The position numbers were made by a program, and so were the translations under genes. Below are positions 1 through 64,000 of a stretch of DNA of 64,000 bases, piece by piece. Positions within the stretch are counted from its first letter, which is position 1, and each line of letters opens with the position of its first letter. The stretch is from positions 1-64,000 of the forward strand of contig JAUCBJ010006468.1 in assembly GCA_032718475.1 (NCBI GenBank), written 5' to 3'. The notes under the pieces are model-generated. The model was not told the origin of the DNA, did no database searches, and saw only the letters and a list, made by a program, of their open reading frames with translations. The stretch is from Nemertoderma westbladi. Lineage: Eukaryota > Animalia > Xenacoelomorpha.

Positions 1-880
1 CGGCCCCTTCCTAGTTTAATTCCTAGTTTATTGAAACGCGCACGTTATTCTTCTGCTGAAGTACAACCATCGACGTCCTTTCATTCACTAGCAGAGATTG
101 AACCCACAGATAATCCACAGTGTCTTTACCAAGACACCGTTGCCGTGTTTGTTACAAAAATGACAAAAAACGGAAACTAACTCGTTATTATTGCACGGAT
201 TGTCCGACGAAACCGTCTTTATGCAATGGTTGTGCATGTGCAGCCACTTGACACAAGGAGTTTGTTAATTAGTTACGAAATTATACTGTTCATTCGTAAT
301 GATTTGTATATATATAATATATACATATATGCAGTTATATAATAATAGTAATTTATATTATATAATAATGATACTATACCGATGCATGGTAATAATAAAA
401 AGTATTATATTTACATTTTAATAATATTTGCATGAAAATTACATATACATATATAATATATATATAAATATATATATGCATTGGCCGATAAGGGCCAGTG
501 CGAATATATAACTTTTGAGCATACCCAACAAACTTGCTTAGAAGTAAATGAAATACTAATATGATCCACTAGGGGGCTCTAATTAACAAGTTTATGAGGT
601 ATGGCCCTTCCAGAACTTTTTTCCTTCTAAAATATATTTTGAAATAGCAATAAATACCACGATGTTCCAGGCAGTGGTGGAATAAAATAATTGACAAATT
701 GGCCCTAATTATAGAGTTTTCCTTAAAAAAATATAATATAGGTAGAATATAGACGCCAAAACAAGGAAAAGTGGCGAGAAACAGAAGTGCAAAAATGCAG
801 AATCTGATAATTTCATATGTTTCTACTCAACGAATTTTCCTGAAATAAATTTAACTGCAATAATTATTGATTCATGAATA

Positions 881-1140
881 ATTATTATAACTTTTGTTGG
901 GCACAGCTTAGTAAAGTCGAGAATGACGTCCAGGTGGGATCGAAGTGGTGACCTCCGGTTTGGCGCTCTTACCATTCCGCTAGCGGCTCAGGCAAAAGTT
1001 AGACCTTGAAATACTACCTAATATACCTAGCTCCCATCTGTCCAACCATAACTGCAGCCACTATATTCAATTCTTTGTTATTATGTACTTCGCCGTCTCT
1101 TGTACTTCTCTAAGCTGTGCCAAACGAAAGGTTTAATAAT
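881..1140. mobile_element. Small MITE-like element with ~35-bp imperfect TIRs enclosing a tRNA-like core
   Basis: attattataacttttgttgggcacagcttag at 881 is the imperfect reverse complement of ctaagctgtgccaaacgaaaggtttaataat ending 1140. The minus strand of ~925-989 reads gagccgctagcggaatggtaagagcg...acttcgatccc (A/B-box-like). Confidence 0.5.
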
Positions 1141-1720
1141 TTGCACAAATACAACATACACATGAATAATTATGGAAACTTGATTCATTTAGCGGCCACA
1201 GTTTAACAAAACATAGTTGGAAACCGAAAAAACAAGGAAATATACTTTAGGATTACAATGTTGCATGCTATTTAAGGTATGTATGGTATGGTATATATCT
1301 ATGCTATGGCATGCTATCGTCCGGCCCTTAGTCTTAGAGCATGCTACAGATTATGTTTGGTTTGCTGATATAAGATGTATGCTATGCATGCTATGATAAC
1401 TAACTGTAGATGTTATGTTAGGTATGTATCCTAACATTTCACGACTACTAGAAGCGATATTCTAGCGACAGGAATATAATCCATTAGCAATTAGTATTGA
1501 AAACTATTCCCGAATACAAATTCAGTATGTGCTACATTATTATAGCCATTATTTATGTGCCTCTATAAATTTCATTATTATTCTATATCTATAATATTGT
1601 TATGTTCTATATTTGTCATTGTCTCGACCAGCAGAATTATTATATAGTTATGCATTATGGTATGTTATGTTATGTATGTATGCTATGGTATTATACTATG
1701 CTATCATTATGGTATGATAC

Positions 1721-3678
1721 GATATGATATGATATGATATGATATGATATGATATGATATGATATGATATGATATGATATGATATGATATGATATGATAT
1801 GATATGATATGATATGATATGATATGATATGATATGATATGATATGATATGATATGATATGATATGATATGATATGATATGATATGATATGATATGATAT
1901 GATATGATATGATATGATATGATATGATATGATATGATATGATATGATATGATATGATATGATATGATATGATATGATATGATATGATATGATATGATAT
2001 GATATGATATGATATGATATGATATGATATGATATGATATGATATGATATGATATGATATGATATGATATGATATGATATGATATGATATGATATGATAT
2101 GATATGATATGATATGATATGATATGATATGATATGATATGATATGATATGATATGATATGATATGATATGATATGATATGATATGATATGATATGATAT
2201 GATATGATATGATATGATATGATATGATATGATATGATATGATATGATATGATATGATATGATATGATATGATATGATATGATATGATATGATATGATAT
2301 GATATGATATGATATGATATGATATGATATGATATGATATGATATGATATGATATGATATGATATGATATGATATGATATGATATGATATGATATGATAT
2401 GATATGATATGATATGATATGATATGATATGATATGATATGATATGATATGATATGATATGATATGATATGATATGATATGATATGATATGATATGATAT
2501 GATATGATATGATATGATATGATATGATATGATATGATATGATATGATATGATATGATATGATATGATATGATATGATATGATATGATATGATATGATAT
2601 GATATGATATGATATGATATGATATGATATGATATGATATGATATGATATGATATGATATGATATGATATGATATGATATGATATGATATGATATGATAT
2701 GATATGATATGATATGATATGATATGATATGATATGATATGATATGATATGATATGATATGATATGATATGATATGATATGATATGATATGATATGATAT
2801 GATATGATATGATATGATATGATATGATATGATATGATATGATATGATATGATATGATATGATATGATATGATATGATATGATATGATATGATATGATAT
2901 GATATGATATGATATGATATGATATGATATGATATGATATGATATGATATGATATGATATGATATGATATGATATGATATGATATGATATGATATGATAT
3001 GATATGATATGATATGATATGATATGATATGATATGATATGATATGATATGATATGATATGATATGATATGATATGATATGATATGATATGATATGATAT
3101 GATATGATATGATATGATATGATATGATATGATATGATATGATATGATATGATATGATATGATATGATATGATATGATATGATATGATATGATATGATAT
3201 GATATGATATGATATGATATGATATGATATGATATGATATGATATGATATGATATGATATGATATGATATGATATGATATGATATGATATGATATGATAT
3301 GATATGATATGATATGATATGATATGATATGATATGATATGATATGATATGATATGATATGATATGATATGATATGATATGATATGATATGATATGATAT
3401 GATATGATATGATATGATATGATATGATATGATATGATATGATATGATATGATATGATATGATATGATATGATATGATATGATATGATATGATATGATAT
3501 GATATGATATGATATGATATGATATGATATGATATGATATGATGATATGATATGATATGATATGATATGATATGATATGATATGATATGATATGATATGA
3601 TATGATATGATATGATATGATATGATATGATATGATATGATATGATATGATATGATATGATATGATATGATATGATAT
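1721..3678. repeat. (GATAT)n pentanucleotide microsatellite, ~390 units
   Basis: Directly visible, near-perfect, one 3-nt slip at ~3541. The 688-aa and 662-aa ISYHI ORFs are artefacts of it. Confidence 0.99.
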
Positions 3679-4769
3679 TGAAGGACCCAGACCATTTAAA
3701 TGGCCCTTAGGAACAGTGTCTACTGAGGGCCATTTTACATTTAAGTGGCTCCAATAAGACATTGTCTTGAATGGGCCTCTTTAACTTTTTACCCTTTTTA
3801 CACCTTTAACCCTATTCATACTGGAAATAATAATAAAAATTAACTCTTATTATTGTGCTTAAATTCACATTTTTAGGTTTTCTGGGGCGCTGATTATATA
3901 AGGGAAATATTCCAATTTCTTGGGAAGTTTTTTTATTAAAATTTTGTTATTAGTTTTGTATTAATTTTGCACACACCTCCGAAAAATACAATTTGAAATG
4001 TCTAAAGCCGTTTTTATTTATTCCAATGAATTCAGAACCAACGTAAAACACATGTAATGCGAGAAACAAGATGTAGAAATCAATCCATCTAGGGCCATTT
4101 TACATTTAAGTGGCTCAAATGAGACATTGTCTTAAATGGGCCACTTCCTTATAAATGACCTTTACGAACATTGTCTACTGAGGGCCATTTTACATTTAAG
4201 TGGCTCAAATTTTTTGATTTGAATAAAACGCAAGTGTTTACTTCTGTTTGAAGTGAACACTTCATAATACACAAGTATGATCAAAAGGTTAATTTTAAAG
4301 CAAAATTCGCATATAAATTTGAAATCTGTGGGGTGTACATTTTCCACTTAACTCATGTCACGGTTGGGGAATTGGGTTGAAATTTTATGAACGTGGTCAG
4401 TAGGACGTAGGCAGGGACTCTATCACACTACAGGCGTCACTTTTCATATGGAAAGCATACAGCGTTATTTTAGTTGGCTGTCTTGGGTTTCTTAAATTAA
4501 AGCAGTAATTTAACCCTAACCCTAACTGCGTTTATTAAATTCATATAAACCACCTGGCTTTGCATATTGAACGTGCGATTGGAAATAAGTTCGTGCTACC
4601 CTTCCGTGGGTGGTAGATGTCGCGGTTATGTATTGGTGGGTGGGAAGGGGGGGGGGGGGATTAAAAGGGGTGAACACGTACTGTCCCCCTTTCTTTATTT
4701 GATTGGTGGTGTGGGTAAATTTCTCAAATACTGATTTTGTGATACAGTCGCTCAATTTTAATTTGTATC

Positions 4770-5090
4770 TCATAACTGGGCCTCGTGCTGCGCGAAGGCC
4801 CCACGAACGTGTTTTTACCGTAATCAATTTAATTAATAATTAACTAATTAACTGCTATTATCTTAGCTTCTTGAAGGCCACACGAAAATTCAACTTGGAA
4901 AATTTCTAAACTTTTGCCAAACAACATGTGTACCAAGTTTGGATAGATTTCATCGAAGATTGGCCGCATTATTAACGTTTAAATTTGAACACTGCAAAAA
5001 AAGCGACAGAACGACAGAACGACAGAACGACAGGTTGATTAATGGTACCACTACGCTAAGGCTCACTCACTTCGTGGCTCGCCCCACACA
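4770..5090 (+). repeat. Non-autonomous interspersed repeat (Helentron/DINE-like architecture)
   Basis: Internal (GACAGAAC)n tract and GC-rich 3' end ...gctcgccccaca. A related inverted copy lies at ~6513-6622 + 26063-26105, split by element A. Shared segments also occur at ~26445 and ~28208. Confidence 0.4.
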
Positions 5091-5116
5091 TTTGTGAGGA
5101 CTTCGCGCACCACGAG

Positions 5117-5897
<781 letters not shown>

Positions 5898-6052
5898 ACG
5901 AGGCTCAGTTATGTTTATATGAATATATTAAACGCAGTACTCGCCTTCATTATAAGCCTCGGTGTGCTCGTCCTGTTTTGTATTTAAATATATTCCCTGA
6001 ACGCAGGCTGACGATCTTTATATCTACCGATGCGTTCAATAGGCAAAGCCAG

Positions 6053-6250
6053 TGTTCGCGCTTTTAGACCTTTAACAGTTTAACCTGTTAATTGATGTAT
6101 CTTATATTATTTCGCTACCCTGCACTAAAATCTAACTATTGATAAAAGATAGTCTTGCATGGCGTATGACCCACCGTGTGTGGGAGAATGGGTTCTATCG
6201 GCATAAAAAGTAGGTTACTTTATATTATTCGATTGATTTCTACTATTTAC
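6053..6250. mobile_element. Diverged fragment of an element-B family LTR
   Basis: Starts tgttcgcgcttttagacctttaacagtttaacctg, matching 7053 and 20367, then decays. Confidence 0.6.
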
Positions 6251-7052
6251 ACCATGGTGTGGGGTATCTTAGGCCAATTTCAAAATTTAAGATGCTAATA
6301 ATTTCTGTACTACGTTGGTTGTGTTTGAGATCAATATCTTAAAGTTGGGTCTGTATTAGATCTACATATCTGTCAACAGGGGAGACTACACGGTTTACCG
6401 AATCCGATATATTGCAGAACAACATGATGGCCTAAGTGAAAATGTCAAGTGGGGTAACTTATGCCACTTGTGGTTTTGCTTCCATATATTTACTGTGTCA
6501 GAGTGGCTTAAGTTGTGGGGCGAGCGACAAAAGTAAGCGAGATTAGCATACGAGTACCACTAACTCAATCGGTGTGTCTGTTGTTCTGTTATCTTTTGTG
6601 TTCAATTTTAAACGTTAATAACTGTAAGCGGATTCAATTCCACTTCATTACCCACCAGAAAATGGGACTAGTGGTATTTTAGCAATATGTCTGGGATGCG
6701 AGATTACCAATATCAATCTCGTATCATAACCAACATTGGGGGGGGGGGGGGGGGGCGACACAAGCCCCAAAGCCACAGAGAAAGGTTAGAGGTCAAACCA
6801 CCTCGGAGGGAACACAGCTAGTAGAGGCTAGCAGCGGAGGGGAAACACTCCCAGAGAGTGCCAAGGTGACAAGTAGTATATTAGCCAATAGAGGGGAGGG
6901 AAGCACATGATAGGGAACAGGGAAGCATCCATTGGGTAAAAGGCCAAAGTAGAGTAAGAGGTGAAGCAATATTCAATGTATTAATCATATATTATCTCAG
7001 ATTGTTGGATTGGTGTTTCAGTTGTGTTATTCAGTTTAGTTCGGGCAGACCG

Positions 7053-8157
7053 TGTTCGTGCTTTTAGACCTTTAGCAGTTTAACCTGCCAATTTAAATGT
7101 CTTTTTAATTATGAATCGACTTTAGCCCTTACCAATTACCTGGTGTACTGAAGTTACATCCACTGAGGCCAGTCCGTGCACGGCATATGACCCACGGTGT
7201 GGGAGACTGGATTCGGGTTCCCTAGGAAGTTAATGCGATGTAGGCTACTTTGTATTATTCGATTGATCGCTACTATATAATCTCTGACAACTATATTTAC
7301 TTTCGGGGAAATATTAACAGTTCCTTTAGGACGTGGCACTTTAAGTATAAAACAGAGTTATGACTTACACTAATCACAACTAGATGGCCACGGAGTTTCG
7401 TAAATAGCGCATTCTTTAGGAGATGCTTTATTAACCTTCATACGACTTCACACTACTTCACACTAATTTACACTAATTCACACTAATTTGCCGACAGTCA
7501 CTGATTTTGATCATATATAAGGAGGATTGCAACTGACACACGTAGGGATTATGAAATAGCATTTAATTCACACAAAACCACTATAATTTGAGTCACAGTT
7601 TCTACAGGTAGACCCTTCCTCCGCTTACCTCAGTAATCAAGAAAATTGAGGGGTTTACGATTATTAATCGGTATTCTCCAAATATAACATCCATCAATAT
7701 AAACAGCAATTAACACAATATAAAACAGCATTAAATGGTGCGGTGAACAGTCAGTATGTGTTCATGAAGTTCAGTATGATAAGTCAAATGACAAGTTTAT
7801 GACCAGTATAGTATGAATTGTTAATAGATTTACGTTCTTATAACTAAGGCAATCAGATGTTCTTCGGCCAAAGTCTGAAACGACCGTACTCAGTACAGCA
7901 TTCTGAGAGGAATCTAATTCTCAGAAAAAACGATAACTAATGCGCATGCGCCAGTTTACACACGTATGTCTCTACTGGCATAACTGAGAAGATTGCTCTA
8001 ACAAAGGAATCTCCATGTACACAAAGAATCAGCTGACAGATTTCGTCATCTTGGTTCTAATTTCTGTCCGACGCGTAGTTGAACAATTTTAGAGCTATTT
8101 TAGAGTATTCCGCGCATTGCGTAAAAATGACTTGTTATGTCCGCAAAAGCTTTTACA
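7053..8157 (-). repeat. 3' LTR of element B
   Basis: Direct repeat of 20367-21483; tgttcg...ttttaca. Confidence 0.93.
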
Positions 8158-8702
8158 CCGATCCCAGAAAATGGGATTTAAGTCTATAAAATATAAAAAA
8201 TCGCAGTTTCTAAAATATAAAAATACTCTAAACTATCAGTCCTTCTTTCGCGAATGGCGTTTACGAAGTTTTTTGAGACTAGTAAGAGTCCGTTTCTCTT
8301 TGGGGCGAGCCACTTTACTAGGAGGGCTATAACTCCTGGGGGAAGGGTGCAATACGATTGCATCAGAAGGTTTTGGATTATGGTCAGTTTATCCGCCAGT
8401 CGAGGTACCCGGTTGGTCGATGTCGACATCGGGGGAATAAGAGCGAACAACCTTTAGAGCTCGTTTCAGGACGGCAGCTCTTACTGGTCCTTGATGGGTC
8501 GTTTGCACAGCAGCGGTAGGTTGACCGTGTGTATTGAGAAATTTCCTCGGTTTGATTGTACTCTCTAATTCACGTTCTCTGGCTTTATATTCATATGGTC
8601 GTCTATGAACTTCTTGTTACTCAGGATGTGAGTTTATGAACAAGTCAACTTATTCTTTATTCTTTGAACAATACATATAAATTCCAATGGACTAATCGAG
8701 TT

Positions 8703-9282
8703 TGTGACGGGATCGGTCGACCCCGATTTATCCGGTTTGGTTGTTTGCTTACGTGTCCCCGCCGTGTGTAAAAGGAGTTATTGTAGTTCTCCCGATGTTG
8801 TTAATAATATATGTCGGTACGTATATGATAATATGAGATAACTGAGTTAGCACAATTGATGATGGTAATAGGCCTAAGTATACAGCAGTACTGATGGATG
8901 ATGGTGGCGACGCCGTTAACAAAGTCACCGCTCTGCCCTGACTGCACTGAGATAACTGAAGTGAATGAATAGCACGACTGGTAATATATTGCACGGTTGG
9001 CCATGTTGCTCTACTCAGTCGATGCTTCCCCCCTATTGGCTAATGACTCACTTCTCACCCTCCTATTTCCCTGGGTGTGTTTCCCCCTGCTGCTGTTACT
9101 CTCTCTCTCTCAGGGGTGTAACCCCTGACCCCTATTGTGCGTGTGTTCTCTGGGGCCTATTGTCCCCATTTACTGGGGTGACACGAGGTTGATTGGTAAT
9201 CAACCTCGTGCTCCCAATATTGCTTAAGGCGCTCTTTCCCACTTTATGGGGGTTTGGTGAGGCGGAATTGAATCCGCTCACA
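8703..9282 (-). mobile_element. Solo LTR related to the element-A family, inserted in an accessory ORF of B
   Basis: Termini tgtgacgggatc...gaatccgctcaca match the A-type LTR ends. TSD GAGTT at 8698-8702 and 9283-9287. Confidence 0.85.
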
Positions 9283-9799
9283 GAGTTTTAATAAATCCAT
9301 CGAGATTATATGGATGTATTATGTCCTTTTCTATTCTTGAAACATTATAAGGTTTTCTTAATGAGTTTACTTTAACCAATTGATCTAAATGTTTTTGTAG
9401 TTGTTTGAGTTCAACCAAATCAAGGGGATTTATTAATGGTAGAAACTTTAAACTGTGTGTAGGATCTTCTGGTTTCACCATATAATATTGAGTTAAATGG
9501 ACATAATAGGGGTGATCTTTGATCCTGTAAAATGAGTTCGGTAAAGGTCTAGCGCATAGGTTAACTTCGTGTACCATTCGATGAACAAGATCCGCTCGAT
9601 TGTCCGGAGGTTCAACGAGTATACCGTCGACACGAGCAGCCTCGATTGGCGGACGTTGTAACATAGGAGCGTCAGCGATAAGGTCTCTAGATCTTAAGTT
9701 GATATCAAACGGTTGAGGTTGTGCTGTCACGAAAAGTTTATCTCCGAAATGGGGAACCATCGAAGGATGAATGATAGTTTTGGAATGGAGATCAGTCAT
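9278..9799 (-). CDS. Element B accessory ORF 3, unknown function, truncated by solo LTR
   Basis: 173-aa ORF whose stop lies inside the solo LTR end. Removing the LTR extends it by RLVHWNLYVLFKE*. Its ATG overlaps the upstream stop (ATGA). Confidence 0.6.
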   Translation of the reverse strand: MTDLHSKTIIHPSMVPHFGDKLFVTAQPQPFDINLRSRDLIADAPMLQRPPIEAARVDGILVEPPDNRADLVHRMVHEVNLCARPLPNSFYRIKDHPYYVHLTQYYMVKPEDPTHSLKFLPLINPLDLVELKQLQKHLDQLVKVNSLRKPYNVSRIEKDIIHPYNLDGFIKTL

Positions 9800-10380
9800 A
9801 AGTATTTGAGCTTCCGGTGGGGTAAAGCTGCTTCTTCTCTCTCATCCATTTCGATATGCTTCTCCTCGAGCTGATTCTCCTCCGCTTGTCGTTGAAAGCG
9901 TTCGTCTAAGAACTCTTGTAGAGAGTATGTACATCCAAGTTCGATATCTTCCTCAAGATTCTTGATTTCTCGAACGAACTGGGGTAAAGCTAATTCTTTT
10001 ACCGCTTGGACTTGTTGTTGCAATTTACGTTTGTCTAAACAATCGTATATTCCCTTTCCAATCTTTTGCCGAATAGCGTCTAGCGCGTTTCGTATAACGC
10101 TTTCCTCCACCTCGGTGACAGGTTGTATCGGAGTTAAACCAGGATGATTATACGGGTTGAACGGCGATATTAGATGTCCGCGTCCCATTCTGGCTAGGTA
10201 GGATGGGCGAATGTCTAGAGAGCCCACAACCGGAGTGCCGCCGACTAATTGTTCGGGTAACACTAGGTCTTTGAACAATGAGTACAACTCAGGAGGATCG
10301 GTCACACTATTAGGATCAAGAGTCTGAGGTCGCACCAGGGAATGAGGAGGACTGACCGAGTATTCCGGAACTCTGATCAT
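9796..10380 (-). CDS. Element B accessory ORF 2, unknown function
   Basis: 194-aa ATG ORF with Pro-rich N-terminus and charged helical C-terminus, same sense as gag-pol. Confidence 0.6.
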   Translation of the reverse strand: MIRVPEYSVSPPHSLVRPQTLDPNSVTDPPELYSLFKDLVLPEQLVGGTPVVGSLDIRPSYLARMGRGHLISPFNPYNHPGLTPIQPVTEVEESVIRNALDAIRQKIGKGIYDCLDKRKLQQQVQAVKELALPQFVREIKNLEEDIELGCTYSLQEFLDERFQRQAEENQLEEKHIEMDEREEAALPHRKLKYL

Positions 10381-10384
10381 AGGT

Positions 10385-11229
10385 TTACTTAAGGATCGTT
10401 TGAGTTGAGCGAGCGTAGTGGTACGTCGAACAAGTATCGCTCAAAACTCCCATAAGTATGGCGAGTAAAACTGTGTTTAGCGCAACGTCTCCGCGGATGT
10501 TTATGTCTTTCCGTTTGTTGATTAGGTCTAGGGCATTCATCGCAGTAATACCAAAGACGCGCATCTTGTAAGGGAAACGTTGGTGATCTTTCTCCAGTTT
10601 TACAATATTCCTCCATCTGTTCGAAGCTATCCGGTACAACAGGTAGCGGTCGATCGGCGGTAAGATACATCCTAGTAAAATAGACTCGTTTGAGTTCTAT
10701 CATAGGGTTATGATGTATACCTTGAGGATATCGAGTTTCTAGATTTTGTTGACTAGCTACATTGAGATAAGTTTCTCTCAAGAATTCTAAATATTCGTTG
10801 AAGTCACTACTCGTTCACTATTCTTTGAAGTTTATCCGGTTCTTCAACATCTTCTCTTTCGAGTCGGTTTCGAATAGAATTTTCATGTTCAATTCTCAGT
10901 TTATCATTCCAACTTCGCTGGGTATGATATTTAAATAGAATCATTTCCCTTTTGGTGTCTACATCGTCCGTATCGTGTAAATCAATACGATGACCAGTAG
11001 TTAAGAAGTCCATATACGTACCATTACGATGCGTATAGCGAGTGGTGAATTTTCTATAATCCAATTCACGCTTGAGCTGTTCCTTTGACATTGGCGGTTC
11101 GATATAACGGCCATCGTCTTCCGTCGTGTGTTGACTAGCGTCGCTGCTTATCAAACTATCCACAAATGCTTGCAGTGGTAGGGTATATCGCTCCCTGATA
11201 CCAAGATCATCTTCTATCAACTCAGTCAT
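10385..11229 (-). pseudogene. Element B accessory ORF 1, probably frameshifted (fragments 10807-11229, 10389-10781, 10385-10639)
   Basis: Consecutive minus-strand ORF pieces in three frames with protein-like composition. Confidence 0.5.
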
Positions 11230-11870
11230 AGCTGCTATATGAGTTTATCGATATTATAATTAATAATAATAAGGCTAGCGGGCGTCGCTGCTTTCCCCTC
11301 TATGCCCCCGGACAGCCCTGAGATCCTCAGCGCTGATGTACTGTCGTCGCTGTGCCCCTCGCCAACGTAGTAGCCACACAACAACAACAATAACCAGCGC
11401 GAGTCACTCCACTGTCCGTCCCAAGGGCTTGAATATACTGGACGTACTTTCTACAGATGCAGGGTAACTTTCACAACTGCGACTCGCTACTGTAAACACA
11501 CTTTAGTAGCAAAATTCACCTATAAATACACAAATTCCACATTCCTGCCACAATTTGTACAAATTAGTGTCAAAGGACAATGTAGCATTGGTTAATCTCC
11601 CTCCGACACGTATTAACCCATCTATCATTGTGCTAGAGAAACAATCCCTTAAGCGCATCTGTGGATTTCTTAACAACAGGAAATACTTATCGGAATCCTC
11701 GTAACATTGCAGGAGTCTCAGTATCTGCTTGTTGGTATCATCATGTTCTTGGTAACTGATCTTCTCAGTCAGAAACTTATCAGACAGCCGATAAGTGGGA
11801 AGGTCTTTTGTAGCATGGACCCTTTCAGCTACTACTGAAGTGGCATCATATGCGATCTTCGCCCTGGAAT

Positions 11871-13277
11871 ACTACTAGGATCGGCATGCTGCATTGCAGC
11901 TGCATTTTTAAGAATGCTGTGCCGGCTTGTCAACAAAATTGCACCGCCACAACTCCCTATCACCCATGACATTTGCTAGATCATCCGCATCTTTAAGGCC
12001 AGTGTCCTTTAAGATGCATCTCAAGAAAGTCATGGGCTGTCCACCATGCTTATTCACTCCATGAGGCTGCCAAAGTACAAGATTATGCACTGGCTGGTCC
12101 TCACGGCGAAAGCAATGTCCTTCAAAGCGGAGGCGATTTTGTTCTAGTGTCAAGCTTGGGGGAACCAATGAGACACCTCCAATGTTATATAGTGTCTGGT
12201 TGGAGATGTGTGCATTGTACTTGACACAATGTACCCGGCGTAGCATTCTTGTGAATGTGCCATCCAGAGATTTGGTTTCCTCAGCAGTTAGAGCCCAGCA
12301 TGGACTCCCGTAGAGGAGTACTGGAACTACTGCTGCTCTAAATAATCGGACCTTAAGTTTCCGATTAATTCTAGGTGACTTCCAAATCCTGGAAAGCCTA
12401 TTCAAGGCTGCCCATGCCTTTCCCTTACGTATTCGAAGGTCCTCACCTGACTTCCGGACCCATGATCCCAGGTAATAGAAGTCGTCCACATGCTCAAGCT
12501 TACCATCCTTTGAGCTTATGCTCATCCGATCAGAGACTTGCTGAGGACTTTCAAAGTTAACTGTCAGAATTTTGGTCTTTCTGGAGTTAATAAAAAGACC
12601 AACACTAGAAGCAGCATGTTCTAATGAGCTGAGGAGCCGCTGGGCTCCCTCTAATGATTCTGAGAGTACTCCTAAGTCATCAGCAAAGTCTAGATCAGTT
12701 AGGTACTTGGCAGGATTTCCTCGACTTCTGGAGCCAGTAGGTGGAGTTATCATCACCCCATCATCATTATGATGATCTAAGAACATGCGTAGAACATAGT
12801 CAACCACAATAATGAACAAGAATGGTGCAAGTCTGTCTCCTTGGAGGACGCCCCATAACACTTCAAATGGTTCTGTGTCACCGTCAACAGTAGACACAAA
12901 TGTTGTCGAACCATCGTATACTGATCTGATTGCTGCAATAATTTCATCAGGAATCCCATATAATGAAAGTATGCTGAACATACGTGAGCGAGAGACTGAA
13001 TCAAAGGCCTTGAAGAAGTCAACAAAGATAACAGCCAGATGCCTGTCTTTCTTTTTTGATAACTCTTCAATTATCCTTCTAAGTGCCAAAATGGGCTCCA
13101 TGGTCCCACGACCTTTACGGAACCCATTCTGATTTCCACGTAGCAGTCTCTCAATGGGATCCCTGATGCGATTTAATAGAATTCTATTGTATAGTTTTGC
13201 AGCAATCGAGATCAATGAGATACCTCGAAAAGAACCATAGAGTGTTAGGTTGCCCTTCTTGGGAACTGGCACCAACT
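11871..13277 (-). mobile_element. 5'-truncated RTE-clade non-LTR retrotransposon (RT domain)
   Basis: ORF 11908-13320 has LINE RT motifs FRGISLIS, QNGFR, FVDFFKAFDSV, GVLQGD, LDFADD, YLGS and an RTE-type C-terminus LRFEGHCFR. Short (TAG)n 3' tail near 11871-11879. Confidence 0.92.
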
Positions 13278-15924
13278 TATTTGTTTTTATTTCTAGTGGG
13301 ACTCTTGTTGTACGGTACATGTCTACTATGATGGGATAGATGAGCTTTAAACATTCTTAACAACAGGAAATACTTATCGGAATTCTCGTAACATTGCAGG
13401 AGTCTCAGTATCTGATTGTTGGTATCATCATGTTCTTGGTAACTGATCTTCTCAGTCAGAAACCTATCAGACAGCCGATAAGTGGGAAGGTCTTTTGTAG
13501 CATGGACCCTTTCAGCTACTACTGAAGTGGCATCATATGCGATCTTCGCCCTGGAATAGTGATGATGGAAACATCTTTTCAAATACACAATGGCTTTGCA
13601 AAGCCGATTCCAGGAGCTATAATGATCTATTGCCGTTTGTAGGAGAGGAGAGAGTCCTTGGGAGACGTCTGGTGTTCCAGATTTCCAGTCTCTTTCCCTT
13701 ATTTCTATAACGGATTTATTTATAGTTTGAGTAACATCCATAGATGAATTTAGATCCACAGTTGCATCACCGGTGGTGTGTAGCACAGACAGATCTATCG
13801 CTGGCTTAAACAGCTTTGATTTACTCGTCCGGGTTTCGGTTTGACTTTCTCCACTCCCTTGGCTTGTCTGATCTCCGCCGTGGTGAGATGAGGGGGCCAT
13901 TCCTCCTCTTCTTTACCTAGGAAGTTGGGTCCACCTACCCAGTCTGGATTATCTATCAATTCTTGAGGAGTTGCTCCTCTGGAAGCGATGTCGGCTGGAT
14001 TAATCGTCCCAGGGCAATGTCTCCATTGATCTATATTAGAGCGACTGAGTATAATGGCTACTCGGTTGGTAACAAAGACGCTGAACTGACAGACTTCATT
14101 AGTTATATACTCCAGAACGAGTAAAGCATCAGTCCAATAGACAGTTTTCTCTAGTGGATAGTCGATCTGTTCCGTTACATTCCGGCAGATGGCTGTAGCG
14201 TATAGAGCCGCCTCTAACTCCGCTCTGGGAACCCGCAGTTTGTTGTTTATTAGGGCCTTGGAGGCGGCTAATGAAACTTTAATTCCAGCAGGAATTTCAA
14301 CCCTCAGGTAGGCTACTATACCGATTCCAATATCGCTGGCATCTCCAAAAACATGGAGTTGATAGGAATACGTGGGGAGAATGTGACCGAAATACGAGCG
14401 GGAAATCTTAAAGTTCTCGATAGATGGTAAAGAATCTTCCCATTTCATCCACTTCTTTAGCAGTGCTCCCTTGAGTGGATCATCCCATGAGTAGTTTTTG
14501 AGACACATTTGTTGTACTAAGCTCCGAGCAACTTGTATGACTGGGCTAATGAATCCCAACAGATCAAAATAAGTGCTCAGAATACTCAGACAAATCCGTT
14601 TAGTTCTAACTGGATTATCCCGTTGCTTCAGTTGAAAGAATAAAACATCTCTCTCCGTGTCCCATTTCAGTCCAAGAGTCTTGGTTTCTGGAAGATCGTC
14701 CTTAATGAGGTCAAGGTCTTCAACACCTCGGTCTTCTACTGGGATCGATTCCAGGAACTCACGGGAGTTACTAGTGAACTTGGTTAGATGAAATCCACCT
14801 TGTTGTAAGCACTCTACCGTTCCCTTGGCAACATCGATTGCTTCTTCGACCGATGGGAGGGACTTTAGATTGGCGTCCATGTAAATATCCCGTTTGATGT
14901 TGTTGATAACCTCTTTAGAGAAGGCGTCTCTATTATCATCGGCAGTGGTGCGCACTACCGAACAAGCGTTCTTGGGGCTCGATATGATCCCGAAAGCCGG
15001 GATTGGCATCCAGTACTCCACCGGTTTTCGGTTGACGTCTCCTTCAGGCCACCACAGAAATCGTAGGCTGTCTCGATCCCTAGCTAACGCTTTAACTTGT
15101 AGAAACATGCCTTCAATGTCCGAAGCGAAGGTGATCAAATATTGCCGCAGTCGTAATAATATTCCCAACAAAGATTGGAGTAAGTTGGGTCCCGGCAACA
15201 GCTCCGAATTTAGGGATTCTCCCATATAAAGGGCGGAGCCGTCAAACACTACCCGGACTTCGTTTGGTTTACCGGGCTTGGGAACGTAATGATGTGTCAA
15301 GTAATATGTTCTCTCCATTATGGGTGTTTCTTCTGGAACTCTCTCCGCGTATACCTTATTTATAAACTTCTTTAATTGAGTTTTATACATTTATTTGGCT
15401 CGATCGTTAGCCGTCAAACGCCGATGTAGTTGTGCGATTCTTTTTTCCGCTAAAGGTCGGTTATTCATGAAGCTGGGTTCTCTCCTTCTGAAAGGCAGAC
15501 CAATTTCATAATGACCCTCATCTTTCAGATAATGTGTAGTCGTTTCCTGAATCTGCTTGGCTCTCTCTTCCTCGACGGATAACGCTTTGTCGTAGGAATT
15601 AGGCTCTACGGCTTCTTGAGTAAAGAATCGTACAGTGTGTTCATCGCGTACCTTACTATTGTATCGCTCTACCGCTTCATTTAGTTCGTCGTCATAAGTC
15701 AATTGTTCGCTATTTTGACTGATAAGGTTACACAAATTAACTTGGTTTAACCAAGTTTGATTCTCTGTGAGGAGTTCAATGGTATTTTCCTCGTCATACA
15801 AATGCTGTATATCGTCATTATCGGAGGAGCATGGTGTTTCCTCAGCTGGGATTTCCTCTTCACTTCTATCTTCCTCACATTCATTTACATGACGGACTTG
15901 CTCTCTCGGCAGTCTTTCTTGCAA
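13277..15924 (-). pseudogene. pol: Element B pol: BEL/Pao RT and RNase H (stop at ~15391, frameshift at ~13900)
   Basis: VRVVFDGS, SLNSELLPGPNLL, SDIEGMFLQV, YMDA (degenerate YxDD), QLHVFGDAS, PRAELEAA, WRHCPGTINPADIASRG. Confidence 0.92.
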
Positions 15925-16127
15925 AGTCCTGTGGGAAGGTCCCGTGAAGTACCAACCTACTCTTGTTCTTCCCGCGTAGGTCTGGAGTGGTCGCGGTCGA
16001 GCAGGCCGCTTTTCTATTGTCTCAAGCGCCTCGTGCGCATTTTGGCCGAGTTGTATCTGTACCCCTGGATAATCGGTAGTATCTGTACCCCTGGATAATT
16101 GGTACTGAATCTAGGTATGTTGTATTG

Positions 16128-16427
16128 CTAGGTAAAATGGTCTTCATCCCAGTTGTAAGGCTCCACTAGGCTAGTAGCAAAGTTCTTTATCGTTTCACCT
16201 AGTTCATCCTGGGGAATGGACAATGATCCCACGTAGTAGTCGGTTGATACCGTGGATTTCCAAACCTGCATAATCCCGGAAAGGTTCAGTTTGGTTCGGA
16301 ACTTTGGTTGACCAACAAAGATATCTTCGGCTAGGTCTTTGTCTATAAAGGTGCCTGTACTGCCGGAGTCAAGGAGCGCATTCACTATTAAGCTCTTCCC
16401 TATTCCATGTACTCTCAGTTGCACCAA
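16128..16427 (-). pseudogene. Element B aspartic protease fragment
   Basis: ALLDSGSTGTFI motif. Confidence 0.85.
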
Positions 16428-16571
16428 GGGAAACTCTCGGATACCGACAGATGATGTTGGCGCTTTCCATGAGAGCTGTCGATCCGGAATAGACAGTCAG
16501 GGTTCCTCTCCCTCCGTTTCGGTCTCATACGTAAGTGCTCGATATACGGTTGTGTTGATCATATAACAGGA

Positions 16572-18587
16572 TTAATTTTCGTCTGAAAATTCATCGGTGT
16601 AGAATCCTTCCATCTCCGAACTGTGGTCAGTGTCGTTCACATCACTGAATTGGACATGTAGTTCGGGCTCACTTACCTGACTCGTCCTGGTCTTATCAAA
16701 CTCGGTGTGCAGCAAGATATGTTGTTTCGCGCCACACTTAGCACACCTCACGTCTGAGTAACAGGTTTTCCTTTGATATCCTCGCCTGAGGCAGTTATAG
16801 CACAACCGTTTATCCCACATGACATCACGTCTATCCTTTATTTCTTTCTTTAAGAATTCTTCGCACCCACTCAAGCGATGTGGCCCATTGCACAATACAC
16901 ACTTAGGTTTGATGTTACTTACCTTAATCTGCATTGTATTTTGAACGCTAGCTCTTTCTTCGGGCTTCCTTCCATGAATTCTCTTAGGAGACATAGGGGG
17001 AGTTGTCATCTGTTCTCTCTTGCCACTGGTTCGAGCCTTAGATTTACTTACTTCTTTCCTGATCTTATTTACGTAGTAAGATCTCTTGGTGTCCTTGCCA
17101 CTATTCTCGTCATAAGACGTTTGGCTTTCGTAATCATCTGTATAACACACTGGTGTTACCTTTCTCCTAGTAATGGGTTTTTCACTTACCTTACTTTCCG
17201 GAGTCTTCTCTCTAGACTGTTTTAGGAGCTGTAATCTTACCTCTCCGTTTAAGAACGACATGAGGTCAGCCATGGTTGGGTCTCTATGTTGTTGGTCCAT
17301 CAGATAGAGAACCTTTTTGTCCCAGCGAGTACCTACTCCACCCTTTGGCAAAGTTGATGCTACGGCTCCAACAACCATAAAACTCTGGTATTCCTGAGAC
17401 TTACCCAACCAGTCTAGCTGTCTACAGATCTCCTGAATCTCATCGGAAAACTCTATAATCCCGCTGCTAAGAAACGTTCGGGGCGCTACTAATTTCGCAT
17501 ACAGATATCTAGCTATGTTAGTCCTATTACCATACCTGATATTAAGTGTATCCCAAACTTGTCTCAATCCGTCTGGATGTCCAATAAACTTTAACGCCCT
17601 TAACTTGGGAGGTCCTTCCAAGCACTCGATGAGTAATCGTAGTTTCTCTCCGCTGGATAATACGGAGTTCTATATGTTATCTTTGTAATATTCATTAAAA
17701 GGTAACCATTTCATATCATCTCCATTAAACTTGACGACCTCTCCCATCTTTACCCCTTGACGGCGGGCTTTCGTTCTAGCCATCTGACGTGTAAAGCTTT
17801 CTTGAACCATCGTATTATTTAATATCGAATTATCGGTATATAAATTTCTCGGGTTATTATCAGATCGGTATGGGATATCATTACCAACAGGCTTATTAAT
17901 ACCCTTAATAGGGATTACTATCGGAGTTTCTACTTTACTAGCAGTATAGATGTGTGTAGGCTCCACACCTTGCGCATGAAATCTTCAGACCTAATGGGCT
18001 GACACATCACTACAGAGGGTGGTGGTATACCCATTTGTATATTTACCAATTTATCGCGTTCGAGAGCGATATTTTGCTGTACTTCTTGCAACTCTAACTT
18101 ACTCTCTCTTACTGTTCCATTTAACAGCTGAACAGTCCCTTCCAATTCTCGGACTTGTTTGGACTTGTTTCATCCAATCCACTTGATGTTCTTCTATGGC
18201 TATAAGTACTCTAGTGAGCACTGCCCCAGGAAGAATTAGAAGTGGGTCTGGATAAACCTCTTCTTCCATCCTTGTTCCGATCTCGGGCATTAACTCTTTG
18301 GTGTCGGAACTAGAGTTACTATGTATTTGAGAAATAAGTTCTCGGTTTGGGGACCGCGATGGCTGTTTTACAGCCATCGCTTGGTCTCGCTTAACTTGCG
18401 CCCTGGTGCCGATAATAGACCTATGGTGCTTCACTAGCCTAGGGTCTGATACCACTAATGTAGGAATGACTTTTCTTACAGTAGTAGGGGACTTAGACTT
18501 CGGTCTGGGATGTTCCATACTTTGATCTGAGTCACAGATCGTTCTTTCCAAGAGACTATCTGACTGTGTTTGTTTTGTGTCAGACAT
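16572..18587 (-). pseudogene. gag: Element B gag (fragmented)
   Basis: FNGDDMKWLPF, WDTLNIRYGN and the BEL-type triple Cys/His cluster CVLC..H..C, CYNC, CAKCGAKQHILLH. Confidence 0.88.
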
Positions 18588-20366
18588 AATTTATTTTACA
18601 GTTGAATGCCTACTACTATAATAACAGTTAAAGCAAGTCTAGGGGAAATCAGTATCAACTGTTAGTCTAGTAGTTACCGATATCGCTACTCAATGTAACG
18701 TGGCATATATCTAATATTAGAATACTGGTATACACCTATAGTATATATATCAGTATTATTACAGTACAGACTATGATCAGTCACAGAATACTGGGATATT
18801 AGTTTAGCCTAAATTATATAAATATATAATAAGATTACTGTAAACACCGGTAATGTCAATTATTTAATAATTACTGATTATCCGAATTTTAGGGATTACT
18901 TCCCTTTACTTTATTACTGGTATTAAGCAGTAGTTCAACTGATATTAAGACCTAATTGATGTATAACAGGCCTACTATTTTATAAATCTGATTGAGTTGA
19001 TTTATAAATATGTATATATATACCCATAATGGGTTTGATCAATATTTGAAATAAATGTTATTATTTCCGAGTAAGGAGTCACTACACAGAGGCTGGACGC
19101 TCTCAGTGGAGTTAGACTTGTTCCACTTGCTACTTGTTAGACACTAATACTGATAATTCTACTTAACTAAGTTACTTATCACTACAAATTACTTACGTAT
19201 CGGGTTGAGATTACACAATCTCTAAATAAACAATAAACAAGTTACACATACACTTTTTTAGGGTAATTTAACAAGAAATTTACGAACCAGACTAACAAGG
19301 AGTTAGAATTTCTAATTCTTACAAACTGACAGGAATTACGGTATTTGAAACCAATAAAGTAGTATTAAGTACGTTGTGTTTTCCAGATAAGGAAAGGCCA
19401 CCGTCTGATGGCTTATAGTCTTACACTATAAGCACTACGTTATGTACCCGGAGTGTCCTATACCTAGAGGTTAATTATCGAAGCCAACCAGAGCTAATGG
19501 ACCTATTAACCACATTACAACACAAATGTACTGCCTACACACTAAATTACTTTCAGGAAAGCATTGTACTCTAAACCCTAAATTATGTACAAGCACTTAT
19601 ACAACATATAACTAGCAGTTAAATATACGTGAACAGCCAAAAGAACCATGGTATCTGCTGGAGTGACCGGAGCACAAAATCACTAGTCTGTCCTACGCCA
19701 AGCAGTCCTGAAGTAGTACCGGGGTTAATTTAACTATAACAGTATGCATAACAAGCATAATTACTGTAAGGGATAAACTTGGGGAGATGAAGGTTGCAAG
19801 TACTTGCATAAACTCTGAATAATAAATATTACGCTACCCGTACAGACTATTCAAATACAACACAGACCAAATGCTGGCAGACTACTGTCAAGCCTAAATA
19901 AACCACAGTATATGCAATCTCCGAAATGGTTAGTTAGTAAGTGTTCTAACTACGTAGTATGACTTATTCTTTCGTGGGGGATTTACCTTACAGCACTGGA
20001 TATGCCTCCACTTTCCTAACTAGCACTTTATCGGACAGACACTCTACATACACTGCAATCACCTCAGACCTAACAACAGTTAGACAACAATCCGGCCTAC
20101 AAATTATTTATACAATCTGAGCAGAATTACACACCTTCTGCTCAACATTACACTTACCGGTAAACAGAAATAAGTAAAATCCTAATAAAAACCAGGGCTG
20201 CAGTCCACGATTAAATATTAAGACCTACCGGTATATAATTATCACAATCGAACTAATACTGTTGTACCTGTAAGTACCGGTTCGGATCAGGCCTACAGTT
20301 TACCGTCCTACAGGTACGTTGTGGGTTTATTGCCTACTGGGCAATAAAAGAAACCAAATCTATTAA

Positions 20367-21483
20367 TGTTCGCACTTTTAGACCTTTAGCAGTTTAACCT
20401 GCCAATTTAAATGTCTTTTTAATTATGAATCGACTTTAGCCCTTACCAATTACCTGGTGTACTGAAGTTACATCCGCCGAAGCCAGTCTGTGCGCGACGT
20501 ATGACCGGTGTATGCGCGGCGGTGTGGGAGACTGGATTCGGGTTCCCTAGGAAGTTATTGCGATGTAGGCTACTTTGTATTATTCGATTGATCGCTACTA
20601 TATAATCTCTGACAACTATATTTACTTTCGGGGAAATATTAACACTTCCTTTAGGATGTGGCACTTTAAGTATAAAACAGAGTTATGACTTACACTAATC
20701 ACAACTAGATGGCCACGGAGTTTCATAAATAGCGCATTCTTTAGGAGATGCTTTATTAACCGTCATACAACTTCACACTACTTCATACTAATTTATACTA
20801 ATTCACACTAATTTGCAGACCGTCACTGATTTTTATCATATATAAGGAGGATTGCAACTGACACACGTAGGGATTATGAAATAGCATTTAATTCACACAA
20901 AACCACTATAATTTGAGTCACAGTTGCTACTGGTAGACCGTTCCTCCGCTTACCTCAGTAATCAAGAAAGTTGAGGGGTTTACGATTATTTATCAGTATT
21001 CTCCAAATATAACATCCATCAATATAAACAGCAATTAACACAATATAAAACAGCATTAAACGGTTCGGTGAACAGTCAGTATGTGTTCATGAAGTTCAGT
21101 ATGATAAGTCAAATGACAAGTGTATGACCAGTATGAATTGTCAATAGATTTACGTTCTTATAACTAAGGCCATCAGATGTTCTTGGGCCAAAGTCTGAAA
21201 CGACCGTACTCAGTACAGAATTCTGAGAGGAATCTAATTCTCAGAAAAAACGATAACTAATGCGCATTCGTTTACACAGGTAGGTCTCTACTGGCATAAC
21301 TGAGAAGATTGCTCTGATTGGCTGAATAGGCTCAAACAAAGGAATCTCCACGTACACAAAGAATCAGCTGACAGATTTCGTCATCTTGGTTCTAATTTCT
21401 GTCCGACGCGTAGTTGAACAATTTTAGAGTTATTTTAGCGCATTGCGTAAAAATGACTTGTTATGTCTGCAAAAGCTTTTACA
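20367..21483 (-). repeat. 5' LTR of element B
   Basis: Direct repeat of 7053-8157. Confidence 0.93.
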
Positions 21484-21650
21484 GACCGGTCATAGTTATT
21501 GACCGACACCGCCATACCAGTAACTATTTATCTGTATTTCTGCTTTAACCACACATTGTGCTATCATCGGATATTTACTAACATCAAGAAACAACAGTAA
21601 CTCTTATTGTTTTTCCCCTACAGCCTCGGCCGGCAGATGCATTCCCGAGA

Positions 21651-23078
21651 GTGAGACAGTCGCTACCACATGCGGCCACGCAGGGGACTACAAGTCCACA
21701 GTTAGCTGGGAGTAGGGCCACACCGTGGCAGGGACAGAAACAAATTAACAACACGAACAAATATAATCCCAATATACCCAGTAGGCCAAGTCCAAATAAC
21801 CAAAACACTAAACCGGTAGATATGAATCTACGCGCAATACGTGAATGTCTATACAGGGAGCGCTACAATCCAGGATACGAATGTCAATTGCATAGGGATG
21901 GAACCCATAAGACCATGAGTTGTAAGCATTGGCAAACGTTGCCTAAACAAGATCGTGTAGCCTACGCGGATACAAACGGACTATGTCATCGATGCGTGGT
22001 AGAGGGACACAGATTCGGAGAGTGTAGAGAAACACCAATAGAATATGATGAGACTGGAGGCCAAACTATGGCTACGTGCACGACGGGAGCAAGGAGAAAA
22101 AGGAAAGTACTACTCAGGGTAGTACCAGTGAGGATAACAGGAAAGGGTGGCCGATCAGTCACAACATTGATGCTGGTTGACAGCGGAGCAGCCTTCACGC
22201 TGGTGGAGAATTGGGTGGCAGAGGAGATAGGGTTACAGATGAGGCCGAGTAGGATGGCAGTAACTACTATCTCGAGTAAGGATGAGGTCCTGGAGATGAG
22301 GACGGGATGGTGCGAGATATCAGCAATAGCACCAGGATGTGATTATGGGGTGACCATCGACCCCATACAGATAATAGAATCAATTAATATAAGCGCCAGG
22401 CGACCCACCAAGATCGAGGTTGAGCAATACCGGTTCCTGGACGATATCGATTTCTCAATAACGGAAGTGGACGTCTCGAAGGTATCCATCATAGTCGGAA
22501 TGGATTTTCCGACGGCAAAAGAGAGAGTACGGACCATATTCGGAGAGAATAAACAGCGGGATACGACGGCGATTCTCACGCCATTCGGATGGACGCTTAG
22601 CAGCCCAATCAAAACCAAGATTCCAATCAGGGTGTCGGAGACATCAGGGTGCATGCTATCAGGCACTGTTAAGGACGTAGAGGAGAAACCAGAGACGGGC
22701 GATGGGGAGGTCCCATGTGAGAAGTGGGCCGGGGAAGGATACCAGGAGTTGGGTATAGACAGGCAGTACTCTGTTAATCTACAGGAGCTAATAAACCAAC
22801 AGGTTGATGCCATCAATGATGCTGACGACAGCAGGCAATCATCCCAGGCATGGAAATCAATCAATCTGCTTACTGGGCGGAAAAGCCAACCAACCACCAA
22901 GGTTAAGGCTGAATCACCAGCCGATCGCCTCAATGGTTGGAAAGCCCACTTTGAAAAGCTCCTCAATAATGACAGGGTATTGCCTGATAACTTTATAGAA
23001 GTAAAAGTGTCTGAGTCTGTACTCCCAGATATTCCCATTGGCGATATCTCCTTTGCAGAAGTGAAGGCACTGCGCTAA
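21651..23078 (+). pseudogene. Element A gag C-terminus and protease fused in frame to an RTE fragment
   Basis: CQLH...H...C and LCHRCVVEGHRFGEC knuckles, VLLRVVPVRI, LVDSGA, AILTPFGWTL. From ~22775 the ORF reads RTE-like (AWKSINLLTGRK...WKAHFEKLLN). Confidence 0.8.
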
Positions 23079-23292
23079 GAGAAAGCTTATCTGCCAAGGC
23101 AGTCAGCTCACCTTGTCGCATTGGGGACCCGAGTGTTAGGGTGTTTACTGAGGCTAGTCTTGTGACTTGCCTCAGATTCACCAATGGCTTTGTTGGTCGG
23201 GGTGGAACATGAGAGTAGCCTCCAACTCCAGAATCCCTCTCCCCATCACAATCTCCTTCCTGGTGACCCAGGGTTTGGGCCAGAAAGGTCAT
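22775..23292. mobile_element. Rearranged RTE LINE fragment (linker on +, APE endonuclease N-terminus on -)
   Basis: Minus-strand TRLASVNTLTL...GELTALADKLSLSAV resembles an APE N-terminus and abuts the plus-strand linker at ~23075. Confidence 0.6.
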
Positions 23293-23808
23293 CAGGAAAG
23301 GGACTCAAAGAATTGTCAAGATATCAAGAATCAAAGGATAGAGGATAGTTCCAGAGAAATACCGTCGGTAGATGAATTAGGAGGGGAAGCTACAGCAAGA
23401 GAGTGGGCGGAGGAGAATGGATTCGACGCGGAAAACTTAGAGACGATGGGATGGAACAAGGATGTCCCCGGCATCTATCGGTATGAGGATGGAGAGGAGT
23501 GGACGGCGAGATGTCCGGAGAAGTGTCCGGAGGAGACGCCGGTCCGGTTGGGAGGCATACCGAAAAGGGGAAGGACAAATAAGAAGACAGGGTGGAAAGA
23601 GATAGGATTACTATTATCCTTTCTGTTTTATCTATTCTTTCGATTTCTTTTCATTCTACCGCCAGATGACGACAACATGAAGGGTGGCATTTTGCTGCCA
23701 GGGGACCATGAGGAAATCAAGAAGGCGACCGAAAGACCCGATTTTAGGGTGGTGGAGGAGGGAGAATCAATTCCTAGAGAGTTGGAATTGACAAGGAGAG
23801 TGGGGTGA
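23167..23808 (+). CDS. Remnant accessory ORF of element A with one hydrophobic segment
   Basis: 213-aa frame with IGLLLSFLFYLFFRFLFIL. The first ~40 codons are RTE-derived, so the true start is lost. Confidence 0.3.
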   Translation: MPQIHQWLCWSGWNMRVASNSRIPLPITISFLVTQGLGQKGHQERDSKNCQDIKNQRIEDSSREIPSVDELGGEATAREWAEENGFDAENLETMGWNKDVPGIYRYEDGEEWTARCPEKCPEETPVRLGGIPKRGRTNKKTGWKEIGLLLSFLFYLFFRFLFILPPDDDNMKGGILLPGDHEEIKKATERPDFRVVEEGESIPRELELTRRVG

Positions 23809-24049
23809 AGGATAAGAGGACCTACAGGGGGGCAGTGGGAGAGTGCCTGCTGGAAGAATCGATGGAAGATCGAGGAATCCCTTAGAGTTTAGTCGTCCAA
23901 TATGTTAGACTGAGAGGGGTGGGAATGAGTGCGAGACGCCCTTCCTACACAAAATATAAAAATAATAAAATAATAAAAATTATTAATTAAAGAAGTGAGA
24001 TAAAATAGAAAGTTAGAAAGTAATAGTAGATAGTACGTAGTAGTAAGTA

Positions 24050-24830
24050 AGTAGGCAGAAGTATAGGGAGTGTGGTACATTAATGTACCACGAGAGTAGT
24101 AGGGTACATAGTACTGTTAGTAGGCAGATAGAAGTATAGGGAGTGTGGTATATAAACATACCACGGGAGTAGGAGGGTACATAGTACCATTAGAGTTAGA
24201 GTGTGAGATAGAAGTATAGGGAGTGTGGTACATTAATGTACCACGAGAGTAGTAGGGTACATAGTACTGTTAGTAGGCAGATAGAAGTATAGGGAGTGTG
24301 GTATATAAACACCACGGGAGTAGGAGGGTACATAGTACCATTAGAGTTAGAGTTGAGATAGAAGTATAGGGAGTGTGGTATATATATAAACATACCACGG
24401 GAATAGGAGGGTACATAGTACAATTAGAGTTAGAGTGTGAGATAGAAGTATAGGGAGTGTGGTATATATATAAACATACCACAGGAGTAGGGGGGTACAT
24501 AGTACCATTAGAGTTAGAGTGTGAGATAGAAGTATAGGGAGTGTGGTATATAAACATACCACGGGAGTAGGAGGGTACATAGTACCGTTAGAGTTAGAGT
24601 GTGAGATAGAAGCATAGGGAGTGTGGTATATAATCATACCACGGGAGTAGGAGGGTACATAGTACCGTTAGAGTTAGAGTGTGAGTTAGAAGTATAGGGA
24701 GTGTGGTATATAGACATACCACGAGAGTAGGAGGGTACATAGTACCATTAGAGTTAGTAGAGTTATTAGAGTTGGTAGAGTTAGTGGAGTTAGTAGAGTT
24801 AGTGGAGTTAGTAGAGTTGGCAAGAGTTAG
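24050..24830. repeat. ~70-84-bp minisatellite (~9 units) plus GAGTTAGTA-like tract in the 3' region of element A
   Basis: Unit gatagaagtatagggagtgtggtatataaacataccacgggagtaggagggtacatagtaccattagagttagagtgtga. Confidence 0.95.
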
Positions 24831-25407
24831 TAGTAAGAGAGTAGAGAATATGGTATATAGATACATCATACCATAGTAGCAGTAGGGTACATAGTAAGGA
24901 GAAAGTAGAAAGGTAGGTACGATAATAGCACAAAAGGGGGAAACATAGATAAAACAAAAATTTAAAAATAAAGTTAAGGAATATTGGCAGGAAAGAAAGA
25001 AGGAAGGTATAATATAATATGCACCGTAGTAAAGTACAACCTTTTTCCAATTAGCTACTGGGACTTGGTACTAATTGACTAGAACGGCAGGACGAGACTT
25101 AGACGGATCCCACTAACATAATGAGCAAATGTGTGGTACCCAATAAGTGTATGGAGAATGAAAACGAGAATGGGGAATCGGGGGGAAGCATGGAGAGGAG
25201 GTGTTGACACATGAGGGAGTGAGAGGTGTGCAATTCAAGCGTAGGGAGCGAGCAGGGAGAGAGGAAGGGAAAGCTGGAAAGGGCTGGAAAGCCAACCCCG
25301 AGAAAAGAACTCCACCCCACACCCGATATCAGATTGGGTTCCAGCGGAATTGAAGCGCACTTGAGGTTGATGCTATCTTCTCACCAGGAAGATAGCATGG
25401 GGGGGAG

Positions 25408-26057
25408 TGTAAGCGGATTCAATTCCACTTCATTACCCACCAGAAAATGGGACTAGTGGCATTTTAGCAATATGTCGGGTATACGAGATTACCAATATCA
25501 ATCTCGTATCATAACCAACATTGGGGGGGGGGGGGAGGGCGACACAAGCCCCAAAGCCACAGAGAAAGGTTAGAGGTCAAACCACCTCGGAGGGAACACA
25601 GCTAGTAGAGGCTAGCAGCTTAGGGGAAACACTCCCAGAGAGTGCCAAGGTGACAAGTAGTATATTAGCCAATAGAGGGGAGGGAAGCACGTGATAGGGA
25701 ACAGGACAGCATCCATTGGGTAGAAGGCCAAAGTAGAGTAAGAGGTGAAGCAATATTCAATGTATTAATCATATATTATCTCCGATTGTTGGATTGGTGT
25801 TTCTGTTGTGTTATTCAGTTTAGTTAGGGCACACAGGTCATAGTTATTGACCTACACCGCCATACCGGTAACTATTTATCTGTATTTCTGCTTTAACAAC
25901 ACATTGTGCTATCATCGGATATTTACTAACATCAAGAAGCAACAGTAACTTTTATTGTTTTTCCCCTATGGCCTCGGCCAAAGCTGTTAGTACGATCCCC
26001 AAGCAGAACGGTGACGCGTACTATAACAACCCGGTCGGGATCCCTGATCCCGTCACA
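25408..26057 (+). repeat. 3' LTR of element A
   Basis: TG...CA, preceded by a PPT and followed by the TSD. Matches 6623-7052 + 21489-21631. Confidence 0.9.
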
Positions 26058-27063
26058 ATAACTCAACCAAATCTCGATAACATATATCCAAACTTGGTAC
26101 ATAATGTAGTCTCGCAAAAGTTTAGAAATTACTCAAACAACTCGCCATCAAGGCCACCGCCTCTGTCTGTCGTAGTGTTGTTGGCGACCTCAACTTTTTG
26201 TATCGCTACTGCGCTAGCGCTACGGGCAAACTGGACTAACCAATGAGCGAGACCCGAGGACTGAAGAATGCATTGCATTTTTTGAGTAGTTTGACTGTGG
26301 ACTTCTATGACATCGATGCCAAGCTGCCAATGCGAAACTTTTGTTTAAAGTAAAAGTTTGGTTAAATTTTTTAATTATTTATTTAAATTTCTTAAGTACC
26401 GATTTTGGGATACAATTGCTCAATTCTAATCTGTATCTAATAACTGAGCCTCGTCCTGCGCGATGGCCCCACGAACGTGTACCAGTTTAAGAAGTATCCC
26501 ATGTGAAAGAGCGTAAACAATACCACATTTTGACACGTCATTTACATACTAGAGTGATATTGTATGAGCAATAATTGAAATGTTTATTATTTATTGAAAA
26601 ATTCTTTTTACGTTCGGTCAACTTTTGAAAGTTCGGATCGAAAGACATGGTTTCAGTTCAGCATAAAAAGCATACCACATAAAAGAGCGTTAAAAAGGCT
26701 ACATTTTGATTTGACATGTCGTATATACCCGTACTTACTGGACTGATTTTGTAACAGCAACAATTGAAATGTTTATTATTTATTTATCTATCTTTAATTA
26801 TTACTTCTACTTATTATTATTATCGAAAGTTTCATCTGGACCCGGTAAGAGTATCCGAAGGAAAAAAGTATGATTAGATTTTTCATACTTCGCTGTGACT
26901 CTATTCTCTATTTAGTTATCAGAATATATAAGAGAAACTAGGCTATGAAATGAAATTATTTACTGAATTATAATATTTGAACCTCTTCAAATGACAATTG
27001 GACACTGGACAGACAGACTGACGACAGACACAGACAAAACGTTAATAATAATAGTTTTAAAAC

Positions 27064-27875
27064 ATGTTGGTTAGGTTGGTTTATTTGTAGGCCTAGACCG
27101 TTATATTGGATAGGTTGGTTTATTTGTACACCGTTATATTGGTTAGGTTGGTTTATCTGTATACCGTTATGTTGATTAGGTTGGTGTATCTGTACACCGT
27201 TATATTGGTTAGGTTGGTGTATCTGTACACCGTTATGTTGGTTAGGTTGCTGTATCTGTACACCGTTATATTGGTTAGGTTGGTGTATCTGTACAGTACA
27301 CAGTTATGTTGGTTAGGTTGGTATTTGTACACCGTTATATTGGTTAGGTTGGTGTATCTGTACACCGTTATTTTGGTTAGGTTGGTGTATCTGTACAGTA
27401 CACAGTTATGTTGGTTAGGTTGGTATTTGTACACCGTTATATTGGTTAGGTTGGTGTATCTGTACACCGTTATGTTGGTTAGGTTGCTGTATCTGTACAC
27501 CGTTATATTGGTTAGGTTGGTGTATCTGTACAGTACACACTTATGTTGGTTAGGTTGGTATTTTTACACCGTTATGTTGGTTAGGTTGGTGTATCTGTAC
27601 ACCGTTATGTTGGTTAGGTTGGTATTTTTACACCGTTATGTTGGTTAGGTTGGTGTATCTGTACACCGTTATGTTGGTTAGGTTTGTATTTTTACACCGT
27701 TATATTGGTTAGGTTGGTGTATCTGTACACCGTTATGTTGGTTAGGTTGGTATTTTTACACCGTTATATTGGTTAGGTTGGTGTATCTGTACAGTACACA
27801 GTTATGTTGGTTAGGTTGGTGTATTTTTACACCGTTATATTGGTTAGGTTGGTGTATCTGTACACCGTTATGTTA
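27064..27875. repeat. ~33-bp minisatellite (accgttatattggttaggttggtgtatctgtac)
   Basis: Directly visible tandem array. Confidence 0.96.
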
Positions 27876-29347
27876 GATCCGATCCAATGGTTTACAAATG
27901 CATTAAGGCGCAGTCGTGAGTACCGGTACTGCATTTAGGTATATCTGAGATTCTAAGAATGTAGGCGCTATAAGAATTTAGGTGAAATGATATCTACCAC
28001 CCGGTCATGATCTATGGTCATCTTATCATTGGTCCTGTTACTCACTACATTATTTTTAATTGGAATAAATATGTGAAACAATGCTATCATACCTTCATTT
28101 TAGATATTATAGGCAATAGACCCACTATTGTATTTTAGAATTTACTCGCAGTCTATTTGTGGACCTGATATAAGGGGCTTCTACAATTGTACAGTAATAG
28201 GTTATGATGTGGGGCGAGCCACGAAGTCTAGATGAGCCTTTGCGTATAGCGGTATAATTAGTGGACCGTAAGTCGTCGTCATCATAGTCATTGGAAATGT
28301 TTGATTGTTAATATGTATGTGGCTCAATCTTATATGAAATGGAACCAAGCTTGATACTTGGTACACATTGCTTCGCAAAGGCCCATCAGCATTCGCGCTC
28401 CGAGAATTCCCCACGTACGCTTTTTCCATACATAGAACCAAATAAATTATACAGACGTATTATAATGCCGAACTCTTGATGCAGTGATGAAATTATAATC
28501 CAATAAGAAACATTCTATACAACGTGAACATTTTCATTGGTAGTTAGTTATGTTAGTGCATAACTTACATATTCCATATAACAAGTGCCATCTGTCAAAA
28601 TGTTCACTTTAGTTCCCATCTAAAAGTTGCCCAAAACTGCACTTAATTCGACTATCCTTTGCTGACTTTCAGAAGTCTAGGTGAGTAATAATAATTATAT
28701 ACTTAATGTCAATAATGTCGTAATTATTTATATGATTATATAGTGAGAGGTGATTTAATGTCAGAACTCCAGCGGACTTCCAATGTGCGTTATTACAATA
28801 CAACTTCAATTTAAGTCATTTTATTAGAAAATTTATATACAAATTTATCGACAGAAATACTCCTTATACTGGCACCCTTCCATGCTGTAGAACGTCATCA
28901 AACTTCACATATAGTTCACCCCTAAGTGTAATCTTGTAATGTTAAAATTTCGATTGGTAGATTCTTTTAATAAGGTGTGTTTGTAAAATAATAATTGTCG
29001 AAACGAGGCATATGGGGATATGTTCGAGGCAAAAGTGATAAATAGAATAATTAGTCATTGTGAGTAGATCCCGTCCGGTCTTCGTAGTTCGGAAATCACT
29101 CAACGATTCCTGTGTATGTCTTTAGCTGATAATATTTTACCTTCTTGTCTTAATCCATCTCACTCTGGTCTCGACCAAGGGCCCTGCTGTGATTTAAATG
29201 TCTGACAATTTTTTTTGGAAAAGGCGTTCCAATGGCGCGATAAAATTTTACAACCACATTAGAACGTGTTTCGGTTTCGATTAACTTTTCATATTTGTTT
29301 TATATTCGATAATGTATTCGATGTACATTAGTTTACACATTACAGTT

Positions 29348-30225
29348 CACCATAACCCTTAATACAAAAACCATTTTTAGGGTGTCGGAGCCCCCCCCCC
29401 CCCCCCCCTAATTTTTTTAAAATATCAATAAAATGCTACGAAATTTGGTATGATGATAGATCGACACCTTTTCTTACTTGGCCGGAATTTTCAATTTCTC
29501 AGTTATTTCCATACAACAATCCCTTAAAAAATGTCTATTTAGCAATGTTTAACCACCTTCGTAGACTTTATTTTACGTCTTTGAAATGTAATCTAGATAT
29601 CATTAGAACCGCCTTCGTCTGTAAATTCCGAATCTGAAAACCGTTTTAAATTTAACCAAAAATTGGTAAAGATATTATCAAAATACTAATGTGTAAATTT
29701 AGAGACGTAAATCGCTATAATTCTGATGTTTTGTTGTCTTTATTCTAGAATATTAATTATTATTTAGCTGAGCGTTTAAAACTCTCCATCTTGTTTTTTC
29801 CTTACCCTTAATTAATATTCTAGAATTGAGTAAATAAAACATTAGAATTATAGCGATTTACGTCACAAAAATTTACACCTTAGTATTTTGATAATATCTC
29901 CGGAAGTTCTTGGTGAAATTTACAAAGGATTTCCTATTCGGAATCTGCAGATGAAGGCGGTTCTAATGATATCTAGATCTCATTCCAAAGACGAAACATA
30001 AAGCCGACGGAGGTGGCTAAATATTGCGAAATAGACGATTTTTAACGGCTTGTTGTATCGAAATAGCTCATAAATTAAAAAATCCGGCCAGGCCACCAGT
30101 AAGAAAAGGTGTCGATCTATCATCATACAAAATTTCGTAGCATTTTATTGAAATTTGAAAAAAATTAGGGGGGGGGGGGTGGCTCCGACCACCTAAAAAT
30201 GGTTGTTGTATTAAGGGTTATGGTG
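29348..30225. mobile_element. Palindromic non-autonomous DNA element (~410-bp inverted arms, ~50-bp spacer)
   Basis: caccataacccttaataca... at 29348 versus ...tgtattaagggttatggtg at 30225. The arms are complementary throughout, including the poly-C/poly-G runs. Confidence 0.88.
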
Positions 30226-30845
30226 TATCTTTATCGCACCGCTGACACTGGTTTACCGGTCTTACATTCTCTAGTATTTTTTTCATATAAATATTTAGAT
30301 TTACTTTATGCAATATTTAACAATAATGGCTCTATGTGAGCATGTTGTAGTAGTGAACAGAAATTGAAAAATTGAAATTAAATGATTTCGCTGAGTCTAC
30401 GGTATTCATGAATACATTAAACACTGCACCGAAAGACCACTGTTTCATAATGATACTAATCATCCGATCACACTACATTTACTTCCACGCTACAGTCGCA
30501 TATTGTATCCGGGGTTATTGCCCATCTCTCATCATATTGGTTTTATATTCGCTCACAGTCATTACATTTATCATTGGTCACCAAATTACAAACTTACAGT
30601 CGCGACTTACAAAATTCGCGACTGATAAAGTGCACACTGAATAATAGCTTACGACATAATTACTTCCCGGGGCCGCGGGGTCCCACTGTGCCAGTGTAGA
30701 CTATCAGTAGCAATAAACTGTTAATTATCTAAGGATGATGATCATGATAATTTTATTGGTTTTGCAGAGCTTGCTAACTGGACAACATCAGACGTTCACG
30801 ATTTCACTGGCATTACACAACGAACTGTTTCCAAAAGATACAGCC

Positions 30846-30897
30846 ATGGTGATCTCATTGGCATTGATGCTTCTATTTGCTTCTAAAACATTAGCAG
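30846..30897 (+). CDS. Host gene coding exon 1: signal peptide MVISLALMLLFASKTLA
   Basis: Acceptor ttttgcag at ~30767, Kozak gccATGG and a phase-1 donor G|gttaat compatible with the acceptor at 48959. Confidence 0.7.
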
Positions 30898-31674
30898 GTT
30901 AATTAAAACTATTGTCTACTATAATCTGTTTAAATCTTAATGGTATTGCATAAAATTTGAAACAGAGATAGTTTCTAATTTTCCCATTTCTTGGGTGAGC
31001 CAGAATTTTCATTTATTTTCGATTTAATTTTTTAGCTACAAGCGTTTAAAAAATGTGTCTCTGTCGAAATTCCACCAGTTTACCATTATGTCTACTAATT
31101 TACGACGAATTTCAGCATTATTTGTAATCCTTGGATGGCCAGCTTTACAGTAGGCCTACCAACAAATCACCATAAAAGGTTTAAGATTAATTGCGTTTTA
31201 ACTGGTGCAACATCCATGGAGATACCTTTACTGTTTATGTCTATCATACGGTGATGCCGCAGGCTCACAATAGCTCACGTTATGAACTGTAGCCATAGTT
31301 ACAGGGTGTGTTCGATAGTCCCCTCCATGTCATGTCGCCTTCCACCTTAACACCCTCCACCATGAAGTTCATTAATATGTTAAGACTCACTCTTTTAGAA
31401 ACAGTTTTTAGCTATAATTTTAATTTGAATATATTATTTACTTATTTTATGTACTATGTCAATTAAATTATATCTATGATGATATTTATCTGTTGGATGA
31501 ATTAAACAGAATAAATTAAAAAGTAGAATTAAATAAAATGAGTTCACTTTCTAGAAAATAGAGGTGAAAAAATGACAACTTACAATTTTGAAAACAAAAT
31601 AATATGAAGTCTTTAGAGAACTAATTTTTGCAATTGGGTCATATGCTGGGACACTGGGTGAACTATGAATTCTA

Positions 31675-32516
31675 CTATTACTACTTCTATTACTAGGATC
31701 GGCATACTGCATTGCAGCTGCATTTTTAAGAATGCTGTGCCGGCTTGTCGATAAAATCGCGCCGGTACAATTCTCTAACACCCATAACATTTGCTAGATC
31801 ATCCGCATCTTCAAGGCCAGTGTCCTATAAGATGCGTCTCAAGAAATTCATGGGCTGTCCGCCATGCATATTCACTCCATGAGGCTGCCAAAGTACAAGA
31901 TTATGCACTGGCTGGTTCTCACGGCGAAAGCAATGTCCTGCAAAGCGGAGGCGGCTCTGTTCTAGTGTCAAGCTTGAGGGAACCAATGCAACACCTCCAA
32001 TGTTGTATAGTGTCTGGTTGGAGATGTGTGCATTGTACTTGACGCAATGAACCCGGCGTAGCATTTTTGTAAATGTATCATCCAAGATTTGGTGTCCTCA
32101 GCAGTTAGAGCCCAGCATGGACTCCCATAGAGGAGTACTGGAACTACTGCTTCTCTAAATAATCGTACCTTAAGTTTCCGATTAATTGTCAGTGACATCC
32201 AAATCCTGGAAAGCCTATTCAAGGCTGCCCATGCCTTTCCCTTACGTATTCGATGGTCCTCACCTGACTTGCGGATCCATGATCCCAGGTAACAGAAGTC
32301 GTCTACATGTTCAAGCATACTATCCTTTGAGCTTATGCTCATCCGGTCAGAAACTTGCTGAGGATTTTCAAAGTTAACTGTCAAAATCTTGGAGTTAACA
32401 AAAAGACCAACACTAGAAGCAGCTTGTTCTAATGAATTGTGGAGCCGTTGGGCTCCCTCTAGTGATTCTGAGAGAACTCCTAAGTCATCAGCAAAGTCTA
32501 GATCAGTTAGGTTCTT
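31675..32516 (-). mobile_element. RTE LINE 3' fragment (same family as 11871-13277), continuing at 48475-48605
   Basis: LTDLDFADD...YLGS...LRFAGHCFR, colinear with 11875-12710. The upstream part resumes after the foldback element. Confidence 0.9.
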
Positions 32517-32976
32517 GGTTATATTGAAAAATATCGAGACATGAAAAATATCGAGAGTAAAAATAACGCGAGTAAAAACATCGAGTGTTGAAAAATAACG
32601 ATAATATCGAGAGTTCAAAAAATATCGAGAGTAAAATATCGAGGGTAAAAATATCGAGAGTAAAAACATCGAGTGTTGAAAAACATCGAGAGTAAAAATA
32701 TCGAGTGTTGAAAAATATCGAGAGTAAAAATATCGAGTGTTGCAAAATATCGAGAGTAAAAATATCGAGTGTTGAAAAATATCGAGAGTAAAAATATCGA
32801 GTGTTGAAAAATATCGAGAGTAAATATATTGAGTGTTGAAAAATATCGAGAGTAAAAATATCGAGTGTTGAAAAATATCGAGTGTTGAAAAATATCGAGT
32901 GTTGAAAAATATCGAGTGTTGAAAAATATAGAGAGTAAAAATATCGATAGTAATAATTTTTTTAAATAAGGGTTGT

Positions 32977-34484
32977 TGTTACCGTTATTCCCGACACCAT
33001 GGGGGAAAAAGGCCGATGCTGGAGGCGGAACTTTTCAGACCACGGAATCCCGGCCAGTCACCGGATATTGATTGTGGAGAAGGAATACGTTCTTAAATGC
33101 AAGATTGCGGTTGAGGAAAAGCTTCATTGGTTGGATATACTCTTTAATGTAACTTCCCTACAGTTGAACCTTGTTCAACATTGAACCTTGATTGAGAATA
33201 AGTTGGGCTTCCCCAAATCAATATACACCAAATATTCACAATAATAATACACGACAATATAAATCCCTACAGTATATTATTTAATTACCCACTCGCTCAG
33301 ATTTTAGCCTAACTAATGTTCCCCGATTTTCCCTCTTGTCCTAGTCTTGGTGCCGTAGTGTCGGTGTCGGTCGACCCTGTTGCGTGTCCGTACCACCCTT
33401 CCCGAACCCCGAAGGGATCGGTCATCAGGAACCAGTACGGCTTGGCTAAGGGTCGGTCCAGTCGGTAGACTCTGTTGCGTATCCGTACCACCCCTCCCGA
33501 ACCCCGAAGGGATCAGTCATCGAGAACCAGTACGGCTTGGCTAGGAGTCTGTCATGTCGGTGGACCCGTTCGCGTGTCCATCCCACCCCTCCCGAACCCC
33601 GAAGGGATCGATCATCGAGAACCAGTACGGCTTAGCTAGGGGTCCGTCGGTTCATCGCAGAGCCCAACCACCTAGGCTTTCCGAGTCCTTATTCAGGCTC
33701 GTAGTCGCTTCGGCAGCCGAGAAACTGCTCCGAACAGTCGGTAGGCCAGTAGAGTCCAGTCCTTTGTCTTTCGACCCCGTTGCGTGTCGGTCCCACCCCT
33801 CCCGAACCCCGAAGGGATCGATCATCGAGAACCAGTACGGCTTGGCTAAGGGGTCTGTCGTCGGTTCCTGTCGCAAATCCCTGGCACAGGCAGCAGACTT
33901 TCCGATGTCCTTTTCAGGCTCGTAATAACTGCTGTTGAACAGAGACCACTAAGGGCAGTCCTCGTCAAACCCTTCCTCTGTTAGTCGGTCGACCCTTTCG
34001 CGTGTCCGTACCACCCCTCATGAACCCCGAAGGGATCGGTCATCGAGAACCAGTATGGCTTGGCTAAGGGGTCTGTCGTCGTTTCCCGTCGCAAATCGCT
34101 GACACAAGCAGCAGACTTTCCGATGTCCTTTTCAGGCTCGTAATAACTGCTGTTGGCCAGGGACCGCTAAGGGCAGTCCTTGTCCTTTAGACCTAGCGAG
34201 TTACCAAATCCACCTCTACAGGCAGCAGGAAGTTGGCTAGGCCTAATAGTAGTCAGGTAAACCTGAATACTGCTTAATTTTTCCTTCCCCCCTGGCCCTT
34301 ATATACATGAAATGAGTCCCGTACCCCGTAAGTCGCCCCAATATTCGCCCATAAATCGCCCCCAGTCCATCGAGTGTGCCCAAAACCCATGTTCCCGCAC
34401 CCAGTAGTGATATCGGAATAATCATTTTAAATAAATCCAAAAAATATTCAACTCGCGTTATGAAAAGTTGAAATACTGCGAACA
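32977..34484 (-). repeat. 3' LTR of element D, with five internal ~70-bp repeats
   Basis: Direct repeat of 46174-47701. Confidence 0.95.
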
Positions 34485-34656
34485 GTCCCCCCCAATGACC
34501 TTCGTGAGGTCTATCGGTAGATCGAGTTTGCGTAGGTCATTTCCCATATAAAAAACCCAAAATTTAATATTGCATAGTCTTGATTAATTTGGCCTAGAGT
34601 TAATATATATATAAAATAAATGTTCAATATAAATGTTCCTGGAATATCCTGGTCCT

Positions 34657-37250
34657 CTATTTCTTGCTCTGATACGCCTTTCTCCTCTTCGCCCGTCGAC
34701 TCTCGTCGATCGCTAGAGCTGGTAGGGGAGCATCGACATCCATCGTGAGCAACTTTCGGCTTGTCTCCTGGCGGCTCTTCCTTTCGATGGCAATGGGATC
34801 ATATCGGTTCGTCTTTCCAACTCGGTGTTGCGCGCCTCGAGGAACCACTTTCCGTCACCAAACTCTTCTTTATACGAATATAAGCGTGGAAGGATCTCGA
34901 ATGGGCCGAACAATCCGGCGCTTAGCAACAGATCCACGTAATGGAATGGTAACGTCACTGTTGTATAGAGGCGTTCCGGTAAGGAAAAATGCCCACACGC
35001 CATTTCCTGCGTGATATTCCGAGCGTTTCTCCGTACCTTAGTCTTTATGTGGCTATTTGCGTAAGTTTCGAACATAACAAGATTTCCCATAGCGGTAACA
35101 TTTTATATTGCAGCGGGGGCTAGCAGAATGTCCACGGAAACCGCAAGTTGTGCAGAGGTTATAGAGGATTGGACAAACTGAGACGTCGTGTCCCGATGTC
35201 GCGCAGTATGGACAATACAGAATCCCGAGGAGCTGTAGGCACGAATCTATCGAATCTAATCTACGAATCGATTTCGTCTACTGCGTGGGCACTGCTCCGA
35301 ACCGCAGTCTGCGCATATCTCTAACTGCATCTCCCGACCGAAGAAGATCGGGATCGGGACGCCGATGTAATACTCGAGTCGTCGGTCGCTCTTTTGAATA
35401 TTCGCTGTGGCCGGTAGCCCGCGAAAGGCTGGGCTTTGGCGTAGTAGGTTCTCGCTCCGATAGCCTTCTTTATGTCCCGCTGGCCTCATCTCGGACGACC
35501 GTTTCTGGCGGTGGATCCATTCGGTCTGCTCGGCGTACCATCGCGTTAGTCGCATAGGATCCTGTGGAACGGAGGGGGTAGTTGTCACTGCTGGTCGGCG
35601 AAGAGGTGCCGGGGTTTTCGACGGAGGGATTCCGAGGAGATCTTCGGGAGTCGGCGCAGCGCTGGGACCCTTCTCGACCAGTATCGCTGAGCGGGTCCGT
35701 TGAGTGCTGGTACTCGGAATCTCCGAAGACCAGTCTTCGCCGCCCAGGAAAGGATATGGGGATAAACTCTGGCATATGTCGCCAAAGTCGCTCAACGCGG
35801 AGGTAGTGACTAACTCCCTCGCAGGGCTACCGGAACCGAGTGGGGTGGAAGCACCTGCTTCCGTCGCAGGTTCGGCCGAGGCAACCCGTTTGGCGGCCGA
35901 TTCGTACGCGGCTTCCGGCTCGAGTGGTCGCATTGGGGTGGATAGTAGAACGCCTTCCTGTAGCCATAGTTCTTCCCCTTCTGAGGAAATCAGAGGCTCC
36001 TCCAGACCGAGAAGATCGGTAATCGTAGGGATGTCGTAAGGTCCGTTCTCATCCCAGGAATCGATAACGGTGAGCGTTTTTGTCTCTCCCGGTGTAATAT
36101 TCTCGACCTCTTTGAAGGCGTGGCTGATAACTTCATTCCAGTCGTAGTCGATAAAGGAACGAGGAACCGCCGTAATGAGGTTATCGAGAGTTTTACATAT
36201 GAACTTAGCGACGGTGTAGGACTCCATAATGACGTAGATGTAGTTCCGTCGGTCCGGATTTTCCCACCTTTGGTGTATCGTCCACTTCCTGTCAACGTCC
36301 TTCCATCGACCCTCTCGCTCGCTCTTTATTTCCAATCCCGGGTATCCACCATATATCTTATTATAGTCCTGGAATTTCTGAGGTTTAAAGTCGACGCCGC
36401 CGTTTAGTACTGCGAGGTAGCCGATACCGGATTTCGTCTGTCTCACCTTGTGGAATCCTCGCATGAATTCGGCGGATCGTAGCCAGGCTAATAGAGTCTG
36501 GGTGTCGACGCAATGACTGATGGCATTGAGATCTTCTTTACGGTCTCTCCCGAACGGAGCATTCGCGTAGTCGTTTCGGACGTCCGCTTTTATATCCGAC
36601 CCGATTTTAATGACGTCGAAGTCGAAGAGGATCTTTTGGATCTCCGGAGGTAGTAGCCAGATCACTCCGGCTGTCCGCACCTCCTGCCTGGGTGTCGGAA
36701 ATATTCGACACACCAATACCAAACCGTCAAGGGTTCCGAGGACGATGACCAAGGATCGACCGTATTCTTTCGTCCCGTACTTCTCCTGGTAGTCGTCGCG
36801 ATTCTGGATAATCGATATACGTTCCTCTCGTAGCGTCGTTGCCGCTAGGTTTCCTCAGTGGGTGAGGTACGTACTCTTGTCGTCGACGAAAGTCTGACAT
36901 CGCACCAACGTCATCGCTTTCGAGGTGGGCGTCGCGTTTCCCTCGTTGTCGTATATCAAACATCGGGATTTGTAGACGCTCTGCCGGAACGTATCCCAGT
37001 ACGACAACTCATCCCCTCCGGTAGCCTTTGCGTTCCGAGTTCTTTTCAGTCTCGTACTAGCATCGGCCAACCGGAGGGCTCATAGATTCCGGGAATCCGG
37101 TCCCTCTCGCCCGGAGAATTTGACGACTCACACATTCTCATTTATCAGGGTGCTCCAATTTGTATCAAAGTTAGGGGATCCAGGTTGTGGATATTCCAGT
37201 AGATCTATCGTATTACTTAATTCGCCGATAATTTGGCGATTTGGGTCCAT
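34657..37250 (-). pseudogene. Element D accessory gene: DEDD (WRN/RNase D-like) 3'-5' exonuclease plus CCHC knuckles, frameshifted; main piece 35256-36752
   Basis: LIYDNEG (~36939-36960), LPPEIQKILFDFDVIKIGSDIKAD, VDTQTL, SGIGYL, W...YIYVIMES. Downstream CADC, then CPYCATSGHDVSVC and CTTCGFRGH at ~35115-35215. Colinear with ORF 55130-57352. Confidence 0.72.
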
Positions 37251-37789
37251 ATTTACAATTATGTCCGTTGCAAATTTATATCAGTTAATTATAAATCCAG
37301 AGAGTCTGATACTATAGTGATTGCAGAATAATTCAGTTTATTTTTAATTCAGTTTATTAAATAACATTGCTATATAGGCATCTACCATCTTATTGCTAAT
37401 ACATTCAGCATTTACAGTTACTATAGCTATACATTAATATCCAACCAGTTTTGACTTTTTATGTCCTCTTCTTTTTTCCAATTCTTTTCTTTTTACATTT
37501 TTATACTTTATTTTGTCTTTTTTCATTTCTCATCATTATTTCATTTCACATTTCATTTATTTCAACACATTTCATCATTTATTTCCACCATTTATTTCAC
37601 ATTTCATTTATTTCCACATCATCATTGGGGTTATAGCCCCCTTGCTTTCATCATTTGTTATAAGCGCAGCACCAGGGTGCGCATCATTACATTTTCATCA
37701 TCATACGCATCATCATTCCGTTTATAGTAATGTCGTCTGTTTCCTTTCATCTTTTCCAACTACATTCTATCATCTTCTTTGGGAAATTT

Positions 37790-38225
37790 TCGTCGTGGAA
37801 GGGGTGTTACGCGGCAATCTGGGATCTACAGCTGGGCTAGTTACACCGCCTACGCCCCAAACTGCACACGTAACGGACAATGAAGACGCTGGAAGTGAAG
37901 TCACGTGGAATGCACCAGGGACCCACCAGAATAACACTCCCAACAACATAAAGCTCAGTCGACGAAGTCATGTGGGATGGGGTTACGCAACATTCTGGGA
38001 TCTACAGCTGGACTAGTTACACCGCCTACGCCCCAAAATCCACGCAATGGTCCCCCCAGAATAACGCGACTGAGAACATAAAACCCTCTATCGACGAAGT
38101 CATGTGGATGCACCATGGACCCACCAGAATAACGGGATAGAGGGGGTGTTGCGCGGCAATCCGGGATCTACAGCTGGACTAGTTACACCGCCTACGCCCC
38201 GAACTGCGCACACAACGGACAACAC
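37790..38225. repeat. Three imperfect direct repeats between pol and the accessory gene of D
   Basis: gggatctacagctgg.ctagttacaccgcctacgcccc at ~37820, ~37996 and ~38163. Confidence 0.85.
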
Positions 38226-39024
38226 AACATACTACAATGGATACAATGAATTCCACTTCAAATCTTTACCATTTCCAATAATCCAATGTCATTGGTCCCG
38301 ATGACCAAAATCAGGGTTAACAATACATGAACGACCCTGCGTCAGTTGAAACATCTGCAGGGTGATGCTGGACTCCACATAACACACGAGGAAACACAAA
38401 TACCATTGCGTGGTTACAGTTGGTTTAAGGGGGGTCCATTACTCATTGTCGTTAAATCACAGTTATTAAAGAGTTTGTCAACAGGATGAGAAGGGTTTAA
38501 ACGGGTTTAGCATTGTCACCAATGTCTGCAGCAGGATCCTGAGTAGGGAGCTTATCACCTCTCGTAGAGTCACCGCTGTCATTGCCTTCAAGAAGGCACA
38601 GCCTCTGGATAGGGCGTTGTTAGTGGCCCTTTGCCGTTCGTATCATCACAGTCCTCGCAAGTCCGTCTTTGCTCGGGTGTATTGCCACGACTCGCACCAC
38701 AGGTCAGTGGACACGGTCTTTGAGATCTTCTTTCACTAGCACCATGTCGCCAACTGCGACATTCCTGTAGGTGTTGTTCCACTTCCTCCTGGTCCGGAGG
38801 GTTATGAGGTACTCCTGGGCCCAGATTCTCCACCAATGCGCTGCCAACGCTTGGGCCTTCTTCCAATTTGTATGTCTCGCGATATCGTTGGGATCCGGAA
38901 ACATTGTCTCTGGGAGAATATGGGTTTTGGGTCTTCCCAGTAGGTGGTTAGGAGTGAGGGGCTCCAGGTCTGTGGGGTCGTCGCGGATAGGGACAATGGG
39001 CCAGTTGTTCAGGGTAGCCGTGAT

Positions 39025-39417
39025 ACCATAATATTACACCTTTAATTACAGTTGCAACAGCTCATCTCCAATTTATTTAATTAATATCACCTGGCAGCAA
39101 TACCGAGCTGAATATTTATTTATTTGTACTTCCCTCCTGTTTCACTCTAGCATACTTGAGGCCATTAGGTCCGCTGTTAGAGATAGAATATTTGCAACTT
39201 AAGACTGCCCGTTCAATAGAAGTTGATTAGGTGGGACTGCGAGTGTCAGGGGCTAGTGGCTGAGCTGGTTAGCGCTACTGATGAGGCCTGTTAGGCCGAA
39301 ACGTGCGTATAGCGCTGGTTCAACCCCCGGTGACGCACTCCCATTTTTTCCACTTCTGAACAAACCCATAATATTACACCTTTAATTACAGTTGCAACAG
39401 CTCATCTCCAATTTATT
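39025..39417 (+). mobile_element. Penelope-like/retrozyme-type mini-element with terminal direct repeat
   Basis: 10-bp TSD TAGCCGTGAT at 39015-39024 and 39418-39427. ~53-bp terminal redundancy with 340-bp period. Contains a hammerhead motif. Confidence 0.8.
39269..39318 (+). ncRNA. Type I hammerhead ribozyme (short stem III, Penelope-like)
   Basis: agcgcta CTGATGA ggcc-tgtta-ggcc GAAA cgtgc GTA tagcgct: complete core, stems I and II paired, GUA cleavage triplet. Confidence 0.88.
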
Positions 39418-42400
39418 TAGCCGTGATCTCGCAGAATGTTGTGCGGAGGGTGTCATGGGTTACCCGGGTGTCTCCTAATGCGACGCGCATGGATCGTTTT
39501 ACTAAGTCGATTAGCTTCTCACATACCCCACTCGTATGGGGTGCTAAGGGTGTTTGGAAGTGCCACTGTATGTATATGGTGGTCCCTCCAGACTTGGGAT
39601 GCGGTGTCCTCGGTAAACCACCCCTCGATCGCCTCTCTAAGTTCTCTTTCTCCTCCCACAAAGTTTGTACCATTATCGGAGTACATATGACGACATGTCC
39701 CATTGTTCGCCACGAACTGACGCAGGGCGTTGATGAATGCGTGTTGCGTAAGGTTCACCACGATGTCTAGGTAGATTGCCCTAGACCTAAGGCAGGTAAA
39801 GATGGCTCCCCAGCATTTGATGTTGGATCGTCGCTCGATGACCGTAAACGGTCCAAAACAGTCTACTCCGGTTACATAGAACGGTGGGGAATCGGACTGT
39901 AGACGGGTGTCTGGTAAGTCGGCCATCTTTTGTGTGAGTGGTGGCGCTAGATATCTTCTGCAGGGAAAACAACGTTTTAACACTTTCCGGATCAGTGGCT
40001 GGATGTGGGTGATCCAATACCTTTGTCGTATATTAGCTATAATCCAGTTCTGTCCTGCGTGATGGTTTTCCTCGTGACACTGTTGGATTAATTGCTTAGC
40101 TAGTGTCGACGTTCTGGGCTGAAGCGCTGGGTATTTGACCTCGTATTCAACCGGGGCGTTTGCCATCTGGGAATTCAGTCGGATCAGTCCGTCCTCTCCC
40201 ATCATTGGTCTCAGTTGGTAGACTGGGCTGTCCGGTTTCAAGGTCTTGCCCGCACTGAGTTGTTCCCACTCATCGGGGAAACTTTCTCTCTGGACATATC
40301 CAACAATACACTTCTCCGCGATAATGAGTTCTTGTATACTCCGTTGAACTATCGGCTTGTTGTCTTTCCACCGTAGGAAGTTACGAAGGGTTATAACGTG
40401 GTGGATGAGATGTCTCATTGATGAAGTTCGCTCGATCAACAGGTGTAAAGACGCCGCTGGTTGAGTGATCGTCGCGACGTTATAGTGCCTGCCCGAGTCC
40501 TTTGCAGGCTCGGTCAGACAACTATAGATTTCCACTGCGTTGCTTCTATGGACTTTACGGATCTCCTTGTCGTCTTCGGAGTATTTTCCGCTATCGAGTT
40601 CGGGATCGAATCGGGTACTCCAGGTTAATTGTGGCTGCTGTAAGAATTCCGGGCCTGTAAGCCAGAGTTTACTTTTACAGAGTTGTTTTGGGGTGGCGCC
40701 TCGACTTGATAAGTCCGCTGGATTTTCTTTCCCGTTCACGTGGTGCCACTGTTCTCGGCCAGTGCACTGTTTTATCTCCGTGGCTCGGTTCGCTACAAAC
40801 GTGGTGTGACGCCGTGATGGAGAGTGGAGATAGTAGAGAACAATACTCGAATTGACCCAGAAGTGTTGAGATTCGATGGGGATTCGTATGTTCCGCATGA
40901 CCATGCGGTTCTGTCTCACTGCCCAAACTGCGGTCTGTAGCTCAAGTCTCGGAATCGTTGCTACGAATTCCCCGGATACTGTCTTAGCTTTAGAAAATAA
41001 GAAGCTCATATCGCCGTTTCCATCGTTACTTAGTCTTCTTAAGAAAGTGACTACGCCGATTCCGGTATTCGAAGCATCCGAGAAGGTATGGAGCTGGAAG
41101 ATATCGGTGGGTAGTTTATCGAGGAAGAACAGTCGAGGGATCCACATAAGATGTAGGTGTTCGAGCTGTTCCGTCCACTTTCTCCATTTGACACTGAGGT
41201 GTGGGGGGAGTTCTTCATCCCATTCCCATCCCAGTCCTTCTATCCACATTTCCTTAATCAGATTCATTCCGGCCAAGGTTACCGGAGATATGAAATTTAG
41301 TGGGTCGAATATTGCACTTTTTATTGACAAACATCCCCTTTTCGTCATAGGCTTGGGTTGTGGGTTATATTTGAAAATGAATTCATCTGATTCTATGTCC
41401 CATTCAATGCCGAGTACACGGTGTTCCACATCCTCGGAATACATTTTATTGTCCAGTCGGATTTCTTCCGGAAACCTTTCCATAAGTTTTTTGTCGTGGG
41501 ATCTGAACTTCACGGGAGGAAAACCTCCTTTCTTTAGACATTCCACCATCCCCATCGCTAGCTGATATGCCTCGTCAACATTATCCGCGCCGGCGCATCC
41601 ATCGTCCACGTAGAAGCATCGTCGGATTGTTTCTATGACGGTTGGAGGGAACTCGTTTTCGCACATAGTTGCCGTTTTCTTCAGCATGTCACTACATGAT
41701 ACCGGCGAGTCCTTAGCGCCGAAGATCCTGACGATCAGGCGCATTACGTCTACATCCTTCAATGTAAGTTGACTAATCTCCTGGGGAGTTAATGTTTTAT
41801 CCGTCCATAATATACGCAGACAGTCTGAGTCTCTTGGTAGTGTACGGACCTGGTGAAACATCGCTTTGATGTCGCAGGTGAATGCTATCCAGTTTTCCCT
41901 GAACCTGATCAACACGCCAATGAGTGTACTGTATATGTTGGGCCCCGTATAAAGCTGGCTGTTCAGGGATTCGCCTTGATACATATCGGCGGCATCATTG
42001 ACTACTCGGATTTTACCACCCTTCCGGGCTTCTACCACATAGTGGGTTGGGAGATAATATGTTCTTTTACCCCCTTGCAGTTCATTCTGGGGTACCATTT
42101 CTGCTAATCCATCTTCGAGATATCCTTTGATTACATTATTATATTTCTCCTTTATCTCGGGTTGGTCATTCAGCCGGCGTAGGATCCCTTTAAGTCGCCT
42201 AAGGGCCATGTTGGCATTATTCGCCATTGGTTTATTTGGGTCCTTCCATAACATGGGTGAACACCAGTGTCCGTCTTTGAACGTGGCCTGATCAAGGACG
42301 TCAATACAATATTGATCCTCCTCGGATGGGTTTTCGTCCTTTTCAGCGAACTCTTGGGTCTCTAGATTAAAGTATTTAGTCATCTCCTGCTGGGTTTTCT

Positions 42401-43513
42401 CGGTCTCAAGAAACAAATCCTCGTCGAGGTCTGTAGCTGAACAATAACCCACGGAGGTTGCATTCTCTTTAATCTGACATTTAGGAAGGTATGTATAGGT
42501 GTCTGTAGTCTCTTCCTTGATACCGCAGAGTGTCCATCCCATGATTGTTCGTTCATCGTAAAAGCCGTCATCCTGCTTTATAGATCGGGCGACGACTCCG
42601 GTGGGTATGTGTAATTTCGGTGTGTCAAGTCCGATCAATAGGGTGATGCGGTTTACGTCCAACGGCGGGCACCTTAGGTCTACATCTTCTCGGTCCAACT
42701 GTATGAGAGGGGCGTATTCGGCTGATTGTCGGAACCGCACTCGGAGATCTGTGTATACCAAGGCGTACTTGATTGTCAGCTTAACCGTCTCGTAGCCCTT
42801 CATTACTCCTTCCATCTGGAGCTGCACCTCCCCGGAATCTACTTCTCTGTGGTCGGTGATAGTTTGTATGGGCCGTTTGCAAGGTTCATAGTCTAGGCCG
42901 AGTTGCTCGAGGAAATCCCAGTCAATGATGGTTCCGTCCGACCCGTTATCAAGGAACGCGAGCATTGTCAAGGATTTCCCGACCCCTTGAATTCTTACTG
43001 GGATTACTTTGGCGAAGACCATATAACGGTGATTTATAAGGTTGATCGTGGCTGAGATATTTGTCACTTGTGATACATCAGTGGAGGTTTTAAACGGGTT
43101 GGTTTCTCTCCATTGGGTCGTCCGGGTTCCTTTAGAAACGTGGTTCATTTCTCCTCTTCGTTTGGCTTCAATCCGAAAGGGGAGGGTGGTGAAGTCAAAG
43201 TTCGCGGGGATGTGGAGGAGTGTGTGATGACGTAGGTCATTACACACACCCCACACGATCTTTGGTCGCAATCCCGAACATAGTGACCGGTTCCAAGACA
43301 CCGGAAGCATCCTCGGTGTTTCATTATCACCTCGAAGAGTGGGACAAGTTCGGCAAACTGGAACTTCCTGCAGAATTCCATTTTATGTTTCTCTCCGCAG
43401 AAGAGACAGAGAAGAGAGTTTGTGATGCCTTCCCTTTCAGGTGCCCAATTCGCAAGATAACACGCCCATTCCTCGGCTGATGTCGGTTCCTCGTAGTCTT
43501 CGTCGTCGGAATC

Positions 43514-45739
43514 CTAAGCCATGGTGATAGCCATCGTACTCACCGGAGGGGGACGGAATCTCGGTTTCTGAGTGGGTGTCTTACTCCTGGAGTTGCTCTC
43601 TATTCCATCTAACTTGGCGAGACTTTGTTTCGAGAACATCGAGTCATTCATGGCTTCGGAGATATCGTCCAGGAATGCCGACATTTCGAGGAAACTGGGA
43701 TCTCGATCTGGGTGTCTGCGCCGGAGATCTACGCATTTATAGGCCCACTTACTTTGCAGCCATCCGGGGAACTTTCGGGCGATCTGTCGGAGGTTTAGAA
43801 TGTTGTTTACTTGTTCCTCCTTATTTAATGGTTTTAGAGTGTAGTAGGCATCCTTCATGGAATCTGAGAATTCCTGGATATTCTGTGGGTCCCCTAGGGA
43901 TCCCGCGTCCTGTATCAGTTTCTCGAGAGTTTTATTAATTATAGTCCCGATATTTCCGTATCTTTTATCTAGAGTTTTCCATGCGTCATAGTATGCCTCA
44001 TGAGCTCCTCCCTCAAAGCATGCGATAATCCGGCGTGGTTTGTCACCCAGGTATTGGGATAAATATACTAGTTTTTGTGCGTCGGCTATGTCCGTTGACC
44101 CAATCTCCGCGAAAAACCGTTTCTTGAATCTGAGGTAATCGAGTGGATCTCCTTCGAAGGTGCGGATCTCCATCTTGGGCATGGCCAGTCGGTTCTCTAA
44201 TGCCCGGATAATGCCAACGTCGTCTGAGCCGGAATGACTAGGAGGGTTATAGTTATTGGCACTCTCTCCCATACACGATGGATCGATGATAGGTGGAGTT
44301 TTAATGATGACACGGCTACGGATTTGTGGTGTGGATGTAAATGGGTTGTTGGATCGGGGAGTGGCGACCCGTTCCGAGTCCTTTTCAGGCTCGTACTTGG
44401 GAACGCTCGGGACCGTGGGATTGGCTGGGATATAAGGTTCCTCATTCTTAAGCGTAACCAGTGGGGGATGGAATACCGGTGCTTGTGTCGATAACGTAGA
44501 CTGTATGGTAGGCGGGAACTCGGGTTTCGGAGGTTTCACCGCCGGTGTCGTTAATGACTTCTCTAATTCTGGTATCGGTATTGGTTCATAGTTCTGATCT
44601 ATACCCCTTTCCCAGTCCTCGTATATTTGAATATCTCGTTCTATAAGCGCGGCTTCGTATTCCGCGAGTTTCGCAATATACGCATTCTTTTTGTGGGTGA
44701 GAATCGCTTGGGCTTCGGCGTGTTGTTTACGCATTTCTGCTTCCCATTTACGTTGTTCGATCTCTCGTTCGGCCTCTCGTCCACGTTGTTCAGCCTCCTG
44801 TTTGCGTTGTTCGGCCTGCCGTTCGGCCTCTCGTTCACGTTGTTTAGCCTCTCGTTCACGTTGTTTAGCCTCCTGTTCGCGTTGTTCGATCTCCTGTTTG
44901 GCCTCTCGTTCGCGTTGTTCGTCCTGCCGTTCGGCTTCTTGTTTGGCCTCTCGTCTACGTTGTTCATCCTCTCGTTCGCGTTGTTCAGCCTGCCGTTCGG
45001 CCTCCTGTTTGGCCTCTCGTCTACGTTGTTCAGCCTCATGTTCGCGTTGTTCGGCCTGCCGTTCAGCCTCTTGTCTATGCTGTGCGGCCTCCTGTTCGGC
45101 CTCTCGTTTTTGCATTTCGGCTGCTAATACATCTTGCTCGACTTGCAGTTGAACATACTCATCTTCCATCCGAGCTTTGAGGGCTAATGCCTTCTGTTCT
45201 CGTAGCTGATCTCGGAGTGGCTGACCCCCTTGAGAACTGCGTGCCGAACCGGACCTCTCGCTGGAATGCTGGTTCCTAGAGGACCCCGTTCTCTTTCGAT
45301 GAATTGCTGTCCTGGTGCTGGAGGTTCGCACTGATTCTGAGTCTGTTCTTTCCGCTCTATTATAGTACTGTTCCTCGTAGCCTCTAACGAGGCTGAGGGT
45401 CCTCCGGTGTTGTTTGCGGAATTCGTCTAGATGTACAACATGTTGCTCTAATCTGGGGTAGTTTACCTGATCGGTGGCGGGAATGAGTTCTTGATACGCC
45501 TGTATCATCCTCTCATATCGTTGTAAGATACTCCGGATATTCTGAAGCTGAGTTTGTATCTCATTGAGGGGAGTTTCGACTCTCTTGAGTTGTTTCTCTA
45601 TACGTTGATACGCTCGAGTGACTCCGCCTTTGAGAGCGCCTAGTCGACGGGTCATGTTCTTGACATTCGGTACCTCGTCGGCTTCTGAGTCTGTGTTGGT
45701 GTCCATCTCGTCGGTGTCGGAGACGTTGTTTGTCGTCAT
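43514..45739 (-). CDS. gag: Element D gag (741 aa; frameshift before the zinc knuckles)
   Basis: PKMEIRTFEGDPLDYLRF, KLVYLSQYL, AWKTLDKRYGN (BEL gag core) plus a coiled-coil repeat. Confidence 0.9.
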   Translation of the reverse strand: MTTNNVSDTDEMDTNTDSEADEVPNVKNMTRRLGALKGGVTRAYQRIEKQLKRVETPLNEIQTQLQNIRSILQRYERMIQAYQELIPATDQVNYPRLEQHVVHLDEFRKQHRRTLSLVRGYEEQYYNRAERTDSESVRTSSTRTAIHRKRTGSSRNQHSSERSGSARSSQGGQPLRDQLREQKALALKARMEDEYVQLQVEQDVLAAEMQKREAEQEAAQHRQEAERQAEQREHEAEQRRREAKQEAERQAEQREREDEQRRREAKQEAERQDEQREREAKQEIEQREQEAKQREREAKQREREAERQAEQRKQEAEQRGREAEREIEQRKWEAEMRKQHAEAQAILTHKKNAYIAKLAEYEAALIERDIQIYEDWERGIDQNYEPIPIPELEKSLTTPAVKPPKPEFPPTIQSTLSTQAPVFHPPLVTLKNEEPYIPANPTVPSVPKYEPEKDSERVATPRSNNPFTSTPQIRSRVIIKTPPIIDPSCMGESANNYNPPSHSGSDDVGIIRALENRLAMPKMEIRTFEGDPLDYLRFKKRFFAEIGSTDIADAQKLVYLSQYLGDKPRRIIACFEGGAHEAYYDAWKTLDKRYGNIGTIINKTLEKLIQDAGSLGDPQNIQEFSDSMKDAYYTLKPLNKEEQVNNILNLRQIARKFPGWLQSKWAYKCVDLRRRHPDRDPSFLEMSAFLDDISEAMNDSMFSKQSLAKLDGIESNSRSKTPTQKPRFRPPPVSTMAITMA

Positions 45740-45927
45740 TCTAGCGCTTCGTTGATAGCTAGATATGCGATGTCATAAAAAAGTTCTTCGTAGCTCTCGT
45801 ACTCGGCTTGGACTACCCGAACGGTAATCCTGAATCGTCCGACGTTCGTTCCTTGTACTTCAACCTCGACGTGCCAGATTCCTGGCTCAACTTGGATTAT
45901 GTCAATAGGTGTGATCGATACTTCCAT
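45736..45927 (-). CDS. 63-aa upstream ORF overlapping the gag start (ATGA)
   Basis: ATG start, globular-looking composition, and a TGA overlapping the gag ATG at 45736-45739. Confidence 0.5.
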   Translation of the reverse strand: MEVSITPIDIIQVEPGIWHVEVEVQGTNVGRFRITVRVVQAEYESYEELFYDIAYLAINEALE

Positions 45928-46173
45928 TCCCTGTTAACGACTCTCTTATATGTGATCTGCCGACTACGAGTTTTTTATATCGAGTTTGTTGATTGATTAA
46001 ACCACGGCTTTATCTTAACTCAAATACCAGAGTTTCCTCGTAGTGGGTGCTGGGTAAGCACGTAGAGAGTTTGAAGAGTATTGTAGGATTCCCAACTTCC
46101 ACCAGTTGGAGTTGGCCGCGTTTTATTCTCAATTTTGACAGCCTGTCAAAATTGATCCACTTATTCTCAATTT

Positions 46174-47701
46174 TGTTGCCGTTATTCCCGACACCATGGG
46201 GGAAAAACGCCGATGCTGAAGGCGGAACTTTTCAGACCATGGAATCCCAGCCAGTCACCGGATATTGATTGTGGAGAAGGAATACGTTCTTAAATTCAAG
46301 ATTGCGGTTGAGGAAAAGCTTCATTGGTTGGATATACTCTTTAATGTAACTTCCCTACAGTTGAACCTTGTTCAACATTGAATCTTGATTGAGAATAAGT
46401 TGGGCTTCCCCAAATCAATATACACCAAATATTCACAATAATAATACACGACAATATAAATCCCTACAGTATATTATTTAATTACTGCTCCGAGTTCGCT
46501 CAGATTTTAGCCTAACTAATGTTCCCCGTTTTTCCCTCGGTCCTAGTCTTGGTGCCGTAGTGTCGGTGTCGGTCGACCCTGTTGCGTGTCCGTACCACCC
46601 TTCCCGAACCCCGAAGGGATCGGTCATCAGGAACCAGTACGGCTTGGCTAAGGGTCGGTCCAGTCGGTAGACTGTGTCGCTTATCCGTACCACCCCTCCC
46701 GAACCCCGAAGGGATCGGTCATCGAGAACCAGTACGGCTTGGCTAGGAGTCTGTCATGTCGGTGGACCCGTTCGCGTGTCCGTCCCACCCCCCCCCCCCC
46801 CCCCCCCCCCGAACCCCGAAGGGATCGATCATCGAGAACCAGTACGGCTTGGCTAGGGGTCCGTCTGTTCATCGCAGAGACGCAACCACCTAGGCTTTCC
46901 GAGTCCTTATTCAGGCTCGTAGTCGCTTCGGCAGCCGAGAAACTGCTCCAAACAGTCGGTAGGCCAGTAGAGTCCAGTCCTTTGTCTTTCGACCCCGTTG
47001 CGTGTCCGTCCCACCCCTCCCAAACCCCGAAGGGATCGATCATCGAGAACCAGTACGGCTTGGCTAAGGGGTCTGTCGTCGGTTCCCGTCGCAAATCCCT
47101 GGCACAGGCAGCAGACTTTCCGATGTCCTTTTCAGGCTCGTAATAACTGCTGTTGACCAGAGACCGCTAAGGGCAGTCCTCATCAAACCCTTCCTCTGTT
47201 AGTCGGTCAACCCTTTCGCGTGTCCATACCACCCGTCACGAACCCCGAAGGGATCGGTCATCGAGAACCAGTACGGCTTGGCTAAGGGGTCTGTCATCGT
47301 TTCCCGTCGCAAATCCCTGACACAAGCAGCAGACTTTCCAATGTCCTTTTCAGGCTCGTAATAACTGCTGTTGGCCAGGGACCACTAAGGGCAGTCCTTG
47401 TCCTTTAAACCTAGCGATACCAAATCCACCTCTACAGGCAGCAGGAAGTTGGCTAGGCCTAATAGTAGTCAGGTAAACCTGAATACTGCTTAACTTTTCC
47501 TTCCCCCCCTGGCCCTTATATACATGAAATGAGTCCCGTACCCCGTAAGTCGCCCCAATATTCGCCCATAAATCGCCCCCAGTCCATCGAGTGTGCCCAA
47601 AACCCATGTTCCCGCACCCAGTAGTTATATCGGAATAATCATCTTAAATAAATCCAAAAAATATTCAACTCGCGTTATGAAAAGTTGAAATACCGCGAAC
47701 A
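46174..47701 (-). repeat. 5' LTR of element D
   Basis: Direct repeat of 32977-34484. Confidence 0.95.
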
Positions 47702-48959
47702 GTTGTATGATAATTTTTTTTACTAAAAATGTTCTAGAACAAAAATATTTATCAACATTTGGTAGCTTATACGTGTTCTAATATAATATTTAACAATATT
47801 TATAATATTTATCAAAATTTATAGCTAGCACTTCTTTTATAATATTTATTAAAAAAATAGCATAAACTAGCTATTATAATAAATCTGGTAAATGGGTACC
47901 CAAGGTGGATTAATGCCATTTATTTGCACTTGCACTGTTGTAACCCATGCACTGCAATATTGTTCCATAATTCTAAATAAAATGCTCAAGCAAAATGCAA
48001 CATTTTTACTCTCGAGATTTTTCAACACTCGATATTTTTCAACACTCGTTATTTTTACTCTCGATATTTTTCAACACTCGATATTTTTCAACACTCGATA
48101 TTTTTACTCTCGATATTTTTCAACACTCGATATTTTTACTCTCGATATTTTTCAACACTCGATATTTTTACTCTCGATATTTTCAACACTCGATATTTTT
48201 ACTCTCGATATTTTTCAACACTCGATATTTTTACTCTCGATATTTTTCAACACTCGATATTTTTACTCTCGATATTTTTCAACACTCGATATTTTTACTC
48301 TCGATATATTTCAACACTCGTTATTTTCGATATTTTTCATCTCGCGTTATTTTTACTCTCGATATTTTTTAATCACGTTAATTTTCAACACTCGTTATTT
48401 TTACTCTCGATATTTTTACTCTCGTTATTTTTACTCTCGATATTTTTCAAGTCTCGATATTTTTCACCATTACCAGGTACTTGCTCGACTTCTGGAGCCA
48501 GTAGGTGGAGTTACCATCACCCCATTGATCTAATGATATGCGTAGAATTTAGACAACCCACAATTATGAACAAGAACAGCGCAAGTGTGTCGCCCTGGAG
48601 GACTGCTGCTTAACATATTGATATCTGTTTGATGAAAATTGAATGAAAAATAAAAAAGTAGTAGGGAATTTAGTGATGAAAAATGTCTAAATCGGCAAAC
48701 TGAGAAAATAATTTTGTGTTATGCAGAGAGTCATGAATATCATCCATATATTAATTGCTAAAAATTGCAGTTTTTTTAGTCAAAAAATCATTCAATGGTG
48801 AAAACCGATGTCATCACAAGAAAGCCCTCCTATCAAATATTATATATTTTTTAAATTTAGAAAATTTATTGCCTCTCCATCCAATTTAATAGACCTATAT
48901 AATGTAAACCGTTTTTTTTCTTGGAGATATTTATATATTGAAAATATTTTATCTTGCAG

Positions 48960-50224
48960 AATCAGCTGGATCATTTGTTATTCCTGCGCGTTTTGAAAGT
49001 CAGTCTGTTAATGGCCATGAAGCTAAATGTGGCTACAAAATCGCCGCCACATACTATTATAATGACGCCACATTGAGATCAGTAATAGATGCAGCGGACT
49101 CTTGTTCTCAGGAAGTCGCTGTGAGTGGAACAGGAATCTATACTCCTGATCTATGCTGGTACGATCAGCGGCAGGGCGAGCACGATTTCAGTATTTGGCT
49201 CGGTGGCAATGGTGATTGTCACCAGAGCGGTGGGTATTGCGTTACATCATTCAACGTTCAGGATAAAGATTTACTCCCTATCAAGAGTTTAGGTTTGGGT
49301 GATACGGGTGCCGACAGCGAGCATATCAATTGGGAAAAAATCGGGGATATTACATGCCATTTCGACAGTTGGCTCGAAATCCCGGCGTCAGTTCAGAGCC
49401 ATACTATCTCAGGGGCAGAAGCAAGATGCAGTTATTCTATGCCTGTCGCATATCCCCAGGAACCTTGGCATACGAAATACATTATGGATATGTCTGATAT
49501 ATGTGTGCAGAATATTGGTATAACCTCGAAACAAGTAATGTCTGGAGACCTTTGCTTCGCTAACAAAGGAACCATGAATAATGATGAAGAAATTATAGAA
49601 ACCAATTTCGTGGACGTGGGAGCTACACATTGTGACCAGTCGTCAAATGAATGCACCCAGTACATCCTTAATATCAATGAGGCCCCAATAGTAGAGCTTA
49701 GATTGGGTGATACTGGCCATGAATCCGAGTACATCAGCAGCGAATTTGTTTCCCCTATCTACTGTAAACCACCCTATTATTCCTCACTTCCCCCAAAGGT
49801 AACATACAAAGCTCATCTTGAAAGTGGCTCAGTTAATGGCGCAGAAGCTAAGTGTGGAAAAGATGTAAATGTTGTGTATGATCGTCCCATTGATAATATC
49901 GCAGAGTCAATGCGAAAGTTGCTTGAATCTGGATTACCATATCTCTGTTATCAAACGGTAGTGATTAATTCTCGTTTAGCAGCATCTGTGGATCAATGTT
50001 GGTTCGGATATGATAATGTTGAACATAATTTCCACGAAGAAGGGAAGGTTCAATGTAATCAGAGCAGCAATTATTGTACGGAGATGTTCACTATCACTGA
50101 TCCGAATCAGTTGCCTCTAATCAAGCTCGCCCTCGGGGACACTGGACACAGCACTGAAGTCATCCACGCAATCGCTGTCAGTGATCTTGTTTGTGAAAAT
50201 CCTATTGGCAATATTGGGATTTGA
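48960..50224 (+). CDS. Host gene terminal exon: secreted protein with three tandem ~135-aa Cys-rich domains (Caspr/neurexin-IV fibrinogen/COLFI-like)
   Basis: Acceptor ttgcag at 48959. Three repeats of S-x-x-G-x-EA-[KR]-C...C-x-Q...C-[WF]...C-x-QS...C...[LA]P-[IL]-x-x-L-x-LGDTG-x-x-[ST]-E...C. AATAAA at ~50247 and ~50299. Family assignment from motif recall only. Confidence 0.8.
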
Positions 50225-50575
50225 ACTATGTCATAAGTGTTAGCAAAATAAAAGCTACAGCTCTGTATTGGTGAAGGGAAAAAAAAGGAAAGCCCGTGAA
50301 TAAATGAAACTGTAACTGTAATGTAACTCAAACCCATATACTCTGCTCAGTCATTCTAATTTAAATTACATACTGTTATGTTATCTAGTATACATGGTGC
50401 AAAATATAAAAACGGTAGTAGAGGCATTGGTGTTGGGATAATCAATGTGGGTAACAAAGTAACATATTCAATATATTATTATTTATTATAATACATAATA
50501 TGTTATATTCACAGCCGCTAAGGCAAATCTGATAGGTGTGGAATAAAGAGCTTAAAAAAAATTAGCAGGTTTCAA

Positions 50576-51613
50576 ATCATTTCAACTGCTAAGTATCTTG
50601 GCTAATATATTGATCGTTTCAACTGCTAAGTATCTTGGCTAATATATTGATCGTTTCAACTGCTAAGTATCTTGGCTAATGTATTGATCGTTTCAACTGC
50701 TAAGTATCTTGGCTAATATATTGATCGTTTCAACTGCTAAGTATCTTGGCTATTACATTGATCGTTTCAACTGCTAAGTATCTTGGCTAATATATTGATC
50801 GTTTCAACTGCTAAGTATCTTGGCTAATATATTGATCATTTCAACTGCTAAGTATCTTGGCTAATATATTGATCGTTTCAACTGCTAAGTATCTTGGCTA
50901 ATATATTGATCGTTTCAACTGCTAAGTATCTTGGCTAATATATTGATCGTTTCAACTGCTAAGTATCTTGGCTAATATATTGATCGTTTCAACTGCTAAG
51001 TATCTTGGCTATTATATTGATCGTTTCAACTGCTAAGTATCTTGGCTAATATATTGATCGTTTCAACTGCTAAGTATCTTGGCTAATATATTGATCGTTT
51101 CAACTGCTAAGTATCTTGGCTAATATATTGATCGTTTCAACTGCTAAGTATCTTGGCTAATATATTGATCGTTTCAACTGCTAAGTATCTTGGCTAATAT
51201 ATTGATCGTTTCAACTGCTAAGTATCTTGGCTATTATATTGATCGTTTCAACTGCTAAGAATCTTGGCTAATATATTGATCGTTTCAACTGCTAAGTATC
51301 TTGGCTAATATATTGATCGTTTCAACTGCTAAGTATCTTGGCTAATATATGGATCGTTTCAACTGCTAAGTATCTTGGCTAATATATTGATCGTTTCAAC
51401 TGCTAAGTACCTTGGCTAATATATTGATCGTTTCAACTGCTAAGTATCTTGGCTAATATATTGATCGTTTCAACTGCTAAGTATCTTGGCTAATATATTG
51501 ATCGTTTCAACTGCTAAGTATCTTGGCTAATATATTGATAGTTTCAACTGCTAGGCATCTTGGCTAATATATTGATCGTTTCAACTGCTAAGTATCTTGG
51601 CTAATATATTGAT
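50576..51613. repeat. 37-bp tandem satellite, ~28 copies
   Basis: Unit ttcaactgctaagtatcttggctaatatattgatcgt with no spacers. Cut abruptly at 51614. Confidence 0.97.
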
Positions 51614-53510
51614 TGTAAGGGTCCAGTAGTATACCGCTTACCAGATCCTAGTAACGATGTATCTTACTATGAGACTCTAGTAATGTATACGGGCTCGTAC
51701 AGTATCTGACAACAAATCCCAGTCCAGGATATCTAAATAAACAGATACAATACACTAACGACTACTGGCGAGGAACAGAGCCTAGTATCTATTCTATGTA
51801 CGTGAGCGGGTCTAATGCCTACGTACTAGACAAAAGGATACCTGTCCTCTAACCGGTGAGGCAGATGTACAGTTACAGTAACAGACCAAACTCACGGGAA
51901 AACAATCCCCGCGCAGCGAATCCTAACTATCACTGACAGTCCTAAATACAGTAACTTGCCGCGGTGTGATTTATATGGTTTATATACGAACTAGGTGGTT
52001 AACAGACCTAGTGTAACAATGCTGATTACCCCTGTCTAAATCAGCCTAAAAGTCGTGCCTAAATGTAACGATAACTGATCCCCCTGTACGAAATCAGTCT
52101 AAAGGGTCAGGCCTAAATGTAACAATACTGCTGGACAGAAAACAACAGTTTAATAACGAAAGTGAAATACTCCTTATTGCCGCAACTAAATCAGATCCTA
52201 ATTTTACAAATACAGATAATTTCTACCTAAAATAATGTATAGTGCGCTATAGCTAGTAGAACTCTAAGGGCAATATGTTTTAGGGCGTGTGTGTGTGGGT
52301 GTGTTACAAATAAAACAATTTTGTGTATTTCCTTTTACTAGGTTTTAGTGATTTTCTGACCGAAATGATACCGTGCGCTAGCTACTAAAATAAACTAGTC
52401 GCGTTTTGTAGAACTTTATACTCACAAATGACGTCAAAGCTCTCTCCTTCCTATCCACAACCCAATGGGCAACCACGGTGTTAGTAACTACACCCGTGAT
52501 CGGCACTAATACCAGATTCTGGTTGTAAGATAAGAAATAGGGGTTAATCGCTACCGTACGTTAGCTGATCTGGTATACTAATTTAATTCTAGAATTTTGT
52601 TGCTGCGGTAGTTAGCAGCAATACCTATCAGTACGTGGCAAGGCGCGGTAGGATATTAATAAACCTCCCTAGGCCAAGCAGTGTGCCGGTAGCAGAAATA
52701 CTCCTTGCCTGATCAAATAGCTAACTCCAGACAGGGGGGGGGGGGGGGTAGGGGGGGGGTACTAATGTACGTTCTACAAAGCGAACCGGTACCAAACAGT
52801 CAATACTACGAATCACTAAATTATGGAACATATGCTGTCCGTACCTAATATGTACTCGCGTACTGACGAATGGCAATAGTTCGCACCTGTAGGAAGTACA
52901 GGTTAACCCAGGGGTTCGTAGGACTGACAAGGGGGGGGGGGGTGTTTCTGTCTGAATATAATTATTTGATCCTAAATTTGCGGCGTCCAGGACGGCGTCA
53001 CGCTTACCCTGATCTATAGGTCTTACGGCGGGCAAGGGCGTCGAACAAAGTCTTACCTTCTCACAAAGCGGGCGCTGCATGGCAAGTTGAGCATTTCGAA
53101 GGGCAAACGGGGTGCGCGGTCAATCCAAATGTGGGCGCTAGCGTGTTGTGGACATCTTTTCCCTGCGTTGCTTACGGCCTAACGGTCTAGGCTGCCATCT
53201 TCCTGATGTTTGGCTGTCCCAAAGTTGGACCAAAAGAAAACATGTTCAGGAATTTGCAGTATATTTACAGTTTTACAAAGGATTTATCAAATAAAGTTTC
53301 AACAAGAAACCGAAATAAACTAATTTTACAAGAATAAGAGAGTGTGTAGATAATAACATAAGTGATAACCGAAGGCAAACCGGCCTTTTTATACTAAATA
53401 TCGCACATGGAAACCAAACAGAATTTTCCACAGCTTCACATTTAAGCAATAAAGTGCTTCGTACCCTATGATTGGCCGAGCTCATCGTTCAACGCAATCC
53501 GGCCCTTACA
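51614..53510 (-). repeat. Putative 3' LTR of element E
   Basis: tgtaagggtcc at the satellite break and ggcccttaca at 53501-53510 form inverted termini. The partner LTR is outside the window, so the inner boundary is tentative. Confidence 0.5.
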
Positions 53511-53679
53511 CTAATCTGGGACATGGAATCCTAACAGAATTTTCCACTGCCTCACATTTGAGCAATAAGATAATTTATGCCCTATGATTGGCCTGGCTCA
53601 TCATTCGCTACGTTGTATGCTTCTCATTGGTCCACCAATTAGCACCAAACGAAAATAAATGGCCCCAAAATACAAATTT

Positions 53680-53749
53680 CCCGACCGGGATTCGAACTCG
53701 TAACCTATGTAATGTAACCAACGCCTTAACCATCTGACCACTACGCTAC
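53680..53749 (-). other. tRNA-derived sequence (pseudo-tRNA or SINE head)
   Basis: gtagcgtagtggtcagatggttaaggcg...gagttcgaatcccggtcggg has A and B boxes, but the acceptor and anticodon stems do not pair well. Confidence 0.6.
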
Positions 53750-54526
53750 GAGAGTACCTAAGGGTTTTATGTGTACAAATATGAATAGGCATATTACATT
53801 ACTGTAACTTAATCAAAATGCGTCGGATTTTCGAAAGTTTTTACATTAAAGTTAAACTACAAATGCTACCTTATAGTGAAATAATTCATCACCGCTCCAT
53901 GAAAACAGTAAGTAAGACTGTTTTCACCAATCGAAATATAAAATATTTACAAACGACTTCTAAATCTACTGGTAGGGCCTAAAATATAAAATATAATCAC
54001 TATCTAATTATTGCATACTTAATATTGCAGATACGGCGTAAATACAATCGATCGTACATACAAATACAAATTTACTAATTAACTTTAGTGCCTAAAATAC
54101 AAAAAAAGGCTTTCGGTTATCAATGTAAGCAAATTAAACAAATCAGAACAAATAAATCAAAACAAATCGAACAAATAATTGTAACTCTTTCGATAAATCT
54201 TTATATATTGTAAATATACATAATAAACCTTCACCAAATTAAATCAGTCCAATATAAAATAAACATAATGCGCTAAAATCCTTCAAAATAAGTCTTAACG
54301 TGTCCTCCTGACGATCTAAATAGTTCGTCCTGCTGGTCTGGATATCTTCTCCTGAGCATTAATTGCTAACGGTAGGCTCGCAAGCCTTCCTTTCCATATC
54401 TCGCTCCTCCAAACCCAACATTCAAACATAATGTCCAATATAAATATCCAAATATAATATCCAAATAAAATATCCAAATAAAATATCCGAATCGGTAGGC
54501 TCGCAAGCCTTCCTTCCACTCGCTTC

Positions 54527-55045
54527 CTATTCCTTCGCTGAGCGGGCTCGTCCACGTCCTCTAGTGCGATTGGGGGGTGGTCGAGGTCGAACTGGGCTCG
54601 GACTTCGGCGTCGAGTCGTCGGTGGTTCCAAAACGCTAGGAAAGGGGACGACGGGAGTTTCGCACATCCGTCGTGCGCTCAATCCTCTAAATCCTCGTCC
54701 GATTCCAACTGACGGCTTAACATCGGATCGAGTTTCTACAACGCTAGGAGGAAGTCGAAAAGGTAGGACCGTTCCGTCCGTTGACACCTCGCTCTCTGAC
54801 GTCGTTTGAATCCTAATGGGTTCAGTCAAAGTGTATCCTGTCCCTCCGCGTGGTTCTCTAGCAAGGGAAACCGTGCCCCGAGTCATCCGGATTTGCGACT
54901 TCGATGTCGTCCTCTCGGCGACATTTACTATCTTCTTAGTCTCTTGTCCGGCCTTCTGGGCTTTGAGTATACGAAATTGCTGATCATCCTGTGGGTGACG
55001 CGTCTTCTCTGCTAACGGCGTGGCCTTGAAGCCAGTCTCACGCAA
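54527..55045 (-). CDS. Basic R/S/P/T-rich ORF downstream of the E exonuclease gene
   Basis: 172-aa frame ending RRRSPSPVRPRPPPNRTRGRGRARS. An ATG overlapping the previous stop (55131-55133) may be the original start, offset by a frameshift. Confidence 0.45.
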   Translation of the reverse strand: MRETGFKATPLAEKTRHPQDDQQFRILKAQKAGQETKKIVNVAERTTSKSQIRMTRGTVSLAREPRGGTGYTLTEPIRIQTTSESEVSTDGTVLPFRLPPSVVETRSDVKPSVGIGRGFRGLSARRMCETPVVPFPSVLEPPTTRRRSPSPVRPRPPPNRTRGRGRARSAKE

Positions 55046-55129
55046 AACGTCGGTCTCGTCCAGAATGCACGAGGTTACGCGTTTGTGATAAAATGCGCTC
55101 CGGTATGCCCAAGCTATCGAATGCCAGGC

Positions 55130-57347
55130 TCATCGATTCCGCTGTTCAACTCGCAGTTTATCGAATTCTCCGGCGGTAATCTTGTTCACCACAGTTTGAA
55201 AGTTCCAAGTATTCTTGTTGTCGGGGTGCACTTGTAAGAAATAGTCCCGCACAACTTTGAATCCACTGTCCAACGGCAATATATCCAATACCTCCAACAA
55301 TTCATCGTACTGAGGCATAGCCGATACATATCCTTCCTTTGACATTATGAGAGGGTTTACGGCCCAAAATCCCAAATGTGCTCTCATAGGGAAGCGGCGT
55401 CGCTGCGTCGATACATGTTCGTCTGCTAGATCCTCCCAATGGTCGAATAATTGTCGAACGATTTTAACTGACATGTGCTCATAGGGGACGTCTCTAAGTT
55501 GACATTCGGATGCCCTATGGCCCTTAATATTACAATAAGTACACTGCGCCACGAAACGCCAGCAAGTGTAGAAAGTGTGCGAACGTTGATCCCCGCACCA
55601 GTTGCATACTAAATCCGGTAGAGATATGTGCTTCGCTCCGCACTTCTTTGCGTGATGGCCAGTTGCTCCACATCTGCCACAAATAGTGTTGGCAGGATAC
55701 CAAACTCGCTCATAGATGAGATCTCCGATGGGGCGAGCGCTACCGTCCACGTGATAATTCTCATCATCCGGGTCAGTCGGTATGTTCGTCTCCGTAGGTT
55801 GTACACAAACCATGGCATCGCTTTTCTCCAACTCGCGTATCTCAGTTCGCGTCTTCCTCGGAAGGTTCTCCTCTATTTCTATGAGTTGCCGTAACGGTTT
55901 GTCTATTAGCGCCAACTCGGTCGGATCCACATCGTCATGATGGGCGGTAGGCTCGCGAGCCTTCCAGGATCCTTCCGGGCATTCGAATTCCGCGTGGCGT
56001 TCCCCGTCGTAGGGTACTAACGTTAACATCGACGGTCTGTCGACTAGACTTCCCGCGTGAGTGAGATAGACGTCCCTGAAAACGCTAAGTCCCGCTCGCG
56101 TGAAAACTTCGCAGTGCGCATCGGTGTTATAAAAGGGTTGGAGAAATCGTCGGAATACATCAGTATGCGTCCTTCCTCCATCGTAAAAGGTATGTCCTTC
56201 GCCAAGACATAACGGGTGTCGCTTTAGGGTTCTGGATACTACGTCTGCGATGAAACAAACGTTAACCGAAGATTCTATCGCTAAATAGTATTGCAAGATT
56301 ATCCGCGGAGGTGAAGTAATCGCCCAATACACGCAACCTCGCCACTTCAACTGTGACTCGAACTCGTTTACGCCGGGGGTATCTCCCTCTCCGTATACGT
56401 CCGTGTATTTGTTCCTCTTACTCTCCTTGTAATCCCAACTGAACATTAGATATGAGATATAACCCGTCCCAGTTTTTAGCGTGTTATACTCCCTAAAGTA
56501 TCCTTGCTCAATAGCCCAAAGCAACAATGGTCTAGTATCCACGTATGGCGTAGGCAATCGGTCCTCTTCCGTGGGCATCCCGGCAAAGTCGCTAATGAGG
56601 TCATCCCGTACACCGGATCCGATCTTGACGATGCTCTTATCCAACACAACGTCTCGCACGGCCTTTGGCAACATCCTAGCTTCTATGCTACAAGCCAGGT
56701 CCATGGATTTAACTATCCGTTTTATCATCGCGTGTCTTTGCGTCGTTCCTTCCGGCATAGGCATCTTCCTATCACTCCTCTGTCGGCTGAAGACATGTAA
56801 CACGCCATCTGGTGCTCTAATCTGTATAGTCTTTGAAGTGAGGCTTTGCTGATGGCTTCCTCCTTCATTATCGTAAAACATATAACCATTCTCTTTCAGA
56901 GATCGGCTAGTCACGTCCCAATCGTCGAGTAAATCGTCGGTAGGGTTCCAAATTCTCCCAATCGACTTTTCATCATAGAAACTAATAGGTTTACCGGTCC
57001 AATTGGTCGCGATATCGGTGTCGGTCTCAAACGTTCCAACTCCGATCCATAATTGAATCGTTTTCGTCAGATATCCTCGCAAGATACAAGGTGCGATATC
57101 CGTCCCCGCGCGATCCACTTCCTTAAAGTCCGTGATATGTGGAGGCACGTTGCGTACGATTTTTTGAACTATTACTTTACGCAACTCGGCTGACTCTAAC
57201 ACATCACCGAAGGTAACCGATGGGAGGAAATCCAGGTTCGAGATGATCTCCGGGTGTTCAACTATAGGGATCTCGTAAGTTGTCTCCTTCCGGGTCGGTA
57301 TACTAATAGGAAAACTAGTTGGTCTCGCAACCGGTACTATCGCTCCA
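55130..57347 (-). CDS. Element E accessory gene, 3' part: DEDD 3'-5' exonuclease plus three CCHC zinc knuckles
   Basis: MFYDNEG, IQI, LPKAVRDVVLDKSIVKIGSGVRDD, VDTRPL, TGTGYI, LQYYLAIES; CGRCGATGHHAKKC, CNWCGDQRSHTFYTC, CTYCNIKGHRASEC. Uninterrupted frame of ~740 aa. Confidence 0.8.
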
Positions 57348-59102
57348 GGCACGTTCCACGGTAAAGTACGTGACTGTCAGAGACCAATTTTTACATTCTT
57401 TTGCAAATTACATATATCCAACAGTCTTCATAGAGCATCAACTTGTGATATTCTGAGAGACAAAGTATTCTGCTACACGTTTAGTATAGAAGCTAAACTT
57501 CTTAGTGTAAATGGCGTTAGTAATCATCAACCAAACGCAGGTAAAGTACGTGACGCGCAGAAATTTTAAAATATATTTTTTTTAATGTAAGTCCAAAATC
57601 CAGCGAATTGAGCAACTTGAGGTAATAAATGAGTCCACAGCAGCCAAGAGGTAATATTGCTGTTTCCAAAACAGCCTTTATTGACATTTCAAACCTAACG
57701 CTATTCGGTGAATTTGATGTAAAACAAAGTAAAGTACGTGACATTGCCAAGTAAAGTACGTGACCCATGCGATTTCATTCGAATATCCAAATCTATTTCA
57801 CCCCGCTTCCATGCGGCAATATATTTTTACAATCCAATTTGGTAACGAAATTAACTAGAAACAGATTCTATCATATTTTTAAAGACCGGGTGATTGAAAA
57901 TAATAATCAAATTTTGATTAACCAACGGTTATTATAGTCCATGTTTCGCTATTACACACACTGGTGATATCATGTATTGTCTTTTTTATTGTGCAGTAGT
58001 CGCAGTTCGTATAGCGTGATGGGGGATTGCTTATTCTTAATGACGTTGCCACGGCCCTAGCTGTATCTGTATCGAGGTTACCGCTAGGCGCTATGGTACT
58101 GGCACGTTTCTAATTAATTAGAACCATACTAAGTCTGGGGGAAAATGTTGCTGTCATCTCATTAACCATGGGCCATGCGCGCGTTATCAATTATTGATAA
58201 TATTTAATTGGTTGTCTCTGGGGAAACAATAGTTCATAACAAATGGACTTATATCACCCCACCCTGATCTGTTAGACATATCGTTTTGCATGCTTCAGTT
58301 GCAGGTGGATAGAGTTGTCATCCAATAGACGCCGAGCTCCTCCAGGTGTCCTGATGGGCAGGATTCACAGTGTGTGATGCGCTGGCACTGCTTAAGTGGT
58401 CAGTTATAGTCCATACAACCGTTACCTACTTTACGGAAAAATATTTTTATGTCACGTACTTTACGAAAAAATATTTTTATGTCACGTACTTTACGAAAAA
58501 ATATTTTTATGTCACGTACTTTACGAAAAAATATTTTTATGTCACGTACTTTACGAAAAAATATTTTTATGTCACGTACTTTACCATTGTAAATGTGTCA
58601 AAAGCACAGAATTTTCGAGAAATGTTCAACGCAAAACATGTAAATATACTTTAATATTGTAGATTCCACTTTTAGTTCCCATGGAGCTAAATTTGACTTT
58701 ATATAATAAAATAATACATATTTTTGGTAAAGTACGTGACATTCAAATTGCCTCATTCAAAAATCAAAAGTATTAGTCAGTCAACTCGTTTTAAATCATG
58801 AACAACGTGGCATTGCATTCCCAAAATGTATATATTCCATCTGAAAAGGCTGAAAATAGCAAAACTGTATTGCATTGTATCAAATTTTCAAAAAACAAAA
58901 TGTCTCTAATTTTGACAAAAAAATTGAAATTTTAACGCACCAGCTACCAGAGTAATTTACGATACTAAAATTTATAAATTTGAGATTTATAGTTGCAGAT
59001 TCGTATTCTGCGATAAATTTCGATCTAGTAAAAGTTCACAAAAGCCAACAATACCTAATTTTTAGAAATGAGCCCTTGGTTGACGTTATCGTGGAACGTG
59101 CC
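57348..59102. mobile_element. Non-autonomous TIR DNA transposon (1755 bp)
   Basis: TIRs ggcacgttccacg(g/a)taa, TSD TCCA at 57344-57347 and 59103-59106. About 10 internal gtaaagtacgtgac motifs in both orientations, including a 30-bp tandem array at ~58425-58586. Confidence 0.85.
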
Positions 59103-60041
59103 TCCAGTAGAATGGGGCTGAGGTTCTCGCGTCATCTCGACATGAGGTATCTGTAGTCTCTGCGAAAAATGCTGAGCAAAGGTGATACTATCGAAGAGCT
59201 CGGGTGTCATCTCCTTGGGTTCGGTTTGATCGTGGGATATCCAATAGAATGGTAGGCTCGCGAGCCTTCCGCCGAACTCCTCGATCTCGCCTTTCTCGTA
59301 CGTCTTGTACGCCCTGTAGAGGCTCAAAGCTTCCCGTTTCTCTTGTGTCGACTTATTAGACTCGTCCACTACCATGCTGTAGACGTCTGGTTCGACTAAT
59401 TTAGGTTCGTAAATAACGATCTCACCCGCGTTCGGTCCACTCATTTTAAACGAATGATACGGATTTGTCAAAGGGTATCCGCCTTCTTGGTAACGTAGAC
59501 TTTGGTGGTGTGAACATCGCGCTAATATCGGCTCGGGGTTCTCCGAGTTCAACCGCATAGGAATCGCGTTGTCTTGCTCGCGCATACACGCTCCACATTT
59601 ATAAAACAGTTTGTATATGGAGAACGCGTCCTTGGTCTCTGGATCCGCTCCTCGAGCGCGTCTATAAAGATGCATTCCTTCAAATTCGTCTCTAGCTGCA
59701 GGTAAGGGTTCGTTTACCGTCAAATATTGCAGCGTATGATACAATCGGCGTATTTCGGTGTCTGGATCCTCGCAAATGTCGCTAGCGTCGCATAACGCAT
59801 CGTAGGGATATAACGCATTGTACTCCAAGCGTAATTCCTCCGTTCTTTTGTTGTATGCGTCCAACCGCTGTCGCGTAACATTCGGGTCCGCCTTGGATTT
59901 AGCGAGCTTGGCCGTACTCCTAGCCACACTCTCCACTCCAAACACACTAAAGTTTTTAGCTCCATAACGATTGAATGGCGCCTGGTGCTCTTGTTCTTGC
60001 GTAAACCCTTGACGTAACTCTTTATACATCTTCTCCGCCAT
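59103..60041 (-). CDS. Element E accessory gene, 5' part (313 aa), in frame with 55130-57347 after transposon removal
   Basis: ATG at 60041 with CGAC...CSHH motif. The junction rebuilds ...HSTG-AIVPVARPT... Confidence 0.78.
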
Positions 60042-60777
60042 CGTATACGAATATATATGTGGTTACATATCGTTACGTTTCTACTAGATGAAGCACAAAA
60101 TAGAGGTTAGATGTGAGGTGACTTAGAGTTTGTCGGCTTTGGCTCAACTCTGCTCTAAACCCCAACCCATTTTGCCTAATGATTTCGGGTTCGCGTGATT
60201 TCGCACTGGCTCCTAATCCAAAAAATGTGCCGATAAAAAACGAATTCCGGGTAAACTAGCCGCGAGTCTAAAATACTCACCTTTTAATTTCCCAAACTAC
60301 GTTTCCAAAGAAAAATAGTGCAGTCGAGAATTAATTGGTCTAAATAATAGTAGACACGACTACGTAGAACAAGACCGATTTTCTTTTCCAAAAAAAAATT
60401 TTATCAGTAGGCTCGCAAGCCTTCCATCCGCTCTTGTCCTCCCCAAATTTAATTTTTATCTAGCTGTATTCTAGAATTTGCTTTCACTGGAGAATCGTTT
60501 TTCTTAAATTTAAATCCAAATAAATGGATTTGTCTAATAAATTTTGAAAAATGTCTCACTTGTGGGTTCCAAGTGGAATTCCATTCCTACTGTACACACA
60601 ATCCCGCCCCTATGTGATACATAAGGGTACTACCCTCCATGTTCACGCATAAAGACAATGGAATTCCACTGCTGTCTCTATCTACAGTGAAGAGGATTAC
60701 AAATGCACGTACAGTAATACAAATACAAATAACTAAAATACAGTAGGTCTATGTGGCGGCCGATCAAGGTCCCACAT

Positions 60778-63700
60778 CTATTTACTAATATTGGGTGGAG
60801 ATTTGTAGTCTCCCGTCTCGTTTCTAGTCTCCTCAAGGAGCACGAGACGTTGTACAGGCCTATCTACGGTACGTCCGTCGATAGTCCTTACAGTAACTGT
60901 CCTCACTACACCAGATGTAGGGTGCGTGGTCAAAATGACTCCAGTCAGCCAAAACCGTCTTTTCAGATTAGCTTCAGCCAATAAAACATGGTCACCATGT
61001 CTTAAACATCGGGTATTTAGATACCAAGAGGTTCTGGTTGAAATAGAGGGCAAATAATATTTCTGCCATATTTCCCAGAATTTATTTGCAAGTAATTGAG
61101 TGATTTTCCAAGCCTTGTTGCCGTATCCGTCACTATCAACGGGTACCGAAATGGGCAACAATGTCGTTGGCGCCTGCATAAGCAGGTGCACTGGTGTCAA
61201 GGCAAACTGTACGTCGTTATTGTCTGGGATCAAAGCGATCGGTCTGGTATTTAAGATTGCTTCGATTTCTATTAGTAACGTCGTTAGTTGGTCGTCTGTC
61301 AAGATGTGTTGCGTCGGTACGACTTTAGCCATAGCTGTCTTTATTGAGCCAATCAGCCTTTCCCAAACGCCGCCTCTCCACGGACTGTCTGGAGTATTGA
61401 AAAACCAAACAATACGGTGAGGACGTAGTTCCTCTGAAATCTGGTTTTGGTCCAACTTTCTCAAAGCTCTGGTTATTTCGTTCCGTGCACCCACAAAGTT
61501 TGTCCCTTGGTCGCAATATATGGATTTGACCAATCCACGTCTAGCGATAAATCGCCGTAAGGCTAGGATAAAGGCATTGGTGGTCAAGTCTGTCACTCGC
61601 TCTATATGGACAGCTCTGCTGGCCATGCAAGTGAAGATCAATCCCCAACGTTTTACCTGTACCCTTCTGCGTTTCGCGATTATGGGTCCAAAACAGTCTA
61701 TCCCTGTCTCAGTGAAAGGGGGTCTAAACGCCTGTAATCTAGCTAATGGTAGTTCACTCATTTCTTGGTGTCCTATCCTCGCGTGCACCTTCTTACAAAT
61801 AATACAGTTCCGTGTTACCGAACTCAGTGCCTTACTAGGTCTAATCAGTACAAACCTCGAGAAGTGTGATAGACAGTGGTGTCTACCTACGTGTTTGAGT
61901 TGTACATGTGCGTCCAGTATCATAGCGCGCTGTAATTCATGGTGTTGCGGTATGATGATAGGATACCTAAAGTCAAGTGCAAAGTCGATGTTTTGGAGTC
62001 TGGACTTGTGACAAAGTAAGCCCCGGTAAATAATCGGACTCCAACTCAAAATCGGTGAAGACTTAATCTGTTTACCTTGTTTGATCGGTGTGAACTCTCG
62101 TGCGAAATATCGCAATTGATAATGTCGAATGATATCAACTTCACAGTGGCCAATTTCCTTTAAGGTAAGTCTTCTAGGAAAGTCGCGTTTGCCTCTGGCA
62201 TATTGTCTCAATCGTTTGAGCCATGCTAACTTGCGGCACGCGTCAGTCCATGATCTAGTTAGGTTCACTATCCTGTCAATGTAAGTGTTGGTGACGTCAT
62301 CAGGTAAGGTGTAGTCGTAGTGTGGATACTTGTCTGGACTTGGTAGGCCCACGGGCCTTCCGGTAGGTTTGTCTGAGTCCCCAAGTACGTCAATCTCTAC
62401 GGTCTTACCTTTACCGTCCGCACCTAATGTGTCGACTGGCAGTAATGGTTTCAACTCTACAGTGTCAGTGTGTTCCTGTGAGCCTGTAAGCTTCCTAACC
62501 TTAGTCACACGTTTACCTGTAGGTAAGTCAAGTACCTTCTTCGAGCGGAGTGTAATCCCTGTGGCCACACCTTTGTCGTCCAAAGAAGTCAAATTTGGTG
62601 AGTCTCTAAAGGTCCGCTCCAATGGGTCTTCTAATGGAGTGTCTAGTAGACAGTCTGGTGAAGTGTCTGGTGAACAGTCTGGTGAGACGTCTGGTGAGAC
62701 ATAGCGCGGAACATCCGGCGAAATGTCCTGTCGTCGGTCCCAAAGTCTGTCTAGCGTAACTTCTGTCAGAAAGTCTAGTCCAAAGTCTGGTCTAAAGTCT
62801 GGTGGACAGTCTGTCGAGATGTCTGGTGGAAAGTCTGGTGAGACGTCCGGTAGACATTCTGTCGAGAGTTCCATCAAACAATCTGGCGAACAATCCGGAG
62901 AACAATCTGGTGTCGCTTCTGGTGAATAATCTGGCGAGTAATCTGGTGAACAATCCGGCGAAACATCTGGTGAAATCTCCCGCGGAACATCCGGCGAAGG
63001 ATTCGTACAAGCGTCTGGTCGAATGTCTGGTGAGACGTCTGGCGTAATGTCAGGTCTGGCATCCAGGTCATCAGATTTCGTCCGTCCTTTTTTCCTCTTG
63101 ACCTTGGCGTTGGCTTTCGCTTTAGACTTGACAACCTTGTCGAGTTTTATCTCGGCACCCTCTGGTATGGTGTTGGTTGTCGCGTCGAATAACGGTGGCC
63201 ATTCGTCTGATGGTCGCTGTAGGAAATCGGGTCCTCTAAACCAAAAGGATTTATTGTCCGGTTTACAAAAGTCAAGCGGTTGCATCCCCCGTGACGCGAT
63301 GTCAGCTGGGTTCAGCTTCCCTGGACAGTGACGCCAATCTTGTTTGAGCGACCGGTCTAATATTTCAGCCCGTCTGTTGGCTACGAAAGTCTTGAACTCA
63401 AATGTTTCGTTGTTTATGTACCAAAGTACCAACGTCGCATCCGTCCAATATGTGACCTTCAAGTTAGCCTCCAGCTCGCGTTGAACTAGACTGACAATAT
63501 CTGTGGATATCGTCCCGGCTTGCAGCTCCCCACGAGGTACAGTCATATACTTCAAAGGCATTGTTCTAGCCCTTGAAGTAACGAGAGATACATCGTAGCT
63601 GTCCGATGTCACTTGTCGTCTAAGGTATAAAGTAACCCCCAATCCATCCTTGCTAGCGTCACTAAAGCTGTGAAGCTCTAAATCGGCAGGAAAGGTGGTT

Positions 63701-64000
63701 TGCAAAGGAAAGTATACCCTCGGTATGGTATAGTCTTGTAGGAACGTCAGTTGGGCTTCCCAGTCCCTCCATCACTCAGCTAACTTTTCTGGGATGGGAT
63801 CGTCCCATTCCAGTCCGGCTTGCCAAATGCTGCGGAGTATGATCCTAGCATGCAGGATCACTGGACTAATGAAACACAATGGGTCATACAATCGACTCAT
63901 AGTCGATAAGCAAGTCCTCTTAGTGAGAGGTCTAGTCTGGTCGTTGGACCTTACACGTACCCTAAAATTGTCGGTGTTAGGGTCCCAACTAAGTCCTAAT
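60778..64000 (-). pseudogene. pol: Element E pol 3' part (RT end, RNase H, integrase); in-frame TGA at 63772-63774
   Basis: ELHSFSDAS, VPRGELQA, NPADIASRG, HHCC, GIDCFGP, YCDQGTNFVG, GGVWERLIG, GVVRTVTV. BEL-like sequence continues in frame upstream of the stop. Confidence 0.93.

Follow-up and report, generated by a model that had tools for sequence, protein, structure and literature searches.

The window, a 64-kb stretch of repeat-rich, animal-type DNA, contains three BEL/Pao elements (C, D and E), all on the minus strand. Element D spans 32977-47701 on the minus strand and is bounded by a pair of TG...CA LTRs that are 95.6% identical, the 5′ LTR at 46174..47701 (-) and the 3′ LTR at 32977..34484 (-). 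The target duplication GTTGT stands on both sides, at 47702-47706 and at 32972-32976, and a purine tract at 34485-34493 precedes the 3′ LTR. The two LTRs contain five copies of an 81-bp unit (33392-34090 and 46594-47308). Inside them lie gag (43250..45772, minus strand, lower limit approximate), with DUF1759 and Cys-His boxes, which is damaged by one stop and a frameshift, both near its end, and pol (38497..43382, minus strand), which encodes protease, RT (YVDD), RNase H (PF05380, DAS), integrase and a DUF5641-type tail. The order PR-RT(YVDD)-RNase H (PF05380)-IN is that of BEL/Pao, and PF05380 occurs in all 120 relatives listed. The closest of these in the databases, which come from fish, molluscs, cnidarians, tunicates and other groups, are only 34-43% identical to D. 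With its TG...CA LTRs, 5-bp target duplication, purine tract, gag and pol, D is a BEL/Pao LTR retrotransposon. An insertion at ~39024-39516 interrupts pol in the integrase tail; two ~55-bp repeat copies there flank a stretch that is tRNA-like by eye, for which ARAGORN and Rfam gave no match, and Rfam and tRNA scans of the whole window also returned no matches.

Element E is cut by the window end. The 3′ part of its pol (60778..64000, minus strand), which extends past that end, bears a BEL-type RNase H, integrase and DUF5641, placing E in BEL/Pao. Its 5′ end lies beyond the window, and no second copy of the putative E LTR is present in the window. The earlier note on this DNA described the D LTRs as unrelated to the putative E LTR; this stands insofar as nothing downstream of E matches the D LTR as DNA, the E LTR itself being putative. 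A 37-bp tandem array (50428-51763) lies downstream of E, possibly inside the putative E 3′ LTR. Element C (7053-21483, minus strand) has LTRs that are 92% identical and the target duplication GACCG; no integrase match was found in C. C is interrupted at 11667-13558 by a LINE-type RT fragment (RVT_1 + DUF6451), both ends of which bear a 205-bp direct repeat.

Downstream of pol, D carries an additional gene, ORF3 (34713..37250, minus strand), encoding an exonuclease, an acidic/disordered linker, Cys knuckles and a closing helix. As the earlier note had it, this gene is enclosed by the LTR pair and target duplication. A ~1.25-kb non-coding spacer, in which three copies of a 38-nt unit lie at 37810-38200, separates it from pol, and ~220 nt separate it from the 3′ LTR. 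The DEDDy exonuclease domain maps to 36189..37013 (-), with ExoI D-x-E, ExoII D and ExoIII Y-x3-E, and the Cys knuckle region to 35119..35451 (-), where the family profile matches in a shifted frame (iE 2.3e-7). The reading frame is disrupted by three in-frame stops (~37130, 37082 and 36857) and by the frame-shifted stretch that bears the knuckles. The gene ends at a stop near 34715, rather than at 34657 where the earlier note had placed its end.

The corresponding region of E appears in the window as three post-pol frames of 335, 748 and 200 codons, the 748-codon frame having no ATG for 163 codons. These are one gene of ~1,250 codons, with its ATG 737 nt past the pol stop; the window copy is split by an insertion of 1.75 kb that has inverted repeats and by a stop private to this copy. 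The N-terminal part (59102..60041, minus strand) comprises ~313 codons from the first ATG and bears a Cys/His module; the main part (54527..57348, minus strand) encodes the exonuclease (~56150-56935), the linker, three Cys clusters (~55490-55690), the closing helix and a basic tail. The intervening sequence (57349..59101, no strand assigned) is a non-coding element nested in the gene. It has terminal inverted repeats of 12 bp and a target duplication of 6 bp, although 13 and 4 would fit as well, and the sum of its length and the target duplication is the offset in frame of the E ORFs on either side. We aligned contigs of three DNA runs (one organism, three studies) to 54600-57450. In the two deepest runs, the last bin, which lies past 57383, shows a drop in summed depth of over tenfold, and in all three runs a loose end occurs at 57348, with letters that match the window at ~59109. 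The stop at 55130-55132 is not present in the aligned contigs of the three runs and is private to the window copy. The window copies of the exonuclease gene in D and E are thus both dead. A spliced leader had been a candidate explanation for the missing early ATG in the 748-aa frame and was rejected, as the insertion accounts for the lack. Within the nested element itself, a 14-nt motif occurs ten times, in either orientation, with five of the occurrences in a 30-bp tandem array; the contigs suggest further copies of this element.

At the protein level, the D and E genes are related. All the D/E motif pairs quoted in the earlier note were found, colinear and on the minus strand, and blastp aligned the two exonuclease genes at 29% identity over 121 aa (E=1e-12), whereas no similarity was detected between the genes as DNA, which agrees with the protein conservation despite DNA divergence proposed there. 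The D-to-E alignment suggested as a check is significant: the local alignment score of 161 compares with a mean of 42.7 and a maximum of 66 among shuffles, none of 200 shuffles scoring as high. The knuckle match by itself, which lies in a different D frame, is less strong, with a score of 57 that was reached by 1 of 500 shuffles.

Searched singly against Pfam and PDB, neither the D nor the E exonuclease gave a match, including to solved cellular exonucleases (E<=1). A two-sequence D+E profile of the exonuclease region only, searched over 1.84 billion representatives at E<=0.001, retrieved eight unnamed relatives, whose ENA or Logan contigs measure no more than 2.4-9.4 kb. Length-limited word-based searches for homologues, with E residues 130-420 and with the family alignment, gave no matches. 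In five of these eight, the acidic linker, the three Cys clusters and the closing helix, which is the segment marked in the earlier note as FETYAN.../WEDLAD..., continue beyond the exonuclease even though the query lacked the knuckles. Because of this shared arrangement, proteins with an exonuclease, a linker, three Cys clusters and a helix are, as judged from their sequences, an uncatalogued family. A profile made of the eight outside proteins matched E (iE 9e-34), the D exonuclease (1e-21) and the D knuckles at 35451-35119 (2.3e-7), and did not match element C; the exonuclease part of this comparison is partly circular, as the relatives were chosen via D and E, whereas the knuckle part is not. 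The best match of D was the relative P0121 (1e-14), which matches the D tail too. Scans of viral contigs and metagenome contigs for the contexts of the relatives gave no matches. The earlier note had raised grouping of the two exonucleases with different host genes as a point that would count against their common history; so far as this is testable, it finds no support, neither sequence alone having a cellular match and the library search giving only members of their own family.

With the family profile of 11 rows, EXD2 (1.4e-8) and Egalitarian (7.8e-5) are matched; Rrp6 is missing among the matches at E<=1, and an origin from Rrp6 was ruled out on this basis. The Atlas gave PF01612 at 0.92, yet with only 158-163 shared features, which we treat as a lead. 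In an AlphaFold model of E, the exonuclease core has pLDDT values mostly of 70-87 (in blocks of ten) and the whole model 51, the knuckle and tail part being of low confidence; a single-sequence fold of E had a pLDDT of 32.8. The model matches diDNase (Z 11.8, rmsd 4.0, 167 residues aligned), Nibbler (11.5, 3.8, 183), NrnC (11.1), and Klenow and trypanosome RNase D (10.7), all of these top matches being near-tied. The modelled E core has the RNase H-like DEDD fold, and profile, fold and motifs together identify the shared domain as a predicted DEDDy 3′-5′ exonuclease. As modelled, the fold does not tell RNases from DNases, nor active enzymes from derivatives that bind RNA, Egalitarian being one of these. 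The maximum 19-residue hydropathy is 0.5-1.5 in the E parts and 2.1 in D, the latter inside exonuclease strands, and by this measure neither D nor E has an env-like transmembrane segment outside those strands. An envelope-type ORF3 was ruled out, there being no transmembrane segment and the top fold matches being exonucleases.

Across the alignment, the ExoI D and E, the ExoII D and the ExoIII Y are invariant in 11/11 rows, and they persist at about 20-25% overall identity. The fourth acid, in ExoIII, is D in seven rows and E in three (D, E and P0121), and is absent in one.

Additionally, the E gene is multi-copy, with 2654, 1443 and 62 matching contigs in the three runs, in identity classes from 99+ to under 90%. 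There are no indels among the listed differences, and some contigs skip parts of the gene. From 395 differences found, the best-supported 40 were examined; omission of the stop site and of four in the insertion left 35. Among these, 26 of the 29 differences segregating among E copies are synonymous, where random transitions would give 33% (binomial 4e-10); of the 6 that are private to the window copy, 0 are synonymous (Fisher 5e-5). Because of this synonymous excess, E ORF3 is under purifying selection in active lineages, and the window copy has decayed neutrally after the insertion. The D-E protein homology, the eight relatives sharing catalytic positions and the mostly synonymous variation among E copies support the view in the earlier note that this is an old, selected gene and not a chance capture. 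One contig of run X4 joins 54673 to 57196, skipping the whole exonuclease-knuckle region of E, and suggests a deletion derivative.

The same note had also proposed that the gene defines a BEL/Pao sublineage, and this is not shown by the trees. RNase H identity is 36% for D-E, 37% for D-C and 41% for E-C. Quick trees from RNase H alone pair E with C (FastTree 0.987; SH-aLRT 92-93), both being long branches, and C has no exonuclease; a D+(C,E) clade appears only in FastTree (0.788), and a D+E clade is borderline (AU test on 17 rows, p-AU 0.052). The exonuclease tree joins D and E weakly (61/32), adjoining P0121. The accessory region of C (10443..10718, minus strand) is homologous to the N-terminal module of E ORF3 at 59102-60041 (score 114, 0/300 shuffles as high); this shared Cys/His module (CxxC...CxxH) has no match in Pfam or the Atlas and is missing from D. 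In C, it is followed not by an exonuclease but by ~400 codons unrelated to E. The make-up of ORF3 is thus exonuclease-knuckle in D, N-module, exonuclease-knuckle and tail in E, and N-module with another part in C. Because C has the N-module of E but no exonuclease, the sequences point to a modular ORF3 with loss or exchange of parts, rather than to a demonstrated clade marker. The absence of the exonuclease from C also means that it is dispensable for some related elements.

E also contains a repeated, hairpin-forming 19-nt motif, with six copies on the minus strand at 62343, 60407, 59252, 55947, 54495 and 54372 (span 54372-62361). They are spread across pol, the spacer, ORF3 and the 3′ region, two of them inside the ORF3 coding sequence, and the shared motif ties pol, ORF3 and the 3′ region of E together. 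The motif occurs nowhere else in the window, D included, and 0 copies are expected. The copy at 62343 preserves the stem via a compensatory pair; the folding energy of the hairpin is no better than that of shuffles (z -0.6 to -1.5). We regard it as a candidate packaging or protein-binding signal.

Taken together, D and E are, with high confidence, BEL/Pao elements whose accessory genes are homologous and encode a predicted DEDDy exonuclease followed by three knuckle-like clusters. For its function we favour, with middling confidence and on sequence and model, that the ORF3 protein binds the element's own RNA and trims the 3′ ends of that RNA or of reverse-transcription intermediates. ORF3 would be expressed as a separate cistron, and the 0.7-1.25 kb non-coding spacer between it and pol would require a spliced or internally started (subgenomic) RNA. 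The retained acidic residues suggest that the exonuclease is catalytically active, and the zinc-knuckle-like clusters may bind RNA, perhaps at the repeated hairpins in E RNA. Acting in cis on the element's nucleic acid, the enzyme would remove mismatched or non-templated 3′ nucleotides, or trim RNA ends. A role in cis is favoured because a benefit to the element itself is the simplest reason for a gene to be kept under selection.

ORF3 might instead be an active exoribonuclease that, by trimming or destroying host piRNAs or siRNAs or the precursors of these, reduces the silencing of the element; we think this rather improbable. Nibbler, which trims small RNAs, is among the top fold matches; however, these matches are tied among many DEDDy families. 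The product of a stand-alone cistron need not enter particles by packaging, and E is present in many copies, as might suit such a suppressor, but one acting in trans would presumably also aid competing elements, making long-term selection harder to explain. For the DEDDy ORF3s of rotifers, PMC5408684 discusses a part played in silencing.

It is less probable still that the protein is mainly RNA-binding, like Egalitarian, EXD1 and Maelstrom, with catalysis dispensable, and that it recognises hairpins in the genomic RNA to promote export, transport or packaging. Egalitarian is the second profile match and, according to entry titles, has been solved in complexes with RNA localisation elements; the six hairpin motifs of E, with two in the ORF3 coding sequence and one bearing a compensatory pair, and the replacement of the fourth acid by E in both elements would fit such an adaptor. 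The motif is absent from D, however, and three acids and a tyrosine that are invariant at so low an overall identity are a better fit to catalysis.

Most doubtful is that D and E independently captured members of a mobile or host exonuclease family that have no lasting role in the element: the lack of support for D+E as a clade in either tree, the outside relatives being known here as proteins, and the contig lacking the whole gene would allow it, but the strong synonymous excess among E copies, the equal position and orientation in two families, the D-to-E change in ExoIII common to both elements and the lack of introns argue against it.

The usual description of a BEL/Pao element is gag-pol, to which an env is occasionally added. 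Malik, Henikoff and Eickbush reportedly noted in 2000 a 3′-5′ exonuclease domain in Cer elements of C. elegans, in which case BEL/Pao elements with an exonuclease would have a precedent. Outside BEL/Pao, Juno and Vesta are Ty3/gypsy-like elements. A study of bdelloid rotifers describes DEDDy-exonuclease ORF3s in Juno, Vesta and Athena/Terminon (Rodriguez, Kenefick, Arkhipova 2017, PMC5408684), activity being undemonstrated there, and this is echoed in passages of PMC6431247, PMC6338049 and PMC5718144. As described there, the rotifer genes resemble ORF3 of D and E in encoding a DEDDy 3′-5′ exonuclease downstream of pol, in retaining the catalytic residues and in their patchy occurrence among families, which suggests module exchange. 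They are set apart by their description: the host element here is BEL/Pao, the motif is DEDE (third acid D, fourth acid changed) against DEED in the rotifer ORF3s as given in PMC5408684, and in D and E the exonuclease is accompanied by a linker of some length, by three Cys clusters and by a closing helix that is conserved, to which E adds the N-terminal module. BEL/Pao (Belpaoviridae) elements such as Cer7, Cer13, Atlas and Tas likewise have extra coding capacity downstream of integrase, described as an env-type ORF3, in contrast to the enzyme without a transmembrane segment in D and E. An exonuclease ORF in BEL/Pao was not found in the literature searched, which excluded Repbase, Dfam, subscription papers and supplements; the portions of the main texts of PMC3118150, PMC2774666, PMC554778 and PMC9094657 that were covered contain neither "exonuclease" nor word-initial "nuclease", the covered portion of bioRxiv 10.64898/2026.03.22.711591 contains no "exonuclease", and PMC11662393 has nothing relevant.

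Among cellular proteins, EXD2, Egalitarian, Nibbler/Mut-7, WRN, NrnC and RNase D (the PF01612 group) share the fold and the ExoI-III motifs, but at 10-20% identity in structural alignments, and none of them is singled out as the donor. Trypanosoma brucei RNase D (PDB 7c42-7c4c, CCHC-type domain-containing protein) also combines a DEDDy domain with CCHC knuckles (Z about 10-10.7); it is, however, a cellular enzyme with a non-significant profile match (E=0.29), making it an architectural analogy only.

The novelty lies in the superfamily, in the protein family and in the evidence that the gene is selected. With D and E, the capture of exonucleases, already published for elements of rotifers, extends to another LTR superfamily and a different protein family, and an enzyme-encoding ORF3 under purifying selection in a multi-copy family indicates that BEL/Pao elements also evolve accessory enzymes. 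The family has probably been missed in repeat annotation, because it escapes Pfam and single-sequence searches. With its unbroken exonuclease-to-knuckle stretch, evidence of selection and candidate RNA motif, E makes the role of a retroelement exonuclease testable with isolated domains. It is conceivable, though we consider it doubtful, that a broad radiation of invertebrate BEL/Pao elements carries the exonuclease-triple-knuckle family as its standing accessory gene. The product would be an active, hairpin-guided nuclease for end-polishing or proofreading, or for suppression of small-RNA silencing, and the ORF3 that encodes it would be modular, with families exchanging its parts.

Other features surround the elements in the window. 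D is nested in a foldback-like element with long inverted arrays of 15/17-bp units (32516-32960 and 47999-48475), and a second LINE fragment lies at ~31688-32518. On the plus strand, a 438-codon Cys-containing ORF at 48908-50224, without a match in Pfam, has about three internal repeats ending in an LGLGDTG-like motif and is possibly a host exon. Adjoining C on the right, ORFs with an aspartyl-protease match at 21582-23808 (+) are likely a fragment of another LTR element.

Follow-up and report, generated by a model that had tools for sequence, protein, structure and literature searches.

A predicted DEDDy-type exonuclease with zinc knuckles encoded by the third gene of BEL/Pao retrotransposons in Nemertoderma westbladi

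Introduction

A BEL/Pao retrotransposon in Nemertoderma westbladi possesses, in the env position downstream of its integrase, a third gene (ORF3) that belongs to a multi-copy lineage and is predicted to encode a DEDDy-fold 3'-5' exonuclease with zinc knuckles that would hold RNA, a reading to which we give an even chance. The gene was examined in a window comprising the whole 64,000-nucleotide stretch of DNA that was analysed (contig JAUCBJ010006468.1).

To our knowledge, few protein counter-measures to small-RNA silencing are known in animal LTR retrotransposons. The gene described here extends the nuclease type of third gene to BEL/Pao elements, in which two families far diverged from each other retain it and show signs of selection on it, and its domain layout matches that of an enzyme of known mechanism, the RNase D of Trypanosoma brucei (TbRND); for these reasons one intact domain would suffice to test its activity and substrate directly.

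Structure and Lesions of ORF3

ORF3 lies on the minus strand and begins with an ATG at 60041. Its N-terminal part (313 codons, 59103..60041) contains a CxxC...CxxH domain for which no Pfam match was found; the middle part (737 codons, 55133..57343) comprises the predicted DEDD-type exonuclease domain, an acidic linker, three CCHC knuckles and a short conserved domain behind the knuckles; and the tail (200 codons, 54527..55129) is basic and rich in Pro and Arg.

The focal copy is broken by two lesions. The first is a non-autonomous TIR insertion of 1755 bp (57348..59102, no strand assigned) with terminal inverted repeats matching at 13/13 and 16/17 positions, a 4-bp target duplication TCCA on either side (57344-57347 and 59103-59106), a GC content of 35% vs 48-49% in the flanks and no ORF longer than 99 codons. 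Removal of this insertion and one TCCA copy joins the minus-strand frames of 313 and 737 codons, just as an earlier note on this DNA had proposed. The empty site occurs in contigs of three of the four public runs (X1, X3 and X4, from three studies, one of which is a possible source of the assembly), where 1759 letters are skipped, and contig depth over the insertion is 9- to 50-fold lower. The second lesion, a premature stop at 55130..55132 (minus strand), is private to the focal copy and missing in every covering contig (17 in X1, 15 in X3 and 1 in X4); run X5, which covers little overall and whose RNA origin is only guessed, has no cover at this site. Because the stop is absent in other copies and an open frame of 200 codons continues in phase behind it to 54527, the natural ORF3 has ~1,250 codons; the earlier description of a protein of ~1050 aa with no other lesion was therefore right as to the frame lengths but missed the stop and fell short in total length. 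Uninterrupted copies of ORF3 are present in the public runs, and deletion joints in X3 and X4 remove its nuclease and knuckles.

The highest 19-residue hydropathy of the ORF3 product is just 1.48, and hence the protein has no membrane segment; env family matches, transmembrane anchors and fusion-protein homology were likewise not found in it.

ORF3 appears to be kept by selection in the BEL/Pao lineage. Seven of the 13 ORF3 differences listed segregate among copies and all seven are synonymous (p 4e-4 against 0.33), a count that rests on 13 of 560 rows, with 40 rows listed and a share cut-off chosen post hoc, and the remaining six, private to the focal copy, are non-synonymous (6/6). In the tail there are two segregating differences, both synonymous.

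ORF3 as Part of a BEL/Pao Element

ORF3 belongs to a BEL/Pao element. The end of its pol gene (RNase H and integrase, 997 codons, 60778..63771, minus strand) runs off towards the window end and stops 737 bp before the ORF3 start. It encodes a Pao-type RNase H region, an integrase and DUF5641, in the order RH-IN (Peptidase_A17, E 1.5e-18; DUF5641, E 3.1e-18; motifs DAS, DCFGP, DQGTNF and WERL). The 5' end of the element, with its gag and reverse transcriptase, lies beyond the window, which holds no LTR pair of the focal element; for the 3' LTR, CCAAT repeats and a TATA-like box are present at about 53370-53610, with no boundary or polypurine tract fixed, and ARAGORN detected no tRNA genes.

The same arrangement is found in a second, complete BEL/Pao element of the window (element D, 32976..47703, minus strand), which is 14.7 kb long including simple-repeat stretches and is bounded by 1.5-kb LTRs that are 95.6% alike and by the 5-bp target site duplication (TSD) ACAAC. 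Its gag (45772-43514) and pol (43382-39519), both on the minus strand, encode a Gag (DUF1759) and a reverse transcriptase with YVDD, and its pol is 33-35% identical to that of the focal element. Between integrase and 3' LTR lies a homologous ORF3 (35056..37079, minus strand; tblastn E 1.4e-11 over 240 columns, BLASTP E 1e-12) with the exonuclease motifs YDNEG, KIGSDIKAD and YVIME and with knuckles (zf-CCHC_4, E 0.002); in this copy the reading frame is interrupted by a stop near 36855 and changes ahead of the knuckles. A third element (element A, LTRs at about 7053-8157 and 20367-21483, TSD CGGTC) contains a broken accessory ORF (10389..10814, minus strand) homologous to the ORF3 N-terminal domain (BLASTP E 4e-10, 31% over 103 aa); no exonuclease was detected in element A.

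That ORF3 is instead a host gene, or part of a separate element merely adjoining the BEL integrase, is hardly credible. The window lacks an LTR pair of the focal element, integrase and ORF3 are never covered together by one contig, and contigs lie 1.6-2.1 times as deep over the end of the integrase as over ORF3 (X1, X3), all of which would suit such a reading; against it stand the homolog of element D, enclosed by an LTR pair with a TSD, and ORF3 itself, which is intronless, has multi-copy-like depth and a GC content like that of pol, and has a six-copy sequence motif in common with the integrase ORF.

The Predicted Nuclease Domain and the Zinc Knuckles

Exonucleases of the WRN/EXD2/MUT-7/PF01612 families follow the pattern LP...L.D..I.K.G....D, VD, W...YxxxD/E, and the same motif pattern is seen in ORF3; unlike these families, ORF3 gives no direct HMM match, and no helicase, HRDC or MUT7-C domain was found in it. 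Its predicted exonuclease core (56270..56875, minus strand) contains the three motifs at the places where they had been reported, namely YDNEG (56875-56861), KIGSGVRDD (56626-56600) and YYLAIES (56290-56270), with putative catalytic sites D158/E160 (ExoI), D248 (ExoII) and Y353 plus E357 (ExoIII; numbering of the 737-codon part). The DNE of ORF3 and of element D aligns with the DTE of RNase D at ExoI, and D248 is invariant in alignment A2 and also aligns with RNase D. The YxxxD of ExoIII is absent from both BEL copies, which have YxxxE, so that the tyrosine and an acidic residue are retained and the site pattern in both is D-E-D-E(Y), with E replacing the usual D.

The only outside homolog, P0001 (phmmer E 2e-5, among 1.84 billion), has the nuclease, the knuckle triplet and the domain after the knuckles in common with ORF3 in the alignment, and its sites are canonical for DEDD-Y (DTES / D / YLRGD, thus YxxxD at ExoIII). 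Its Atlas model, of low confidence, reaches TM 0.60-0.67 to PF01612 proteins in the top row, and 7/7 rows among the fold matches listed are of the PF01612 family. Word-indexed protein searches gave no match for the 737-codon part and, at longer lengths, returned P0001 alone when P0001 and A2 were used as queries; no related loci were found in metagenome or viral contigs. A second representative match, P0002, was rejected, being a plant protein that matches the knuckles only.

Assignment of the domain to the DEDDy group is indirect, fold and D-E-D-E-Y sites being predicted from homology. No nuclease match to ORF3 was obtained in Pfam, NCBIfam, PHROGs or PDB sequences; the PF01612 profile gave no match at E 10 (0/3 members), and an HMM built from 11 bacterial DEDDy domains detected none of the three proteins, with scores not above those of shuffles. 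AlphaFold models of the ORF3 protein had pLDDT values of 31 (one sequence) and 36 (three sequences); Foldseek with the second of these yielded no match of E <1.5, the EXD2 chains at ranks 2-6 being not significant, and VIA-align on the low-confidence model reached a Z of 4.5 at most, the matches being unrelated helical bundles. The missing library matches and the low-confidence models would fit a fortuitous resemblance of motifs in a domain that is no DEDD nuclease. This is very improbable, as the columns conserved among the three divergent sequences coincide with ExoI, II and III (alignments A2 and A4) and the hhalign comparison of the three-sequence profile with one of RNase D/PolA-exo type (score 32.7 at a probability of 30.7, over ExoI-II without ExoIII) exceeds 100/100 column shuffles, whose maximum is 20.9. 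PF01612 is also indicated by the Atlas, through the features of the two proteins and the predicted structure of P0001: the features of ORF3 score 0.92 to a PF01612 cluster, and the neighbours bear the names Werner-like and PF01612 (34-38% of cluster members).

The triple CCHC knuckle (55502..55681, minus strand) was recovered by pattern scan as described before, in the forms CX2CX4HX4C, CX2CX5HX4C and CX2CX4HX4C, and follows the nuclease after a linker of ~200 residues. As for the two Pfam families suggested for checking, zf-CCHC was found, under the curated cut-off (E 0.0054), and the nuclease family was not. The reading of the earlier note, an RNA-binding nuclease encoded by the element in the env position, is supported in part, namely for a predicted DEDD-type nuclease with three knuckles in that position, by the homolog in the same slot of element D, the predicted fold of P0001 and the hhalign result; the length of the protein had been underestimated.

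Proposed Function

The layout of ORF3 resembles that of TbRND (PDB 7C42 series), where a row of CCHC knuckles comes after a DEDD exonuclease; in the available text of PMC7797062, these knuckles provide the RNA binding and stimulate cleavage. The enzyme serves as the model for small-RNA 3' end trimming aided by knuckles. TbRND differs in that its gene is a cellular, mitochondrial one and its knuckles, four in number, stand a short way behind the nuclease, whereas ORF3 has three, placed after the linker. PDB sequence searches detected no sequence match of TbRND to ORF3, and the common architecture may therefore be convergent.

By analogy with the trypanosome enzyme, as presented in that part of PMC7797062, ORF3 would encode a two-metal exoribonuclease guided by its knuckles: the three knuckles likely hold single-stranded RNA and the nuclease would trim it from the 3' end. 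The presence of a separate start codon and the lack of a membrane segment suggest that ORF3 would yield a soluble accessory protein produced independently of Gag-Pol, and the existence of gene-deleted copies suggests that it would act in trans. Should the enzyme be active, its most likely substrate would be host small RNA directed against the element (anti-silencing), with the RNA ends of the element itself in second place, although we put this choice at somewhat less than an even chance. The fuller version, in which an old BEL/Pao lineage had an active knuckle-guided D-E-D-E exoribonuclease that destroyed or trimmed host piRNA/siRNA, with modules swapped among BEL families and six hairpins possibly recruiting it, is unlikely as a whole. 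The modules that would have been swapped are the N-terminal domain, common with element A, and the nuclease and knuckles, common with element D.

The hairpin-shaped motif (19-20 nt, minus strand) occurs in six copies between 54371 and 62361 (at 62342, 60407, 59251, 55946, 54494 and 54371), with 0 expected by chance, and the copy at 62342 contains a compensatory stem pair. Five of the six copies were folded, and their stability did not exceed that of shuffles (z -1.2 to 0.1). Element D has no copy of it and no other dispersed repeat of at least 11 letters.

These repeats bear on a different reading, possible though rather unlikely, in which the DEDD fold is kept with a weak or dead nuclease and the protein attaches to RNA of the element itself, with the six hairpins as possible binding sites, and serves its export, transport or packaging, like Egalitarian, EXD1 or Maelstrom and, in its role, CERV of Cer1. 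Such an adaptor would suit the D-to-E exchange at ExoIII in both BEL elements, the repeats along the element with their one compensatory pair, and the membership of Egalitarian in the same structural family; precedents in the accessible parts of the literature are DEDD derivatives of piRNA pathways that have lost catalysis (PMC5408684) and CERV, through which an LTR element has its RNA exported (PMC10309623). It is opposed by the retention of four acidic positions and the tyrosine across two families as far apart as their pol identity indicates, by the canonical sites of P0001, and by element D, which has ORF3 and no hairpin, as well as by the ordinary stability of the hairpins.

A role on DNA within the particle, where the nuclease would correct reverse transcription or trim cDNA ends before integration, is quite improbable. 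In its favour, WRN and DNA proofreaders are among the DEDDy enzymes, and PolA exonuclease domains are found among the Atlas neighbours of P0001. Dada DNA transposons also carry a DEDDy nuclease, proposed to process DNA ends and, in the text available of PMC3706591, inserted in the DDE transposase of a DNA transposon, unlike the separate retroelement gene found here. However, ORF3 is separate from pol and has its own start, so that no obvious route leads it into the particle; CCHC arrays beside the same fold bind RNA in TbRND (PMC7797062, available text), and the majority of BEL elements lack such a gene and still replicate (PMC8742986).

Relation to Known Retroelements

The elements of the window conform to BEL/Pao (Belpaoviridae) as described in PMC8742986 and in the accessible portions of PMC3118150 and PMC554778, with Peptidase_A17/RNase H, integrase and DUF5641, and with LTRs and 5-bp TSDs in elements D and A; an exonuclease is not named in these texts, and no exonuclease as third gene of a BEL/Pao element was found in the literature searched. 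The novelty of ORF3 is reduced by the DEDDy ORF3s already published for rotifer LTR elements (PMC5408684, in the part available, also for what follows). The Juno/Vesta retrotransposons of bdelloid rotifers, as well as Terminons, likewise have downstream of pol a third gene other than env, whose product is a DEDDy nuclease resembling RNase D, and in both systems the acidic motif is shifted, a membrane segment is lacking and a nuclease is predicted. No Juno/Vesta ORF3 was among the matches of the protein searches with the 737-codon part, P0001 and A2. The present gene differs from the rotifer ones in its host element, BEL/Pao, in its D-E-D-E sites as against DEED, and in its three CCHC knuckles, extra N-terminal domain and ~1,250 codons. 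The rotifer ORFs show no departure from neutrality, whereas a synonymous bias is seen in the BEL/Pao ORF3.

Gene Structure of ORF3

The third gene of the BEL/Pao element (ORF3, minus strand) lies behind an RNase H-integrase frame that ends at 60778 (Peptidase_A17, E 1.5e-18; DUF5641, E 3.1e-18). It consists of an open N-terminal part of 313 codons (ATG at 60041 to 59103) and an open frame of 737 codons (57343–55133), between which sits an AT-rich TIR insertion of 1755 bp (57348–59102; TIRs 13/13 and 16/17, TCCA on either side) with no ORF longer than 99 codons. Its termini are GGC, its TSD is 4 bp long, and an internal 11-mer occurs ten times in both orientations. An earlier note described a gene of about 1050 aa with no other lesion; this has to be revised, as the stop at 55130–55132 is missing from all covering contigs of public sequencing runs (17/17 in X1, 15/15 in X3, 1/1 in X4) and is followed by an in-phase open frame of 200 codons, so that the window copy carries two lesions and the natural gene comprises about 1,250 codons. 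No membrane segment was found in ORF3, a separately started third gene whose predicted product is soluble.

Elsewhere in the element (minus strand), RNase H and integrase are separated in the pol frame by a long linker built from 12-bp repeats (SPDC/SPDV-like; 62600–63100). A tRNA-like stretch not called by ARAGORN (53680–53750) and two 119-bp repeats with CCAAT boxes, plus a TATA-like box (53372–53606), are probably part of the 3′ LTR, for which no boundary was found.

Linkage to BEL/Pao Elements

Two further BEL elements, D and A, occur within the window. Element D (32976–47703) is complete, with LTRs 95.6% alike, the TSD ACAAC, gag and pol, and between integrase and 3′ LTR it holds a broken homolog of the ORF3 nuclease (tblastn E 1.4e-11) with the motifs YDNEG, KIGSDIKAD and YVIME, then knuckles in a different frame. 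The BEL/Pao assignment made in the earlier note is thereby strengthened. Since pol of the two elements is only 33–35% identical, the gene is either old in the lineage or has been exchanged between families. In element A (LTRs about 7053–8157 and 20367–21483; TSD CGGTC), an accessory ORF, broken as well, matches the N-terminal domain of ORF3 (E 4e-10), and the nuclease is not detectable; together with the homolog in D, this indicates that ORF3 is modular.

The accessory region of A (8158–11500, minus strand) is long and frameshifted, without Pfam match; A gave no match to integrase, and an RTE-like non-LTR insertion with a 205-bp duplication cuts into it at about 11870–13354. No TGG-type tRNA primer-binding site lies immediately past the 5′ LTR of D (46130–46175) or A (20330–20367; both minus strand). 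In the LTRs of D, which measure 1.5 kb versus 0.2–1.2 kb stated for the family, internal repeats of 95 and 218 bp occur (33322–34180, 46524–47400). A Cys-containing ORF of 438 codons (48908–50224, plus strand), internally repetitive and unmatched in Pfam, is probably part of a host gene.

Copies in Public Runs and Apparent Selection

Other copies were surveyed through contigs from four public runs (X1, X3, X4, X5) aligned to 54600–61700. Empty-site joints over the TIR insertion occur in three of the four (X1, X3, X4), from three studies, one possibly the source sample. Median contig depth, which does not equal copy number, was 50, 32 and 9 times as high over ORF3 as over the TIR insertion in X1, X3 and X4, and within about twofold for the integrase end versus ORF3 (2.1, 1.6 and 0.64); these ratios are a sign of repeated sequence mostly without the insertion, and of nothing beyond that. 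Joints deleting most of ORF3 are present in X3 and X4, and no single contig in this interval covers integrase and ORF3 together. Loose contig ends at 60236 and 60600 (X4, X5) and 60285 (also X1) suggest sister families with a common integrase end and differing downstream sequence.

Fourteen of the 40 listed difference rows (560 in total) fall in ORF3, 13 once the stop site is excluded. With a class boundary of 98.5%, chosen after the rows were seen, all differences segregating among copies are synonymous (7/7, two of them in the 200-codon tail; p 4e-4, expected share 0.33 for transitions), whereas all those private to the window copy are non-synonymous (6/6), both on 13 of 560 rows. This is consistent with selection on the gene and decay of the window copy. 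ORF3 is a real BEL/Pao accessory gene, apparently under selection.

Identity of the Predicted Nuclease Domain

Most likely, ORF3 encodes an RNA exonuclease of DEDDy-like type that also carries a knuckle array. A pattern scan bore out the motif and three-knuckle positions proposed earlier. Sequence searches of Pfam, NCBIfam, PHROGs and PDB returned no nuclease match, and an HMM built from 11 bacterial DEDDy domains did not detect the domain. Among 1.84 billion representative proteins there were two matches, of which one, P0001 (558 aa, unnamed), matches ORF3 in its nuclease region, its knuckle triplet and the domain that follows; the other was rejected as a homolog, its similarity being confined to the knuckles. 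The catalytic sites of P0001 are canonical (DTES, ExoII D, YLRGD), and its Atlas model (pLDDT 0.44) resembles PF01612 proteins (TM 0.60–0.67 in the top match; PF01612 in 7/7 matches listed).

The ORF3 protein itself scored 0.92 by features against a Werner-like PF01612 cluster (PF01612 on 38% of members), with 161 shared features, under the 170 typical for true family matches. In hhalign, a three-sequence profile covered ExoI-II of an RNase D/PolA-exo profile (probability 31%, score 32.7), a score reached by 0/100 column shuffles (maximum 20.9). The joint alignment places D158, E160, D248, Y353 and E357 (numbering of the 737-codon part) on catalytic columns; as the strict ExoIII YxxxD is not found, ORF3 is classed as a DEDDy-like variant. 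AlphaFold modelling was unsuccessful (pLDDT 31 and 36), and fold searches with the second model gave nothing informative. The predicted DEDDy fold is very probable, and catalytic activity is predicted as fairly likely.

Relation to Known Elements

DEDDy ORF3s with a DEED motif are described for the rotifer elements Juno and Vesta and for Terminons in the available text of PMC5408684; the present gene is a predicted DEDDy-like ORF3 on a retrotransposon, with D-E-D-E where theirs have DEED. The same text states that no such nucleases had been reported in retrotransposons before, and its citation of Malik 2000 speaks against an earlier exonuclease report for Cer elements. Belpaoviridae genes are listed as gag, pol and env only (PMC8742986). 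The word exonuclease is absent from the available text of PMC3118150, PMC554778, PMC9094657, PMC2774666 and PMC12440569, those parts available of PMC6431247, PMC5718144 and PMC11662393 add no BEL case, and Dada elements are covered, in the text available, by PMC3706591. No published BEL/Pao exonuclease was found in a literature thin on subscription journals, Repbase and supplements; such elements may sit unannotated in the sequence supplement of PMC3118150. DEDDy ORF3s in rotifer retrotransposons were already known; the gene described here differs in its BEL/Pao host element and its knuckle array.

Proposed Role

In trypanosome RNase D, which also combines a nuclease with a knuckle array, the array gives RNA binding and increases cleavage (PMC7797062, available text); by analogy, ORF3 would act as a knuckle-assisted exoribonuclease, for which host small RNA is ranked, as a guess, over the element's own RNA as target. 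The main rival is that the protein is a binding-only adaptor, in role like the RNA export factor CERV of the LTR element Cer1 (PMC10309623). This reading is favoured by the six copies of a hairpin-shaped 19–20 nt motif along the element (0 expected by chance; 62342–62361, 60407–60426, 59251–59270, 55946–55965, 54494–54513 and 54371–54390, minus strand), and weakened by the conserved acidic sites and by the motif's absence from element D; A lacks the motif too. The copies lie in coding and non-coding parts and in differing frames, with one compensatory stem pair, a further point for the adaptor; the motif may serve in packaging or export, or as a signal for protein binding.
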